Assembly (NCBI GenBank): GCA_030390025.1
Contig: CM059429.1
Coordinates: 138,384,001-138,448,000 of the forward strand
Direction: 5' to 3'
From: Squalus acanthias
Taxonomy: Eukaryota
DNA: 64,000 nucleotides
Within the stretch, counting starts at the first letter, position 1. Each line of letters begins with the position of its first letter. A program made the translations under genes and the position numbers. The notes beneath the pieces are model-generated. The model worked only from the letters and a program-made list of their open reading frames with translations. It searched no databases and had not been told where the DNA came from. Below are positions 1-64,000 of this stretch, one piece after another.

Positions 1-186
1 CAACAAACACTATTAAGAACTGATCTCAAAGGTAGTACATATAGAGCATGTTTCTACTTAAATCAGATCCAAAAAGGGGTTAAATGATATAGAAAACAAT
101 TGGATACCAAATGTTATATTGGGCAAACAAATAAAATTTTTAAATCAAATGGGAATATGGTTGGTGTCAGGTACAAAGATTCAGAT

Positions 187-994
187 TGTTGTAATATACC
201 AGGAAGCCTGCAGGCAGAGTGACATTATTTTGGACTGTAAGATCTTAATGATCTCTGAGTTCTTGGACAAGACACAAATAGGCAGCAGCCAGTATGTTTG
301 AGCAATAGATCAAGATTTATTAAGCTTACAGCGTAATATACTTCACAACAGGCAATAGTTTAACGAGTAGCTCCCAGCCCTCGGTCTCTGGAGCCTCTCG
401 GACACAGGTGACGTCGTCTTCAGTCTGTTCCTTTGTCTTTGCAGTAGATCTGTGTGAAGTTGTCCTTTGAGTATCGAGGTTTTAACCTTTTTCTTATCAA
501 AAGTTTGTTTGGCCAGTGTCCATATATGGTCTTTAACAAAATTACCTTTTTTAATTGGTTCTAATAGTCAAAATACCATTGTCACTCAGACTAAAGTTAG
601 CATCTTGGCCCCGGCTTTCCAGTATTTTTCCTACAACTTTACCATATTCAGTGTTATCTTGTTTATACATTCTTTACCCCACTGAAATTTACCTTATCTC
701 TCCCATTTCTAGCTTCCCTGGTACACAAGCAGTGTTAAGCGAACTCTAATTAAGCTTAGCATTATAATATGTTATTTTAACAATTTAACCCTCACTCGCA
801 GCCTGTGGCTGTTTGTTATCAGAGCTTAGTCAAAACTGTTTCTGACTGTCCTTGCGGCTACATTTGAACAAGCCTTAATATTTCCATACCCACAGGGAAT
901 TGTGGGCAATATTAGTTGGTCAATAGCTGCACTTAAATTTATACATATATGATTCTCATCTACTAAGGACCTCTAAATATCAGTCTTTCGTACA
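187..994 (-). mobile_element. Probable solo LTR
   Basis: TG...CA termini, imperfect 4-bp TSD (AGAT/GGAT), similar length and organisation to 51429-52256. Confidence 0.45.
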
Positions 995-1766
995 GGATGG
1001 ATTCCTGTCATAATACCATTGTTATCTTTCAATGTAAGACCAATAAAAGTATTTAAAGTGAATGCTATAGACTTGTTGGAAGATGAAATAGGTAAGGAGT
1101 TTGTAAACTATTCAAGGAAACTAGTTAGAGGTAATGAGGGAGTCTGGATAGCCCCAGAGAAATTGGTGCCTGGTGATGTAGCTGTGATTTGCTGTAGAGC
1201 ACATCATCAGCATGTGGCCTCACCCCGGATGAAGAATCCCCTAACTGCAATATACAGGTTGATCGATGGAACTCAGAGAACTAATGTTTGGAGAGAGGGA
1301 GGTATTGCGTTACACACCATATGCATGGTTTGGTGGACAACATTTTGCCTTACACCAACCACTGAAAAAAACCTAAATTGGGGTTAAAATATTGGTGCCT
1401 GTTGGGGCCTACGTTGTTACAGGAACTCAAGTAAACGCTACCCACAAGACAGAAGCCTTCCGAGCAGTTGTAAATTTTGGCCACCCAATTCCGCCCTTTC
1501 TTGAATTTTAACTCTATATTGCAATGCATCAGCACTTCTCAGAGACAATATCATCGTTATACAGCAGCAGAGTGATACTGAACAGCCACGTTGGGTAACC
1601 ATGAATGATGGGAAGTGGCATATAGCAGTAATGGTTTGCTTGTTTTTAAAAAAAACAAATCTTAAAGCAAGTTAAGATAAAAGAAAATATGATAAATATT
1701 AGCTCTGACAGGAAAATAAATAGGAGGTCTTTCAAGCCTCAAAGTGGGGAATGTAAGAATATCAAT

Positions 1767-2527
1767 GGGCCAGAAATTCGGCTCCCTGGCTTCCCACGGG
1801 TGCAAGGATCGCGCGCGCACCTACCTACCGCGCCTGTCGTTGACCTCTGGGCCCACGGAGACTTCAGCTCCTGGGCCTCCTGCAGCTGCCGGCGCGCAGT
1901 GCTTGTGTATCCCAGGGGCGTAGTTAGTGCGATGCGTCCCCTGGGATCACGTGGGCCATGGAGAGCCAATGGCAGCAGACCATCTTTCATTCATAGATTT
2001 GACAGGAAGACCTGTCAAATCTATGAATTGAAATCGGCTCCAAAACAACACCTAAACTTCAAATAAATTGGAAAAAAAACCATCACATTTTTAAAATAAC
2101 TAAGTTAAATAAATTAACTACTTTAAACAAAAATTTAAATTTTTGAAAAAATTAAAATACTTTTTAACAGTGCTAAAAATAAACTTACCTTTCTTTAAAG
2201 TATCTAAAAAAGATAAACCTGTTGAAAAAATGTTTAAATTGTAATTAATTAACCACTTACCTTGTTAAAAACGGGTCTTGCGCCTCCTTTTTAAAAGCGC
2301 AGCTTCTTCCATACTTACCTTCCCAGAGAAACCTGAAAAAAAAACGAAGTTCGCTGCGTGCGCGCAGCCTCTCCCGCGCACGCAGTTCACCTCTGAACCC
2401 CTCCCTTCAGGGGAACGGAAGTTCCGGTTTCCCGCGCATGCGCAGTGCATGCAGGAAACCGGCACTTCAGGAGGCCTTACGGGTGAGTACACAGCGCGTA
2501 CTCACCCGGCAAGTGCCGAGTTTTGAC
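1767..2527. mobile_element. Non-autonomous TIR element (GC-rich ends, AT-rich core)
   Basis: Starts GGGCCAGAAATTCGGC and ends GCCGAGTTTTGAC (degenerate inverted match). Confidence 0.4.
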
Positions 2528-3045
2528 ATTACTTTTAGTTCTAACAAAGACAAAATGGTAATGTAGACAGAACTGGTATAAATTATGTTCTCGAAAAGCC
2601 TGTCTTTTCCCCTCAATGATGCTGATAACATTGGAGAAGGATCAATTTCAGGACAAAGGATATTGTATGGTAAAGATAGGCACATATAAATAACTAAGCT
2701 AGGTGGAGAAATATTGAACTTAAAGAAGTGGATTGAATCATCTAAGCTTTTGGAGCACAGCCTTTTCATCACAGCAGGGTAAGAGCATCAAATGTTGTTT
2801 ACAACAAAGCTATGGCTTGGGGAAAAGCAGTGATTGGAAGTAACAGTATGGTGTGAAAATGCATGGAGCCTCTTATCTGTTTGGCAATCGGTTTGAACAA
2901 CTGGGTGGTCATTAAACATCGGATGGGGTTGCATCCAACAGGAAGTGAACCATAAAAGAAAATTATATAAAGAGATGCCGTGTATTTAATTAGAAAGAGA
3001 CAATTGCTGCTTTCAAAACCCAAAGGCCTGAACAGGCTTGGAGAA

Positions 3046-3178
3046 AAGTGAGAAGTCGCACAACACCAGGTTATAGTCCAACAGTTTTATTTGAAATCAC
3101 AAGCTTTCGGAGCTGCTGCTCCTTCGTCAGGTGAAGTGAAGAAATACAAATCGGCACAGCATATATAGACAGAGAACA
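3046..3178 (-). mobile_element. Family A Penelope-like fragment with intact hammerhead motif (3097-3134, - strand)
   Basis: Same arm sequence as 9379; flanked by AGGCTTGGAGAA direct repeats (3034-3045 and 3179-3190). Confidence 0.7.
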
Positions 3179-4654
3179 AGGCTTGGAGAAGGCAGCTTCA
3201 TGGGTATTCATTACATCTATGCACAGTAAGTTTTGGACACGGGGCTAACGTGCATTACTCTGTATGGTTGGTTATGGAGTTTAAGATTAATGTTTTGTCA
3301 ATAATAAATGCAGTGAATTATCAAACATATTACTGTCTCTAACTTTATGAATCTGTTTAATGGGTAAAGGACTTATGCAACAATTATAACCTCTTCGTTC
3401 TGGTATCATCATTGTAAACGTTGTGCTTGAGTTTGTAGAAATGCCTCCGTGTTAGTAGGGACAGCTCTTCTTCCTGACACCTAATGGAGCATTAAACAAT
3501 GTGTTGGTTATTTACAGGTTATAAATATAAGTCACAATAAAGTGAATGAAGCTAATTTTAAAAAATGATGAATACAGAACACTTTTAAAGTGATCAGGTC
3601 TTAAAGGGAGCACTGTACTAAAAGTTTATGCTAGTTCTTCCTCTGTAGCATTGCAATGGAATAAATTGCCATTCTTCCTAAAATCTGGAACATGCTGTTC
3701 CCTTGGAATGACACTTCCACTTCTCCCAGTTTGAAGCCCTCCAGTCTGTCTTGTGAACTGTCCACAGCACTGAAACGGCACTAGTCAAAGTCACCGATGA
3801 TAATCTATGTGACTGTGATTGCAGTTTGCTGTCCCTGCTCCTCATTCTCTCCACCACTTTTGACACTGTCCACCTCTGTGACACTACTCTCCCAGTTTCA
3901 CTCTTACCTGCCGCACCATAGACAACACATCACGTTCAATGGTTTCTCCTCCCATGCCTCCACAGTCTTTGACTATCTCCCATCCTGGGCCTTCTCGTGG
4001 TAAGGCCCCCAACTTTGTTTCCTCAATTACAATGGGCACAGATTTGTGCTTATCTGGAGCACAACTAGTTTACCCATCCATCACCAGATCTGACTGGACA
4101 ACATCAAACACTATCGGACCTAACTCAGCTCCTCCAAAACCACCCACTACTCCAGGATCAGCCTGCAGAGAAAAGATAACCACCAGCTTCTTTTCTTCAT
4201 TACCAACCATCTCCTTAAACCCCTCTCTCCTACCCCAACATCCTCACCTTTAACATGGAGCATGGAGCTCACTGACTTCTTTGTCACTAAGATTGTCCCC
4301 TCATGCCCTCTCCGAGCTTATTTCATCCATAACACATACCTCCTGCTCTCTTGACCCCATTTCCATTCAACTTCTGACCATTCAACTTTCCTTTCTGGTC
4401 CATGCTAACTGACATTATGGTCTCCTCTCCTGAGGTACTGCCATGCCCTTTCAAAACTGCCATCATCATCCTCTCCTTAAATAACCCACACACACTCGAC
4501 CCCTCTGTCCACCAAATTGCCAAAATAGGCGGACAGATCCCAAGTTTAACATCTCATCAAAAAGACAGCACCTCCAACAACACAGCACCCCCTCAACACT
4601 GAAGTGTCAGTCTAGACACAGAGCTGGAATCGGTGGTGGGGCTTGTACCCTGAC

Positions 4655-5265
4655 TCAACAACACCAATAACAACTTGCGTCTTTAACGTAGTAAAATGTC
4701 CCAAGGCACCGAGCCACATAAGGGGATATATGGGCAGATGACAGGTAGGTTTTAAGGAGCGTAGTAAAGGAGGAAAGAGAGGTAGAGAGGTGGAGGTCTA
4801 GGGAGGGAATTCCAGAGTTTAGGGCCTCGGCAGCTGAAGGCACGGCCACCAATGGTGGAGTGATTAAAATCGGGATGCACAAGAGGCCAGAATTGGAGGA
4901 GCGCAGATATCTCAGAGGGTTGTAGGGCTGGAAGAAGTTACAGAAATAGGGAGGGACAAGGCCATTGAGGGATTTGAAAACAAGGATGAGAATTTTAAAA
5001 TCGAGGGGTTGCTTAACCAGGAGCCAATATAGGTCAATGAGCACAGGGATGATGGGTGAATGGGACTTAGAATCATAGAACTGTAACAGCACAGAAGGCC
5101 ATTCGGCCCATCGAGCCCGACTTGGTGCAGTTAGGATACGGGTAGCAGAGTTTTGGATAAGCTCAAGTTTATGGCGGGTGGAAGTTGGGAGGCCATCCAG
5201 GAGTGTGTTGGAATAGTCACGTCTAGAGGTAACAAAGACATGGATGAATGTTCCAGCAGCAGATG
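4655..5265 (-). mobile_element. L2 LINE 3' end
   Basis: DYSNTLLDGLP..IQNSATRILT..LDFKILILVFKSLNGL, typical L2 RT C-terminus. Confidence 0.8.
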
Positions 5266-5829
5266 AGCAGAGACAGAGGTGTGTGTGTGTGCCCTTGTGA
5301 TAAACTGACACATGAACGGCCATAAAGCCCATGTTTTGCTGCTCTTGGGCGCAAATCATAGAATAGTACAGCACAGAAGGAGTCCATTCATCCCATTGAG
5401 TCTGCGTCGGCTCTTTCGAAGAGCAATCCAGTTAGTCCCACTCCCCCGCTCTTTCCCCATATCCCTGCAATTTTTTCTCCTTCAAGTATTTATCCAATTC
5501 CCTTTTGAAGGCGACTATTGAATCTGTATCCACCACCCTATCAGGCAGTGCATTCCAAATCCTAACCACCCATTGTGTAAATTTTTTTCCCCTCATATTG
5601 GCTCTGGTTCTTTTGCCAATCACCTTAAATCTGTGCGCTAATACTTTGTTACACAATAGAATCCTCTCTTCCCTTCCTCTCCTGAAAGCACTGCCTGCCT
5701 GGGGTACAGTTTCAAGTATCTATTATTCACATGTAAGCTTTACAAATGAGCAGCCAACTTCAGCTCTATAATTAGCATCACTATGAGCATTAACCCTCCG
5801 CACCATCCTGGTTCAAGATGCACGCCAAG

Positions 5830-6122
5830 GGAAGCAGCCAATCAGAGACTCGTGTCGTGTCGGGTCCGCCCGCCCCGCCCAGCCCCGCCCCCAGCCATGC
5901 CATCTTCTCACATTCTGATTGGTGCTTGCTGCTGTCCGTTATCCGGAGAGAATTTAAAAGTACGGTACCCGGATGAAACCGCTGGTTTCCCGCCCCGAAC
6001 TTGGTGCCGGCTTTTGATTGGGTGAGACCGCAGCGCCGGCATTGGCGATCTGCGTGCGGCGTCGGGTGTCACGTGACTTGGATAGGCTGGTGTTTCTCTG
6101 GACCTCTGATAACAAGAGTGGG
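5830..6122 (+). promoter_or_regulatory. CpG-island promoter of TTF2 (GC boxes, several CCAAT/ATTGG boxes)
   Basis: CpG-rich stretch with CCGCCC repeats (~5866-5890), CCAAT at ~5838 and ATTGG at ~5918, 6017 and 6041, directly upstream of the ATG at 6123. Confidence 0.7.
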
Positions 6123-6150
6123 ATGGAGAAGGTGCTATGCGAGGAACATG
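6123..6150 (+). CDS. TTF2: TTF2 exon 1 ([10 protein letters not shown])
   Basis: ATG 6123, donor GTACGT at 6151; matches the TTF2 N-terminus (human MEEVRCPEHG). Confidence 0.9.
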
Positions 6151-9100
6151 GTACGTTTAAGTGCTCGGGTAGTTCTTATTGGAAGTGTGTGTGTGCGCGC
6201 GCGCCCGAACGGCTCGGGGGGGAATAAGAATGAATCCAATCCTCGATTTGAAAACGTCATTCCGGACGTGACGTACTTTTACTGGCAGTTGGTGGGACCA
6301 AGCCAGCGCAGCTGTGGGGTTTGGACCAATCAGTACGTTGAAAGATGTGAATTTCCGGCAGCTTTCCACGTGGGGGCGATGACGTTCCGAGATCGGGTGC
6401 TGGCCCCGGGGGATTTGGAACGTTGCTGGCAGGGTAGCTTTAGACTCGAAATAACAACAGAAAACGCTGGAAAAACTCAGCAGGCCAGGCAGCATCCGTG
6501 GAGAGAAACAGTTAATGTTTCAGGTTTCAGGAAATGAAATATGTCTGGCCCGCTGAGTTTTTCCAGCGTTTTCTGTTGTAGATTTAAAGCAAGTATAGAG
6601 CAAGTATAAAGCTGGGAAAAGGGGGAGGGGATGTTCTTTCACCCCCTCCCCCTTTTCCCAGCTTTATACTTGCTTTAAATCTATTTCATTTCCTGCTTTT
6701 TTCCAGTTCTGACGAAAGGTCTTCGACTGAAACGTTAACTCTGTTTCTCTCTCCAGGGATGCTGCCTGGCCTGCTGAGTTTTTCCAGCGTTTTCTGTTGT
6801 TATTTCGGATTTCCAGCATCCGCAGTATTTTGCTATAGTATTGGCTTTAGACTCGCTTGTGCAAGACAGAGACGGTTGTCTCCTTCAAAACTAGAAGGGA
6901 GAAGTTGCATTCATACAGCCCCTTTTCACCGCTTCACAATGTGCCAAGGCGCTGACCATTCAATGCATTATTTCAGATGTGGAGTAACCTATTATGGGAG
7001 GAAATGTTGAACCCGACTTACCCCAGTGTACTCCCCACCCCCCCCCACCCCGACCATGTTTGAAGAAAGGCAGGGAGTGCTCCATGTGCTAACCAACATT
7101 CATTCCTCAACCACCACCCAAAAATAGATTAACTGGTCTTTCATTTCATTTTCTGTTTGTGTGATCTTGCTGAGTTTCTTTACATAACAGCCGTGACTGC
7201 TCATCAAAAGTAATGCATTGGTTTTGGGATGAGGACATGAAAGGTGCGAGCTCATTCTGATTCTACTCTGCTACAGCTACGTATCTTAACTCCAACCATC
7301 CCTTCTCCCCTGCCCCATAACATTGCAAAGTTTCCATTTCTCACACCCACTTTTAAAATCTTTAGTATCAAATTGTAAGCAAAAAATCTAGATGCTGGAA
7401 ACCTAAAAGAAAAACAAAATGCTGGAAACCGCAGGTATATTTTGTTGCTGATTACATAACTTAAGGCCACTTGTTAACATTGCCATAGAAATGCAATAAA
7501 AACAGAATATACAAGAAACACTCAGCAGGTCAGCCACCATCTGTGGAGAGAAACAGTTAATGTTTCAGGTTGATGACCTTTCATCAGAACGGGTGTTTCA
7601 TCGACCTGAAACATTAACTCTGTTTCTCTCTCCACAGATGCTGCCTGACCTGCTGACTGTTTCCAGCATTCCCTGTTTTTATTTCAGATTTTCAGCATCC
7701 ACAGTACTTGGCTTTTATTTTTGTATGATTACTATATCCACAAGTGAGGTTGACTGGGATATGGTGATTGGAGATATTTCAAATTTCAAATCTGAGCAAA
7801 ACTAGTCTAAGCTGCTTTGTGACATTGGCTTTGTCACCGTGTAGCTGTTGTATAGGAATTTTATTTCTAGTATTTCTCTGGACAAGTGTTACAGAACAAA
7901 GTGTGCTTACTGTGACTCATCGGCACATGTATCCATTGCAGGTAGTTTAGAAAACACCTGTACAGGAGGTTACCTGCATGCAAACATGGTGCAGTAAGTG
8001 TGTTTTGGTATTGAAATGACTTCATAAATCTGTCAAAAGAGCATTTTCATTGTTTTAGCTTAGTTTTCAGGAAAAAGAAAGCCACAATGTTCTGGGCCAG
8101 TGGAAGAGTTAGAGAAGACATTGATTAGCAATCACTGGTCAGGGAAAGCACTGAAGCTTTGTTCCTGGATATAATAAAGTAGACCCAGTAACATGGTAGG
8201 TAGTGTAGACTTGAGCATAAAATTACAAGGAGACATTGATAGATTAAGTGAGTGGGCAAAACTGTGGCAGATGGATTGGGCAACACGGTGGCATAGTGGT
8301 TAGCACTGTTGCCTCACAGCGCCAGGGACCCGGATTCGAATCTGGCCTCGGGTGACTGTCTGCGTGGGTTTCCTCCGGGTGCTCCGGTTTCCTCCCACAG
8401 TCCAAAGATGTGTGGGTTAGGTTGATTTGGCTATGATAAATTGACCCTTAGTGTTAGGGGGATTAAATACGTGGGGTTACGGGGATAGGGTGGGATATGT
8501 GTCGGTGCAGGCTCGATGGGCCGAAATGGCCTCTATCTGCACTGTGGGGATTCTGTGATTCTGTGATTTCAATGCAGATAAGTGGTCATCCATTTTGGAC
8601 TAAAAAAGGATAGATTTGAGTATTATTTAAATGGTGAAAAGCTAGAAACAATGGTGGCCCAAAGAGAGCACCTTAGGAACTGTATATTGGCCTTGGAAGG
8701 AGTGCAGCACAGATTCACCAGAATGTTACCAGAGCTCCAAGGGTTGAATTATGAGGAGGGAGTACACAAACTAGGCTTGTATTTCCTGGAATATAGAAGG
8801 TTAAGGGTGATTTTATTGAGGTTTTTAGATTTTGAAAGGAACTGATAGGGTAGATAGAAACCTTTTCCACTGGTGGGGCGTCTAAGACAAAGGTATATAA
8901 CTTAAAAATCAGAGCCAGGCCATTTAGGAGAGAAGTTAGAATACATTTCTTCACGCAAAGGGTGGTAGAAGTGTGGAACTCGCTCCCACAAAAAGCAGTA
9001 GATGCTCGCTCAATTAATCATTTTAATCTGAGCTCGATAGATTTTTGCTGGCCAAGGGTATTAAGGGATATGGAACCAAAGGGAGTAAATAGAGTTAGGA

Positions 9101-12100
9101 TACCGATCAGCCATGATCTCATCGAATGACAGAACAGACTCGAGGGCTGAATGTTACTCCAGTTCCTATGTTCTGTAGGATCCATTCCTCCCCCCCAGCA
9201 GTAAAAATTAGACTATGACATACAAAAACCCAGAACTGCACAGCCCGCAAAAAGAGCTGGGCAATAAAGGGTTAATTCAGACATTGCAGCCGAATTGCTA
9301 TACGAAGGTTTTCTGTCTAGGGAAGATACAAGAACATTCGCATATTCATTTACCTTAAGGGGTTACATTGTTAAAGAAAAGTGAGAAGTCGCACAACACC
9401 AGGTTATAGTCCAACAGCTTTATTTGAAATCACAAGCTTTCGGAGCACAGCCCATATGCATTTCTTCACTTCACCTGACGAAGGAGCAGCGCTCCGAAAG
9501 CTTGTGATTTCAAATAAAGCTGTTGGACTATAACCTGGTGTTGTGCGACTTCTCACTTTTGTCCACCCCAGTCCAACACCGGCATCTCCGCATCATTGTT
9601 AAAGAAGCGCACCTTGGACCATGGCTCCAGAAAAGCTGGTATCAGCGCAGGCCTAGACAATGGGCCGGGCCTTGAACCATTTGAATACGAATGCTAACAG
9701 AAATGAACAATTAGCATATGCAGTCACCTTGGGAAGGTTGCATTGTCAGAAAGGACCTCAATACAGACAGTCGGTGCCCAAGTAATCAATGCGAGGGACA
9801 ATTAGCCATCAAGAGTTCTCTGCTAGAGACTTTCACACATTTTGATACGGCCATCGTGTGCACAGGAGGGGACAGGAATAGTGTTTCAAGATATTGCAAG
9901 TTGGTTTTGGGTATAAAAAAAAAGCCACTTCGAAGAGAGACGGCGTCGGAATCTAACGCAAGAACAGCGAGCAGAAGGATTCGGGCCTACAATCAACTCC
10001 AGGAGACAGCCGATCAGGAGTGGTGATTGTATGTTTTAGTCAAATCATAGAGGGGGCTTTTGTGATTGAGTCTGAGTAAGTTTGTAAGTTTCAGTCAGAT
10101 CACAATGAGGGTTTTGTGATTGAGCCTGGGTAACTTTATATGCAACAGTGAAATCGCGGACGGGTTTAACTGTGTCATATTGTGTCGATGCAAATGACCC
10201 TTGCGTAGGGGTTTATATTTTGGGGTTGGTAGTCTAATATAAATCGTAGAGATTTATACTGGGGAGGTGTGTGTCTGTGTCTGTCTTTAACCACGTCTGC
10301 CCTCTCAAGTGAATGTAAAAGATCCCATGGCACTATTCACAGAGGAACAGGGGAGTGCTTCCAGTGTCCTGGCCAACATTTATCCCTGAACCAACACCCA
10401 AAACTGATAGTCTGGTCATTTATTTCATTGCTGTTTGTGAGAGCTTGCTGTGATCAAATTGGCTGCCATGCTTCCGACATTACACAGTACTACACTGCAA
10501 AAGTACTTATTTGGCTGTAAAGTGCTTTGGGACATGCTGAGCTTGTGAAAGGTGTTGTATAAATGCAAGTTTTTCTTTTTTATTTCTTCACCCTAACTCT
10601 TTTCTTGATTGTATGTTCTCGTATTTCCTGCAGGAACCCTGTGTTTTCTGAAAACAGGAGTGAGAGATGGAGCCACCAAAGGAAAGAGTTTCTATCTCTG
10701 CGGAAACCAGCATCGCTCACCGTGTGCATTCACACAGCTTGCTGAGTACGTATTGCTTGTTCTAGATCACAATATAGAGGAGGAAGTAGGAGTAATGATT
10801 TGTTGAGAAATATTTGTGTTGAAACATTTTACTCTAAGATGCAGTCTTTAGAATCCAGTTCGAAATTTTTGGAGCAAAGCAATGTGGAGTTTCACAGGTT
10901 GCTGGAAATTGACGTACAAACTTCTGTCATTGGTCAAAACATTTGTGCCTATTGAGGAAGTTTGGCAATCATTTCAAGGCCCTGTACTGTTTAGAAAATC
11001 GGGACATTTTTCCTGGTGTCCTAACCAACTTATCCCTTAACCAACACCATGAAAAAACGATTAACTAGTCATTTATCTTACTGATGTCTGTGACACCTTG
11101 CTGTGTGCAAATTGTCTGCCACATTTATCTATAGGACAACAGTGATTGTACTTCTAAAGTAACTCATTAGCTGCAAAGCACTTTGGGATGTCCTGCGGAT
11201 GTGAATGATAGTTGTTACAAATTTCAGATATTCTCTCGGGTTCAGCGGTTCTGGGTATTCCTGTAAGTGACTCCCGTGTCTTGTGTTTAGGAGCATGTCT
11301 GTACTGCCGAATAGCTAATTATACAATAGCGTAACATGGGGATGGACCCCTTTGTGATCTGAACCAGGTAGAGACTTTCGCATCTGTTCTTTTCCAGTCT
11401 TTCAGTTGGTACACTGAGAAACACTTTATTGAGAAGAAGTCAGATATGAATCACAAAGCTGCTTTATTTCACAGGCAGCAAGGGAACATACAGAGTAACA
11501 GTTGTAATCAAATTTCACCTTAATCCATCTCATTTTAGTTCCTGTCTTGTGATTAAGTAAAATAATAAAAAATACATCACACTGTTATTTTTAGCAGGTT
11601 AAAAAAAATTACTTTTCTTGGTCAGTCTTTTTTCCCTGGAACCTGGCCAGCTATCCAAGCCAAGGTTGGCTTTCTTGCCTGGACCTAGCTGGCTTCCCTC
11701 TCAGTAGACCTCACCAACTGACTGACCAACACATGGGTCTTTATTCTCTTGTTTCCTTTCCCACAGGAAGTTGGCTTGATTCCTGATCCCTCCCCCTCTC
11801 TCAGGTTGGCCAGAGCTGCTGATCAAGCCTATTATCGTGCCCTCCACACCCCTGGGTGTGTGTCCCTAGAAACTATCTCCTGCTATTGTCAAAATGAATG
11901 GGAGAATATTGACATAATGGGCTCGATTTTGTCAATGGGGACGTGATGGAGGCGGGACTCCCACTTTTTGGGTTGTAGTCCCGCCTCCATCGATTTGTGG
12001 CCAACCCACGCTACTTTCCCTTGATTGACCTTGTTAAGCCTGCCCAGCGGGCTCAGCAGGCCAATTAAGGGACACCTGGATACTGGTGACGTCAGCGATT

Positions 12101-15100
12101 GACATTTCATCTGTCGAGCGCTTTTGACAGATGAAATATCAGCGTTTGACAGCTCTGTGAAGCTGTCAAACACTGACAATCTGTCTTCTAACTTGAGTCC
12201 TTCCTCTCAGACTCAGTTAGAGAGCTCACCAGACCAGAAAGCAGAGGCTGCAGCTTTTGACAGTTCAGCGGCCATTTTGCTTTCTGTGCCGGTGAGCTGA
12301 GGGACTCCCGAGAACTGAAGGGAGGAAGCCTGGAGGAGAAAGTAAAGGTAAGTAAAACACTTTACACACTTTCCTCTGCCCCCCCCCCCCCCCCCCAGTT
12401 CAGGGACACTAAGGCCAATTGTAATGCCCCCACCAATTCCTCAATTGGGACCGAAGTAAACTTTTGGTTAAGCAGTTTCATTTAGGGCATTTTTTTTTTG
12501 TTTCCTCTGATACTGAGGCTCCCACTAACAGCTATTGTAAGTTTCTATATGTTTTCTGCAGTAAGTGGTGTTAATTGTTTTTCTTTCCCAGTATTCCTGT
12601 GTCTCACTGCCTGGTACACGAAGACTCAATTGTAGAACTTCAGGCCATCTCTAGAAAATCCGACACCCAGTCTTTTCGGTATGATTTACTATTACTATTG
12701 TGTAAGCAACTCCAATTGATATTTCACATAATAAGCAATGAAGTTGACATGGCACTGAATCCCTTTGTGTTTCTTATTCTGAAGGGCAGGAGAAAGGGAG
12801 AACTAGGTCATTTTGTACATTGGGGTGTTGGTACTTGCACATTTTTTCTTGTAGTTTTGCTTCTTCATTTGGTGGCTGGGGTGCATTTACCTGGTAGGCC
12901 AGCAGAGGAGCTGCAGTTTCTTGTTTATATCAGCGTTTGGATCTTTCTATCCTTTGGATGTGATCTGTTTTCCCAGTGGAGTGAGCTGGATGTGATGCAT
13001 AGCCTTTTCTCATTCCTAAGTTTGGCCATTCAGCCATAGGACTTAGTTTAAAGAAACACTGTCAAGACATTCTTGTCAGTGTGAGTCACTCCCACAAAGT
13101 ACCATAAAAATTGTTTTCTCTCTGTGGTTACATGATAGAATCACTCTTGTGTGCATAGCACAGTAGGTAGCTCCATCACTGGAACTGGTTTTGTCTTCTT
13201 CCGTACATAGTCCCTATGATATGAAAAGATGTTGGTCCAGTATATGTTCGTTAATGGGAAGTAAGTTGAATAATTTCCCTCCCAGAGCAGAAATAATGGA
13301 AGTGTGATTGAGGCACAACATTTGCAGTCGATTTTGATTTTCAATGTTTGTCTTATGCTCTTCTTGTAGGTTATACTATCGCTGTGTGAAAGGGAAGGCA
13401 GATCAACTGAAATGGTGCGGAAATGTGCCCTGGCAGGTATGGACGTTCAATTGGAGTTTGTACTATAGCATTTGGCAACAGTTAAGATGTTGTAATGTTG
13501 ATAACCCATTATATTAGTACCAGGAGCCAAAGGCATGGATCATTGTTATTGTAAGGGGTTGAAATGTTGGTGCTGTGGTTCTTGATATTTTATTTTTGGA
13601 CTGGCGTTAATAAAGCAAAAAAGAAAGACTTGCATTTATATAGCACCTTTCAATACCTCAGGACGTCCCAAAGCGCTTTACAGCCAATGAAGTACTTTTG
13701 AAGTGTAGTCACTGTTATAATGTAGGAAAATCAAATTTACTGTATATTCACAACTCCAAAATTATTAGTGATATACTCCTTTTAGATTTTAGAATGCAGA
13801 CTGTGGGCGGGGGCTACTCCTTGTGTGATCTTCAGCCTCAGATTTTCCTTTCCATTAAAATCAATAGGGGAAAACTTAAGGACAGCTGAGTGTAGAAATC
13901 TCCAACAAGGATGTTGTACAAGATGATAGGAAATACGTACAATTATAGGGAGCCTCTGAAATCCACTAGACCATTTTAGTCCTTATATTTTCTCAATCTT
14001 CCATGATTCAGAACCTTGCCCAGAAAAAGATGCATTTTGTATATGGTAAAGCTTTCCTTTTAAAATAAAATAAAATAACATTCTGATTTGAGCACAAATG
14101 TAGCTTTTATTGAGAGGCAGGGTGACTGTAGCAAGAAAGACCCTAACAACATATTAACAGTAACATTTTTGACTTCATCTAAACCATTGTAGAATTTGAC
14201 CCAGTGGTGCTAATTTGAAAGGTGGTTCATGTTTCTTTACTGATCTTCTGGTATTGATACCAGCTAACTGGGTTTCCATGGATTAAAACAGTGTTTTTTC
14301 ACCTTTGTGACCTGAGAGCCCAAATTAGATTGTTGGTATGAAGAATCTCTCTTCTGATAATTAAATGAGTGCGGATTGTCATAAGTTATGCTAATATTGG
14401 CATTAATCATCAATCTCATTCAAAGAGGCCAAAGGATAGTTAGTGTTTAGAAAGTGAAGCACTTGTGCAAATGGGTGTTCTTCCGAAGTTGAGACGCAGT
14501 GAGTGTTGTGCAGAGAATACTTTGTCCTGTATCTGGTCTCTGCTGTCCCTGACTTGAGAGCATTTGATGCTTACACGGGATGTAGGAATGGAAAAATGTT
14601 TCCCCAGCACTGTCACCCCTCACTTTTTAATAAGGAAAAGATACAGATATTATATTCCACATGAATTTATTCAGCTGGGTTTTCACATAAGCTGCAACTT
14701 TTCTTCTCAAAAAGAACTAGACAGTCCACAATATGTGTTCTTTTTTGGACATGCACAAAAAATATTAAATGTTAATATTTGTGTTTTTCAGGAACCAAAT
14801 TCAAAGCTGTCATCAACTGAGAGCGATGCCCATCATGTTGGAGGGCAGCCCCACCATCCTAAGAAGCAAGAACGAAATCCTTTCAGAGTTCCGAGTGAGA
14901 ATCGGAAGCCATCCACATGGAAAGCTGCCACTGGTAACCATAGTAACGAAGAGATTGAGTCGGAAAGAAACAAGAAGCATAACGAGGATGTAGGCGAGAC
15001 GAAGGTAAATGGTTTACCAGTAAGTGATCAGGAGGTAGCGAAGAAGTCTAATGATGGGTTCAAGATCAAGGAAAAGTCATCTAATGAGGCTGAAAAGCTT

Positions 15101-18100
15101 GCTGTTAAAGAGACCCAAAAAGAAGCAATTCATCACCTTAAGTGTGATGCCAGAACAGGCAGAACTGACTCTAGCAGAAAGGAGAAAGCTCACAATTTAC
15201 CATATTTAGAACCATTGGCAACTGACAAAGGAAAATTATCAAAGCCAACCCGGACTATGGAGAAGGATAAAGTGCAATTAGGATCTGAGGAAGAGCATGT
15301 CCATAAAGAATTATCTAAGCACTCATCATGCCATGGAAACACTGCAACCACCAGCAGTGCACACTTGAAAGGGGAACAACTAAGGGACAGACAAGCATCA
15401 AGCAATGAAAGCGAATGTAGTTATGAAAATGAAAAGTCAAGCAGAACTCAGAAGTGCTGTGTGACCAGGATGCCCCAAGAGACCGAACCAACAGACACTC
15501 GGGAAAACCACTCGGAACAGACACAAGGAACCAAAGTTGAACACGGTGCTACTGGACACCGTTCAGTCCTTTCTACATCTAGCCCTGATTCAAATAGGGA
15601 AAAAAATGAGGAAAGTAAATCATATGGACAAATTCATGCTGAGGCAACTGTTTGTATTGGAGCAGAAAATAGCCATACCAAATTAGAGCAAAGTGTGCCC
15701 AGCAGCCAGTCAGTGGAAGCCAAGCAGACAGCAGCTACAAAGAAGCCAAATATAAGTAATGGACAGAGAACAATCACAACCTTTCCTGGATTCGAGCCTG
15801 CATCAGCACGCATGGAAACCAAGAAAGCTGTGGCACTGCACAACCAGCTGACTGCTCAACTTAACCAGAAAAAGGTAATCGTCATGATCAGAGGTAACAA
15901 TCGGACAGTGATATGTGATTTTTAACATTCTTTGGGATGTGGGTATCACTGGCATGGCTGGCATTTATTGCCCATCCCTAGTTGCCCTTGAGAAGGCAGT
16001 GGTAGGCCTTTTTGAACCGTTGCAGTCCATGTGGTAAAGGTACTCTCACAATGCTGTTAGGTAGGGAATTACAGGATTTTGAGCCAGTGACAATGAAGGA
16101 ACAGCAATATATGTCCAAGTCTGAATGGTGTGTGTCTTGGAGGGGAACTTGGAGGTGATGGTGTTTCCATACACCTGCTGCCTTTGTCCTTTTAGATGGT
16201 GGAGGTGGCAGGTTTGGGAGGTGCTGCTGAAGAAGCCTTGGCGACTTGCTGCAATGTATCCTGTAGATAGTATCTTCTCAATAAATGATCGAAAGTAGGT
16301 GGGAATTAATTGCACAGACGATAGATATGTTGGCCGGAATTTTCTGGGGTGGTAGTGGGCGCGATCGGTGGCGGGTCGGGTGGGAAAGCTATTTTTGACT
16401 GGGTTGGGAACCCACCGTCATCTTGCTCCCACGCGCCTTTCCCCAGGCGCGTCGGTCATCGCAGCGCTGACCCGACCGGCAGCAGCGGCTGACCCAATTG
16501 AAATCATTATCAGGTAGTTCACAGGCACTTAAGAGCCTTTTTTCACTTACTTTTTAAATTTCTCTGCATGGCCACAGGATTCACACAGCTCAGAAAGCAC
16601 GTCAGTCAACCTGAGGTGGGAGTTCTGTGGCCATTGCGCCAGCTGATTACTTGACAGCATCAAAAGTACAGTAAAAGCTCCCACCTGACAGATGATCACT
16701 TTCCTCAGGCAGAAGCTGTTGCTCAGTCCATTTCCAGCACAGATTCTGCAGGCTGCAAGTGTTTCCAGCAAAGTCTCCATCCAGTATCACCTCATTGGAA
16801 GAACTCGCTCACCATTGACAGAATGCTTCTGTCATCTGTACTTCACCTGCCATCTATTCCATCAACATGACTGCCATTTATACTGTCTCACCTTGGTCCT
16901 CAGAATCGGACCACGATCAGCCCCAGCACCAGCCACACCAACAACACCAACCTTCTCTGCAATCACCTGATGCTGCACAGGACAAAGAGCATCAGCACCT
17001 GAGCACATTGCTGCCTGGGAGGCCAGGGATGGCCTCATCATGGCCAGATTTAGTTAACTTTATACTGTACACCCATATGGCTGCCACATGATGCGCCAGG
17101 TTGGCACCACCCCACACCAGCACCATAAAGCATCCCTACAATGACCAAGCCATTCCTTTCACACTCATCACCATTGTGGGGGGTGGGGGGGGGGGGGGGG
17201 GGGCGTACTGTTATGTCTCATCGTTAACTCGCTAAGCCACTTCCAAAAGTGCACACAAATCTGTCCAAGACCGGAAAGTGTTGAAAATAATTTTTTTTAT
17301 GTTTCACACCACATTAACAGAAACTTTACATAAACATTGGATAAAACACCGAAGTGGCTACCCTTGTGTGTTGTTAGCTGGTATGATTGCACTAGGATGA
17401 GGGTAAGTGTGAGGGTTGGCTAGTGAGATGGGGATGTGATGATGTAGATAGAGAGAGAGAGGGATGGGTGGAGGTGCAAGGTATGTTGGTGTGAGTAAGG
17501 ATGTCCAGGTGTAGGGTAGGGAAGGCAGAGTGATGTAGTTTCATTTTATTTTTATTTCATAGATCACAGTTTCCTAGAAGTAAAGGGCATTAAGGGTTAC
17601 GGGGAGCGGGCAGGAATTTGGACATGAGTCTAGGTTCGGATCGGTCATGGCCCTGTGGGTAGTGGAGCGGGCCCAGGGACTGTGTAGCCTGATTCTGCTC
17701 CTATTTCGTGTGTGCAATTCTGTTAGATGCAGGAGATGTTTCTGTGATAGATAGTAGATTGGCGGTTAGGATCAGATCAGCCATGATCTTATTGAATGGC
17801 GGAGCAGGCTCGATGGGCCGATTGGCCTACTCCTGCTCCTATTTCTTATGTTCTTATGTTCTTATGATGGGGATGTGATGAGAGGCACAGCAGGATGAAG
17901 TTGAGTGTGGCTTTTGTACAAATGGTTCCTGATCTAATGAGATAATTGAAACGTTTGCGGCACTGTACCCAGGTCCTCCTGACCACATCCCTGCTTGTGA
18001 CCTAATCTGCAACCAGGCTGTCTTGGTCTCCAGGGGAGGTCTATTCCGCCCATCGGAAGGGAAGAGGACCTCCCTGCGCACTCTGACTCCCTCCACAAGC

Positions 18101-21100
18101 ATATCAAGGGAGCCATCGGAGAACCTGGGTGCAGCCCTCTGCCTCTGTGCAGTCATTCAGTGTTTGCAGCACTCCAATGCTGTCGTGCACTGACAACAAT
18201 ATGTTAGATTAAACTTCAAATCTAATGTGGCCATGGTCCCTTTAAAGATCCCGGCTGAAAACGCCACCAGACCTGCTCCATCTCATTGGGCTGGGCGGGC
18301 TTAATAGGCCCCATTAAGGTAAGTTCATTTTCAACAGCGGGATGGAGCCAGCAGCGGGGTCACGACCCGCCACCGCCCGCACCACACCCGCCCAGGTAGG
18401 CAAAATTCCGGCCACTGTTACTGGGAATGCAGTCTGTGTTTAAATTTCACCTGTTGTGTTGATGAGGTTAATGTAGGAATCCACTATTATAGAAAGATGG
18501 TACTATTCTTTCTTCTCAAAAGCAAAGGTAAGATGGCACTTAAATATATGGTGAAACATAAAACTGGTTGATGTAAAGTTTTTAAAATTGTATATTTTTA
18601 AACTGAGTTATTCTGAATCCATACTTGTTTTCCATACACACAGACCTATGCAAAACAGGAGAATCTCCGTGTACTTCAGATCGTTTTAGAAATGTCAATT
18701 TCACGTTCAACATGAATTGTGTGAAAATCTTATTTTGAACTGTGAGGGCACTTGGAGGGTTCAATTTTGTATTAATCCTATTTATCTGTGTTCATAGAAT
18801 GGCTGTAATTGTAGGGAATTATCAGAAATAATTCACTGAATTCTTAAATCGATGCAATAGAGGAATGTTAGGAAAATGTTAATTCCCATTTCCCATTTTT
18901 CTCTGTTTATCATATCTGACCACTATCACATGTGCTTCTCCTCCAGTCAGGACGGTGAGGTAACTTGGGTGTGGGAGATATCTCGAGCTAGCTGATTTTT
19001 AACATTGCTTCTTGATTAACCAGTATGCATATAGTGTAGGGATGCAAATGTACCAGTGTCGAGGTTAATCTGCCTTGCTTCTGACTGGGAGTACTCCACC
19101 TAGCAGAATGGCTTAGAGTTGCCTTTACCATCTGATTGAAGTCATTACGGTAAAATCTGGAAAGCAGATTTCCTGCTTTCTGGCTTGAGAGGTAGGAATG
19201 ATGCCTTTGGAACTGCGAAGCCAATTGGTATGCTAACTGTTATTAATTCCAAGCTGGGTTTCAAATAGGACATAATTTTCTCTATGCTGTGAAATTTTTA
19301 ACGTGCCTGTTTTGATAATTCAGTAACACAATTTGCTACATTTGTGATTGCCAGCAGGAAAAAAATGCTTCCTGTTTAAATTCAGGAAGAAGAATGATAG
19401 GAATAATAATGCTTGGCAGTATTGCTGTTTTCATGTCTAAATATTTCATTTTTCAGACTACTCTGAGAACAGTGAATGTTGCTGCCCTCCCTGATAAAGG
19501 TCAGAGGTTAATAAATCAGGTCAAAGTCCTGGAGGATGCTCTCGGTGCACTGTGCCTGTCTGCTACAGATGAAAAGGAGAAAGGTACTATATTGGGCTCA
19601 TTGGAATTAATGCTTGCATTTTCTTGGGTGGGTGAGCGGGACATTTTCAAAGTTACAGGAGCGTTTGATACTGTGTTAATTTAAATCTGTTTATTTTTGG
19701 ATGAATCCTTGCTGACCCTTCTGCTTAATTTTAGAATTGATTCCACCAGAAGAATAAGATGTTACTTAAAAGAAGTGTGCACATAACTGGGATCATTTTA
19801 TGAGTCTACACTGCCAGCAAGGAGCTTCACACACTGAAACATAGGAACAGGAGTCGGCCATTCAGCCCCTCGAGTCCGTTCCGCCATTCAGTTAGATCAT
19901 TGCTTATCTGTATCTTAACTCCATCTACCTGCCTTGATTCCGTAACCCTTAATACCCTTGCCTAACAAAAATCTATCAGTTTCAATTTTGGAATTTTCAA
20001 TTGACCTAGCCTCAACAGCTTTTAGGGGTAAGGGTTCCAGATTTCCACTACCCTTTGTGTGAAGAAGTGCTTCCTGTCAGTGAAAATTGGAAATTCGGGC
20101 ACATTCTGTCCACGGTTTTCCAACCAGATTGGATTTGCCCTGGCAGCGTGGACTCGTAAATTTACACTCAACAATTACCAGTAGGTTAAAGACTCTTAAG
20201 CAACAGCGGTTGATGCACCAAGATGCTCTGCTGTGAAATTGTAGAATGTGAATTCCTACACAATTTGTACATCTAATCTCAACAAAGCCATCAAGCAAGG
20301 TGCTTTGCAGAGGCCAGGTACTTTGTTAGTGCAACTGAAGTTGGTAATAATGGGTTTAGCTACAAACTGACATGTATTGACAGTGGAGCTATAAAGACAA
20401 TTGAAACTCAAACTCTTAACAATGTCTTTCTCTGTAGGAGAGGAAACCAGCAACAGTCAGATCAATCCCTTCGACAAAAGTGGCACCTTCTTATTAAATA
20501 AACCTATACCCCATCAAGATCCCAGATCTGATGCAACAACTTCACGTTTCAATGATGCTTCTTCCCTGGGGTCAAGTCACTTTTATAACCAGGTGCATAG
20601 AGGTAAAATGTTGCAAGAAAGCATTCTTTTAAGAGAAATTAGAATCACAGAATGTTACAGCACAGAACAGACCGTTCAGCCCGTCAAGTCTGTGCTGGTG
20701 TTTTTCTCCTTTGGGGCCACCTTGTCTATTCCCGCTGCTGCTCGCTTCCCAAGCCCTTTAATATTCCTCTTTTTCATGCAGTTGTCTAATTCTCTTTTAA
20801 AAGCATTTAAGGACTATTCAACATCAATTTGTGGCAGAGTATTCTACATTCTAACTACCTTTTGTTCTTTTCAACTTGCCCTGGACAAGTTGTTCTTTTC
20901 GGCAATCAACAGCTGGTTATATGTCTCCATTAAATTCCTCGTAATCCTGTCACAAATCAGCTCATACTTTCCTTTGGATGTTGGACCAGATAACTCTTTG
21001 ATAGTCCTTTATCTCCGGCTCAGTTAGGACTGAACCCCTCAACTGGATTTTGGTCCTGTAAAGCACTCCACAGTAAACATTATATAGAGAAACAACTTAA

Positions 21101-24100
21101 TGTGAACTTTAATTGTAGATTGAAAACTCTCATTATTGCTTAGTTGAATCCATTACAACACTGACTGCACTTCAGAAAGTACTTCATTGGCTGTAAAGCG
21201 CTTTGGGATGTCCTGAGGTCGTGAAAGACACTATATAAATGCAAGTCTTTCTTTTATAATGGATTATAGCAATGCTTCAGCTTGTTCACAATTATAAATA
21301 AGATGCAGTTGTGTTTTTTTTTAAATAATTAAACCACTATTTACCTTGGAGGAATGTTGCTATGGTTATTATAGGAACCTCCTCAACTGCTCGCCTGAAA
21401 AATAAATATTATTGTCTGTTTTTAAATATCAGCATCCTTCCTCTGTGCTATAAGATGCAATGATTCCTTCAGTGCTGCATTGCAAGCCAGTTTGAAATCC
21501 TGCTATTAAATTGTAATTACTGTCACATGGCTAATACGGTTAATGCTTCAGATGAATACCCCTGCAGGCCGTTGTAATGGGGATTCAGTTTAGCAGTTCC
21601 AGACCATACAGCCACACAGTTATTGCTGCCAGAAAATCAGTATTGGTATTGGACAATGCTACCCTTTATCTTTATCTTCTCTTTGCTTTTTTGATTCTTC
21701 AGTTAGAACAGTGTTGTCCAATAGAAGTCACTGACTAGCCACAAGCGTGACTACAGCAATACCATTTTAGCCAAGTGCGCTAATTGTAGTAGAAAATGCC
21801 TTACACACAATGTCGGTAAATGTGCTTCACGTGTATATTTACTTAACAAACTCCTGCCACCCTTCAGTGTGAAACTTTGCAGTCTTTCTTATTCATCAAA
21901 GTTTGGAATTCTGGCGTGAAGCACATCTTTGTACAGCTTCTAGATTTTTGTCCAGTAGTTGCGAGCGATACTATGACTTCATCAGAGTGATCGCTTGAAC
22001 AGGACGTGCCAGACCCACCCCATCTCTCAATTCATGACATGGTTGGATGCTGTTTATCTTTTCCCATAGCATGCCCTGTTGGAGCTGCTCATTATTGGTT
22101 GGGCTTGCTTTTTCTGCTGACCTGGAGCCCTTATTCCGATTAGTCGAGCTGACCACGATAACCACTCCCCTCTATACAATGGTGCTGGTGTTACAATGGT
22201 GCTGAAGTCCGGTGTTTTCACCCATGATGCCCACCATTTTAGCAGATAACTAATAAGTAGCAACCAAGGAAGAAAAGCACACACCACGATCAAAAAACTT
22301 TAAAGTACGCATGCGTACGCTGTACGAATATGAGTATTGAGATCACATGCCCAACAACGGTGTGTCTTACTCATTTTTAAAAATTTATTAATCAAAAATG
22401 CAATTAGCCACATGTGACTAGTGGCTAATGTCTTTGACAACACTGAGTTAGAATGGCGTGGACTGGAAACGTCTTGACTACTACTGATGCCTTTTTGCGC
22501 TTTTCACAAAATGAATTTAATTGAGACAAAATCTATTTGGTGATGGTTGCTGGAAATTAAAAATTGCCACTGAGTGCTTGGAATTCCTGAAGAATTACTC
22601 AAGTTCTCTGTGCAGATGTAGAATTGTAATTAATATACTTGCAAAGGTCTGTCTTGTAGAGTAGTGGGCCTCAAAATTAGGGCTATGGGTCCTGTAGGAA
22701 GCAGTACTGTTTGATCATGAAATCCAATGATAGAGGCTGTGTAGCTGTTCACAGTACCCTTTCCACGTACAACAGAACCTCTATTATCCAGACTCCAATT
22801 ATCTGCTTTTCCAATTGCTTGTAAGAATTTGCAAAACACTGCCGAGTGAGAGACATCAATTTACTTTTTATATTTATCGCCTTGTCTCGGTTGAATAAAA
22901 CTATGAAATGTCTCTTATTATTTGTCATGTACTAGTCTCAACATAATCTGGAATTAGCTACCAATTTCTATTGTCCACAGGGGCTCCTCCATTATGGCAG
23001 ATAATAAAGGTTCCACTGTAGATGCATACCTGAGGCTGATAGGAAAAAAGCCTACACAGGAACTAGCTATGAGCTGCATAGGTGTCAGAATGTGGTCCTT
23101 GCTTTCAAATCACTCCATGGCCTCACCCACTCTACTTTTATGCTCTATTCCTGCCTTACGTCACCATGTGCACCCTCTACTCTTCTAACGCCAGGATTCT
23201 TATCGTCACTCTCCACCAGTAATGGCTACTCCTGTCCTTTGGAACCACTTGCCCAGTTCCTTCTGCCTTGTCAGCTCTTTCCTTGCTTTCAAAAACCTCC
23301 TCAAAACTTCTCCTTAACCATGCTTTTATTCCCCCCCAATCATAATCCTCGCCATTTTTGTGAGCAAATTGTGAATTAATTATTTCTCTCGATTTCAGCA
23401 AATTCTCAGCAGCAAAGCCTATATGGAGGACGGATGACAGAGCATCGACTCCTCACTGTCAAGAACATGACCAGTGAGGCCATTGAACAACTCCACAAGT
23501 CATTGGAGTCTTGCCCAGATGCATCTGATGAGGCTGAAGATGCACCTTATCTCAAGGTGATTGTAAATGAGATTATATTGTTCTGTATAAGTTTTCAGCT
23601 TGGTATACCTTTCCGATTTGGAGTTGATTAAAGAAAGGGTACTGTATTTTGGTAATATACTGATGCTCTCAGCCACTTGGTTACAGTCCTTTAAGCTGCT
23701 TGGCACAGTTGGGATGAGTTTGGTTAGTTCTCAGGCAGGGATTCATATACCCCTTCTGCTGCAGTTATGGATAACAAGTCCTTGTTTCTGGAATGTTGGT
23801 TTGTTGATCTGCAGTTTGGTAAATGGAGTGCTGAATTCCTTGCTGATTATGCAGGGTATGCCATTTCTGTAACCTCTGCAGAATTCTTTTGTAGGCTTTG
23901 AAACATTAAATATTGTAAATTAGAGCTGTAAAATGTTTTCTCAGACCCTGATGCTATCGGTCCTCATCACAGTCAAATTGAATGAGAATTCTATCCCCTG
24001 CTTTTGTTTAAACTATAAATGCAATAAAGGACTATTTTGAAGTACTAGTTATAAAATATGCCTATAAAGTGGTAAAGTCAGTGTTACAAATTCATTAATC

Positions 24101-27100
24101 TGCAGTAGATTTTCTCCTGGTCTTAGCATCACTAGTCATGTCTGTAAGCAGACCTCATGTCCTCTATGATTTGGAGAGCATCTTTGATGCTCAATATCTA
24201 GTTAAATTACAGCATGATCCAGGGATCCTAACACTTCCTTACTCTTGTACTCCAACCTCCTTGCAATAAAGGCCAACATGCCATTTGCCTTCCTAATTGC
24301 TTACTGTACCTGCATGCTAACTTTCTGTCAATTGTGAAGTGCTAGTGACTGACGTTGCCTACAGTGTTCCTTTAACATGTTACCCGGTATACAGTGTACT
24401 TCATGTGAACTAATATTTAACGATTCTCTATCTTTTTCCTAATTTTTTTTTTACTGTCAATTCCATCAACAATTGTTAATTTACATTATAATTGTCATAC
24501 TTTATTCCCTTCGACTGCGTTTGAAAGGGAGACAAAATAAGTTCCTATAGTTACGACAGTATAATCTGGTTACAATGATGTGGATTTATTCTGTTTCATT
24601 CTATATTTTGTAGACAAAGCTGAAAAAGATACTTGATGCATAAAATGGTGAGCATTTTTTTAAAATGTGTTCATCTTTAAAGGTCGCACTGCTAATTCAT
24701 CAGAAACAAGCATTGGCATGGTTACTGTGGCGGGAGAAGCAAAAACCATCGGGTGGCATACTAGGTAAGAGAACTCTTTTTAGGAGTGTTGTAAAAGCTG
24801 ACCTGGCCATGGAAGAACAATGAGACCGGAGAGTGTAATTTGCATAAAGGGTGGCATACGGCAAAAGCTAAGAATCTTAATACAAAATAGTAGCTCTCCC
24901 TTGGCATTGCCTATGGCAACTCAAAGGCTTTTTAAAAAATTCATTTATGGGATCTGGGTGTCGCTGGCAAGGCCAGTATTTATTGCCCTTGAGAAGGTGG
25001 TGGTGAGCCGCCGCCTTGAACCACTGCAGTCCGTGTGGTGAAGGTACTCCCACAGTGCTGTTAGGGAGGGAGTTCCAGGATTTTGACCCAGCGACGATGA
25101 AGGATCGGTGCTATACTTCTAAGTCAGGTGGTGTGTGACTTGGAGGGAAACTTGGAGGTGGTGGTGTTCCCATGCGCCTGCTGCCCTTGTCCTTCTAGGC
25201 GGGTTTGGGAGATGCTGCCGAAGAAGCCTTGGCGAGTTGCTGCAGTGCATCTTGTAGATGGTACACACTGCAGCCACGGTACGCCGGTGGTGGAGGGAGT
25301 GAATGTTTAAGGTGGTGGATGGGGTGCCAATCAAGCGGGCTGCTTTGTCCTGGATGGTGTCGAGCTTCTTGAGTGTTGTTGGAGCTGCACTCATCCAGGC
25401 AAGTGGAGAGTATTCCATCACACTCCTTACTTGTGCCCTGTAGATGGTAGAAAGGCTTTGGGGAGTCAGGAGGTGATACACTCACTGCAGAATACCTAGC
25501 CTCTGACCTGCTCTTGTTGCCACAGTATTTATATGGCTGGTCCAGTTAAGTTTCTGGTCAATGGTGACTCCCAGGATGTTGATGGTGGGGAATTTGGCGA
25601 TGGTAATGCCGTTGAATGTCAAGGAGAGGTGGTTAGACACTCGCTTGTTGGAGAGAGTCATTGCCTGGCACTTCTGTGGCGCAAATGTTACCTGCCACTT
25701 ATCAGCCCAAGCCTGAACGTCGTCCAGGTATTGTTGCATGCGGGCATGGACTGCTTCATTATCTGAGGAGTTGTGAATGGCGCTGAACACTGTGCAGTCA
25801 TCAGCGAACATCCCCATTTCTGACCTTATGTTGGAGGGAAGGTCATTGATGAAGCAGCTGAAGATGGTTGGGCCTAGGACACTGCCCTGAGGAACTCCTG
25901 CAGCGATGTCCTGGGGCTGTGATGATTGACCTTCAACCACCACAACCATCATCTTTTGTGCTAGGTATGACTCCAGCCAGTGGAGCATTTCCGCCCCCCC
26001 CCCCCCCCCCCCCCACGATTCCCATTGACTTCAGTTTTATTAGGGCTCCTTGATGCCACACTCAGTCAAATGCTGCCAAGTGAAAGTTTTGGATTGGGAT
26101 CAGATGTCTGTCCATCTTTAGTAATAATCTAATAAGGAACAATAGTGAAGAGTATAAATTTAAAATATTGACATTTTTCACCTTTTTTAGCGGATGACAT
26201 GGGTTTGGGCAAAACTCTAACGATGATTGCACTCATCTTAGCTCAACGGTGCAAGGGGAAGAAGGAAAAAGAGAAAAAGCTAGAGGAGTGGATCTCAAAA
26301 ACTGGTAAGAATTGGAGATAATTAGAATGATTTAAATAACAGGGAAAAAACATGCACTGTGGATTACCATTTGTCTGTTTACCCCAAGAGCAGAAGCCAT
26401 GGCTTTTTTTGGCTGAGTCTAGTCCTGGGGTTGGGCTTCTCACCGAGGTGCGAGTGCTACTAATTGAAGCAAGATGATGCTTGGCTCGGTGACAGCACCC
26501 TCGCCTTTGAGTCAGAAGGTCGTGGGTTCAAGCCCCACGCCCAAATTTGAGTAATTAATCTAGGCTGACAAATTGGTGCATTACTGAGGGAGTGCTGCAC
26601 TGTTGGATGTGCTGTCTTTCTAATGAAATGTTAAACTGGCAATCTGTATGCCTCTTCGGGTGAAAGTAAAAGACCCTATGGCACTACTCAAAGAAAAGCA
26701 GGGGAGTACTTGCTGTAGTAGGATCTGGCTATGTGTAAATGCCACATTTGCTTGTGTTAACAAGAGACTACGTCAGAAGTAATTTACTGAATGTGAAGTG
26801 CTTTGGGACATCCTGAGGTCTTGATAAGGTGCGATATGAATGCAATTTTCTTTGTGCACATTATATGCACAAATTTTGGTTGTTTCATAAATCATTTTAC
26901 CATCCTGTGCATTGTGCAGATCATTAAGTGATAACTCTCGCCAGTGAGAACAGACACAATCTATGAATCTGAACTCTTAATTGGCTCTTAAAATTAAGCT
27001 TGTAATACAGAAAAGAATATAGAGGAAAAAATGCTGTTCTGAAACTTAAAAATATTCACAGTTATAAATGAGTGTCTGTTTATATTGACCAGATCTAAGA

Positions 27101-30100
27101 ATGTATCTTTTCCAGAAACTTGAAACAGCAGTATAGAAACATAGAAAAATAGGAGCAGGAGTAGGCCATTCGGCCCTTCGAGCCTGCTCCGCCATTCAAT
27201 ATGATCATGGCTGATCCTCTATCTCAATACCATATTCCCGCTCTCTCCCCATACCCCTTGATGCCTTTTGTGTCTAGAAATCTATCTATCTCCTTCTTAA
27301 ATAGTGACTTGGCCTCCACAGCCTTCTGTGGTAGAGAATTCCACAGGTTCACCACCCTCTAAGTGAAGAAATTTCTCCTCATCTCAGTCCTAAATGTCCT
27401 ACCCCGTCCCTTTGTCCATCAGCATTTCCCAATCTATCACCATTTAAATAATACTCTACCTTTCTGTTTTTCCTACCGAAGTGGATAACTTCACATTTAT
27501 CCACGTTATACTGCATCTGCCATGTATTTGCCCACTCACTCAACTTGTCTAAATCACCTTGAAGCCTCTTTCCATCCTCCTCACAACTCACAATCCCACC
27601 TAGTTTTGTGTCGTCAGCAAACTTGGAAATATTACATTTGGTTCCCTCATCCAAATCATTGATATATATTGTGAATAGCTGGGGCCCAAACACTGATCCC
27701 TGCGGTACCCCACTAGTTACCGCCTGCCACCCCGAAAAAGACCCATTTATTCCTACTCTCTGTTTCCTGTCTGTTAACCAATTTTCAATCCATGCCAGTA
27801 TATTACCCCCAATCCCATGTGCTTTAATTTTGCACACTAACCTCTTATGTGGGACTTTATTGAAGGCCTTCTGAAAATCCAAATGCACCACATCCACTGG
27901 TTCTCCCTTATCTATTCTACCAGTTACATCCTCAAAAAACTCCAGTAGGTTTGTCAAACACAATTTCCCGTTCATAAATCCATGTTGACTTTGTCTAATC
28001 CTGTTGATATTTTCTAAGTGTCCTGTTATCACATCTTTATAATAGACTCTAGCATTTTCCCTACTACTGATGTCAGGCTAACCGGTCTGTAGTTCCCTGT
28101 TTTCTCTCCCCCTCCTTTTTTTTATAGTGGGGTTACATTTGCCACCCTCCAATCTGCAGGAACTGTTCCATAATCTATAGAATTTTGGAAGATGACAGCC
28201 AATGCACCCACTATTTCCATGGCTACCTCTTTTAGTACTCTGGGATGCAGATTATCAGGCCCTGGTTACAGTACTGTTACATCTCCCAGGGAGACTAGTG
28301 ATTGTAGTTCTTTTTTTAAACTATATGAATAATTTTGTTCCATGAAATAAGTTGGCCCTCTGTATTACATTCTGTATGCACGCAATTTAAAAAAAAAAGT
28401 TAAATACTGGTAGATGTTTAATAGTTCGATGAGAGCTGTAATTTGAACCAGATTTTTATCTAGGAAATTACGTAAAATAATTTTCTGATTTGATTGTTAG
28501 ATTTTGGGGGTATTTTTAGTTAACACATTAATTAGTGGTTAAACCATCCCATTGCTTTAGCTGCATCTAAAAAGTTACTTTTTGCAACCGCATTTCTTTC
28601 AACATTTTCTATTGCTCAAGAATGGAAAAACCCAAGCATTGTGGTCAGCTTAAACCACTGACCATAATGAAAAGAAAGAAAGACTTGCATTTATATAGCG
28701 CCTTTCATGACCACCGGACATCTCAAAGCGCTTTACAACCAATGAAGTATTTTTGAAGTGGAGTCACTGTTGTAATGTGGCTTTATTAGAGATTTAGCTG
28801 TATGTTGTGTTTGTTAGAATTTCTTACAAAGCTGGTGATATTGAGGAGTAATGTGGTTTAAGAAACAATTCATTTTTCCTGCATTTGTAATCTAGAAATA
28901 CAAGTCTGTCTTAAAGGGTATGCTTTGCAACTTACATGTATGTTTTCTGTAAAATGTTGGATTAGATAAAGTACCACAAAATATGTGATGGGTTGCATTC
29001 TGTGTTGTGATTTGACTAAACAATTTTATAACCATTTACAGAAATACTACTGTGGGGACTACATTGTTTTGCTGGTGTCAGCTGTGGCTCAGTGGGTAGC
29101 ACACTCGCCTCTGAGTCAGAAGGTTGGGGGTTCAAGTCCCACTCCAGGGACCTGATGCACAAAAATCTAGGCTGACACTCCAGTGCAGTGCTGAGGGAGT
29201 GCTGCACTGTCGGAGGTGCCGTCTTTCAGATGGGACGTTAAACCGAGGCCCCATCTGCTCTCTCAGGTGGACGTAAAAGATCCCATGGCACTATTTCGAA
29301 GAAGAGCAGGGGAGTTATCCTTGGTGTTCTGGCCAGTATTTATCCCTCAAATCAACATAACAAAAACAGATTATCTGGTCATTATCACATTGCTGTGCGC
29401 AAATTGGCCACTGCATTCCCTATATTACAACAGTGACTACACTTCAAAAGTACTTCATTGGCTGTAAAGCGCTTTGAGACGTCCGGTGGTCGTGAAAGGC
29501 GCTATATAAATGCAAGTCTTTCTTTCTTTAGTGTACAGATTGTCCTGAAGGATTCCATGACAAATATTGGTAGAAATGCAGAGTGAAGTTTTGCCCATTG
29601 CAGCATGGTGTTGGCATGATCTCCAGCTAAACCAAGATTGTTTCCATCACTGCATAACCTAATATTCCATTCTAATGCCCTCATTCCAACAGATAGCACT
29701 TTTGTGATCTCTTGTGGGACACTCATCATTTGTCCAGCATCTCTAATCCACCACTGGGAGATGGAAATCAAGCGGCACGTCTGTGCAAGGAAACTAAGTA
29801 TATACATGTACCATGGGCCAAAGAGAGAGAAGTCAGCAAAGGCGTGAGTACCTGGAGCACTATGGTGTTCCTACTCTGAAAATACAATCCCATTTACAGC
29901 TCTGAATATAAAATACTATATTCAGCATTCTATATACAATACGATATTTAATGCAATATACAGAAGACATTTCTATAATATAAAGTGTGTTCACCTATTT
30001 TGTTAGAGTTGCTATAAATATAGTTGCTGATCAATCTTTCTAGATTGGTATGCTAATTTAACCACCTAATGGATCACTAAATTTGTAGTGTGGTTTTATT

Positions 30101-33100
30101 AACGTTAGCACAAGATTAGATTTGTAAACCTGAGGCTGACCAGATCGCTTAGGCTGCACATTCAGGTTCCCTAATATGTCACATCATGAAATAGTATAAT
30201 GTGGTTATACGTCACCGCAAGTCCCATGGAGTTTCTGCTTTTGGATGCTATTTGAGGAAGGCATTAAGCAAAGGCAAGTTTCCCTGCCCCCCCCCCCCCC
30301 CCCCGCACTCCCTCCCTCAGATCAAAGAAAAATTAGTAAGCAAGTCAATCTGTGGTCACCAGAAACCAGTTTAGTAGCAGCATTGGAAGAAGACTGGCAC
30401 CAGGGCACTTGTTTGCCCCATCAGTCAGAGAACAGGGGGACCTAATGAACGGGAAGGAATGTCTCATGTAGCTGGAGGAAGTTGACACTGATGAGCAGCT
30501 GCGTCCAGGAAGAGGAACTTAACCTTTAAACTAAAAATACCGTTTCTATTGACATTTCAATTGACCGTAATCTAAGATATTAAAACATTTTCTTATAGGC
30601 TGTCAGAATTTGATGTTGTTGTTACGACATATAGCCTTGTTGCAAAGGAGATCCCAGTGAAGAAGGAAAGAGGACAGTGTGCAGCCCAAGATGAGGAGGC
30701 GAATGTAAGTTGAGAATTTTGTACAGTGGTGTGTTTAGTGATCCCACTTGTAGATTTGAGTAGTATGTAATGCCTTGGCGTCTTCTCGAGTACACTGCTG
30801 CTTTTATGATTACCCTGCTATTGCTTTGTTGGAATGGTCACCCAACTAACAATTACCAGATCATCATTTCAGAATAATTCTGAGCACCTGTAGTATTTTG
30901 ACAGTGGGATAGCTCACTTGAAATATTTTTTGGAATGGGTGGGTCAGGCAGATTATAAGTGTGCTTTCTAATTGGGTAGTAGCAATTTCTGTGCTATCAA
31001 AAGAGACAGTGAAATGATGTTTGTTGCTTCCATATCAGAAAATCCATTGAGATGGTTAAGATGAGAGTAAGCAGTGGTGTACTTCATCTTTTCAATCCAA
31101 CCATGTTCCAATAAAAAACACACACTTTTTGTTCCTCTGCTGTTTTCAGGTCTTGGCAGAGGCAAAGTCTTCACATTCTCCTCTGCTGAAGTTAGCATGG
31201 GCTCGGGTCATCCTGGATGAAGCTCACAACATTAAAAACCCCCAAGTACAAACATCAATGGCAGTGTGTAAACTCCAAGCTAGAGCACGCTGGGCAGTCA
31301 CGGGAACGCCCATTCAGAACAACCTTCTGGATATGTACTCCTTGCTCAAGTAAGAAGACAGACCAGAGCACCCTGGCTTAAACTTCATTATTAAATTGTG
31401 TTCTTCGGACACTTACATTTTTACCTGTATTATCCCCATTAATGACTAGAGCATTTAAAAATTTATCCTAACATTGTTTTCATCTTCTTGATCTTGTTCC
31501 CCTCCTTTCTAAAGAAAAGTCTTCAAAATTGTTTTAGCTGTTGTTCCCATGTTATGTCGTTGAGACTAGTTAATTATAGCTGTTAATTGTGGAGCTTGGG
31601 CTGATTCTAAATTCTCATAGCTCTGCTTTCTAACCTTTCCCTATTTGTTCAGGTTCCTTCACTGTTCCCCATTCGATGAGTTCAAGCTTTGGAAGAATCA
31701 AGTGGATAATGGTACAAAGAAGGGTGGCGAACGCCTTAATATTATCACCAAAACCCTTCTGTTGCGGAGAACAAAGGACCAGCTTGACACCAGTGGAAAA
31801 CCTCTGGTATATCAGTCTCTATATTTCAATTTTGACAAAAAAAATCACTGTTTATACTGCAAGTTTAGCATTGCTCGCAAGTGATTTTGGCTCTGCACCA
31901 ATGCTAAACTGCAGTGTAAAGCTGACTTTGGGGCCCAGCCTGCCTCTATGAAGTGGGTTCTGTGTCAAACCTGTTTAAGACGTGCTCACTTTGTAAACCC
32001 ACCCAATCTCAATTTAAATATTTAGAGTGTATGGATTCTCCCCTTCAGACATTTAAGTTTTTAGCTGTTGGAGAGGGCTCTGTTTCTGCCTGTATCCAAA
32101 TATGCACACAATTCTTTCTTGAGGAGATAAGCGAGAGCCAGAGAATGGAAACAAACTTTTGCCTGACTGGAACCTAAACTGCTGCAACTAGTCTCAGATG
32201 GTAGCTGTGGTGTAACTGCACCTTTAAAGATCTCTATAGGATAAAAGATGGTACTTTATCAAAGTTCCAAGGATGCACAACTTTAAGCATTTCCTGATAA
32301 TTTTGGTCCTAAAAATCATCTAATTCTTGCTGGACTTGTAATAAGATGGGCAAATGGGAACTGTGGGACTGGTTTGCAGAACAGTAAACAGTAACATTTT
32401 AAATGCTTTTGCCTGGAGGAGGGGATCTCTTGTACTAAGTGAAGCTATATTTTGCCAGTTATTCTTGTGGCAAAATGTCCTTTTCTTTATTTCAATGGTG
32501 ATTTACAGGCATAATCGTATAAGAAAAAAGAAGTGATACACAACATGGGTTTTAAATTATTGGGCCATGTGTTGAAGTATCAGAATGTGATGGACAGAAC
32601 ATGTTGTTCCTGCCCTCTCATGCTACTTGGTACCTTTCCTTTTCCAATTTGCTCAGTTCCTGATCCCAGTCATTATGGAAACCAGGGAAAAGAAAGTTGT
32701 CAACTTGCCATGTTCATGTGATTTTTAGTGCCTGTCTAAGAGCAGCAATGGTGGAGGCCTGGGAATAGGATGCCACACTGTGTTCTCAGTCACAGGAAAT
32801 AGATAATCAGTAAGATTAGAAAAAGCAGGAAAAATTGAAGGGTACCATACTTTGAAAACTAACCTAAAGGCTGTGTTTCTGGACAGTTACATTTTCTGAT
32901 ACTTAGTCAGAGATAGACAGCTTGTTAGGTTTAGGGTTAGAATACCATAAAAATGTCTTCCTCTTGCTATTCAAATTGTGTAATTTGGACTACTGCTCTG
33001 TGGTCTTTGGTTCCTGTCAATCACAGCAGATCTGGAACCCAGGAGCCGCAGTAGAATTTTGGTATGTGACCTTTTGGAGTTTCCAGGTCAAAATCTTCAC

Positions 33101-36100
33101 CTCAGTAATTATAATATCCCAGATTTTGGTTATTTGTGCGCAAGTTGGACAGCAACATACGGCAAGCGGAGATATGCAGTTAAACACGTAGTTGCTGGCC
33201 GAGATGTGCCATAACTACCTAAGTTGCGCAAAAACGGCATCTTGCTGTCTGGCTCCCCATTCAAATGTATTAAACGGCGTGAAGTTCCTATAGTGACGTC
33301 GTAGATATGAACTAAACTCACCATAGAAAGTTGGGGCTTGTCCATTCCAGTTGAAGTACCCTTTTAATGGTGTGGTAAATCTTAATTACTGCCAACCTCT
33401 CTGGTGCTGAAAATGAGCTTTTACAAGTGTGGAGTCTCATTCCTTCAGCTTTTAATTATTGTTGGAGATTTTTTTTAAATAATTAAATAACTTTCTTTTT
33501 ACTTTTTCTTTCTGTCTCTTTTATCTCTCTCTTAATTCAATCTTTCTTTCCCTCCTTATTTTGCTTTCTGTATCTGATTTGACATTGAATTTGCTATTCT
33601 AACTTACACTTCCTGGTTCAGACTCTGCGCTGCTTATTAACATCTCTTCAATCTGATTGGTTAAGAAGATACAAAGGTGCTTGCCCTGTTCACACAGGTC
33701 CCAGCTGCCCTGTAGGGGGCGCCATGCTGTTTTGGATGACCCACTGAAAGTTTATGGGCTCGGGCAAGTCTAATGAACGTTTACCGCTCACAGCAAAATC
33801 TGGCCCAATGTATTTAATCTATAGACTTGTCTAAAGGCATTGGAGTGTTTTATGCTGCAGGCCAATTATAATAATTAACAACATTTTTTGTTCTTATTTA
33901 TTAGGTAATTGCTTCCCGAGTGACCAGGTATAGCCTAGGGTTGTATGTGTTATGGCTTTGTATTTAAATTTAATGAGAAGCTTCACCTTTTGCGATCCGT
34001 CATGCAGAAAATAGTGCAAGATTCTTCATTAAATGCAAGTAGCTGTGCTTCCTTTTATAGTGAAAATTATACCTTGTACTTATAGTAATATTTGTAATAA
34101 ATATCATTATAGAGGAATCACCTGATTGTTTCACCAAAACTTATTGCTCATGCATGTGTTTTGTTTTTCCAGGTTGCCCTGCCGCAGCGATTTAACCGCT
34201 CTCATCGTCTAAAATTGTCAGAGGACGAGGAAGCTGTTTACAATGTCTTGTTTGCTCGTTCCAGGTATATTTGAGGAATTGTGTGCTCTGAAATACAAGA
34301 TGCCATCACTGCTTCCAACTATAGAATGTATTTTGGATAATCCTGTCCATTACCAGTACAGATTTGGTGTATCTCTCCTATTAAAAAAGATGATAGTGTC
34401 CAGTACTTTCTCTTGGAGGGGTGTAAGGTCGCCAAAACGGCAAGTGTCAGCTTTGTCACGATGAAATCGAGCACAAGTGACCTAATATATGTCAACACAA
34501 TTGTATTGTTCAATTGTGTATTTGCAAGCTAAAGTGAAAAGGTTTTTTCATGAAGATGGTGACCCCTTAAATAAGGATTAGGTGACTCCAGTGATTGAGC
34601 CATTCACTTATGACCGGAGGTTAGTGAGCTCCAGTCATGGGTTATCTTTGTTCAGACTCTAGTCTGAAGTGAATTTTACCAAGTAGAACATCCAATATCA
34701 GTGAAGGAAGAAAAAAGTGAGAGAACCAGACTTGTCTTGGTCTGTGGTTGTCACGGAGATGCTATAAGCCAGGACCGCAGAACCTTGATCACCGAGAGCC
34801 ACCTTGCCACTTTTCTTTGTGGGCCAAAGAAGTCTCCTAATGTGAAAATCTGCCTATTGCATTAACAGTTTTGTTTACATCTTCCCCATACCCTCTGCTA
34901 ATATGCTTTCACCTATAGTTCCTGAACTGTGCCACTCAACTGCCAAAGCTCCCATTCATGACAGCTGCTGAAACATGATGTTAAACCTTAAGAAGACCAC
35001 TCTCTGCACTTTTTAATAATTCTATATCTGTACCTACTATATTCTACTACATATTCTATATCTACTGTTTGCTTCTCCGCTGCTTCCTCTTAGTGGATGA
35101 CGTATATCGTCTTACACTTATTCTTGTGTTACCTCAGCGGCAGGAGTACATGATGTATCCCGCTGCTCCGTAAGAGCTTCTTGGGATTGAGGTGACTCAA
35201 ATCTCCGGCAGATGGGATCTGAAGAACTATTCCAGACTCCTCCACATCTTCCTGCGGGACGGCTTGGCTCTGTGCACTTTCTGGCACATGTGCAGGCATC
35301 AGAGTGGGAGAGTCGGGATGTGCGGCCATTCTGAGAAGCAGCACCATGGTTTGTGCACATGCAAGTTATCCCTCTGCTGCTGGGAACTGCTTCACCATGG
35401 CACTGATTGGTGTGACAGCAGAAGTAACGGCACCACAGCGATCAGTGGACCTGCTTCATGGTTCATTCTAGCTCATCCCCCAGAGATAGTCTGTTCCAAC
35501 CTGGAACCCAAGGATGTGAATTATAAACAAATGAACAAGATGGTTGATTATTCCCCTTTTTAGGTATTGCACTCGGTATTAAAATATTCTTCAAATAAAA
35601 GTTGTATTCCATATAACAAGCTACTGCTCTGTTCCCCTTTAGATAAACCTGTAACTATTATATCTGATGCTAGTTTTTCAGCATGTTTATCTGTATACCA
35701 ATTTTTTTTAACAGGACATAACCTATGTGCATATACATATATGCTGTTAATTATTTACATTCTTTAAATTATTCCATACAAAAAATGTGATTGTTCACAT
35801 TTTTAAAACATATCTGGATACAACGGGTTAGTTGTGATACATTTTCAACTGTCATGTTTTATTAATTCCAAAGCTGTAAATTTCAGTGAGAGAGATTTTC
35901 CTTTTAGCCTTAATTAGACTCATCATTGAACATTCCACTAAGATGTCTGTTCTGCTCCAGTGAACTAGAACCGATTGATGAAATGTTTTGTAGGTCCCAG
36001 CAAAGTTAACATCATTCTCCACTGACCATCTCTTAAAGAGACATGCAGCCCTCTGATTTTTCCTGGATGCAGTTTGTTCGTTTATCCATCGTATGCAGAA

Positions 36101-39100
36101 CTGTTTTATTACCTATTCTCTCCATAGATCAACCTTGCAGGCATATCTGAAGAGACACGAGGGCAAGGATTACAAAGCTGATTCATCACAGGGTGCCGAT
36201 AACCCCTTCAACAGAGGTAAAAACGCAAATTAAGTATGACCCTCATTGGAGATTAAAAAAAACTGCATATGCTATTAATTTAATTTGCAGTAAAAATGGA
36301 AAATGCTGGAAATACACAGCAGATAGGTCAGAGTCTATGGCCGCAAATTTAATTATGGGGGCGGTCCCGCTCTGCAGACATGATTTTCCCTTGATTGGCC
36401 TTGTTAAGCCCGCCTTGCAGGCTTACCGGCCAATTAACAGGAAGTGGGTCTGATGACGTGTCATCTGCCGGTTTCCTTAAAGGGACCATGCACAATTTTA
36501 TTTTGACTGTTGATCTATCAGTGTTTGACAGCATTGAGGTGCTGCAAGCACTGACAATCACTGCACAAAGGTGAACACTTGCACCCAGGCTCTCCAATGA
36601 CTCCCTCCATATGCTTATGGAGGGAGTCACAGCACGCAGGGAGGTTCTCTTCCTTTCCAAGGGCGGAAGAGACCTCCCCAGGACACCAACTTACCTTGCA
36701 CCTCCACCCAACCCTCTATCTACTTTATCGCTTCCCCATCTCACTAGCCACCCCTCAACACTCACCCTCATCCTACTGCAAGCATACCAACTAACAACAC
36801 ACAAGAGTGGGCACTTGAGAGGTTTAGCCAATGTCCATGTGAAGTTTCTGGTAATGTGTTGTCATTCAGTGTAATATTTTTTTCCAAAAGTGCCCCTTAT
36901 TGGACAGATCTGAGCCCACATTGAGAAGTGTCTTAATGATTTCCAGTGATTGTTAAGTCATAACCCCCTCCCCCCCCCGCTATAGTGATGTGTGTGCATG
37001 GAATGGCTTGGACATTAAAGGGATGCTTCACGGTGCTGGTGTGGGATGGCGTCAACCTGGCGCATCATGTGGCAGCCAGGGTTTACAGCATCAAGTGAAG
37101 AAAATCTGGCCATGGTGATGCCATCGCTGGCCTCCCGGCCAGCAATTTTATCCGGGGCTGATGCCCTGTGTCCAGTGCAGTATCAGGTGGGTGAGGAGGA
37201 GGTTGGCGCTCCTGGTGCTGCTGTTGTAGCTGGTTGTGGTGCTGCCGCGGCTGCTCTTCCTCCGAATCTGACAATCAGGTTCCCATCCTGTTGCAATAGA
37301 TTTCAGTTGAGGTAAGAAGCTTGCAAGCGCACACTCAAAGTGGCCTGAAATTATTCCAATCAGGTAACACTGCAGGTGGGTGTCAGCTTGAACAGTCACA
37401 AGGTCAGTAGATTTGCAAAATCTTATCCCATACCTACAACAGCAAAGTTGTTGCATTTGAATGTCAGCCATGTTACAGGAGCGCTTTTAAAGTGCTGCAC
37501 CAATGACTACAAATCATGTCCTCGAGAAACTCGTCTCCTTGAACCTGGCCTGTTTCTGACAAGACGGGAAACGGGAGCCAGAAGCACGAAAATGGGAAAC
37601 CACTATCAAAATAGGATTAGCAAGGCAGTTAACAGACTGTTAACAGGCTCTTAACTACCTGTCCCACCGGTTCCAGTCGGGTCAGTTTAGGCGCAGCTGA
37701 CCCGACACTCACGAAAATCGCGTGGAGGCGGGTTGGGTGTCTGAAGCCAATTTTTCCAATTTTCGCTACCAACCCGCCTCCTCAGGGCTATTAAAATTGA
37801 GCCCTAAGGATCTGCACTTGAAAATTAGCTTAACTTTTCCCTTTGCAGACACGAGACTTTGCTGTATATTTCTGGCATGTTCTTTTTATTTCACCTTGTC
37901 ACAGAATTATAGAATGATACAGCACAGAAGGAGGCCATTTAGGCCATCTTGCCTGTGCCGGCTTTTTGAAAGAGTTATCCAATTAGTCCCACTCCCCTGT
38001 TCTTTCCCCATAGCCCTGCATAGTTTTCAAGTATTTATGAAATTCCCTTTATAAAGTTATTATTGAATCTGTTTCCACCACCCATTCAGGCAATGCATTC
38101 CAGATCACAACAACTTGCTGTGTAAAAATAATTCTCTGCATCTCGCCTCTGGTTCTTTTGCCAATTACCTTAAATCTGTGTCTTCTGGTTACAGACCCTT
38201 CTGCCACTGGAAACCGTTTCTCCTTATTTACTCTATCAAAACCCTTCATGATTTTGAATACCTTATTAAATCTCCCCTTAACCTTTTCTGCTCGAAGGAG
38301 AACAATCCCAGCTTCTCTAGTCTCTCCATGTAACTTAAGTCCCTCAACCCTGGTACCATTCTCTCTCTGCACCCTCTCCAAGGCCTTGGCATTCTTCCTA
38401 AAGTGTGGTGCCCAGAATTGGACACAATACTCCAGCTGTGCCCTAACCAGTGATTTATAAAGGTTTAGCATAACTTCCTTGCTTTTGTACTCTATGCCTC
38501 TGTTTATAAAGCCAAGGATCCCATATGCTTTTTTAACAGCCTTCTCAACTTGTCCTGCCACCTTCAAAGACTTGTGTACGCACACCCCCAATCCCTCTGT
38601 TCCTGCACCCCCTTTAAAATTATACCATTTAGTTTCTATTGCCTCTCATTCTTCCCACCAAAATGCATCACTTCACACGTCTCTGCGTTAAAATTGCATC
38701 TGCCATGTGTTTGCCCAGTTCACCAGTCTGTATGTCTTCCCGAAGTCTGTTACCATCCTCCTCACTGTTTACTACATTTCCGAGTTTTGTGTCATCTGCA
38801 AACTTTGAAATTATGTCCTGTATACCTTTTCATTAGTTTGTGTTGATGAAAAGGCCTTTATTCCTGTAGTAAAATTTTGTTTCTATGGAACTGTGTCTAA
38901 GTTTAGCACTTGATGTGTTTTGGATGGGTGAGAAATTATAAAAATCTATTTAGAAACAATTTTGATCTTAACTTGTATGCTCTTTTAAGAAGAGCATGTA
39001 GAAGTAGTCATGTGACTGATCATCCACTTTGAAGGATTTTAGTTACGTTTTTAAATGGTGTGAATTTTTCTGGATGTCATTACTGGGTAATGAAATATTT

Positions 39101-42100
39101 GCTACTCGTCAACTATTGTTAGCATCCATTTCTGCTAGGCCAGGTTTAGGGCGCCATATACTGAAGATCAAATTACTCTGCCTAATATTGCTAATTTAGC
39201 ACCACTTTAAGAAAATCAAACCCTTATTTGTGCCACGGTAATTTTTTTCTGCTTTCAACGCTAGCCATTTTTGTTATGGATACTGAGTGACACTATCAAT
39301 TTGTGCCAAATTACAAGCGGTTTTGTACTTTAGACCTCTGACTTCTGGAAACTGAGTTAAAACTGCCCATCCTTTTTTCACATGGGGCCCTTACAGCTAG
39401 CAAAAAGAAGAAATGTCAGTCAGTCAGGTAGATTCAGGTCCCAAGTCCCAGAGGTGAAACAAGTGTGGTGAACTACTACACTACTGCTTTATAATGTAGA
39501 TGTTCTTTATTAAGAATACAGCCTGCTAGAAAGACATACCATGCACGGTCTGTCAGAAAAGACCTTCTCAGAAGACCTAGTGGATCTGGCTTTGTTCAGC
39601 CATTATTAAGTTGAGCTAGGATCAGTATTACTTCATTCGAGATGCTTATTTTGAATCTTCAAGCTTAACTTCATTTAAAAAAAATATTTTGTTGCTTTCT
39701 TTATCCCTTTTGCCGAGTGTTTACGGTGTAATGTGTGCAACAAACAAGGGGCTGAATTTTAATGGGGAAGGCGGGTTGGGGGTGGGGGGTCTCCGAGGCA
39801 GTGGGGAAACCCTGGAGAACGGGTTTCCTGCAGGCCCTGCTGAATTTAAACAGTCTCTGTTTCCCACCTGCAGCCAGCCAGCAGGAGAGGCTGGCTGGCT
39901 CTGGGTGGGTAGGCCTGTGGCACTAGGCTGCACAGAGGAGGGAGGGAGGGATCGCGTGGGGGCCGGGAAGAAGATCGGGGGGGATGGGAAGAAGATATGA
40001 GGTGGGGGGTGGGGCCGGGTAGAAGATCTGGGGCGGCCAAAGGAGGATTGATGGGGTGGGGTCTGAAGGGATCGGCAGCCAGAGGAGCAGCATGGGGCGG
40101 GCCGAAGGAGCGCGGGGTGCGGGAGGACTCATGGAGTGATTAGAGGCCTGGTTGGGGGCGGGGAGGCCTTGTGGGGTGATCGGAGGCCTCATTGGGGGGG
40201 GGGGGGGGTCTCCGATCACAGGGGGTGGGTTAGGCAGGGACCCTGGATTCATGAGGTAAGTGTAAAGGCGCTTATCTCCTGGATACAGCAGTCGTCGCCT
40301 TGCATTAGCTGGCGGGTTTGACGAGGTGTGCAAAACTCGACCAGCTAAAGTTAAATTTAAAATGGAGGTTAAAGCAGAGGCTTACAGCCTCAATATAATA
40401 TTTAAATAGACGACCTGCCTCCTGGCAGCGGATTGGCTGCCCCCCTCCCCGGGTTGGAGGTGGGTTCAGTTCGGGATTCCTATTTTTAACACTTTAACTA
40501 CCCCCCAACCCACCCGTTCTTTTAGGTTAAAATTCCCCCCAATGTGTGTCTTTAGTTATTTAAAATCCAAATTTATTCTGTAGTTTATTTTAATGTACTT
40601 CATAATTTTAAAGTTTTGCATATATGCCAGTGTAGAAATCCTATTGTGTATATAATATTCAATCTTTTATATAAAAAAAAATGTTAAATATTTTGCATTT
40701 TGTTTTCTCTGCTTTCATTCAGTAGCTCGAGAGTTTGGTATTGAGTCTGTCAATGGTGGTCCTTCTTCTTCCCAGAAGGCTTCTCACACTTCAAGCACTG
40801 TCCACATCTTAACCTTGCTGCTCAGGCTTCGACAGTGCTGCTGTCACCTCTCTCTGCTGAAGACGGTAAGAAATGATTGTCCCCCTATGTACATTGAGGA
40901 CCACATAAAATACAAAAGAATGTGGAAATGAAAAAATGCCCCCTTTAAAATTACAAATATTCACAGTACAAACATTTCTGAGGTTAGACTGCAAAAAAAA
41001 ATAATTGAAGTTTGCAACTTTGTGACCGGGGTGCAAATGGAGGAATCTTAATAAAGTTTAGGCTTTACTTCGTGGGAGACATCAGCTTTTGTCCCTTGCT
41101 TGGAGAGTTCTAGTGGAAGATATGAATATTGTCCCATACGGTAATTGGATCTTCCTTTATGTAACACACGGCTGAAGACGGGAGTCCAAACTGCATTGAT
41201 CCAATGAACATCCTTTTTATGGTGGCATTAGGATGGTTAAAAGATGATCTTTTTCCCATCAGTACTGCCAGAGAGCAGGGAATTAAAACTGGTTATTTTC
41301 TGCCAACATTCAGGTTTGCTTAGCAGGAGAGAAAAGATCACAAAAACAAATACAGATGGTGGAGGCCATTCGGTCCATCTAGCTTGTCTCTTCCAGGAAA
41401 GAAATCGGCAACTGCGTCGACCAATTTATTTTGGCTATGTTACTATTTTTTAAATGACATTTGTCTTGAATTATAGGCTCTCTGTCAAACAGAGATGGAA
41501 TCTGAGGGCATCACCCTCTCACTGGAGGAGCAGCTGAATGCATTATCATTGTCAGAGGTCACAACCTCTGACACCAAGTCAACCGTTACCCTGAATGGTA
41601 CCAGCTTCAAAGCAAACCTGTTTGAAAACACCAGGAAGAGCACTAAGGTAATGTTTGAATATTTCAGAGCATTAAATTGTGAATTTATTTCATTCCAAAT
41701 GGAGTTTGAGTAAAATTTACAATTTTTATAAAGATTTTGCTGTGTTCATGAACAAAAGAAAGACCTTTCATCTTTGATTGCGCTTCTATGAAACGTTTTG
41801 GGATATTTTCTACATTAATGGCACTGTACGAGTATAAGCTGTTGTTGTTGTCATCACAATCTCGGTGTCCCAAAATGCCTCACATTCAGTGAACTGCTCT
41901 TGAAGTGCAATCATTGTTATGCAGAGGATCGTGGCAGCCTATGTGTCCACAGCAGTATTCCTCAAAATGAGATGAATGACCAGCTAATCTGTTTTTTGAT
42001 TGTGTTGGTTGAGGAAGGGATGTCAGACAAGATACTGGGATTACTCACTGCTCTTCGAATAATGCGAGTCCTTGAATCCACCCAACATTGCGTAAGCAAT

Positions 42101-45100
42101 CCTCAAGTATTCATGTGAACCATTTTAAATTTAAATACCATTTACTTTTATTATGTATGATAGATCAATCTCTAAATTGAGATTTAAATGGTGGGTAAAC
42201 ACTGTTGAAGTTTGAATAACTTTGCAAAAGATTGCAAGGGAATAATTACACAGCAACTTGTATTTATATACTGCCTTAATGTAGAATAACATTCCAAGGT
42301 GTAAGCAAAAATAGACTCCGAGCCAAAGGAGAGATTAGGAGAAGTGACCAAAATCTTGGTCAAAAAGGTGGGGTTTAAGGAGGGTCTTGAAAGAGGTGGC
42401 GAGGCAGAGATGACACCCAGGCGACTGAAGGAACAGTTGTCAGTGGTAGGGTGAAGGGAAGTGGGGGGGGGAGGGGGGGGAGTGTACAAGAGATTGGAGT
42501 CAGAGGAATGTGGAATTGTAAGGCTGAAGAAGGTTACACTGATAAAGAGGGGTGAGGCCATGGAGGGTTTTAAATGCAAGGATGGGATAAGAATTTTAAA
42601 TTTGAGGTGTTGGGTGACCAGGAGCCAATGTAGATCAGTGAGGATGGTGGTAGGCTCGTGGGATTTCATGTGGGACAGGATACAGGCATCAGAGTTTAAG
42701 GTGAGCTGAAGGGTGGTGGGTGGGAGGCTGGCCAGGAGATCATTGGGATAATTGAGTCTGGAGGTGTCAAAGGCATGTAAGAGGGATTAGGCGAAAGAGG
42801 AGCTGGGGTTGGGATGGAGATGGCTGCTGTTAGAGGTGGGAGTAAGTGGTCGTCTTGGTGGAGAGAAGGTGGCACTAGAAACTCAGCTCGGGGTCGAACA
42901 CATTGCTGAGGTTGCAGTCTGGTTCAGCCTGTGATGGTGGTCAGGGAGGGGGAGAGAGTCCGTGGCAAGGGTATGGAGTTAGTGGTGGGTGCCAGTTTTT
43001 AGCTGGAGGAATGTTTGGCTCATCCAAGAGTGAATGCTGGACAGGCGCGGAGGCAGTGGAGCGGTCGAGAGGTGGTGGGAGAAGTAGAGCTGGGTTTTAT
43101 CAGCGAATGTGTGAAAGATGACCCATGTCTGCAGATGATGACACCAAGGAGCAGCATGTACACGAGAAAGAAGAGGGGGCCAACGATACACCTGGAGGTA
43201 ATGGTGCAGGGGTGGGAACAGAAACCATTGCTAGAATTTAACACAGATATTAAATAAGGAACAATTTATTCTGTGCTTGTTGTAAGCTCAAACATAAATC
43301 TTTATAGGATACATAGTTTATAAATTATTTCAGTCCATAAAATAAGGAATGAATGACTTGTTGAAGTTGCCAACTATGGACCACAAATTTATTGGTCGAA
43401 TAATATGTTTTACATCAATACTCTCTTTACATTCTGTTCCTTTTGTTACCAGATCTCTGCACTATTAGAGGAACTAAAAGCAATAAGAAGTAACCCGGAA
43501 CCACAGAAAAGGTACATTTCCAAGAAGGTTTTATTTTTCAGGAAATCAATTATTAGATGATGGGAAGATGTTTTCTCCAGGTACAATGAAATCTGTGCAT
43601 CTTTGTATTTTTCTATAAAGCACTATGGATGTGGAAACAGTACTGAACATAGAGGACCTGAAATAGCGCACTGTAATTTGCGTTATTAAGTAGAGACTAA
43701 TGCCCATCAGTGCTCTGCAGAGCTGAATTGCTATAAAATGCAGGGTCAGCTCATTTGAATATCTACTGGTGGTTCTTGTGTAAAATCCCCAACTATGCTG
43801 GGGATTTTGGGAAATTAGAGTGCAACTTTTAAAAAGCCATGTCTAGTTAAAGATTGTAACAGCAAGCCAAGGGGAGTCGCAGGTAAGTAAGAAAGTGCTT
43901 GGCTCCGTGAGTTCATTGTAAGGTAGCTACATTGGATGGGGTAGGGGAATAGAAGGGGCACCCCTGACATCGAGAAGCTCGTCCTCTACAAGAAGCATGC
44001 CATGGAGCTGCTGGGGTTGCACTCTGCTCTAGCTCTGTGAGATGGTGAGGTCAGTAGAACAGTGTTGGCACCAGATTAGTGGGTGTACACCTACACGGTG
44101 TGAATTTTCCCCACTTTTCGGTAATGTCTCCACTAGAGGCAAAGACGGCCAAAAAGGAACAAAAGAAGGGCACACAATGTCATTGAGATGGACCTTCAAA
44201 CCCTCCTCTTCAGGTAAGAATAGAGAAACTGCTGAGTCTCTCTCAATGGCAGGAATTTTTTTTGTCTTGTCATGTAGAGAGAGGCCAACTCTCTTTCCCC
44301 CAGAGCTGCAGATCAATGCTGCAATAAATTCAATGGCCTGATGAGGGCAGGCAAGGCAACACACTGGCTGCTCTCACTTTTCTTCCTTTGGTAGCAGCAC
44401 ACTCTTTAAGCGCAGCCTTCTACACTTTTCTGTCTCTTTAAACCCAAGAGATTTATGCTTATCCATTCTTAGCTTGTACTCCTGTTTCCTATAGATCCAA
44501 TGCAGCAATAGGGACTGATGATGAAGAACAGAATAGAAGGGAAATCATCCTTGTGGACTGTGAGGATGATTATCCTGAGGGGGATAATAATGATGGAGAG
44601 GATGTGATAATCAAGCTCTGTAAAAAAGCGCATCAGTCACCTGACATATGCATAGCCAATATTACACACATTCCCCCGTGCCGGCCTGACATGACCGGGT
44701 GCCATAAATGTTGAGTGCGATTGTGACATTCATAGCCACAAACAGCTGTCAGGGCAGATGACCATGCCTGCAGGTCCTTTATGCAGCTTTCCTATTGCCT
44801 CTTTGGTGACATGCATCAATACACATACCCTCTCTAAGGCCTTCGCAGGACCTGTGTTGCATGTATATTCTTTGGGTGGGGGGGGGTGGGGTTTAATATC
44901 TTGTGGGGTTCTTCCTCCTTAATTGCTGCCTCGCTCTCCTTTCCTCCATATCCTCTCGCTCCTCCTCCGGTGGAGGGAGAGGAAGGCAAAATATCATGGT
45001 GGTCTTGCAGTTAGTCAGGAGCAAGTCCAAGGCTCAAAGTGGGGGAAAAAATCACTAAAACATAATTCCCAGCTGCAGTAATTGCTACTCAAACTTTCAG

Positions 45101-48100
45101 CTGTACTCGGGCTCAAAAGTTCCTCACTTTCACCAATACCAGCTGATCCTAGCAGCAGGTGCGCCTTTTAAAATTTGTTTTGGGGATTTGGGTGGCACTA
45201 GAAAGGCCACATTATTGCTCATCCCTATTTTTCCTGAGAAGGTGGTGGTGGGACTTCTCCTGGAACTGCTGCAATCCTTGTGGCAGTGGTGCCAGGATAT
45301 TGATATTGAGTGAAGATTTAGGAGCAATGATACAAGTCCAAGTCAGGATGGTGTATCAATTGGAAGGGAACTTGGAGATGATGGTGTTTCCATCATCTCC
45401 AAGTTCCTGTCCTTCTCAATGACAGGAGGTGCTGTTGAAGTAACCTTGATGAATGTTGCAATGCATCCTGTGGGTTATACATACTGCAGCCATATTGTGC
45501 TGGTAGTGAACGGGGTGGATTTTGAGTCCAGCAATAAGGGGCAGCAATCAAGCGAACTGCTTTAACCTGGATAGTGTTGAGTATCTTGCTGTTGTTGCCA
45601 CACCCATACAGCAAGTTTATCATATTCCTGACTTGAGCTTTGTAAATGGTGAATAGACTTTGAGTTATGGGGATGCACTACTCATCACAGCAAATTGACT
45701 TGTGTTTGCCTACATTACAGGAGTGACTATAATCAAAGGTAATTAATTGGCTGTAAAGTGCTTTAGGACATCCTGAGGTCATGAAAGGTGCTATATAAAA
45801 TACTCTTTTCTCATTCAAATTCACTCACCAATGTTTTCCATGTTTGCCAATTTGATTGTGGTGGAATCAGTATCTGAATTAGACCTCAATGTATGTAACT
45901 ATTCCGCATTATCTTGTGCCCTGTCTTACTTTCCCACTTTCAGTAGTTTCTTAATGCACAAACAAATCGAATGTTGAGGCTGTATTTACCATTTTGTTGC
46001 ATGCAACTATTGTTGGTCAATTCTCTCTCAGTGTCATAATTTCTCAGTGGACCAGCATGCTGCGCGTGGTAGCAGGCCACTTGGATCAAATCGGCCTGAC
46101 CTATGTTACTCTGGACGGCTCTGTGACTCCTAAACGTCGTATGGATTTGGTGGAGGAATTTAACACTGACCCTAAAGGACCTCAGGTACCCGCTGGCTGC
46201 TCTTTTGGGTTTTCTTGTGGGAAAGGAACCACAGATCCAGAATACGAAGGGAGCTTTGTTTTATTGCCAATTATCTTCCCTGAAGGTGCTAATGGGTGAT
46301 CAGGTACAGTTGTTGGCATCCCTCTAGTACCTTAGAGTTGTGAACTTTGAGTGAGGTTAGGCTGGGCTTAACTTTGGTACGTACACCTTCCCCTTACCCC
46401 TTGGAAAATAGCCTTCTAACACTTGCAGTCTAACCTTGCATATGAAGAATGGATGTTTGGATGAGGTACCAGAACACTGCTGGTACCCATAGGACCAAAC
46501 CCCAGCATGAGTCACCATCTTTGAGAGGTGGAAAGAAAATTGGACAAAAAAAAATTCTATAGTGGTTTGCATGCAGTTGTTTATATATCAGGAATTTCAA
46601 CAATGGGGCCCATTACTAAAAATGTAATATAAGTTCAGTCTGATGACATGTTGGGAAATCTACTGATATAGTCAAATCTACTTGGTTAAATCACTGTTTG
46701 TATGCACAGTTTATTTAAATACGGGGGTCCTGTATTTAAACCTGTGTGGTATCAGTAATGTGTAGTTTCTAAGACTTGATTATCTTGGGCATGCTTCCTT
46801 TCTAAATGCTTTCTCTCTTCTCACAGGTCATGTTGGTCTCTCTGTGTGCTGGGGGTGTGGGTTTGAATCTCATTGGAGGCAACCACCTCTTCCTGTTAGA
46901 TATGCACTGGTAAGATTAAGGATCAGCAGTAATGCAGATAGTTACAGACTATATTAAAATGTGATATTGGAAGGAAAGACACCTATTCCTTGCTGGAATT
47001 TGCGTGTGGATAGTTTTACACTGTTGCTTATAAACAACTACCTGATTTCAAACATTTTAATTCTCAATGTATTAATTCCTATTAATACCACATCACTTCA
47101 AATTTGTAGCTGGCAATAATGGCATGATTTACAGAAGTTATTGCATGTAAGTGACCAAGTATTTGCATGTCTCACTTCAATCTCATTAGCATCATCAATT
47201 AATGCATTTCTTTAACATCTGCTTTTTAAAGATGGGACTTGAGGAGCTGAATGTTTCCCTCCTTCATAGTAACCATTCGGTTCTTGAATTATTGAGAAAA
47301 TTCTCCCTTTTTTATTTCATTCGTGCAATTAATTTTCCCCTCTCTAGATTCTTCTCTTTACTCCTAGTCCACTTGTGCCTGTTTCAAATACTTGGGTATG
47401 AAGGCAGATAAGTAACCTAGTTCCAGGCCTCAACCAATGCTGCTCCAATCACAAAAGAACCCTTTGTTGACTCTCTTGGGTTTATTTTAAATGTTTTTCC
47501 CTCACTGTTGGTAGTGAAGCCATCTCTGATTAGTGCCTGCTCCCCCTCCCTCTCCTGCTTCCCATTCCCAAAGCTCAGCTGAGATTGGGGAGTTCTCGGC
47601 CAGGGACCTGTGTCCTACCATTTCAGACCAGGCTAGCTCTAATTAACCAAATTCAGATCATCTTATTTGCATAACCGAGTCACCAATTTATATAACTTTT
47701 AATGTCTTGATAATGTGGATTATTTATGAAACCAACACTAATGGAACGGTGTATGCTGCTAATGTGTTTTATGCATCTTTTTGTCCAAACACCTTTGCAT
47801 TTTATGTGTCTTGTGGTAGCACCTGCATGATGTTTGCAGGAGTTGTTCACAAATTTGCTAGTTTTTTGAAAAAGATGTCTCGATAAATCTAAAACTGATA
47901 TGATATTAAAATTAATGGAGTCAACAAAATATATTGATTATTGAATTCCTTCATTAAATTTCCTTCTGTAACCGGTCAAACTCATGAATGCACCCAATTC
48001 TGTTTTCAGGAACCCAGCACTGGAGGAGCAGGCTTCTGATCGAATTTACCGGGTAGGACAGCGCAAGAATGTCACTGTGCACAGGTAACTAGAGATCCTA

Positions 48101-50722
48101 AATTCCCTTTCTGAAGGAGTGGAAATAAATAGGAAGGATAAATGAAAATCATTCATTTTAATTTTGCATAACATTGATGCATTTGAAAATGAAATTCAAT
48201 ATTAATTATGTTCAAGCATACAGCTGCAATGCATTTGAATGAACCACCTGTTGGTTCATGAATCTGTCCTATTGTATATGGCAAGCTGCTTCACAAATCA
48301 AGAAGAGACACACCTGGCTGCCACTTCCATGACTACTCCACACTTCTAAACTTTCTCCTTGAAGCAATTTCTCCTCAGTTTACCTGAGCTGCTACTGCTT
48401 CTACATTTACTGCTTAGAATTTAAACTTTAAAACCTGCATATATGCTTGTTGTGCAAAGTTATTTGCAAATATACTTTTTATATTCACTTTAAATTTAGA
48501 GTAGTGGGAGGAGAGTAACAGCCCGATAAATCAGGTGTGGGATGAAGAGTAACTGAGAGAGAGAATGGCAGCAGTAAGGACAGCAGGAACCTTGAGAATT
48601 CAGTTTGATACTCCAGTTACAATAAAAGCAGAGTTGTTTTAATGGGAGACTTTAATTTTCATATAGATTGGGAAGAGCAGAGTAGCTCAAGTCAGAAAGG
48701 TAGTGATTTTCTTTTGAGTACATCCAAGATTGTTTTCTGGTGCAATATATTCTAGAACCGACAAAAGGACTGGCCATACTAGATTTAGTAATGAGCCAGG
48801 CTTAGTTAATAATCTAATGGTAAGGGAACATTTATCTAACCGTGATCATAATATGATCGATGTTAGGTTTGAAAAGGAGAAACGTAATGCAGTTAAGATC
48901 CAGATTTTGGTAAGACTAACTTTAACGGGATAAGACAGAGACTGACGACAGCAAACTGGTCAAAACTGTTAGCGGGTAAAACTACAGATGAACAGTGGGA
49001 GGTGTTCAAAAAAGAATTTATCTTAATACAGGACCAATATATAAGGGGCAAGAGCTCTACTTACCAAATAAACCAGCCATGGTCGACAAAAGAGGTGAGA
49101 GAGAACATAAGACTAAAGGAAAGCGCATACAGAAGTGCAAAGAATAGAGTAGATCCAGGAGACTGGGAGAGATGCAAAGAACAGGAAAGGAAAACATAAA
49201 AAGAGAGTAAGAGTAACAAAAATCAATACAGAAAGAAACTTGCAAGGGATATCAAGATTAGCACAAAGATTTTGCAATTATATTAGAAGAAAAAGGGTAG
49301 TCAAGAGTAATGTGGGCCCTTCAAAATCAGATGCGGATAATATTGCAAATGAAAATGAGGAAATGGCAGACTTGTTAAGTAATTACTTTGTGTCATTATT
49401 CACAGTAGAGGAAGAGGATAATATACCTGACATTCCAGGGAAATTAATAATGAATCAAGGATTGGAACTCATTAAAGTAAACAAGAAAACAGCATTAGAA
49501 AAAATAATGGCGCTAAAGGGGTATGGGGAGAGAGCGGGAATACAGTATTGAGATAGAGGATCAGCCATGATCATATTGAATGGCGGAGCAGGCTTGAAGG
49601 GCTGAATGGCCTACTCCTGCTCCTATTTTTCTATGTTTCTAAAGACTGACAAATCCCCAGCACCTGATGGTTTCCACCCCAGGGTTTTAAAGGAAGTAGG
49701 TGAGGAAATTGCAGATGCTTTAACCATAATCTCCCAAAGCACTCTCGATTCAGGAATTGTCCCTTTAGATTGGAAAATTTCAAATGTAACTATTATTTAA
49801 GAAAGGTGTGTGAGAGAGAAACCAGGAAATTATAGACCTGCTAACATCAGTTGTGGGGAAGTTATTGGAATCTATAATTAAAGACCAAGTGACTGAGCAC
49901 TTGGAGAAATCTAAGCTGATTAGAGAGAGCCAACATGAATTTGTAAAGGGTAGGTCGTGTCTAACGAACCTCCTCAGATAATGAAGCAGTCCATGCACGC
50001 ATGCAGCAAGACCTGGACAACATTCAGGCTTGGGCTGAGAAGTGGCAAGTAACACTTGCGTCACACAAGTGCCAGGCAATGACTATCTCCAACAATCGAG
50101 AGTCTAACCACCGCCCCATGACATTCAACGGCATTACCCTCGCTGAATCCCCCACCATCAACATCCTGGAGGGTCACAATTGACCAGAAACTTAACTGGA
50201 CCAGCCGCATAAATAATGTGGCCACAAGAGCAGGTCAGGGTCCCAGGCCTTGTTGAAAAGGACAGAGTGTTTCAGGTTAGGTTCATAATCTGCAGTCCCT
50301 GAAAATACAGCATTCTATCTGGGTCAGAGTGTCCTTGAATCACTATCAATTTACACCAGTTTCAGATGGATCTGACTTTATTGCAGCTGAAGTTAGAACT
50401 TGTTGCTTTCTCCATCTTAACAAATCGTGAATAATACATTGCTGTCAAAATGCCTAATGCAGTGAAATTTTGTGGCAAATTAAATTTCACTATAAAATGT
50501 TATGCTGCAATCAGAAATAGTAATATTTTTTTAAACAAATGCATTGCTTTACTGAGGAAAATTGCTTTTCCCTCCAGGTTTGTTTGTGAGGGAACTGTTG
50601 AGGACAAAATCTTTGAACTTCAGGAGAAGAAAAAGGAACTAGCAAAGAAGGTGCTATCAGGAACGGGAGGATCCTTTACCAAGCTTACACTGGCTGATCT
50701 TCGAATTCTATTTGGTGTGTGA
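6123..50722 (+). CDS. TTF2: Transcription termination factor 2 (SNF2/SWI2 ATPase, N-terminal GRF-type zinc finger), whole gene span, 23 coding exons, 1214 aa
   Basis: The exons below join in phase with GT-AG introns to 3645 nt. Motifs: [68 protein letters not shown]-terminal [13 protein letters not shown], as in vertebrate TTF2. Confidence 0.97.
6449..6843. mobile_element. Family B palindromic Penelope-like insertion in TTF2 intron 1; hammerhead motif at 6705-6740
   Basis: Inverted arms (ACAGAAAACGCTGGAAAAACTCAGCAGGCCAGGCAGCATCC); 12-bp TSD GCTTTAGACTCG at 6437-6448 and 6844-6855; AGTT-CTGACGA-AAGGTC(TTC)GACT-GAAA-CG-T-T-AACT. Confidence 0.72.
7495..7715. mobile_element. Older family B palindromic element; hammerhead-like motif at 7556-7590 (- strand)
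   Basis: Inverted arms homologous to the 6449 element; reverse complement reads GTT-CTGATGA-AAGGTC-ATC-AACCT-GAAACATTAAC. Confidence 0.6.
8205..9172 (+). mobile_element. CR1 LINE 3' fragment
   Basis: [33 protein letters not shown]; typical CR1 3' UTR ending CCTATGTTC. Confidence 0.8.
8278..8568 (+). mobile_element. tRNA-derived SINE (HE1/V-SINE type) nested in a CR1 LINE
   Basis: A box (GTGGCATAGTGG), B box (GGATTCGAATC), V-domain-like GGGTTTCCTCCGGGTGCTCCGGTTTCCTCCCAC, GATTCTGT tail repeats; splits the CR1 WQMD|FNA codons. Confidence 0.75.
9379..9593. mobile_element. Palindromic Penelope-like pseudo-LTR insertion (family A) with hammerhead motif
   Basis: Long inverted arms (AAAAGTGAGAAGTCGCACAACACCAGG.. 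and its complement), 13-bp TSD CATTGTTAAAGAA at 9366-9378 and 9594-9606. Confidence 0.75.
9471..9507 (+). ncRNA. Minimal type I hammerhead ribozyme motif
   Basis: TCAC-CTGACGA-A-GGAGC(AGC)GCTCC-GAAA-GC-T-T-GTGA: helix I TCAC/GTGA, CUGANGA and GAAA cores, 5-bp helix II, palindromic mini helix III. Confidence 0.75.
10634..10745 (+). CDS. TTF2: TTF2 exon 2
   Basis: CAG acceptor; [22 protein letters not shown]; GTACGT donor. Confidence 0.93.
12592..12678 (+). CDS. TTF2: TTF2 exon 3
   Basis: [18 protein letters not shown]; AG/GT boundaries in phase. Confidence 0.92.
13370..13436 (+). CDS. TTF2: TTF2 exon 4
   Basis: [22 protein letters not shown]. Confidence 0.92.
14792..15874 (+). CDS. TTF2: TTF2 exon 5 (large low-complexity linker exon, 1083 nt)
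   Basis: Open frame with RNPFRV..WK and ending LTAQLNQKK; CAG acceptor, GTAATC donor. Confidence 0.93.
16331..18414 (-). mobile_element. Harbinger/PIF-like DNA transposon remnant with degenerate Myb/SANT-like ORF
   Basis: TIRs TGGCCGGAATTTT/AAAATTCCGGCCA; frameshifted [45 protein letters not shown] (~17940-18156); contains nested CR1 3' ends at ~17560-17860. Confidence 0.65.
19457..19583 (+). CDS. TTF2: TTF2 exon 6
   Basis: [22 protein letters not shown]. Confidence 0.93.
20438..20602 (+). CDS. TTF2: TTF2 exon 7
   Basis: Phase 1-1 exon [14 protein letters not shown] between TAG and GTAAAA; weakly conserved linker. Confidence 0.8.
23399..23556 (+). CDS. TTF2: TTF2 exon 8
   Basis: [26 protein letters not shown]. 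Confidence 0.93.
24683..24764 (+). CDS. TTF2: TTF2 exon 9
   Basis: [27 protein letters not shown]. Confidence 0.95.
24945..26075 (-). mobile_element. LINE (CR1/L2 clade) RT fragment
   Basis: [26 protein letters not shown]; [12 protein letters not shown]. Confidence 0.85.
26191..26304 (+). CDS. TTF2: TTF2 exon 10 (Walker A)
   Basis: [17 protein letters not shown]. Confidence 0.95.
27133..28265 (-). mobile_element. CR1 LINE RT fragment with internal deletion
   Basis: [31 protein letters not shown], joined directly to the 3' UTR. Confidence 0.9.
29077..29529 (+). mobile_element. Full-length tRNA-derived SINE (SacSINE1/Deu-SINE type) with L2-like tail
   Basis: GTGGCTCAGTGGG A box, GGTTCAAGTCC B box, ends GCTATATAAATGCAAGTCTTTCTTT; degenerate copies or tails at ~7050, 10290, 11000, 13620, 21150, 26480, 28670 and 45700. 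Confidence 0.75.
29693..29843 (+). CDS. TTF2: TTF2 exon 11
   Basis: [18 protein letters not shown]. Confidence 0.95.
30599..30704 (+). CDS. TTF2: TTF2 exon 12
   Basis: [19 protein letters not shown]. Confidence 0.95.
31150..31349 (+). CDS. TTF2: TTF2 exon 13 (DEAH box)
   Basis: [34 protein letters not shown]. Confidence 0.96.
31653..31806 (+). CDS. TTF2: TTF2 exon 14
   Basis: [25 protein letters not shown]. Confidence 0.95.
33118..33806. mobile_element. Non-autonomous TIR element
   Basis: Termini CCCAGATTTTG/CAAAATCTGGCCC; CpG-richer than its flanks. Confidence 0.45.
34173..34264 (+). CDS. TTF2: TTF2 exon 15
   Basis: [24 protein letters not shown]. Confidence 0.94.
36128..36216 (+). CDS. 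TTF2: TTF2 exon 16
   Basis: [18 protein letters not shown]. Confidence 0.93.
36339..37805 (+). mobile_element. Related Harbinger-like element (internally deleted)
   Basis: Termini GGCCGCAAATTTAA/TTAAAATTGAGCCC; same Myb/SANT-like segment ([13 protein letters not shown]) at ~36580-36680. Confidence 0.6.
37900..38825 (-). mobile_element. CR1 LINE 3' fragment
   Basis: [26 protein letters not shown]. Confidence 0.85.
39748..40540. mobile_element. Non-autonomous TIR element (MITE-like, GC-rich)
   Basis: Termini GGGGCTGAATTTTAA/TTAAAATTCCCCCC resembling the Harbinger-like TIRs. Confidence 0.5.
40723..40865 (+). CDS. TTF2: TTF2 exon 17
   Basis: [30 protein letters not shown]. Confidence 0.95.
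41477..41647 (+). CDS. TTF2: TTF2 exon 18
   Basis: [25 protein letters not shown]. Confidence 0.95.
42250..43230 (-). mobile_element. Degenerate L2 LINE
   Basis: [11 protein letters not shown]; [18 protein letters not shown]. Confidence 0.7.
43453..43511 (+). CDS. TTF2: TTF2 exon 19
   Basis: [19 protein letters not shown]. Confidence 0.92.
46032..46185 (+). CDS. TTF2: TTF2 exon 20
   Basis: [31 protein letters not shown]. Confidence 0.95.
46827..46909 (+). CDS. TTF2: TTF2 exon 21
   Basis: [27 protein letters not shown]. Confidence 0.96.
48010..48084 (+). CDS. TTF2: TTF2 exon 22
   Basis: [24 protein letters not shown]. Confidence 0.96.
48630..50240 (+). mobile_element. Degenerate CR1 ORF2 with nested CR1 tail and fused second LINE fragment
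   Basis: [23 protein letters not shown]; nested tail at 49519-49638 flanked by CTAAAG; switches at ~49970 to the family seen at 25000-26000. Confidence 0.75.
50578..50722 (+). CDS. TTF2: TTF2 exon 23 (last coding exon, TGA stop)
   Basis: [32 protein letters not shown]; candidate ATTAAA poly(A) signal at 51265-51270. Confidence 0.96.
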
Positions 50723-51428
50723 GTCTCAAAGGAAAAACAGTCCTGAAATCTAATTGTCGAACATTCCAACAAATCTCAGTCGAGAGGCTCCGTGTGTCCT
50801 TAAACTATAGAAAGGGGGCCAGTTTGAACTTCCGGATGTCCTAAACATTTGTCAAACATCATATGGATGTTGTTGTTGTTGGTGTGTAATTATGATGGCT
50901 TACAAAAACTTTATAAGTTCATAGGTCATTTATATATTTGGTGTGTGAGTTTCTGTTTCAAGAATGAAATACACAGCTGCTTCAGCCCAGGCTGAAGCCA
51001 GATATTGTCTACATGATTGGGGAAAATACGACCGAAGTAAGGAACTGAAATAATTTGTTTGGATCTTAAAGTCTGGCAAAAAGGGAGTTTTTTTTTTAAA
51101 ACAAGAGGCTTCTTCATTTTTAACAGAGGTAGGAAAACAACTCCCAATGCAAATGAAGATTTACTTTATCAAAGTAAATATGATTTAGGTTAGGTCAGAT
51201 CGTTGCTTCCTTAACTTGCCACTTGTCATTCTTTATAAACTGAATGTAAGAAAGAAAATTCTTCATTAAAGTAAATAATTTTGACTCCTTTCTGCAGAAT
51301 ACTTTGGAAAAGATTTTGTGATCTGGTTTCTTTCAATAACTAATCCATTTAACATATGCAGCATCTTTTAAGATGCAGAACGATTCTTTAACCGAGCATG
51401 GCATTGAGAAAGAATGTGTGAATCATAC

Positions 51429-52256
51429 TGTAGCTTTTAAAAGCTCTTTATAATTTGTCCGTGACTACACAAACCACTCTGGGTACAGGTATATTGTGTA
51501 TCAGTAAAACAGGTTTATTAAGCATTAAACATCCAGTACAAAGAAGTAATACTTAACAAGAAGATAGTTACAGTCTGTTCATTCGAACCCCGGCGTTCCT
51601 TCTGAGTGACTGTGGCGCAGTCTCCTGATGTGTCTTGCTGTGTTCTGTTGGCTGAAGCTCGCTTCCTTGGGTTCTTGCTGTGTTCTGTTGACTGAAGCTC
51701 CTATCAATATCTGGTTACGCGGTGCGCTGCTTTCAATGTTCAAAACTTGTATCTTTATACCCCTTTTCCTCTCATTTTGCCTATGTGGCAGTAATTAACC
51801 CTCTGACACCTGGTAAATGTCTCGCTTCCCTCGTTAGCCCTCTTATGACCTTGTTGATCCCACTAGGTTTTTCTCTACGCATAACAAAGTGCCCTTATCT
51901 TTAGATGTTCACTTTTCACAGACCATTTCTCAAGATGTTGTCTAAACAGTCTGTCCATCCGATAGCTGTACCAAGGAGGGATGTCTCCAATTCCTATCTC
52001 TCTCTCTGGTTCTTATCTCTTTAAGCATAATATTACTGAATTCCTCGTCTCCACCAGTCTCCATAACCTTAGTCCTACATTCCATTACTTCAGTAATTGA
52101 AAACACAGCAGTTTCAGTCAGGTTGGCATAATTTCCCATCCTGCTTTTCTCTCAGCCATTCGCCATTTTATACAGGCTTTTAGGCTTTTAACATACAATT
52201 TCACATATTATAGTTCTTAATGTTTACTAAAACCTACAGGTACACCCTATCCTACA
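51429..52256 (-). mobile_element. Solo LTR (828 bp)
   Basis: TGTAG...CTACA termini, 4-bp TSD ATAC on both sides; orientation inferred from an AATAAA on the - strand at ~51514. Confidence 0.7.
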
Positions 52257-53599
52257 ATACAATGGGTTAATGCAATGTCCCTGAGGTGTGAGTTTGAATC
52301 CAGCTCAGATTGCAATGGAAATCCCCTTTGCTGATGTAAGGACTCTTTGTGAAATGAGCTTAGGCAGACTTGACACAATGGCTCGTGATTGTGGGTGCAT
52401 TGCCCAAAACTGCCAACCATTCAGCACAAATTGACACAAAATTTTCAGTCTTGTTGTATAGCTGGGGAAGCTAGGTTCAAGGCACATTGTTGGAGCAAAG
52501 CAGAGGGAAGTTTATTTTACATCTGGGAATGTTTCAGGGTGACATGGGTAGCTAAAATAAGGAAAAGTGTTCTAATCCACAGAACTAGCCCTCGTTCATC
52601 ATATAAGCATACAAGCAATTGCCAAAATGTAACTTTAATTAAAAATAATTGTGATTTGATCCAACCTCCATTCTGTGGACCTTCATGTGAGTAATGGGAG
52701 CTTGATTTATAGTCTATTTAAAAATGAAATGTGTCATTGTGCTTCATTGCCTTTGGCTACAGGGAATGAAACGGACAGGTAGATATTTTTTTTAAATCTC
52801 TAGTTTATAACTGTGATAAAACCTTAAAATTCATTATTCAAGTATAATCCAGAGAAATTCCAACTGTTGAAAGTCTTTCATTTGTTTAAACTAGTGCTTT
52901 TCAAACTGTTCTGTTTGGCAAATCTTGCAAACACTCCACAGGACCATCAGTCCTGACTTACAAAAAAGGTATCAGCTACCTAAAGGAAACAGATGCTGTC
53001 ACGGTAGAAAAGATTTTTATTCGTATACAGCAAAATAAACAGAAGTCAACAACTAGAGAGAGCCAATGAGCTTGTGGGATCCCAGTTTAAAAACATGGTT
53101 TCAGCATCAGGTAATAGGTTGAATTAGTTGGAAGTGCAGATTTTTTTTTTGCTGAAAGATTTGCTCTAATAGCTGGTATTATATAATCTGTTGAGATGTT
53201 CTCCATTATATTGATTCCATATTACGTGCATTTCCTGCAGGTTGACAGTTATCAGTGTTTACAGACAAAAATTATTTAATCTGTTTGCAGTGTATACAGA
53301 TTCTAAATAAACCTATTGGAATAGCTCTATTATTTAATGGATTGCAAAGGGAAGCCTAAAGCGTATTCAATTTTTATGAAGTAAGGAAATAATCATTATA
53401 AACAATTAGCATCAAAACAGGAACTAGTAACAAAAAGTCCATTCGTGTCATTATTTATTCAGATCTCCCAAAACTCTACCTTCCAGAAGGACAGGAGCTG
53501 CAATGGCACGAGAGCTTTTGAGAAATGAAATGGGACATATTAGAATCATGCAAATGTTTATTACACAAAACCATGCTAAATAATTTTATTACTTACCAT

Positions 53600-53697
53600 T
53601 TACATAGGAATTTGAACACAGATCACTGCCGTCAGTAATAAACTCATTCCCACAAAGAAGATGAGGTAGCGTATGATTACTGGGACGGAACGGCCAT
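53600..53697 (-). CDS. IgSF copy 1 transmembrane exon (DGRSVPVIIRYLIFFVGMSLLLTAVICVQIPM*)
   Basis: CAG acceptor, phase-1 in frame with C1, ~22 hydrophobic residues containing Arg, TAA three bases before a G|GTAAGT donor. Not in the ORF track because it is short. Confidence 0.75.
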
Positions 53698-56600
53698 CTG
53701 TAACTAGAGTACATAGGGTGAGGTCACCCTTCTGTTATAATAGCTTGACAACCTGTTAATGCACTCCTAAGAAATTATTTTGCTCCTTTATTTTTTAACT
53801 GAGGCATTTTAACTGGGTTAACACTTTATCAAAATAACAAATTCAGGTCTGTCATAGATACTTTCAGTGGCTTCAGTCTCCCCCCTAAGTGATCTGAGCA
53901 TCTCCTAATGGAGTTGACTCATGCTACCCTATATCTACTTGTATAATAGCATAACCCAGGATGTAACAATAGTATCCGTTCGTGATCTGAACTTGATATT
54001 TCTTTTATGGGTGCTTCTTTAATCCTAAAGCGGATCAAGCAAACACTTGGTGTGAGACAAGGCCAGATACAAATCGTAAAGCTGCTTTATGACATAGTAA
54101 GGAGAGCAACCGATATGTTTTGATTCACTTAATTAAATCAGTTCAACTTATCTTCACGTATCAAAAGGCTGCCTTACTGACTTTTTAAACACAATGCCTT
54201 CTCATCCTCTAGCATTTCTAAACTCTGTCAGCGAAAGCTCTTGCAGCTTTCTGTTTAAAAACCTGACCGACTGCCAGTGTCTCTGTCTCTGCTTTTATCT
54301 CCCTTTGTTCAGAGATCAAAAATGGTCAAATAGTTTCAATGCGACACACTCCAACAGAGATGATTAGACATCGAACAGGACACTAATTTGCAGGTCTTCA
54401 GCATCTCAATCATCAACCAGTCAATCTGACTGACTGTGTATGATTTACAGCTCCGAAGAATCGGATATAGGAAGATGGAAAAACTTAAAATACTGGTCCA
54501 AAAAATCATTTAAACAGATTTATATTTTTATACTATAAATTACATTAATCTGACCATTCTGTATTAACCAAAATCCTGTGATTCAGCATATTACTGCACA
54601 TCATTATACTGAAACAGGCATTTGAAAAGTTCATAATTTTTGTCTTTGTAATTTATGTCTTATAGATTAACAGCATATGTCAATGTGTTGTTTGAGTTTG
54701 TAGATACCAATAGCACTGTGCAGATAAAGTTGTGACTTTAAATGGAGAAACAGTTGTTCTCCCTGTACATGGGCCCTAAATCTTAAAAAAAATAAAGGGT
54801 CTGTATGGTTACCCATTAATACAATTGTAATCCCCAGCTCTAAATGATGTTTAGAATGATGTTTTTCAACTTAAATTTAATTAACATTTGTGTCTAAAAA
54901 CTATTACATTAATATTCACATTTTAATTAGATTAAAATTAGAATGTCATTTTACGTTGTATTCTAAATAGACTTACAGGTAGCACTGGTAGTATATGAGG
55001 TGACCGGGTTAAACATTAATTATTATCTGGGAGGACTTTTATGATTTTTGATTGATTGGATATTATGCAAGTATTACTTGGAACTGATCTTACTAGAAAT
55101 GCTACAATTGTCCTTTTTACAGAATATGTAAATCACAGCAGTAATATTTTATGAATGCAATTGGTTAAGAGCAGTTAGATGCAAAGGAAGACAGTGCACA
55201 CGGATTGGAGTGATTTGTTCTTTTCTGGCTACAATAAGTAAATAAACTAGGACATAATTTTTGACTATAAATGCTCTCACTGTTATGATTAGAGCAAAGC
55301 AATAGAAAATGTCCATCAAACGGTATGTTTATCTCTCGTTAGGGGTCATTTAAAATGCCCTGTTCCACGCTGTACTTTAATATTGATACATAGTGAAGTA
55401 TGTATCAAACACCACACACACATGGCTTATTAAAATAACGCTAGCCCTACACTTAGAATTCAGACGGTAAAACTTGGGACATTTCACAAATATGCTGTGT
55501 TTAGCGATACAATTTCATCTTTTCATAGATCCAGTCAAATACTTCGGAGTGCAAATGTTATCTAGATATTTCTGATGAAGATCGACCTGAAATACATTTT
55601 AACAAAGTCACAGTACATTTCTGATTTTTTTAAATGCAGATTAGTTTTAAACAAGTTTGTCGTCTGTACTGACTTGTATCTCTTTTATATAAAAAGCTTG
55701 CGTATCCGCTCGCTAATGGGAATCGCCGTTAAAAACCTATTACCTTCCTACAGACACCATTATTGTATAGACAACTCGACCTGATCAACTCTCATGGCAG
55801 TAGCCCTTCCTTGAATCAAACTGTAGCACACAACGACTTGTTTATGTCTAATAAAGTGTGTGTATCAATTTTACCGTCTGTGCGTCATCCATGCCTTTGT
55901 TACCTCTAGACTTGACTATTCCAACGCACTCCTGGCTGGCCTCCTACATTCTACCCTACGTAAACTTGAGGTCATCTAAAACTCGGCTGCCCGTGCCCTA
56001 ACTCGCACCAAGTCCCGTTCACCCATCACCCCTGTGCTCACTGACCTACACTGGCTCCCAGTTAAACAACGCCTCGATTTCAAAATTTTTATCCTTGTTT
56101 TCAAATCCCTCCATGGCCTCGCCCCTCCCTATCTCTGTAATCTCCTCCAGCCCCACAACCCCGAGATACCTGCGCTCCTCTAATTCTGCCCTCTTGAGCA
56201 TCCCTGATTATAATTGCTCAACCATCGGTGACCATGCCTTCTGTTCCCTAGGCCCAAAGCTCTGGAATTCCCTGCCTAAATCTCTCCTCCTCTCTACCTC
56301 TCTTTCCTCCTTTAAGACGATCCTTAAAACCTACCTCTTTAACCAAGCTTTTGGTCACCTGCCCTAATTTCTCCTTATGTGGCTTGGTGTTAAATTGTTT
56401 GTCTTGTAACACTCCTGTGAGGCGCCTTGGGACGTTTTACTATGTTAAAGGCGCTATAGAAATACAAGTTGTTGGTGTTGCCTGACTCCAATACTTACTA
56501 TTGTGCCATTTCCATTTATGCATAAAACAACTTCTGGCATTCCACTGGTTGGATGTGGAGTAACTGGGAGCAGCTTTATTCCCTTTGTCAACAACTTACC

Positions 56601-58556
56601 TCCGCTGTCACCGAAACTTTTCCTCACTGACCCTTTCAGTGTAACGTGTTGAACCTGACAGGTGACGGCGGTTCCCGGGTCCCAGAGAGTGTCTGTAATC
56701 CGCAGCCGGGAGCTCAGGTTGAAGGTGCCGTCACTGTTTACTGTCAGGGAGTCCGGTTCTATTTGATAGGAGACATCTCCCGCTACAATCCAAGAAATGT
56801 TCAGACCTCTCGGGAAAAATCCCGCCGCCACACAAGTCAGAGACTCAATCCCAACAACTTCATTCTCGGGATCCGCAGAGAGATAGACTTCAGGTTTCGC
56901 TAAATAAACATTAAAATATCACAAGTTATATCAAAGCAAATATATAGAGAGCAACTGTAGATTAAACTCGTGCATATATGATACTAAATGGGAAATTATA
57001 TGATTTGATTAGATTATGTCTCAATATACAAATCACAAGATACCTATAATAAAATATAACACATGTACCCGAATGAAATACGAGCCAGAATAATATCCCG
57101 TGACTTTACAATAAGTTTCGTTCGCTTTGTTTTTCTTTGGACCAATAGCAAGAAAATTAAATGAAGTGACTATGCTTATTTCACAAAATCAGTGTCGCTA
57201 TTTGCAATTCGCTTGTTATAGAAATAATATCCCGCTGTTAGAATAGAATCGGACAGCACAGAAGGAGGCCATCCGCCCATCGTGCCTGTGCCGGCTCTTT
57301 GAAAGGGCTGTCCAATTAGTCCCGCTCCCCTGTTCTTTCCCCATGGCATTGCAATGTTTTTTCTTTTTCAAGTATTTATCCAGTATTGGTATCAGCATTC
57401 TATAATTTTGTCTTTTGGATGTTTTTCTTCAAACCAAGTGTTTTTTAAACTATATGAAAGTGTCTGCTGTTTAATGGATATTGTGGAATTAAAGTTAAAC
57501 GCTGGTGTATTCAGTCCAGTCCCCAGTGCACAGAGTATGTCAGTCCCAGATTAGATATGTGTGTGGAGCGAGTTCTGATTCCTTTGCCCCAATACATTGA
57601 ACTATTTCAGTTTTGATGCGGAGATGCCGGTGTTGAACTGAGGTGGACAAAAGTGAGAAGTCGCACAACACCAGGTTATAGTCCAACAGTTTTATTTGAA
57701 ATCACAAGCTTTCGGAGCGCTGCTCTTTCGTCACTTCACCTGACAAAGGAGCAGCCGTTCCGAAAGCTTGTGATTTCAAATAAAACTGTTGGACTATAAC
57801 CTGGTGTTGTGCGACTTCTCACTTTTATTTCAGTTTTGGTTCATCTAATTACCTTGGATGTTCAGTTCTGTTCCCTCTCCTGTAAATTCTTTCCAGGGCC
57901 GAGGCTCCTCTCTAAGAACCAGGCAGTGGTAAGTGTCGGAATCGTCCACAATCACCTCCCGGATGATAAGCGAGCCCTCAGATAGAGACACACGAGAGCT
58001 TTTATTGAGGGCATTCCTAGTTTTGTTGCCTCTGATGCCAGGATTGTCTCTTGCCCTAAACCAATAATATCTCACCGAATCCAGCCGCTCCTCTCCGGGT
58101 AACAGGGTGCAATTGATCCGAGCTGTCTGTCCTCTCAGGAGGGACAGAGCTAAAGGAGACTGGATCACTTTCAGACCGACAGCAGGCCCTGGGACATAAA
58201 ATGACAACAAGTAGGAACATGACATTCAAATTATCTGAGTCCAACTAGAATAACTGTCACGATAGCAAAATACTGCAGATGCTGGAAATCCGAAATAACA
58301 ACAGAAAACGCTGGAAAAACTCAGCAGGCCAGGCAGCATCCGTAGAGAGAGAAAGAGAGTTGACGTTTCAGGTCGATGAAAGGTCATCGACCTGAAACGT
58401 CAACTCTCTTTCTCTCTCTACGGATGCTGCCTGGCCTGCTGAGTTTTTCCAGCGTTTTCTGTTGTTATTTAGAATAACTGTCAACTGGGGTAAGAGTAAA
58501 TGCTTACCTAAGACAAGGAGCCAGAGTTTGAGAACAATGTTTCTAAATGGAGCCAT
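53600..58556 (-). CDS. Non-rearranging VJ-C1-TM IgSF receptor gene, copy 1 (PRARP/NCR3/SIRP-like), 4 coding exons, 260 aa
   Basis: Leader, V, C1 and TM exons all join with phase-1 GT-AG introns (49+336+300+98 = 783 nt). Confidence 0.85.
55885..56480 (+). mobile_element. L2 LINE 3' end in the C1-TM intron
   Basis: HAFVTSRLDYSNALLAGL..LTDLHWLPVKQRLDFKI..GPKLWNSLP..FKTILKTYLF. Confidence 0.85.
56600..56899 (-). CDS. IgSF copy 1 C1-set exon
   Basis: AKPEVYL..LTCVAAGFFPRGLNISW..NSDGTFNLSSRLRI..W....VTCQVQHVTL; C1-set hallmarks (GFxP, NxDGTF, CxVxH). Confidence 0.93.
57616..57825. mobile_element. Family A palindromic Penelope-like insertion in the V-C1 intron (copy at ~63310-63519)
   Basis: Inverted arms; TSD TATTTCAGTTTTG at 57603-57615 and 57826-57838; hammerhead core mutated (CTGACAA). 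Confidence 0.75.
57853..58188 (-). CDS. IgSF copy 1 V-set exon with in-exon J-like G strand
   Basis: VIQSP..ARINC..YYWFR..GSLIIREVIVDDSDTYHC..EFTGEGTELNIQ; canonical Cys/Trp/D-x-x-x-Y-x-C and GxGT motifs. Confidence 0.93.
58260..58469. mobile_element. Family B palindromic insertion in the leader-V intron of IgSF copy 1 only
   Basis: Near-perfect hairpin; 14-bp TSD TAGAATAACTGTCA at 58246-58259 and 58470-58483; empty site visible in copy 2 (~63940-63953). Confidence 0.9.
58508..58556 (-). CDS. IgSF copy 1 leader exon (MAPFRNIVLKLWLLVL-G)
   Basis: ATG, hydrophobic signal peptide, G|GTAAGC phase-1 donor. Confidence 0.85.
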
Positions 58557-60002
58557 ATTGCTGAAGAAAGCACCGAGTCACCGGTTGGTTAGACCTGTTG
58601 GCTGGTCTAAAGAATATTAAGATCGCTGGGAGATTATTGTGGTTGTAGCGCACAGTGCGTCACATCACACCGGCTGCTGGTTACCTGCACCTCAGGGGCC
58701 GGTGCCCAGGGGTCCCAGTAAAGCCCACCCTTCAACTGCTGGATTAGTTTCATTTAAGCATAGCATATTGTGATATGATTTACTTTATTATCAATGCAGT
58801 GTGTAAACATTCTGGGTCTATTTCTTCCTGGATTTTACTACATGTTTGTGTTTTAATGGATGGGGGTATTGTTGGGGTGTGGAGGGCCCCCATGTTTTTG
58901 ATGGCCATGGCCCCAAGAATTCTTACTCTGGCTCTGTATTCAGTCTCCTTCAGCTTTATCGCCCTCTGTCAGACCAACAGCAGGCACTGTTAAATTAAAA
59001 TTACAAGTGAATAAAGCTAAGGGAAGCTGAAAACTGCACAGAACTGCAGTAAATAGTTTTTTTTCAAATGAAAATGAAAGCTGACCAAAGGCAATGGAGT
59101 AGAATTGAAGAATCTCGGTCGCTAGAAATTCAAATGCTGACCAAGTTGTTGATCGGAGGCAGTCAACTTGAAATTGAAGTTTACTAAAGTGATCAAGTAC
59201 ATCACCTCACAACACTGCAACCTGTTTCTAAAAACACGCCAAGCAGTTCAGTGTAATTTTGTTAAATGCAGGAATAGAATATTTTTAATTTTAGATGAAC
59301 AATCATTTACTTAAGTAGGTGAGAAAGCTACTTTAATTATTTTTATTCATGCTCGGGATGTGGGCATCACTGGCAAGGCTGGTATTTCTAGTCCGTGGGA
59401 CAACTTTCCCAATTTTGGCACAAGTCCCCAGATGTTAGCGAGGAGGAATTTGCAGGGTCAACTGGGCTGGATGTGCCGTTGTTGTGTTCGAAACGGATGC
59501 CTAGGTCGATGCCGGATGGTCCGTCAGGTTTTATTCCTCTACGTGTTTGTCGCAGTTCAATACAACGGAATGGCTTGCTAGGCCATTTCAGAGGGCAATT
59601 AAGAGTCAGCCACATTGCGGTTGGTCTGGAGTCACATATAGGCTAGATTGGGTAAGGACGGCAGGTTTCCTTCCCTGATTGACGTTAGTGAAAAATTTTC
59701 TTCGTAAAGCAATTTTTTTTTTTTAATTACCATTTCTGATTGCAGCATAACCCTTTGAACCATGAGGTGGTGGCACAGTGGTATACAGTCGGCAAGGAGT
59801 GGCCCTGGGAGTCCTCAACATTGACTCTGGACTCCATAAAATCTAATGGCAGCAGGTCAAACATGGGCAAGGAAACCTCCTGCTGATTACCACCTACCGC
59901 CCTGACTCAGCTGATGAATCTGTACTCCTCCATGTTGAACACCACTTGGAAGAAGCACTGAGGCAAGGGCACAGAATATACTTCAATGTCCATTGACTCC
60001 AT

Positions 60003-61695
60003 GGCCACGATTTCCCCTACTTGGGTGGGTCCGTGGTGAGCCCCGGCCTCGCTGCTGGCTCCAGCCCGCTGTCCATAATGATTTTCCCCTGATTGGGCTT
60101 GTTGAACCCATCCAGCGCATTTGCCGGCCAATTGAAGGAATTTGATGACGCGTCATCAGCCGGTTTCCTTAAAGAGACCATGAGCAAATTTATTTTGACA
60201 GTTGTGCTGTCTGTGTTTTACAGCATTGAGGTGCTGCAAGCACTGACCAGCACTGCACAGAGGTGCACAGCTGCACCCAGGCTCTCCCACAGCATGCAGG
60301 GAGGTTCTCTTCCCTTCCAATGGGCGGAAGAGACCGCCCCAGGAGACCAACGCAGCCTGGTTGCACATTCCACAGGAGGACACAAGCAGGGATGTCGTCA
60401 GGAGGACCAGGCTACAGTGGCGCAAACCTTTCAATGATCTCAGTAGATTACGAAACGTTACTGCAAAGCCACACTCAACCTCATCCTGCTGTGCCACTCA
60501 TCACACCCCCATCACTCTGCCTTCCCTACCCTACTCCTGCACATCCTTACTCACACCAACTTACCTTGCACCTCCACCCATCCCTCTCTTATTTACATTA
60601 TTACTTCCCCATCTCACTAGCCACCCCTCACACTCGCCCACATCCTAGTCCAATCAAACCAACTAACAACATACAAGGGTAGGCACTTGGGTGTTTTATG
60701 CAATGTTCATGTAAAGTTTCTATTAATGTGGTGTCATTGAAAGCTTTATTTTCAGCAATTTGCATTCTTGGACAAATCTGTGTGCACCTTTGGAAGTGGC
60801 TTAGTGAATTGCAGTGAATGGTGAGACATAACGGTAATCCCTGCAATGGTGATGAGTGTGAAAGGAATGGCTTGGTCATTGTAGGGATGCTTTATGGTGT
60901 TGGTGTGGGGTGGTGCCAACCTGGCACATCATGTGGCAGCCATATGGGTGTACAGCGTAAAGTGAAGTAAATCTGGCTATGGTGAGGCCATCCCTGGCCT
61001 CCCGGGCAGCAATGTGGTCGGGTGCTGATGCCCTGTGTCCTGTGCAGCATCAGTTGATTGCGGAGAAGGTTGGTGGTGCTGCTGGTGTGCCTGGTGATGT
61101 TGGTGTTGGGGCTGATCGTGGTGGGATTCAGAGCACCAAGGTGAGGTAGTTTCAAGGGCACTGATGCTGATGTAATAGATGGCAGGTGAACTTGAAATGA
61201 CCGAAGCGATCTGTTAATGTTGAAAGAGGTTGTTTCAATGAGGTGACACTGGATAGAGAGTTTACTCCAAACACTTGCAACCTACATCAATCTGGCTTCC
61301 AAATGCAGTAAGCAACAGCTTCTGAACTTGGAAAGTGAACAGCTGTGAGATGGGAGCTTTTATAGCACATTTGCAGCTGCCAAGTAATGAGATGATTCCA
61401 CGGCCATTCAACTCCAGCCCTGCTTACCTGACGTGATCCCCGAGCAGCGAGAGCACCGTGGGCAACCTCGTAAAATGTAAAGGTGTGCTTAAATACTTCT
61501 TAATGTGTTGTTAACAAGGTCATAATGACCTGAATTACCTCCCCCGTTGCTGCGTGTCAGGTCTGTTCAGTGCTGACAGACCCGACATCTGGGAAAGGTG
61601 CGTGGCAGCGGGTTGACACCGGGGCCCCGACACGCTGTTGAAAAAAAACATTTTCCCACCTGACTCGCCACTGATCGCGCCCACTGACCACCCAA
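60003..61695 (+). mobile_element. Related Harbinger-like element, right terminus truncated where the L2 fragment begins
   Basis: Inverted homolog of 16331-18414 ([20 protein letters not shown]); the last ~12 nt of the TIR are missing at 61695. Confidence 0.6.
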
Positions 61696-62177
61696 ACTCG
61701 CACCAAGTCCCATTCACCCATCTCCCCTGTGCTCGCTGACCTACATTGGCTCCCAGTTAATCAGCGCCTCGATTTCAAAATTCTCATCCTTCTTTTCAAA
61801 TCCCTCCATGTCCTCGCCCCTCCCTATCTCTGTAATCTCCTTCAGCCCCACAACCCACCAAGATATCTGCGCTCCTCTAATTCTGCCCTCTTGAGCATCC
61901 CTGATTATAATTGCTCAACCATCGGTGACCATGCCTTCTGTTCCCTAGGCCCTAAGCTCTGGAATTCCCTGCCTAAATCTCTCCTCCTCTCTACCTCTCT
62001 TTCCTTCTTTAAGACGATCCTTAAAACCTACCTCTTTAACCAAGCTTTTGGTCACCTGCCCTAATTTCTCCTTATGTGGCTTGGTGTTAAATTGTTTGTC
62101 TTGTAACACTCCTGTGAGGCGCCTTGGGACGTTTTACTATGTTAAAGGCGCTATAGAAATACAAGTTGTTGGTGTTG
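61696..62177 (+). mobile_element. L2 LINE 3' end (apparently chimeric) at the duplication breakpoint
   Basis: ORF 61729-62064 LHWLPVNQRLDFKIL..; 5' part diverged from 56001, 3' part near-identical. Confidence 0.85.
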
Positions 62178-62296
62178 CCTGACTCCAATACTTACTATTG
62201 TGCCATTTCCATTTATGCATAAAACAACTTCTGGCATTCCACTGGTTGGATGTGGAGTAACTGGGAGCAGCTTTATTCCCTTTGTCAACAACTTAC

Positions 62297-62596
62297 CTCC
62301 GCTGTCACCGAAACTTTTCCTCACTGACCCTTTCAGTGTAACGTGTTGAACCTGACAGGTGACGGCGGTTCCCGGGTCCCAGTGAGTGTCTGTAATCCGC
62401 AGCCGGGAGCTCAGGTAGAAGGTGCCGTCACTGTTTCCTGTCAGGGAGTCCGGTTCTATTTGATAGGAGACATCTCCCGCTACAATCCAAGAAATGTTCA
62501 GACCTCTCGGGAAAAATCCCGCCGCCACACAAGTCAGAGACTGAATCCCAACAACTTCATTCTCGGGATTCGCAGAGAGATAGACTTCAGGTTTCG
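62297..62596 (-). CDS. IgSF copy 2 C1-set exon
   Basis: 295/300 identical to the copy 1 C1 exon; splice sites intact. Confidence 0.9.
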
Positions 62597-63546
62597 CTAA
62601 ATAAACATTAAAATATCACAAGTTATATCAAAGCAAATATATAGAGAGCAACTGTAGATTAAACTCGTGCATATATGATACTAAATGGGAAATTATATGA
62701 TTTGATTAGATTGTCTCAATATACAAATCACAAGATACCTATAATAAAATATAACACATGTACCCGAATGAAATACGAGCCAGAATAATATCCCGTGACT
62801 TTACAATAAGTTTCGTTCGCTTTGTTTTTCTTTGGACCAATAGCAAGAAAATTAAATGAAGTGACTATGCTTATTTCACAAAATCAGTGTCGCTATTTGC
62901 AATTCGCTTGTTATAGAAATAATATCCCGCTGTTAGAATAGAATCGGACAGCACAGAAGGAGGCCATCGGCCCATCGTGCCTGTGCCGGCTCTTTGAAAG
63001 GGCTGTCCAATTAGTCCCGCTCCCCTGTTCTTTCCTCATGGCATTGCAATGATTTTCCTTTTCAAGTATTTATCCAGTATTGGTATCAGCATTCTATAAT
63101 TTTGTCTTTTGGATGTTTTTCTTCAAACCAAGTGTTTTTTAAACTATATGAAAGTGTCTGCTGTTTAATGGATATTGTGGAATTAAAGTTAAACGCTGGT
63201 GTATTCAGTCCAGTCCCCAGTGCACAGAGTATGTCAGTCCCAGATTAGATATGTGTGTGGAGCGAGTTCTGATTCCTTTGCCCCAATACATTGAACTATT
63301 TCAGTTTTGATGCGGAGATGCCGGTGTTGAACTGAGGTGGACAAAAGTGAGAAGTCGCACAACACCAGGTTATAGTCCAACAGTTTTATTTGAAATCACA
63401 AGCTTTCGGAGCGCTGCTCCTTCGTCACTTCATCTGACAAAGGAGCAGCCGTTCCGAAAGCTTGTGATTTCAAATAAAACTGTTGGACTATAACCTGGTG
63501 TTGTGCGACTTCTCACTTTTATTTCAGTTTTGGTTCATCTAATTAC

Positions 63547-63882
63547 CTTGGATGTTCAGTTCTGTTCCCTCTCCTGTAAATTCTTTCCAGGGCCGAGGCT
63601 CCTCTCTAAGAACCAGGCAGTGGTAAGTGTCGGAATCGTCCACAATCACCTCCCGGATGATAAGCGAGCCCTCAGATACAGACACACGAGAGCTTTTATT
63701 GAGGACATTCCTAGTTTTGTTGCCTCTGATGCCAGGATTGTCTCTTGTCCTAAACCAATAATATCTCACCGAATCCAGCCGCTCCTCTCCGGGTAACAGG
63801 GTGCAATTGATCCGAGCTGTCTGTCCTCTCAGGAGGGACAGAGCTAAAGGAGACTGGATCACTTTCAGACCGACAGCAGGCC
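63547..63882 (-). CDS. IgSF copy 2 VJ exon
   Basis: 333/336 identical to the copy 1 V exon; splice sites intact. Confidence 0.9.
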
Positions 63883-63977
63883 CTGGGACATAAAATTACA
63901 ACAAGTAGGAACATGACATTCAAATTATCTGAGTCCAACTAGAATAACTGTCAACTGGGGTAAGAGTGAATGCTTAC

Positions 63978-64000
63978 CTAAGACAAGGAGCCAGAGTTTG
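63978..64000 (-). CDS. IgSF copy 2 leader exon (3' part; runs off the window)
   Basis: ..KLWLLVL-G|GTAAGC, identical to the copy 1 leader end. Confidence 0.8.

What the first reader, a model, noticed from the sequence alone, without database searches (positions are those of the whole stretch)
53591..53697. TM exon with charged Arg, TCR-alpha/delta-like motif, and stop codon just before a splice donor
Seen: SVPVII-R-YLIFFV-GMSLLLTA-VICVQIPM*, with almost no cytoplasmic tail and TAA-ATG|GTAAGT. Established: TCR-alpha (FRILLLKVAGFNLLMT) and TCR-delta (LRMLFAKTVAVNFLLTA) TMs have an N-proximal Arg and an xLL(M/L)T motif, and TRAC ends its CDS in the TM exon followed by a non-coding last exon. NKp30, NKp46 and GPVI use an N-proximal TM Arg to recruit FcR-gamma or CD3-zeta. 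Inference: an activating receptor signalling through an ITAM adaptor, with a TM and exon layout echoing TCR-alpha/delta but lacking the second basic residue and any evident Cys-bearing connecting-peptide exon.
Basis: partly seen in the sequence, partly recalled or inferred. Interest (0 to 1): 0.75.

Follow-up and report, generated by a model that had tools for sequence, protein, structure and literature searches.

The report
Shark activating paired immune receptor
This shark exon encodes the arginine-bearing membrane anchor of an antibody-shaped, non-rearranging cell-surface receptor that is likely the 'on' partner of a near-identical 'off' receptor found across sharks and rays, and its resemblance to the T-cell receptor anchor is probably a shared docking trick rather than shared ancestry.

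Summary
The minus-strand exon 53697-53597 encodes a transmembrane (TM) helix with Arg at 53671-53669, a TAA stop at 53602-53600 and a consensus donor 3 nt later. It is the last coding exon of an open leader-VJ-C1-TM gene model (260 aa). Six database homologues from sharks and rays have this exon: Arg in 5 of 6 (His in one), the same stop codon in 3 of 6; the longer stingray/devil-ray tail fits a one-base frameshift. Other family members carry an uncharged TM and a Tyr-motif tail. In three species both forms exist, with V domains 98%, 99% and 82% identical, and V domains group by lineage, not by tail type. This is the anatomy of a paired receptor; this gene is the likely activating member, probably using CD3-zeta (FcR-gamma was not found in sharks in a 2014 survey). 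The TCR-alpha/delta likeness is weak: no Lys at +5, no Asn at +10, Thr in only 2 of 7, no Cys connecting-peptide exon, no TCR hit in PDB. Use of the donor, expression and adaptor binding are untested. PRARP membership could not be tested.

The parts
58508..58556 (-). Leader exon of the receptor gene (ATG at 58556), phase-1 donor
   Evidence: 15 of 17 identical to Heptranchias P0002 N-terminus
57853..58188 (-). Single-exon VJ-type Ig domain with germline-joined J-like GxGT strand
   Evidence: Pfam V-set E 3e-9; 50-82% identity to 9 shark/ray proteins
56600..56899 (-). C1-set Ig domain exon, phase 1-1
   Evidence: Pfam C1-set E 7e-15
53597..53697 (-). TM exon (the finding): Pro at -4, Arg codon 53671-53669, Gly +7, Ser +9, stop TAA 53602-53600
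   Evidence: AlphaFold model of homologue P0015 starts the helix 5 residues before the Arg
53591..53596 (-). Consensus splice donor GTAAGT 3 nt after the stop; use unproven; AATAAA at 53590, 53562, 53459 offer unspliced 3' ends
62297..64000 (-). Upstream tandem copy: end of leader (64000-63978, cut by window edge), VJ 63882-63547, C1 62596-62297; 98.4% identical; no TM exon of either type before the next leader
50600..50722 (+). Last coding stretch of the convergent neighbour, a SNF2-family helicase gene (read as TTF2 from recall; the name was not returned by any search)

Best explanation
The exon encodes the membrane anchor of a non-rearranging VJ-C1 receptor that is likely the activating member of an elasmobranch paired-receptor family: its Arg, about one helical turn into the membrane, is predicted to bind the Asp pair of an ITAM adaptor dimer, most likely CD3-zeta, because the protein itself ends a few residues after the helix. 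Shown: gene anatomy, conservation of Arg and early stop, existence of long-tailed Tyr-motif relatives with near-identical V and C1 domains in the same species. Inferred: the two forms share a ligand and signal in opposite directions; their ectodomains are kept alike by gene conversion or repeated re-duplication while the two TM/tail modules stay distinct; the donor after the stop splices to a UTR-only exon (a stop 3 nt before the last junction would escape nonsense-mediated decay, from established knowledge). The likeness to TCR-alpha/delta is read as use of the same Arg-to-zeta docking rule, not as descent from the TCR TM exon.
For: Arg in 5 of 6 homologous TM exons and His in the sixth; P(-4), G+7, S+9, LLL, I+16 invariant in 7 of 7. 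Stop at the same codon in Heterodontus, S. torazame and Pristis; the longer tails of 3 myliobatiform proteins are compatible with the Pristis tail read one base later at 4 of 6 positions (null 1.8%). A related species' genomic contigs span the exon and list three changes (one T-to-M, two silent), none at Arg, stop or donor GT. 13 of 14 long-tailed elasmobranch members carry two or more YxxL/V/I motifs behind an uncharged TM. Both types in one species: V identity 98.2% (Heterodontus), 99.0% (Pristis), 82.2% (Mobula hypostoma) against 53-79% between Arg-type V domains of different species; the Arg-type label needs 7 changes on the V tree for 8 rows, like shuffled labels (6.9). This matches the definition of paired receptors (PMC3533184). 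Arg near the top of the TM couples TCR-alpha/delta, CD89, NKp30 and NKp46 to zeta/gamma, and His can replace it in CD89 (PMC13107469). cd247 is expressed in bamboo shark T cells (PMC11372145). Frog V-C1 proteins found in the same search also have a TM Arg (P0117, P0125, P0172, P0173).
Against: No transcript, surface expression or adaptor binding is shown. The homologues are gene-model proteins. Hydropathy cannot place the Arg: the best 21-residue windows include it (2.38) but one that excludes it scores 2.29, and 18 uncharged hydrophobic residues follow it. No inhibitory-type TM or tail exon lies in the window, so the partner gene was not seen in this genome. 9-11 of the differences in the relative's contig were not listed. 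FcR-gamma was not found in shark genomes in 2014 (PMC4016189), leaving the adaptor uncertain. Only 3 species show both types; for about eight other species only the long-tailed type was retrieved.
Confidence: 0.7

Rival explanations
1. The TM exon is homologous to the TCR-alpha/delta TM exon, and the gene is a relic of the pre-RAG antigen receptor that kept the zeta-binding Arg, the stop in the TM exon and the non-coding last exon.
For: Single-exon VJ plus C1; fold search of a homologue's model returns TCR and Ig light chains first; V profile hits Ig light and TCR V domains. With a one-residue shift, G+7/S+9/T+13 line up with the G/N/T of the TCR-alpha string quoted in the finding. Stop before a strong donor. 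Non-rearranging VJ genes are proposed precursor relics (PMC10751288, PMC12227049).
Against: No Lys +5, no Asn +10, Thr +13 in 2 of 7, no Cys connecting-peptide exon. The TM and a 6-sequence TM profile found no TCR chain in PDB at E up to 10 (short hydrophobic queries are weak). The same Arg rule is used by unrelated receptors. The closest TM among 138 TM-bearing proteins fetched was the family's own inhibitory TM from Heptranchias; no TCR-alpha/delta TM was among them, so that ranking does not exclude TCR.
Confidence: 0.1
2. The Arg sits at the outer membrane interface and the protein is a tail-less, non-signalling decoy or adhesion form (SIRP-gamma-like) that competes with the inhibitory receptor for ligand.
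For: 18 hydrophobic residues follow the Arg; an Arg-excluding window is nearly as hydrophobic. In Heptranchias the inhibitory TM aligns without gaps with its flanking Lys on the Arg. One ray copy has His.
Against: An invariant Pro and three mostly hydrophobic residues precede the Arg in 7 of 7; the model's helix starts 5 residues earlier; Arg, not Lys, is kept in 6 of 7 over the shark-ray split; among 196 fetched proteins a buried-basic pattern was found in 10, of which 7 are short-tailed members of this family or its frog relatives.
Confidence: 0.13
3. The gene is silent or a recent pseudogene, or the stop is a recent nonsense change that cut off a cytoplasmic tail.
For: Ray homologues have a 20-residue tail; the upstream copy lacks a TM exon and all 8 exon differences between the copies change residues.
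Against: All four exons are open with canonical GT-AG ends; the stop is at the same codon in two other sharks and a sawfish; the ray tail fits a derived frameshift; no downstream sequence resembles the ray tail.
Confidence: 0.07

Closest known systems
PRARP (Fu et al. 2019, PMID 30770416) and Xenopus VJC1 genes (Ohta et al. 2019, PMC6761025); neither paper held, titles seen in a reference list, content recalled
   Same: Non-rearranging, germline-joined VJ domain; PRARP is listed among joined-VJ IgSF genes (PMC11599192; PMC10751288). V-C1 layout and Tyr-motif tails in non-avian orthologues are recalled.
   Different: As recalled, PRARP was described with inhibitory/switch motifs; this gene has a TM Arg and no tail. 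Orthology not tested: no sequence named PRARP came back from any search.
SIRP family (SIRP-alpha / SIRP-beta / SIRP-gamma)
   Same: V-set plus C1-set ectodomain, inhibitory and activating pair (PMC12975943; PMC3533184). RefSeq auto-names many homologues SIRP-beta-1-like or SHPS-1-like. Ray members have V-C1-C1; inhibitory tails carry up to four Tyr motifs.
   Different: This gene has one C1. SIRP-beta couples to DAP12, through a central Lys (recalled), not an N-terminal Arg. A mammalian SIRP-beta-1-like protein scored no better than other V-C1 proteins (E 2e-17, 34%) and no SIRP was among the 60 best PDB hits of the V profile.
Arg-type zeta/gamma-coupled receptors (NKp30, NKp46, CD89)
   Same: Arg in the top half of the TM and dependence on a separate ITAM module (PMC13107469).
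   Different: Different ectodomains; no sequence kinship of the TM was detected or tested beyond the PDB searches.
TCR-alpha / TCR-delta constant region
   Same: VJ-C1 fold, N-terminal TM Arg, almost no tail, stop within the TM exon (TRAC layout recalled).
   Different: No rearrangement, no central Lys, no Asn, no Cys connecting peptide, and an inhibitory sister gene.
UrIg / UrIg2 (PMC12227049)
   Same: Elasmobranch non-rearranging VJ-C1 genes; UrIg2 was the top whole-chain PDB hit of the C1 exon because three domains add up.
   Different: UrIg is secreted with three C1 domains; UrIg2 has nine C1 domains plus TM. Per-domain scores to this C1 are only 23-28 bits.

Membership tests
TCR-alpha/delta chain | Arg in the N-terminal part of the TM (zeta-zeta contact) | tested here: met
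   window and 5 of 6 homologues; feature per PMC13107469
TCR-alpha/delta chain | Central TM Lys, 5 residues after the Arg (CD3 delta-epsilon contact) | tested here: not met
   +5 is F, F, F, V, T, I, I
TCR-alpha/delta chain | Conserved TM Asn and Thr of the alpha-beta coiled coil | tested here: not met
   no Asn in 7 of 7; Thr at +13 in 2 of 7, none at +14; feature
TCR-alpha/delta chain | Cys-bearing connecting-peptide exon | tested here: not met
TCR-alpha/delta chain | Split V and J with recombination signals | tested here: not met
   V and J-like strand in one exon; no exact nonamer in 52001-64000
TCR-alpha/delta chain | Stop in TM exon followed by a spliced non-coding exon | tested here: inconclusive
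   stop and donor present; no joint or cover at the exon in the RNA-guess contigs laid
Paired immune receptors | Near-identical ectodomains in activating and inhibitory members | tested here: met
   3 species, V identity 98.2, 99.0, 82.2%; not seen within this window
Paired immune receptors | Inhibitory member with ITIM-type motifs | tested here: met
   13 of 14 long-tailed proteins have two or more motifs; motif level only
Paired immune receptors | Activating member with short tail and charged TM residue | tested here: met
Paired immune receptors | Genes clustered together | tested here: inconclusive
   each pair is on a contig of the same length, adjacency not shown; no inhibitory tail in the window; no genome held
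Paired immune receptors | Adaptor association and overlapping expression on immune cells | not testable with these tools
   no shark adaptor sequence in hand, no informative RNA run
SIRP family | One V-set plus two C1-set domains | tested here: not met
   one C1 exon in this gene and in shark homologues; two in some ray members
SIRP family | Orthology (V-domain kinship, synteny) and CD47 binding | tested here: inconclusive
   no special closeness; SIRP rows were not put on the tree; binding not testable
PRARP / VJC1 | Germline-joined VJ domain followed by C1 | tested here: met
PRARP / VJC1 | Orthology to chicken PRARP by sequence and synteny | not testable with these tools
   papers not held; no named PRARP sequence retrieved
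UrIg / UrIg2 | Three or more C1 domains, IgG-like dimer | tested here: not met
   one C1

The most novel reading that the evidence does not exclude
This family keeps the pre-RAG state of a TCR-alpha/delta-like chain: one VJ exon, one C1, and a TM exon whose Arg recruits CD3-zeta, with stop and non-coding last exon inherited from the same ancestor as TRAC/TRDC. The TCR would then descend from the activating member of an innate paired-receptor family that survives in sharks, rays and frogs.
Probability: 0.1. Interest if true: 0.85.

Novelty: new variant of a known kind. Interest (0 to 1): 0.48.

Why it matters
Non-rearranging VJ-C1 genes are the main candidates for relatives of the gene that RAG split. 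A shark member that is both antigen-receptor-shaped and predicted to signal through a zeta-type adaptor, paired with an inhibitory twin whose ligand-binding domain is kept nearly identical, gives a concrete test of whether Arg-to-zeta coupling predates rearrangement, and a candidate NK/myeloid on-off receptor pair in a lineage where few are described. The principle (paired receptors, Arg coupling) is known; its occurrence in this family was not found in 10 literature searches, but the two most relevant papers were not held.

Tried and rejected
Expression: no RNA holder listed. Four RNA-guess runs laid on 50700-64000 were swamped by repeats; two laid on 52600-55500 gave no cover or joint at the TM exon; no conclusion drawn. 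Whole genome not held, so the partner gene and wider synteny could not be searched. Search for a downstream exon like the ray tail: first script timed out; rerun over 564 acceptor-frames found nothing convincing (best 10, control maximum 7.5 in one frame). Common origin of the activating and inhibitory TM exons: Heptranchias scores 32 ungapped against a control maximum of 23 (122 controls; 0 of 300 shuffles), but the other 11 anchored inhibitory TMs score 3-18 (the script stopped early, so only one shuffle test ran); with gaps 3 of 14 exceed the control 95th percentile; left as a hint. PDB searches with the TM found no TCR. Fold search and Atlas gave only generic Ig/TCR/SIRP-like/B7H6-like neighbours. 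Naming the neighbour as TTF2: searches show only SNF2 family. No complex prediction was run: no shark adaptor sequence was available from the tools. Fu 2019 and Ohta 2019 not held. No supplementary files were read; those of PMC11372145 (bamboo shark single-cell markers) might show expression of the orthologue.

Full report
Observation. G|GTAAGT occurs 10 times on the minus strand of the window and once between 56599 and 50722, so a donor this close to the stop is unlikely by chance (about 0.0016 for a 10-nt window). AATAAA hexamers at 53590, 53562 and 53459 would also allow an unspliced 3' end.

The gene. Leader 58556-58508, VJ exon 58188-57853, C1 exon 56899-56600 and the TM exon are all phase 1 and give an open 260-residue protein. 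Pfam calls the domains V-set and C1-set. V and the J-like strand are in one exon and no exact recombination nonamer lies in 52001-64000. There is no Cys outside the two Ig disulfides except one in the TM; a scan of the C1-TM intron gave one weak mini-exon without Cys. A second leader-VJ-C1 copy, 98.4% identical, lies upstream and has no TM exon before the next leader. The convergent neighbour is a SNF2-family helicase; I read it as TTF2 from recall.

Homologues. The V exon found 9 shark and ray proteins at 50-82% identity; further searches and cluster look-ups added more. They fall into two tail types. One has an uncharged TM and a long tail; 13 of 14 such elasmobranch proteins carry two or more YxxL/V/I motifs, several four or more. 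The other has the exon of this finding: Heterodontus P0015, Scyliorhinus torazame P0107, Pristis P0018, Mobula hypostoma P0007, Hemitrygon P0011 and P0014. Arg is present in 5 of these 6 and His in P0014; Pro -4, Gly +7, Ser +9, three Leu and Ile +16 are invariant with the window. The two sharks and the sawfish stop at the same codon as the window. The three stingray/devil-ray proteins continue about 20 residues; their first six tail residues are compatible at 4 of 6 positions with the sawfish tail read one base later (1.8% of random peptides reach 4; the three tails are not independent), so the early stop is likely ancestral and the longer tail derived. Genomic contigs of a related species (runs X10, X11, one study) span the exon; the listed differences in it are one T-to-M and two silent changes, none at Arg, stop or donor GT, though 9-11 differences in that contig piece were not displayed. 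All homologues are gene-model proteins.

Pairing. Three species have both types in the database, on contigs of the same length. Their V domains are 98.2%, 99.0% and 82.2% identical within species, whereas Arg-type V domains from different species are 53-79% identical. On a 28-row V tree the Arg-type label needs 7 changes for 8 rows, no fewer than shuffled labels (6.9); Heterodontus and Pristis pairs are starred sisters. So the TM/tail modules are old and distinct, and the ectodomains are renewed within lineages. That fits the definition of paired receptors (PMC3533184, passages). Frog V-C1 proteins from the same search include long Tyr-motif tails and TM-Arg forms, but their branches are long and orthology is not shown. 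Against: the inhibitory TM and tail exons are not in this window (best tblastn E 0.5 or worse), and for most species only the long-tailed type was retrieved.

Mechanism. An Arg near the top of the TM couples TCR-alpha/delta, CD89, NKp30 and NKp46 to zeta or gamma dimers, a central Lys couples to DAP12 or CD3, and His can replace Arg in CD89 (PMC13107469, passages). An AlphaFold model of P0015 (mean pLDDT 81.8) has one helix from residue 234 to 260 with the Arg sixth. Hydropathy is not decisive: windows with the Arg score 2.38, one without it 2.29. cd247 is expressed in bamboo shark T cells (PMC11372145, passages); FcR-gamma was not found in shark genomes in a 2014 survey (PMC4016189, passages), which used early assemblies. 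CD3-zeta is therefore the best guess for the adaptor. All of this step is inference; no binding was tested or modelled.

The TCR-alpha/delta likeness. Taking the TCR strings as quoted in the finding, Lys is at +5, Asn at +10 and Thr at +14 from the Arg. This family has F/V/T/I at +5, Leu at +10 and A/V at +14; Thr at +13 occurs in 2 of 7. A one-residue gap aligns G/S/T with G/N/T, but a gap inside the helix turns these residues relative to the Arg. Neither the TM nor a six-sequence profile matched a TCR chain in PDB at E up to 10, a weak test for short hydrophobic queries. The best TM match among 138 fetched TM-bearing proteins was the family's own inhibitory TM from Heptranchias, with its flanking Lys on the Arg; other inhibitory TMs support this only weakly (3 of 14 above the control 95th percentile), and no TCR-alpha/delta TM was in that set. 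If the two exons share an origin, the donor after the stop would be the left-over of the donor that leads to the tail exons in the inhibitory form. Whether the donor is used is open: no informative RNA was found and no downstream exon could be identified.

Known families. The ectodomain fits the non-rearranging VJ-C1 class discussed for PRARP, NKp30 and UrIg (PMC10751288 passages; PMC11599192 passages; PMC12227049 outline, first eighth of the text and passages). Fu 2019 and Ohta 2019 were not held; what I say of their content is recalled. It works like SIRP-alpha/beta (PMC12975943 passages) but has one C1 and an N-terminal Arg, and no special closeness to SIRP was seen. Fold and Atlas searches gave generic V-C1 neighbours. 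Ten literature searches listed no paper describing an Arg-bearing activating form of this family in cartilaginous fish; the library lacks most subscription journals. Earlier AI notes from this scan mention similar on/off VJ-C1 families in sharks; a sequence look-up found none overlapping this gene, so they may concern other subfamilies and are not counted as support.

Verdict. Observation confirmed; activating Arg-type receptor likely (0.7); TCR-alpha/delta homology of the exon unlikely (0.1). New variant of a known kind; interest 0.48.

Noticed in passing
window 64000-62297 (-) versus 58556-56600 (-): Tandem V-C1 copy without its own TM exon; all 8 exon differences change residues (3 in V, 5 in C1, one removing an N-glycosylation site) while the V-C1 intron has 6 mismatches in 953; the shared block ends inside a repeat near 61691/55996. 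It could be a truncated duplicate, a secreted form, or splice to the downstream TM exon.
   Followed up: partly
window about 59006-58966 (-): A 41-nt copy (35 of 41 identical) of the V-exon acceptor and first codons lies 400 nt upstream of the leader, possibly the remnant of another copy.
   Followed up: no
window 58470-58293, 57826-57649, 63520-63343: Near-perfect palindromes of about 178 nt in the gene's introns; the one in intron 1 is present in the downstream copy only.
   Followed up: no
proteins P0008, P0010, P0014, P0020: Stingray and devil-ray members have a duplicated C1 (V-C1-C1), converging on the SIRP domain layout, in both tail types.
   Followed up: no
proteins P0001, P0003: Annotated isoforms of the inhibitory gene skip the TM exon in frame in Heptranchias and Heterodontus.
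   Followed up: no
proteins P0075, P0077, P0063: A second V-C1-TM family with one C-terminal Tyr motif exists in chimaera, sawfish and skate; the Pristis member is on a contig of the same length as the Pristis pair. Possible partner chain or the true PRARP orthologue.
   Followed up: partly
proteins P0117, P0125, P0172, P0173, P0069: Amphibian-type V-C1 proteins share a Phe-Pro-Val-Arg TM start with Pro two residues before the Arg, against four in elasmobranchs; common or independent origin is open.
   Followed up: partly

What the first reader, a model, noticed from the sequence alone, without database searches (positions are those of the whole stretch)
53600..64000. Second L-VJ-C1 cassette has no TM exon: shared-TM cassette array, 4-domain form, or soluble decoy
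Seen: copy 2 has intact V and C1 exons and splice sites, but the duplication ends ~600 bp past its C1 exon. I found no TM-exon homolog in 58560-61700, which is mostly transposon DNA. All introns are phase 1, so the copy 2 C1 donor could splice in frame to the single TM exon at 53697 (alternative ectodomain cassettes sharing one TM), or to the copy 1 V exon (V-C1-V-C1-TM), or stay unspliced. Inference: a way to diversify a non-rearranging receptor by cassette duplication; more cassettes may lie beyond the window.
Basis: partly seen in the sequence, partly recalled or inferred. Interest (0 to 1): 0.75.

Follow-up and report, generated by a model that had tools for sequence, protein, structure and literature searches.

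The report
Anchor-less copy of shark immune receptor
A shark gene for an antibody-shaped, likely activating cell-surface receptor has a near-identical second copy of its outer part with no membrane anchor, likely a by-product of a misaligned crossover between two repeats rather than a system of swappable receptor heads.

Summary
Copy 2 (VJ 63882-63547, C1 62596-62297, leader cut by the window end) is 98.4% identical to copy 1, all introns are phase 1, and the window has one TM exon only. Copy 1 is a 260-aa L-VJ-C1 receptor with a TM arginine and no tail, next to TTF2. Relatives carry it paired with an ITIM/ITSM form whose ectodomain is 95-100% identical within two species: an unnamed paired receptor. 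Copy 2's breakpoint is a hybrid repeat (8.0% divergence, then 0.84%; p=1.6e-8), the mark of crossover between two LINE-like copies, by duplication or by deletion of a paralogue's TM. The array reading is weak: the best-scoring acceptor downstream of copy 2 lies 4 nt before copy 1's ATG and gives a stop after 17 residues, so neither the shared-TM nor the 4-domain form is the expected product. Six of the eight 'diagnostic' SNP alleles of copy 2 are majority alleles in another animal. Depth shows a multi-copy cassette (1.9-3.6x) but cannot tell two from three. Verdict: likely ordinary paired-receptor turnover; the family is the more interesting part.

The parts
10633..50719 (+). TTF2 (context; convergent neighbour, 22 tblastn pieces covering residues 10-1214)
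53597..53697 (-). The only TM exon; Arg near the outer end of the helix; stop at 53602-53600, no cytoplasmic tail; a GT donor follows 3 nt after the stop
   Evidence: 85% identical over 26 aa to the Heterodontus short form
55885..56470 (+). Repeat A: 5'-truncated 3' end of a very high-copy LINE-like element in the C1-TM intron (LINE label from recalled motif, no classifier run)
56600..56899 (-). Copy 1 C1 exon (300 nt, phase 1/1)
57853..58188 (-). Copy 1 VJ exon (336 nt, phase 1/1), J-like GEGT motif in the same exon
58260..58469 (.). Palindromic insertion present only in copy 1, with a 14-nt target-site duplication (58246-58259, 58470-58483)
58508..58560 (-). Copy 1 leader exon (ATG at 58556) with a strong acceptor-like AG 4 nt before the ATG
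60003..61693 (.). Old DNA-transposon-like element between the copies; about 14 nt of the terminal repeat seen in the copy at 16347 are missing at the junction with the hybrid repeat
61691..62167 (+). Hybrid repeat at the breakpoint: first 176 nt from an independent copy (B), the rest shared with repeat A; switch between about 61867 and 61923
62297..62596 (-). Copy 2 C1 exon; 5 amino-acid changes, N60Y removes a conserved N-glycosylation sequon
63547..63882 (-). Copy 2 VJ exon; 3 amino-acid changes
63978..64000 (-). 3' 23 nt of copy 2's leader exon, cut by the window end

Best explanation
Copy 2 is a TM-less duplicate of the L-VJ-C1 part of a likely activating paired receptor, likely made by one recent unequal crossover between two same-direction LINE-like repeats, and predicted to give mostly non-productive RNA. 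Shown: the two cassettes, the single TM exon, the hybrid repeat, the Arg-TM and the ITIM/ITSM sister form in relatives. Inferred: repeat A (C1-TM intron) of one allele recombined with repeat B (3.1 kb upstream of the ATG) of the other, copying C1, VJ, leader and upstream DNA but not the TM. Inferred: a run-on transcript from copy 2 would splice its C1 donor to the acceptor before copy 1's ATG, add 17 residues and stop, which nonsense-mediated decay should remove; any escape would be a short secreted V-C1. Copy 1 itself would signal through an ITAM adaptor bound by the TM arginine, as a counterweight to the inhibitory sister (inferred from LILRA-type receptors).
For: Divergence steps from 14/174 to 18/2137 inside the repeat (p=1.6e-8; against the rest of the same repeat 2/301, p=3e-5). 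Left of the switch copy 2 has the two extra bases that another window copy of the repeat also has and A lacks; right of it both copies share letters that differ from the repeat family's majority (61923, 61931, 61943, 56320, 56341, 56397). Copy 1/copy 2 divergence (0.84%) is within the range between the window and other animals in the single-copy TM intron (5/1368, 7/1372, 14/1062). The 58560 acceptor scores 9.6, above V1 (9.2), C1 (6.7) and TM (5.7), and gives a premature stop. The family turns over its cassettes often: 3 TM-less or broken automated models (P0004, P0022, P0025), C1 tandem duplicates 91-97% identical in 4 batoid species, and a V-C1-C1 ectodomain on a short-form TM in Hemitrygon. 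In human LILR the activating gene varies in copy number, with unequal crossover proposed (PMC3894450, passages).
Against: Whole-unit duplication predicts 2x depth upstream of the ATG; two other animals show 1.14, 1.35 and 1.62x at 58834-59240 while the cassette is 1.9-3.6x, so the duplication is absent or heterozygous there, or copy 2 has its own upstream DNA (rival 1). The splice scores come from a crude matrix built on 21 TTF2 acceptors that my own heuristic picked, some probably wrongly. Copy 2's exons and splice sites are intact, as a functional copy's would be. Sequence beyond 64000 was not seen and no long read was available.
Confidence: 0.45

Rival explanations
1. Same crossover, opposite geometry: copy 2 is the ectodomain of an upstream paralogue (the inhibitory sister or a second activating gene) whose TM and tail exons were deleted by recombination between its own copy of repeat A and repeat B.
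For: In S1 and S2 the multi-copy stretch covers C1, VJ, leader and the intron just after C1 (about 1.8-3.6x at 56524-56534) but falls to 1.1-1.6x beyond about 58677, so another cassette shares the intron after C1 and not the upstream DNA. Copy 1/copy 2 identity (V 97%, C1 95%) matches that of short/long pairs in Heterodontus (98, 95) and Pristis (99, 100). No long-form TM or tail is in the window. Hemitrygon P0015 joins a long-form-type ectodomain to a short-form TM, which fits a tandem layout.
Against: Needs the paralogue in tandem on the same strand and carrying repeat A; neither was seen. Introns are 99.3% identical over about 1.5 kb. In LILR the inhibitory genes kept constant copy number (PMC3894450, passages).
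Confidence: 0.25
2. One reading: copy 2 is expressed and kept, as an alternative ectodomain on the shared TM, as a V-C1-V-C1-TM receptor, or as a secreted decoy.
For: All three forms are in frame; read-through of the C1 donor is open for 48 codons with no TM-like stretch. Majority contigs with copy-2 V letters and without the insertion run through an unchanged ATG to 58676 (collapsed contigs, not phased). Automated models in Heptranchias and Heterodontus include TM-skipped isoforms of the long form (P0001, P0003). LILRA3 is a soluble member of a paired family (PMC3533184, PMC3894450, passages).
Against: The leader, V1 and C1 exons downstream all have acceptors, and the first of them breaks the frame. 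No V-C1-V-C1 protein among the family members read. The read-through frame is identical in copy 1, so it is no adaptation of copy 2. Amino-acid changes are not in excess, and one change private to copy 2 removes a sequon kept in 20 of the 21 other C1 rows aligned.
Confidence: 0.15
3. Assembly artefact: two haplotypes of one gene laid in tandem, or a misjoin through the repeat.
For: Divergence between the copies is at allele level, the insertion looks like a presence/absence polymorphism, the junction lies in a very high-copy repeat, and against the upstream stretch the cassette depth is 1.1-2.5x, which an activating plus an inhibitory gene alone could give.
Against: The window has no N and the joint is base-exact with a homologous switch inside a 480-bp repeat, too short to mislead a long-read overlap (inference; the assembly method is unknown). 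Against the TM intron the cassette is 2.3-3.4x in S1.
Confidence: 0.15

Closest known systems
PRARP (Fu et al. 2019, J Immunol 202:1992; title seen in a reference list; content recalled) and the VJC1 genes of Ohta et al. 2019 (not held; recalled)
   Same: Non-rearranging gene with V and J in one exon followed by a C1 exon; the long form has ITIM/ITSM-like motifs.
   Different: Orthology not shown: no hit was named PRARP, and neither paper could be read. The window gene has an Arg-TM and no tail; an activating/inhibitory pair with homogenised ectodomains beside TTF2 was not found in the papers searched.
LILRA/LILRB paired receptors, with LILRA6 copy-number variation and soluble LILRA3 (PMC3894450, PMC3533184; passages)
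   Same: Short-tailed Arg-TM form beside an ITIM form with near-identical ectodomain; unequal crossover; TM-less member.
   Different: LILR ectodomains are not VJ-C1 (own knowledge); no homology claimed. LILRA3 is a known soluble protein, whereas copy 2 has no terminal exon and no shown product.
SIRP family (SIRPalpha/SIRPbeta1)
   Same: Database auto-labels and Atlas features (0.96) point to SIRP; V plus C1 ectodomain; tyrosine-motif and short-tail forms; PDB profile hit to 2wng at E 3.8e-31.
   Different: One C1, not two (the batoid second C1 is a recent 91-97% duplicate); TM Arg, where SIRPbeta1 uses Lys (recalled) with DAP12 (PMC3533184); Ig and UrIg2 chains score as high or higher in the same search.
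UrIg / UrIg2 (PMC12227049, passages)
   Same: Elasmobranch non-rearranging VJ-C1 gene; adjacent-exon duplications homogenised by gene conversion; top PDB hit of the C1 exon (9dmx).
   Different: UrIg has 3 and UrIg2 9-11 C1 domains and they map to the MHC or the Ig/TCR complex; this gene has one C1 and lies by TTF2.
Clustered protocadherin / UGT1A arrays (recalled)
   Same: Repeated 5' units upstream of one shared 3' part.
   Different: Their variable units are first exons without acceptors; here each downstream exon has one, and only two units are seen.

Membership tests
Non-rearranging VJ-C1 receptors (PRARP/VJC1 class) | V and J in one germline exon | tested here: met
   336-nt exon, Pfam V-set 37-39 bits, ends in a GEGT-containing G strand before the donor
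Non-rearranging VJ-C1 receptors (PRARP/VJC1 class) | C1-set domain after V | tested here: met
   Pfam C1-set 56-58 bits, cut-off 21
Non-rearranging VJ-C1 receptors (PRARP/VJC1 class) | No recombination signal sequences | tested here: met
   No exact nonamer in 53000-64000; exact heptamers only at 54714, 58651, 59774, none at a V exon end (exact consensus only)
PRARP proper | Orthology and synteny with chicken PRARP1/2 | not testable with these tools
   No hit named PRARP (10 of 150 representatives named); source papers not held
Paired activating/inhibitory receptors | Short-tailed form with a charged TM residue | tested here: met
   Arg in the window TM and in 5 of 6 short-form TMs of relatives (P0015 has His)
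Paired activating/inhibitory receptors | Sister gene with ITIM/ITSM tail | tested here: inconclusive
   13 of 13 long elasmobranch forms carry such motifs; both forms in 3 species; none in this window, genome not held
Paired activating/inhibitory receptors | Near-identical ectodomains within a species | tested here: met
   Heterodontus V 98/C1 95%, Pristis 99/100%, against 71-72/59-61% between those species; weaker in Mobula hypostoma, 82/86%
Paired activating/inhibitory receptors | Association with an ITAM adaptor | not testable with these tools
   Inferred from the TM Arg only
SIRP | V-C1-C1 ectodomain | tested here: not met
   One C1 in the window gene and in shark relatives; batoid C1-C1 is a recent duplicate
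SIRP | TM lysine in the activating form (recalled) | tested here: not met
   Arg near the outer end, no Lys in the TM exon
UrIg/UrIg2 | Three or more C1 domains; MHC or Ig/TCR-complex linkage | tested here: not met
   One C1; neighbour is TTF2
Shared-constant-exon arrays (protocadherin/UGT1A type) | Intervening variable units lack splice acceptors (recalled) | tested here: not met
   Leader, V1 and C1 of copy 1 all have AG acceptors scoring 9.6, 9.2, 6.7
Shared-constant-exon arrays (protocadherin/UGT1A type) | Transcripts joining each unit to the constant exon | not testable with these tools
   No run with exon cover was served

The most novel reading that the evidence does not exclude
Sharks diversify a germline-fixed, antigen-receptor-shaped paired receptor by repeat-driven shuffling of whole L-VJ-C1 cassettes, and copy 2 is a working product of this: a second head with its own promoter that is secreted as a decoy or spliced to the shared arginine TM, or the freed ectodomain of the inhibitory gene in a natural tail-deletion allele.
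Probability: 0.13. Interest if true: 0.72.

Novelty: new member of a known kind. Interest (0 to 1): 0.4.

Why it matters
The TM-less copy is most likely the ordinary churn seen at paired-receptor loci, though its breakpoint is unusually easy to read. The host gene matters more. It is a VJ-C1 receptor of antigen-receptor shape that comes in Arg-TM and ITIM/ITSM forms with homogenised ectodomains across sharks and rays, lies on the TTF2 chromosome in 8 of 10 species that could be compared, and has tail-bearing relatives in sturgeon, paddlefish, a caecilian and a frog. Databases mislabel it as SIRP or Ig light chain. Homogenised pairs often point to a pathogen ligand (own knowledge), which makes a ligand search a reasonable project. 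It may already be one of the VJC1 loci of Fu 2019 or Ohta 2019, which I could not read.

Tried and rejected
Expression: no RNA holder was listed for 53400-63300. Four runs guessed to be RNA (X19, X20, X21, X23) were laid; they cover repeats and some intron pieces at depth 2-6 but the C1 bins not at all. This is no evidence either way. Whole genome: none held, so nothing beyond 64000 and no search for the inhibitory gene. Breakpoint in other animals: the DNA runs were laid on 54400-59240 only, so the joint at 61691 was not tested; contigs break in that repeat anyway. Depth as copy count: rejected as decisive, because the single-copy reference is 32% GC against 25-54% for the test stretches, the two runs of one sample differ, and X5 was read to about 55%. 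Positive selection on copy 2: not significant. Transposon inserted into repeat A as the cause of the break: rejected, no trace of the TM intron in 58531-61700. Intronic poly(A) signal 20 nt after each C1 donor (62277, 56580): lies before the read-through stop, so it would give a stop-less RNA; not pursued. Literature: searches found no paper describing a TTF2-linked paired VJ-C1 receptor; the supplement of PMC10751288 has no TTF2, PRARP, VJC1 or CD101; Fu 2019, Ohta 2019 and their supplements were not seen and may bear on novelty. Earlier scan notes hold nothing on this locus. Trees left out the Mobula birostris frameshifted C1, the chimaera fragment and duplicate isoforms. No structure or complex prediction was run.
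Full report
What is there. The window is cartilaginous-fish DNA: the V exon's relatives are shark and ray proteins at 57-82% identity and the neighbouring gene is TTF2, 94% to Pristiophorus over one exon, with 22 pieces from 10633 to 50719 on the plus strand. Facing it on the minus strand is copy 1: leader 58556-58508, VJ 58188-57853, C1 56899-56600, TM 53697-53597. Spliced in silico it gives 260 residues and stops inside the TM exon, the length of the short forms in Heterodontus (261) and Pristis (260). Copy 2 has VJ 63882-63547, C1 62596-62297 and 23 nt of leader. The duplicated stretch is 98.4% identical; copy 1 alone has a 210-nt palindromic insertion with a 14-nt target-site duplication. 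Profiles of both TM types find only the one TM exon in the whole window.

The family. Relatives come in two forms. The long form (about 350-480 aa) has an uncharged TM and a tail; 13 of 13 checked carry ITIM- or ITSM-like motifs. The short form (260-270 aa) has a different TM with an arginine near its outer end in 5 of 6 cases. Both forms were found in three species. Their ectodomains are 98/95% identical (V/C1) in Heterodontus and 99/100% in Pristis, against 71-72/59-61% for the same form between those two species, and they pair by species in both trees; Mobula hypostoma is looser (82/86%). That is concerted evolution of a paired receptor. By the LILR precedent (Arg pairs with FcRgamma; PMC3533184 and PMC3894450, passages) copy 1 is the likely activating member; this is inference. 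Receptor and TTF2 share a contig length in 8 of 10 species where both were listed; the two misses are small scaffolds; this shows the same chromosome, not adjacency. A profile search found 2340 proteins at E up to 0.001, mostly generic Ig; among 10 that I named, V-C1 or C1 proteins with a similar TM and tyrosine motifs come from sturgeon, paddlefish, a caecilian and a frog.

How copy 2 arose. Its homology to copy 1 ends inside a very high-copy LINE-like fragment. The first 174 aligned bases differ at 14 positions, the other 2137 at 18 (p=1.6e-8), and the rest of the same repeat at 2 of 301 (p=3e-5). Left of the switch each copy has its own variants; right of it they share letters that differ from the family majority seen in read contigs. 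So the repeat at 61691-62167 is a hybrid of an independent copy B and of copy A, with the crossover between about 61867 and 61923. Two geometries give this. An unequal crossover between A and an upstream B duplicates C1, VJ, leader and 3.1 kb of upstream DNA without the TM. A crossover between B and a copy of A in an upstream paralogue deletes that paralogue's TM and tail. The sequence beyond 64000 decides, and it was not available.

What other animals show. Three DNA runs from two samples were laid on 54400-59240; both differ from the window in the TM intron. Against the TM-intron contig, depth is 2.7/3.4/3.6x for C1, 2.8/3.0/2.5x for V-leader, 2.3/2.7/1.9x for the V-C1 intron and 1.14/1.35/1.62x for 58834-59240. 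The cassette is multi-copy, but an inhibitory partner alone predicts 2x, and contig depth is no true copy number, so two and three cannot be told apart. The low upstream figure argues against a fixed whole-unit duplication and helps the deletion rival. Majority contigs carry the copy-2 letter at 6 of 8 exon sites in S1 and 5 of 8 in S2 (40 of 44 difference rows shown); in S1 they lack the insertion and continue through an unchanged ATG to about 58650-58676. They are collapsed, so this only suggests that copy 2 has a start codon. Only 62417 and 62570 look private to copy 2.

What copy 2 would make. Shared-TM, V-C1-V-C1-TM and V-C1-C1-TM forms are all in frame. But scoring all 269 AG sites between the C1(2) donor and the copy 1 leader donor with a matrix from 21 TTF2 acceptors ranks first the site 4 nt before copy 1's ATG (9.6; V1 9.2, C1 6.7, TM 5.7). 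With the leader's donor 53 nt on, it would define an internal exon. That splice adds 17 residues and stops at the exon's last base, with junctions 336 and 636 nt further on, a likely target of nonsense-mediated decay. Other cryptic acceptors in the transposon DNA also close within 4-38 codons (top 15 listed). The matrix is crude and no transcript was seen, so this is a prediction. Unspliced read-through gives 48 more codons, not TM-like, the same in both copies. Protocadherin-type arrays work because intervening units lack acceptors (recalled); here they have them.

Known relatives. It works like an LILRA-type activating partner built on an antigen-receptor-like VJ-C1 frame. It meets the structural tests of the non-rearranging VJ-C1 class, fails SIRP (one C1, Arg) and UrIg/UrIg2 (domain number, linkage; PMC12227049 passages), and cannot be tested against PRARP proper. 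PMC10751288 and PMC11599192 (passages) name PRARP and VJ-C1 genes only in passing.

Verdict. A real, well-described cassette; most likely a recent repeat-mediated by-product at a paired-receptor locus (duplication 0.45, deleted paralogue 0.25), with a working shared-TM, four-domain or decoy product at 0.15 and an assembly artefact at 0.15. Interest 0.4, mostly for the unnamed family.

Noticed in passing
window 53597-53610 (-): The TM exon ends in Pro-Met-stop where relatives end in a basic residue (Heterodontus, Scyliorhinus Lys; Pristis Arg); looks like a small insertion, leaving copy 1 without a basic residue after the TM.
   Followed up: partly
P0015 (Hemitrygon akajei model): A V-C1-C1 ectodomain of the long-form type sits on a short-form TM with His in place of Arg: a hybrid gene or a chimeric gene model.
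   Followed up: partly
P0016, P0147, P0148 (Mobula, Hypanus): Long form has gained a second C1 (91-92% identical to the first), giving a SIRPalpha-like V-C1-C1-TM-tyrosine-tail layout, likely by convergence.
   Followed up: partly
P0001, P0003 (Heptranchias, Heterodontus models): Isoforms of the long form that skip the TM exon in frame, which would be soluble.
   Followed up: no
   Followed up: no
window 58560-58700 (-): GC-rich stretch with a donor at 58685 and the acceptor at 58560: possible non-coding first exon and 124-nt intron; multi-copy depth ends near 58677.
   Followed up: partly
window 16347-18359 and 60003-61693: Old element with 12-nt terminal inverted repeats, with further pieces at 36366-37256.
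   Followed up: partly
window 53200-55460: Low-depth contigs from runs guessed to be RNA cover DNA in and around the receptor's TM intron, 3' of TTF2; may be TTF2 run-on or DNA.
   Followed up: no

Follow-up and report, generated by a model that had tools for sequence, protein, structure and literature searches.

The whole stretch of Squalus acanthias DNA analyzed here (64,000 nucleotides, referred to as the window) carries on its minus strand a real, non-rearranging immune receptor gene with the architecture first described for it, consisting of leader, V-set, C1-set and transmembrane (TM) exons. The gene is probably an activating-type member of a paired receptor family that spans the elasmobranchs and is related to the SIRPs, with V domains that form a clade of their own. 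Every intron is GT-AG and in phase 1, and the exons of the first of two copies (copy A) are arranged as follows.

58556-58508, minus strand: leader exon, copy A; ATG at 58556, donor cttag/gtaagc in phase 1; tblastn match to the leader of P0001
58188-57853, minus strand: V-set exon, copy A; acceptor cccag/gg, donor caag/gtaatt; Pfam V-set E 3.3e-9
56899-56600, minus strand: C1-set exon, copy A; acceptor tttag/cg, donor ggag/gtaagt; Pfam C1-set E 6.9e-15
53697-53597, minus strand: TM exon; acceptor ttacag/at, stop codon at 53602-53600; a further donor atg/gtaagt between 53597 and 53596, 3 nt past the stop

The exon lengths sum to 780 coding bases, or 260 codons, which agrees arithmetically with the 260-aa L/VJ/C1/TM protein proposed in an earlier note on this DNA. 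That note also placed V and J in a single exon, and the string YHC-LVLREEPRPWKEFT-GEGTELNI is indeed present in the V exon of copy A, which contains both the CDR3-like loop and the J-like G strand (FTGEGTELNIQ). The clear C1-set domain that it described after V is borne out by the Pfam match listed above. Since the J-like G strand is germline-encoded within the V exon, the gene does not and cannot rearrange. Likewise, the recombination signals said to be absent were not found, with 0 RSS-like heptamer/nonamer pairs at a 12- or 23-bp (+/-1) spacer in the 64 kb of the window, compared to a mean of 0.4 in 20 shuffles. The TM exon translates as GRSVPVIIRYLIFFVGMSLLLTAVICVQIPM followed by the stop codon, with one Arg in the helix and then five residues to the stop, and no Cys lies between the C1 domain and the TM helix in the exon sequences or the TM translation. 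The predicted product would be a type I membrane IgSF protein with a split signal peptide, one V and one C1 domain, followed by a short Cys-free stalk, an Arg-bearing TM helix and a five-residue tail.

Support for the gene model comes from RNA of another organism (run X5), which is ∼91% identical to the window. A 1005-nt X5 contig (record 22) is spliced from V to C1 precisely where predicted (58190-57853 to 56899-56613), with contig positions 1-335 on the V exon and 336-622 on the C1 exon. Of the spliced junctions that the earlier note had proposed looking for, the one from V to C1 was found in this related species. A second X5 contig (record 23) spans 58632-58507 and ends at the leader donor, and the 5' UTR of the related-species transcript extends at least to 58632. 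In addition, record 16 of X2 stops at the V-exon acceptor. From contig depth we infer that an X5 contig of the same depth (44.7) covers about 53700-53597, the TM exon, and the C1-to-TM junction in X5 is deduced in the same way.

Most of the gene is present twice in the window, a point not raised in the earlier note, as set out below.

55996..61690, no strand: duplication unit A (5,695 bp, blastn); unit B begins at 61691 and extends beyond the window
63547..63882, minus strand: V-set exon, copy B; 3 substitutions relative to copy A, all amino-acid changing
62297..62596, minus strand: C1-set exon, copy B; 5 substitutions relative to copy A, all amino-acid changing
63978..64000, minus strand: leader exon, copy B, 3' end only, truncated where the window stops; aligns to 58508-58530
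58271..58492, no strand: palindromic insertion in intron 1 of copy A only; 109-nt arms that are 91% complementary

By blastn, 61691-63953 matches 55996-58259 with 98.4% identity over 2266 columns, and 63940-64000 matches 58470-58530. For the two L-V-C1 copies the window contains a single TM exon, located outside the duplicated block. In the Squalus acanthias genome, a recent tandem duplication has doubled the L-V-C1 block, which lies upstream of this one TM exon. The palindrome in intron 1 matched no Rfam family. One could argue that at least one of the duplicates is decaying into a pseudogene and has no function in Squalus acanthias. The 8 exonic substitutions that separate the copies are all non-synonymous, which could equally reflect relaxed constraint or diversifying selection, and divergence is similar in exon and non-exon sequence (1.26% and 1.42%, respectively). 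Furthermore, copy B lacks a separate TM exon, the 222-nt palindrome sits in intron 1 of copy A, and no RNA runs of Squalus acanthias itself were found. However, no open frame, canonical Ig residue or GT-AG site has been lost from either copy, and the orthologue is transcribed and spliced in the related species. Additionally, approximately three quarters of random changes are expected to be non-synonymous, and therefore eight out of eight is not significant. We consider it very unlikely that either copy is decaying.

Relatives of the gene define a family that is readily recognized in sharks and rays. The V exon is 52-72% identical to four elasmobranch proteins, and only 4-5 close clusters exist among 1.84 billion representatives. 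All 16 proteins detected at E<=1e-8 are elasmobranch; NCBI names nine of them SIRPβ1-like or SIRPα(PTPNS1)-like and three 'immunoglobulin kappa light chain-like'. A profile search returned 20 matches, again all elasmobranch, bringing the family to a total of 14 species based on predicted proteins. Rays carry the canonical FGxGT J motif. Most relatives resemble the window gene in having one C1 domain, and two ray proteins (P0003 and P0064) have two that are nearly identical. Among 19 family sequences, 10 combine an uncharged TM with a multi-Tyr ITIM-type tail containing up to four YxxV/L/I motifs (LHYAxV, TEYAVLKV, YSTV and IYASL), two have an uncharged TM with other tails, and five have no TM. 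The remaining two, ray proteins P0070 and P0072, have an Arg-bearing TM and a short tail, as in the window gene. When the Arg-TM tails of these two proteins were compared with the window, the single match was the TM exon (E 0.002, 45-50% identity). In trees, the activating ray proteins fall in the midst of inhibitory ones from the same ray lineage.

Given that ITIM tails in 10 of the 19 are accompanied by Arg-TM forms in rays that resemble the window gene, the latter is best described as the activating form of a paired family. No inhibitory TM or tail exon was found in the 64-kb window, and so for this genome the pairing rests on other species. Judged from its members' sequences, the family would appear to behave as an ITIM/Arg-TM paired innate receptor family. 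Inhibitory partners would share the ectodomain and differ in having an uncharged helix and a long ITIM-type tail. If the family works in the way of SIRPβ/SIRPα, NKp30 and activating KIR/LILR/NITR, the Arg helix would engage an ITAM adaptor whose TM carries an acidic residue, and the ITIM forms would engage SH2 phosphatases. Both forms would read one common putative ligand through the V domain.

The NCBI name 'immunoglobulin kappa light chain-like' of three of the 16 relatives, together with the VJ plus single C1 architecture, raises the question of whether this is a germline-joined shark Ig light-chain gene. Against this, the gene has an Arg-TM exon, with an ITIM tail in its relatives, and lacks a C-terminal Cys. 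The family is also conserved in 14 species as one clade that has TM types of its own, and SIRPα outscores the best PDB light chain. A light-chain identity is extremely improbable. An Ig light chain or TCR gene, whether rearranging or germline-joined, was rejected based on the lack of an RSS in 64 kb, the lack of a stalk Cys, the Arg-TM and the ITIM-tailed relatives.

Comparison with solved chains containing both V and C1 points to the SIRPs. Human SIRPα (2wng) matches with 68.0 bits in one stretch, followed by UrIg2 (60.7) and a λ-type chain (48.7), and the nearest look-alikes in the ESM Atlas are SIRPα clusters (0.96). Motifs shared with SIRPα include WFR in FR2, GxGTEL followed by AKP where V meets C1, and HVTL-G at the end of C1. 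As in SIRPs, the V-set domain has a J-like G strand, with GEGTELNIQ aligning to the G strand of SIRPα d1. Also SIRP-like are the four-Tyr inhibitory tails and, in activating members, a basic TM residue with almost no tail. That basic residue is Arg in the family and Lys in SIRPβ, and the SIRPs have two C1 domains whereas the family has one, or two in some rays.

It is conceivable that SIRPβ/SIRPα have their shark orthologue in this gene, which would then belong to the SIRP family proper and have lost one C1 domain. The mostly SIRP-like NCBI names favor such a reading, as do the best contiguous solved match with its shared motifs, the Atlas look-alikes, the four-tyrosine tail, the paired forms and the V-C1-C1 arrangement of P0003 and P0064. 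Nevertheless, the V tree separates a family clade of 17 rows (support 100/97) from a distinct SIRP-type V clade of 13 rows (99/95), and the C1 tree also contains a family clade (96/94). Forcing the family V and SIRP-type V domains together costs 17.45 lnL and is rejected by an AU test (p-AU 0.006), in which the group was named after the tree had been seen. The SIRP-type rows come from lungfish, lizards, a snake, cattle and one unnamed protein, with human SIRPs outside the tree. Neither tree includes Ig, TCR, UrIg, NKp30, tapasin or NCR3LG1 sequences. Among the rows sampled, then, the placement as a separate family held up, and the nesting inside SIRP that would have contradicted it was not seen in the V tree. 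Furthermore, family member P0065 matches paddlefish P0044 by BLASTP with an E of 2e-32 compared to about 2e-13 for SIRP-type P0053, and the gene lies beside an SNF2 helicase, in a genomic neighborhood that probably differs from that of the SIRPs. Membership of the SIRP family proper is therefore unlikely, in our view.

The sister group of the family in the V tree is formed by V domains of sturgeon, paddlefish and amphibians, with support (91/88) that is below the star threshold. Relatives with ∼30% identity over V+C1 occur in chimaera, sturgeon, paddlefish and amphibians, compared to ∼25% for SIRP-type proteins, and on these sequences the family is apparently present in those groups as well. 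Proteins of paddlefish and sturgeon (P0044 and P0094) and of caecilian and frog (P0031, P0040 and P0058) have the same VJ-C1-TM-ITIM architecture as the family. Their TM resembles that of the family (YYYF...), and the tail motifs of the family occur in the same order in the caecilian, frog and paddlefish proteins. Chimaera and sawfish proteins (P0042 and P0045) are also VJ-C1-TM-ITIM, but form a separate second family. The automatic NCBI names of these relatives vary between NCR3LG1-like, tapasin-related-like, PTPNS1-like and Ig λ-like, with names of the NCR3LG1 and tapasin kind attached to the paddlefish relative. The closest relatives of the family would be the VJ-C1-TM-ITIM proteins of sturgeon, paddlefish and amphibians.

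The only neighboring gene seen within the window is arranged tail to tail with the receptor gene.

26172..48085, plus strand: SNF2-family helicase gene, from a motif scan; Pfam SNF2-rel_dom E 1.7e-19 and 5.9e-7; motif-bearing exons 26172-26318, 31150-31350, 46806-46910 and 47972-48085

The receptor gene had been described as lying next to TTF2. An SNF2-family helicase does adjoin it, but no named match confirmed TTF2, and the best solved relative of the helicase is RAD5; the name TTF2 is plausible. A section of PMC11565109 describes an IgSF-rich human 1p13 segment in the order PTGFRN-CD101-TTF2-TRIM45-VTCN1, and this is likely the counterpart of the shark location. As a tentative and rather doubtful possibility, the family and its sturgeon, paddlefish and amphibian relatives could represent an undescribed gnathostome-wide, non-rearranging VJ-C1 lineage. 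Such a lineage would stand apart from SIRP, UrIg and PRARP, include activating and inhibitory forms, and in sharks be retained between TTF2 and TRIM45 within an MHC-paralogous segment.

A further explanation is that the gene is a surviving close relative of the non-rearranging VJ-C1 gene into which the RAG transposon inserted, whether PRARP-like or a third UrIg-like relic, and as such is nearer to Ig/TCR than to innate paired receptors. Features that speak for this include the single-exon VJ, the split leader, the true C1, the FGxGT motif in rays and the likely human counterpart location in the IgSF-rich 1p13 segment (section of PMC11565109 cited above). In addition, as a single sequence the V exon scores higher with VNAR (27.6 bits), IgL V (26.4) and TCR Vα (21.6) than with SIRPα V (20.1), and by total PDB score the C1 exon matches UrIg2 best. 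However, the PDB contains thousands of Ig/TCR V domains and only a handful of SIRPs, and so a small edge in V score is expected from sampling chance. Over V and C1 together SIRPα is best, no stalk Cys is available to link two chains by a disulfide, and the ITIM tails and Arg-TM forms are like those of innate paired receptors. Moreover, a J-like G strand is also found in CD79, NITR, SIRP, CD8, NKp30 and PRARP, according to part of PMC11599192. A close relationship to the RAG-invaded gene is distinctly unlikely; we found no specific support for a pre-RAG receptor relic, and its sequence features suggest that the locus is an innate-type paired receptor.

Like UrIg and UrIg2, the window gene is non-rearranging and elasmobranch, with a single-exon VJ, a split leader and a true C1. 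UrIg2 also has the highest total PDB score for the family profile, although these high totals are the sum of three C domains, the best single stretch being the 60.7 bits given above. Portions of PMC12227049 (structure 9dmx) describe UrIg as secreted with three C1-type domains and UrIg2 as having nine or more C domains. Both are described there as forming disulfide-linked dimers, as having liver and gill expression, and as showing linkage to the MHC or to the Ig/TCR (IgH/TCRαδ) complex. In contrast, the window gene has one C1, no stalk Cys and an Arg-TM, and its relatives have ITIM tails. PRARP-named matches were absent from every protein search. PRARPs of non-mammalian jawed vertebrates reportedly consist of a single VJ-type V without a C domain, form disulfide-linked dimers and include ITIM-type tails within the family, in which case the description of PRARP as VJ-C1 in the earlier note would be wrong. 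On that account, a non-rearranging VJ-type V and ITIM tails are common to both, and the window gene differs by its C1 exon and lack of a stalk Cys. NITRs and NKp30 have a germline VJ-type V and activating forms with a basic residue in the TM, and ITIM forms exist among NITRs as well. The second domain of NITRs is I-type or absent and NKp30 is V only; as neither has a C1-set domain, the window gene is set apart from both by this description. NCR3LG1/B7 and tapasin/TAPBPR were absent from the top 60 PDB matches, and tapasin-related clusters appeared in the Atlas structure search at TM 0.49-0.55.

In PMC12227049, the UrIg2 authors call the search for intact single-exon VJ genes 'of great interest' with regard to Ig/TCR origin, and the locus reported here is a clean example of an intact single-exon VJ with a true C1, in a family of 14 elasmobranch species. 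No published description of this family was found in the literature searched on the question. If the family is separate from the SIRPs, paired ITIM/Arg-TM VJ-C1 receptors would date to the base of the jawed vertebrates, and trees of SIRP, UrIg and antigen receptors would gain the family as an outgroup. If instead the family is nothing other than the shark SIRP, the SIRP system would be older than usually stated. Should the gnathostome-wide lineage prove true, it would supply a third mapped VJ-C1 relic for the argument connecting proto-MHC and antigen receptors, and a candidate SIRP ancestor. On either reading, what the locus presents is an innate-type paired receptor and not an antigen-receptor precursor.

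The receptor gene is encoded on the minus strand by four exons that have GT-AG borders and are joined in phase 1 at every junction, as follows.

58556-58508, minus strand, leader exon
58188-57853, minus strand, V exon (Pfam V-set, E 3.3e-9)
56899-56600, minus strand, C1 exon (Pfam C1-set, E 6.9e-15)
53697 to the stop codon at 53602-53600, minus strand, TM exon

The exons were queried separately, and their lengths add up to 260 codons, in agreement with the 260-residue L/VJ/C1/TM protein that the earlier note had read from the sequence. The V exon is continuous between FR1 and its splice donor and includes YHC, a loop of 12 residues and FTGEGTELNIQ in that order, so that the string YHC-loop-GEGTELNI quoted previously is real and uninterrupted. 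Translation of the TM exon gives GRSVPVIIRYLIFFVGMSLLLTAVICVQIPM and then the stop codon, with a single Arg within the helix that is followed by five residues, and an extra splice donor lies three bases past the stop, between 53597 and 53596. The lack of Cys in the stalk speaks against a disulfide-linked chain pair of the Ig or TCR kind. In a scan for recombination signals, defined as a CAC-heptamer (at most one mismatch) and a nonamer (at most two mismatches) separated by 12 or 23 bp (+/-1), no site was found in the whole 64-kb window, whereas 20 shuffles gave 0.4 on average; the statement that no such signal separates V from J, which share one exon, is borne out. Both a rearranging receptor and a germline-joined IgL gene are ruled out by this result together with the TM or ITIM exons.

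A search of 1.84 billion representative sequences with the V exon returned 63 proteins at E<=1e-3, 10 of them at E<=1e-10, including four full-length V matches at 52-72% identity. With the best match, P0001, as the query, 16 of 2284 candidates reached E<=1e-8, and every one was from an elasmobranch. Their NCBI names are diverse: SIRPα(PTPNS1)-like (5), SIRPβ1-like (4), Ig kappa-like (3), TCRβ-like (1), Ig heavy chain-like (1) and uncharacterised (2). A profile of this family gave at least 20 matches among 8000 word-sharing candidates, all those listed being elasmobranch, and brought the total to at least 14 species. Ten of 19 family sequences combine an uncharged helix (GFSKYYF...LIVPFCLWII) with an ITIM-type tail in which YxxV/L/I motifs occur two to four times, two have the uncharged helix with other tails, and five have no TM. 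The remaining two, P0070 of Mobula hypostoma and P0072 of Hemitrygon akajei (270 aa each), contain ...IPFILRAVIITVGTSLLLLVVIA... followed by a short tail. These Arg-containing ends have a single match in the window, at 53698-53621 (E 0.002), and their helix is homologous to that of the window TM exon. Both the V and the C1 tree place P0070 and P0072, the activating forms, within groups of inhibitory forms from their own ray lineage, the pattern expected if paired receptors go on swapping or duplicating their ectodomains. With nine relatives as tblastn queries, no exon for an inhibitory TM or tail was detected in the window.

We then consider whether the family is closer to SIRP or to the antigen receptors. 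Against the PDB, the family profile aligned to human SIRPα (2wng) at 68.0 bits in one uninterrupted stretch that covers V and the first C1, and the second C1 scored 43.2 bits; the best single stretches for UrIg2 and a λ-type chain scored 60.7 and 48.7 bits, respectively, and the total for UrIg2 is higher than that for SIRPα as a sum over three C domains. In the ESM Atlas, the nearest entries were SIRPα clusters (0.96). The V exon alone scored 27.6 bits with VNAR, 26.4 with an Ig light-chain V, 21.6 with TCR Vα and 20.1 with the SIRPα V, an edge to which we give no weight because antigen-receptor V domains number in the thousands in the PDB. The V tree uses 66 rows, selected from 242 V-domain hits for coverage of profile positions <=10 to >=104 and for i-E<1e-7 once 16 near-duplicate isoforms had been removed. 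The C1 tree uses 38 of 59 hits, each spanning at least 65 profile positions, and leaves out 12 ids, of which nine were near-duplicate isoforms and three were long multi-domain proteins. The sequences in the trees did not include Ig, TCR, UrIg, NKp30, tapasin or B7; the Scyliorhinus torazame proteins that NCBI calls 'kappa light chain-like' are multi-V proteins without a C1 match, and therefore no true Ig or TCR is present in the trees. In the V tree the family forms 17 rows, both window copies included, with branch supports of 100/97, and its sister is a group of 13 sturgeon, paddlefish and amphibian V domains (91/88). A clade of their own (99/95) holds the 13 SIRP-type rows, whose V domains come from lungfish, lizards, snake, cattle and one unnamed protein, and forcing them together with the family, a grouping named after the tree had been seen, costs 17.45 log-likelihood units (p-AU 0.006). 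The family is recovered in the 38-row C1 tree as well (96/94), in which the order of the other groups lacks resolution. We conclude that the window gene encodes an activating-type VJ-C1 receptor that does not rearrange and that belongs to an elasmobranch paired-receptor family that is related to SIRP but separate from it.

Among the next V matches, named by cluster look-up, are several further VJ-C1-TM proteins, namely P0044 from paddlefish (NCR3LG1-like or tapasin-related-like in NCBI), P0031 from a caecilian and P0058 from a frog (both PTPNS1-like in NCBI), P0040 from a frog, and P0042 of Callorhinchus and P0045 of Pristis, which represent a second VJ-C1-TM family. BLASTP with the family member P0065 gave E 2e-32 for P0044 (32% over 263 residues), 7e-32 for P0031 and 4e-30 for P0042, and just ~2e-13 (25%) for the SIRP-type P0053. 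The helix (YYYF...) and the sequence in which the tail motifs occur are common to the family and the paddlefish, caecilian and frog proteins. A second profile search of 8000 word-sharing candidates brought in a small number of proteins from sturgeon, frogs, teleosts and birds, along with two weak matches to CD166; Ig, TCR, UrIg, tapasin and B7 outgroups were not reached by the profile searches among the 8000 candidates of each. Members of the P0042/P0045 family have a short IYxxL tail, are ~30% identical to the window-gene family and are named Ig kappa- or lambda-like in NCBI and UniProt. P0045 and P0001 probably lie on the same Pristis chromosome.

The earlier note had also proposed a PRARP-like gene and a candidate relic of the pre-RAG receptor, and the latter, a possible reading, has no specific support. 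PRARPs reportedly consist of a single V domain without a C domain. In PMC10751288 they are mentioned in passing ('VJ genes in the MHC, e.g. NKp30 and PRARP'), as they are in PMC11599192, which counts CD79, NITR, SIRP, CD8, NKp30 and PRARP as joined-VJ proteins. The elasmobranch UrIg differs from the window gene, with its one C1 exon, in having three C domains; according to PMC12227049, UrIg has three and UrIg2 nine and more, and both are dimeric, are expressed in liver and gill and show linkage to the MHC or the Ig/TCR complex. No description of a shark VJ-C1 SIRP-like family was found in the searched literature, a weak sign that the family is unpublished, as that literature is thin in subscription journals.

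The receptor locus is itself duplicated. The sequence at 61691-63953 is 98.4% identical to 55996-58259 over 2266 columns, and 63940-64000 aligns to 58470-58530, with an offset of 5,695 bp. Copy B, the second copy, begins exactly where unit A ends, so the L-V-C1 block was duplicated head to tail; the TM exon is not part of it. The copies differ by 1.26% in exons and 1.42% elsewhere; all eight exonic substitutions change an amino acid, which is not significant alone. By comparison, two rays of the family, Hypanus (P0003) and Mobula birostris (P0064), have V-C1-C1 proteins in which the two C1 domains are nearly identical, pointing to recent exon duplication within the gene, whereas the window duplication copies the entire L-V-C1 block. 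Intron 1 of copy A contains a 222-nt palindrome (58271-58492; 109-nt arms, 91% complementary, 4 nt between) that is missing from copy B and was therefore inserted after the duplication. Another palindromic element, with 71-nt arms that are 99% complementary and a 36-nt loop, occupies the V-C1 intron of both copies, at 57649-57826 and 63343-63520. No Rfam family reached the gathering score across 53000-64000, these palindromic insertions included. At 55885-56460, 57254-57336, 57502-57849 and 58198-58545, contigs from runs of four coded organisms have depths from the thousands to over 100,000, which indicates high-copy interspersed repeats common to related species. The element at 55885-56460 contains a recurring ORF, ...DLHWLPVKQRLDFKI..., that is also found at 4655-5374, 42184-42669 and 61729-62064.

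Nine sequencing runs were listed as containing V-exon words (shared words <=0.14), none of them recorded as RNA. Four runs from four coded organisms were aligned to 53500-58700, and X5 and X2 alone gave informative pieces. Record 22 of X5 is a 1005-nt minus-strand contig (depth 44.7) that, being ~91% identical to the window, comes from a related species. Its positions 1-335 align to 58190-57853 and 336-622 to 56899-56613, placing the V-C1 junction exactly at the predicted splice sites. X5 depth in two bins over 53500-53847 is explained by a contig of equal depth (44.7), to which the differences at 53631, 53639 and 53666 were assigned; judged from this depth and the distances to the piece ends, a third X5 piece at ~53597-53700 would represent the TM exon up to the donor after the stop. 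In addition, X5 record 23 spans 58632-58507 and ends at the leader donor, and X2 record 16 ends at the V acceptor. The runs were labelled 'RNA?' by guess, and we argue for RNA because the joins lack introns. A spliced transcript is thus supported at the V-C1 junction in a related species, with the C1-TM step placed from depth. No joint leading from C1 back to V, as in a four-domain form, was seen in a joint table made up mostly of repeat joints.

Tail to tail with the receptor gene, plus-strand exons at 26172-48085 encode SNF2 motifs I, II, V and VI. Pfam detects SNF2-rel_dom and Helicase_C in these exons and nothing else, among solved structures one exon is closest to RAD5, and the ESM Atlas gives 'SNF2-related' only; no TTF2 is present in the PDB. 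The neighbour that had been called TTF2 is an SNF2-family helicase, and the name itself is plausible, with no match in Pfam, the ESM Atlas or the PDB to confirm it. Upstream of the helicase motifs, a Ser/Lys/Glu-rich open exon of 453 codons without a Pfam match (14564-15925, plus strand) is probably a poorly conserved N-terminal exon of the same gene, and a 154-aa ORF at 12575-13036 matched no family. The placement of human TTF2 in an IgSF-rich region of 1p13 fits the segment order in PMC11565109, in which a 200-kb human segment holds part of PTGFRN, CD101, TTF2, MIR942, TRIM45 and part of VTCN1. Reverse-transcriptase-like ORFs on the minus strand at 25119-28032 (e.g. 27379-28032 and 25482-25988), inside an intron of the helicase gene, are probably LINE fragments.

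The window gene thus combines leader, V, C1 and TM exons and an uninterrupted VJ with an Arg helix homologous to that of the activating forms of rays, in a family that also has members with ITIM-type tails. Adaptor pairing, phosphatase recruitment and ligand sharing are familiar from the paired receptors SIRPα/β, KIR, LILR, NKp30 and NITR. By analogy, an ITAM adaptor would supply the acidic residue that pairs with the Arg helix, SH2 phosphatases would be recruited by the tyrosine tails of the inhibitory forms, and the V domains of the activating and inhibitory forms would recognise the same ligand.
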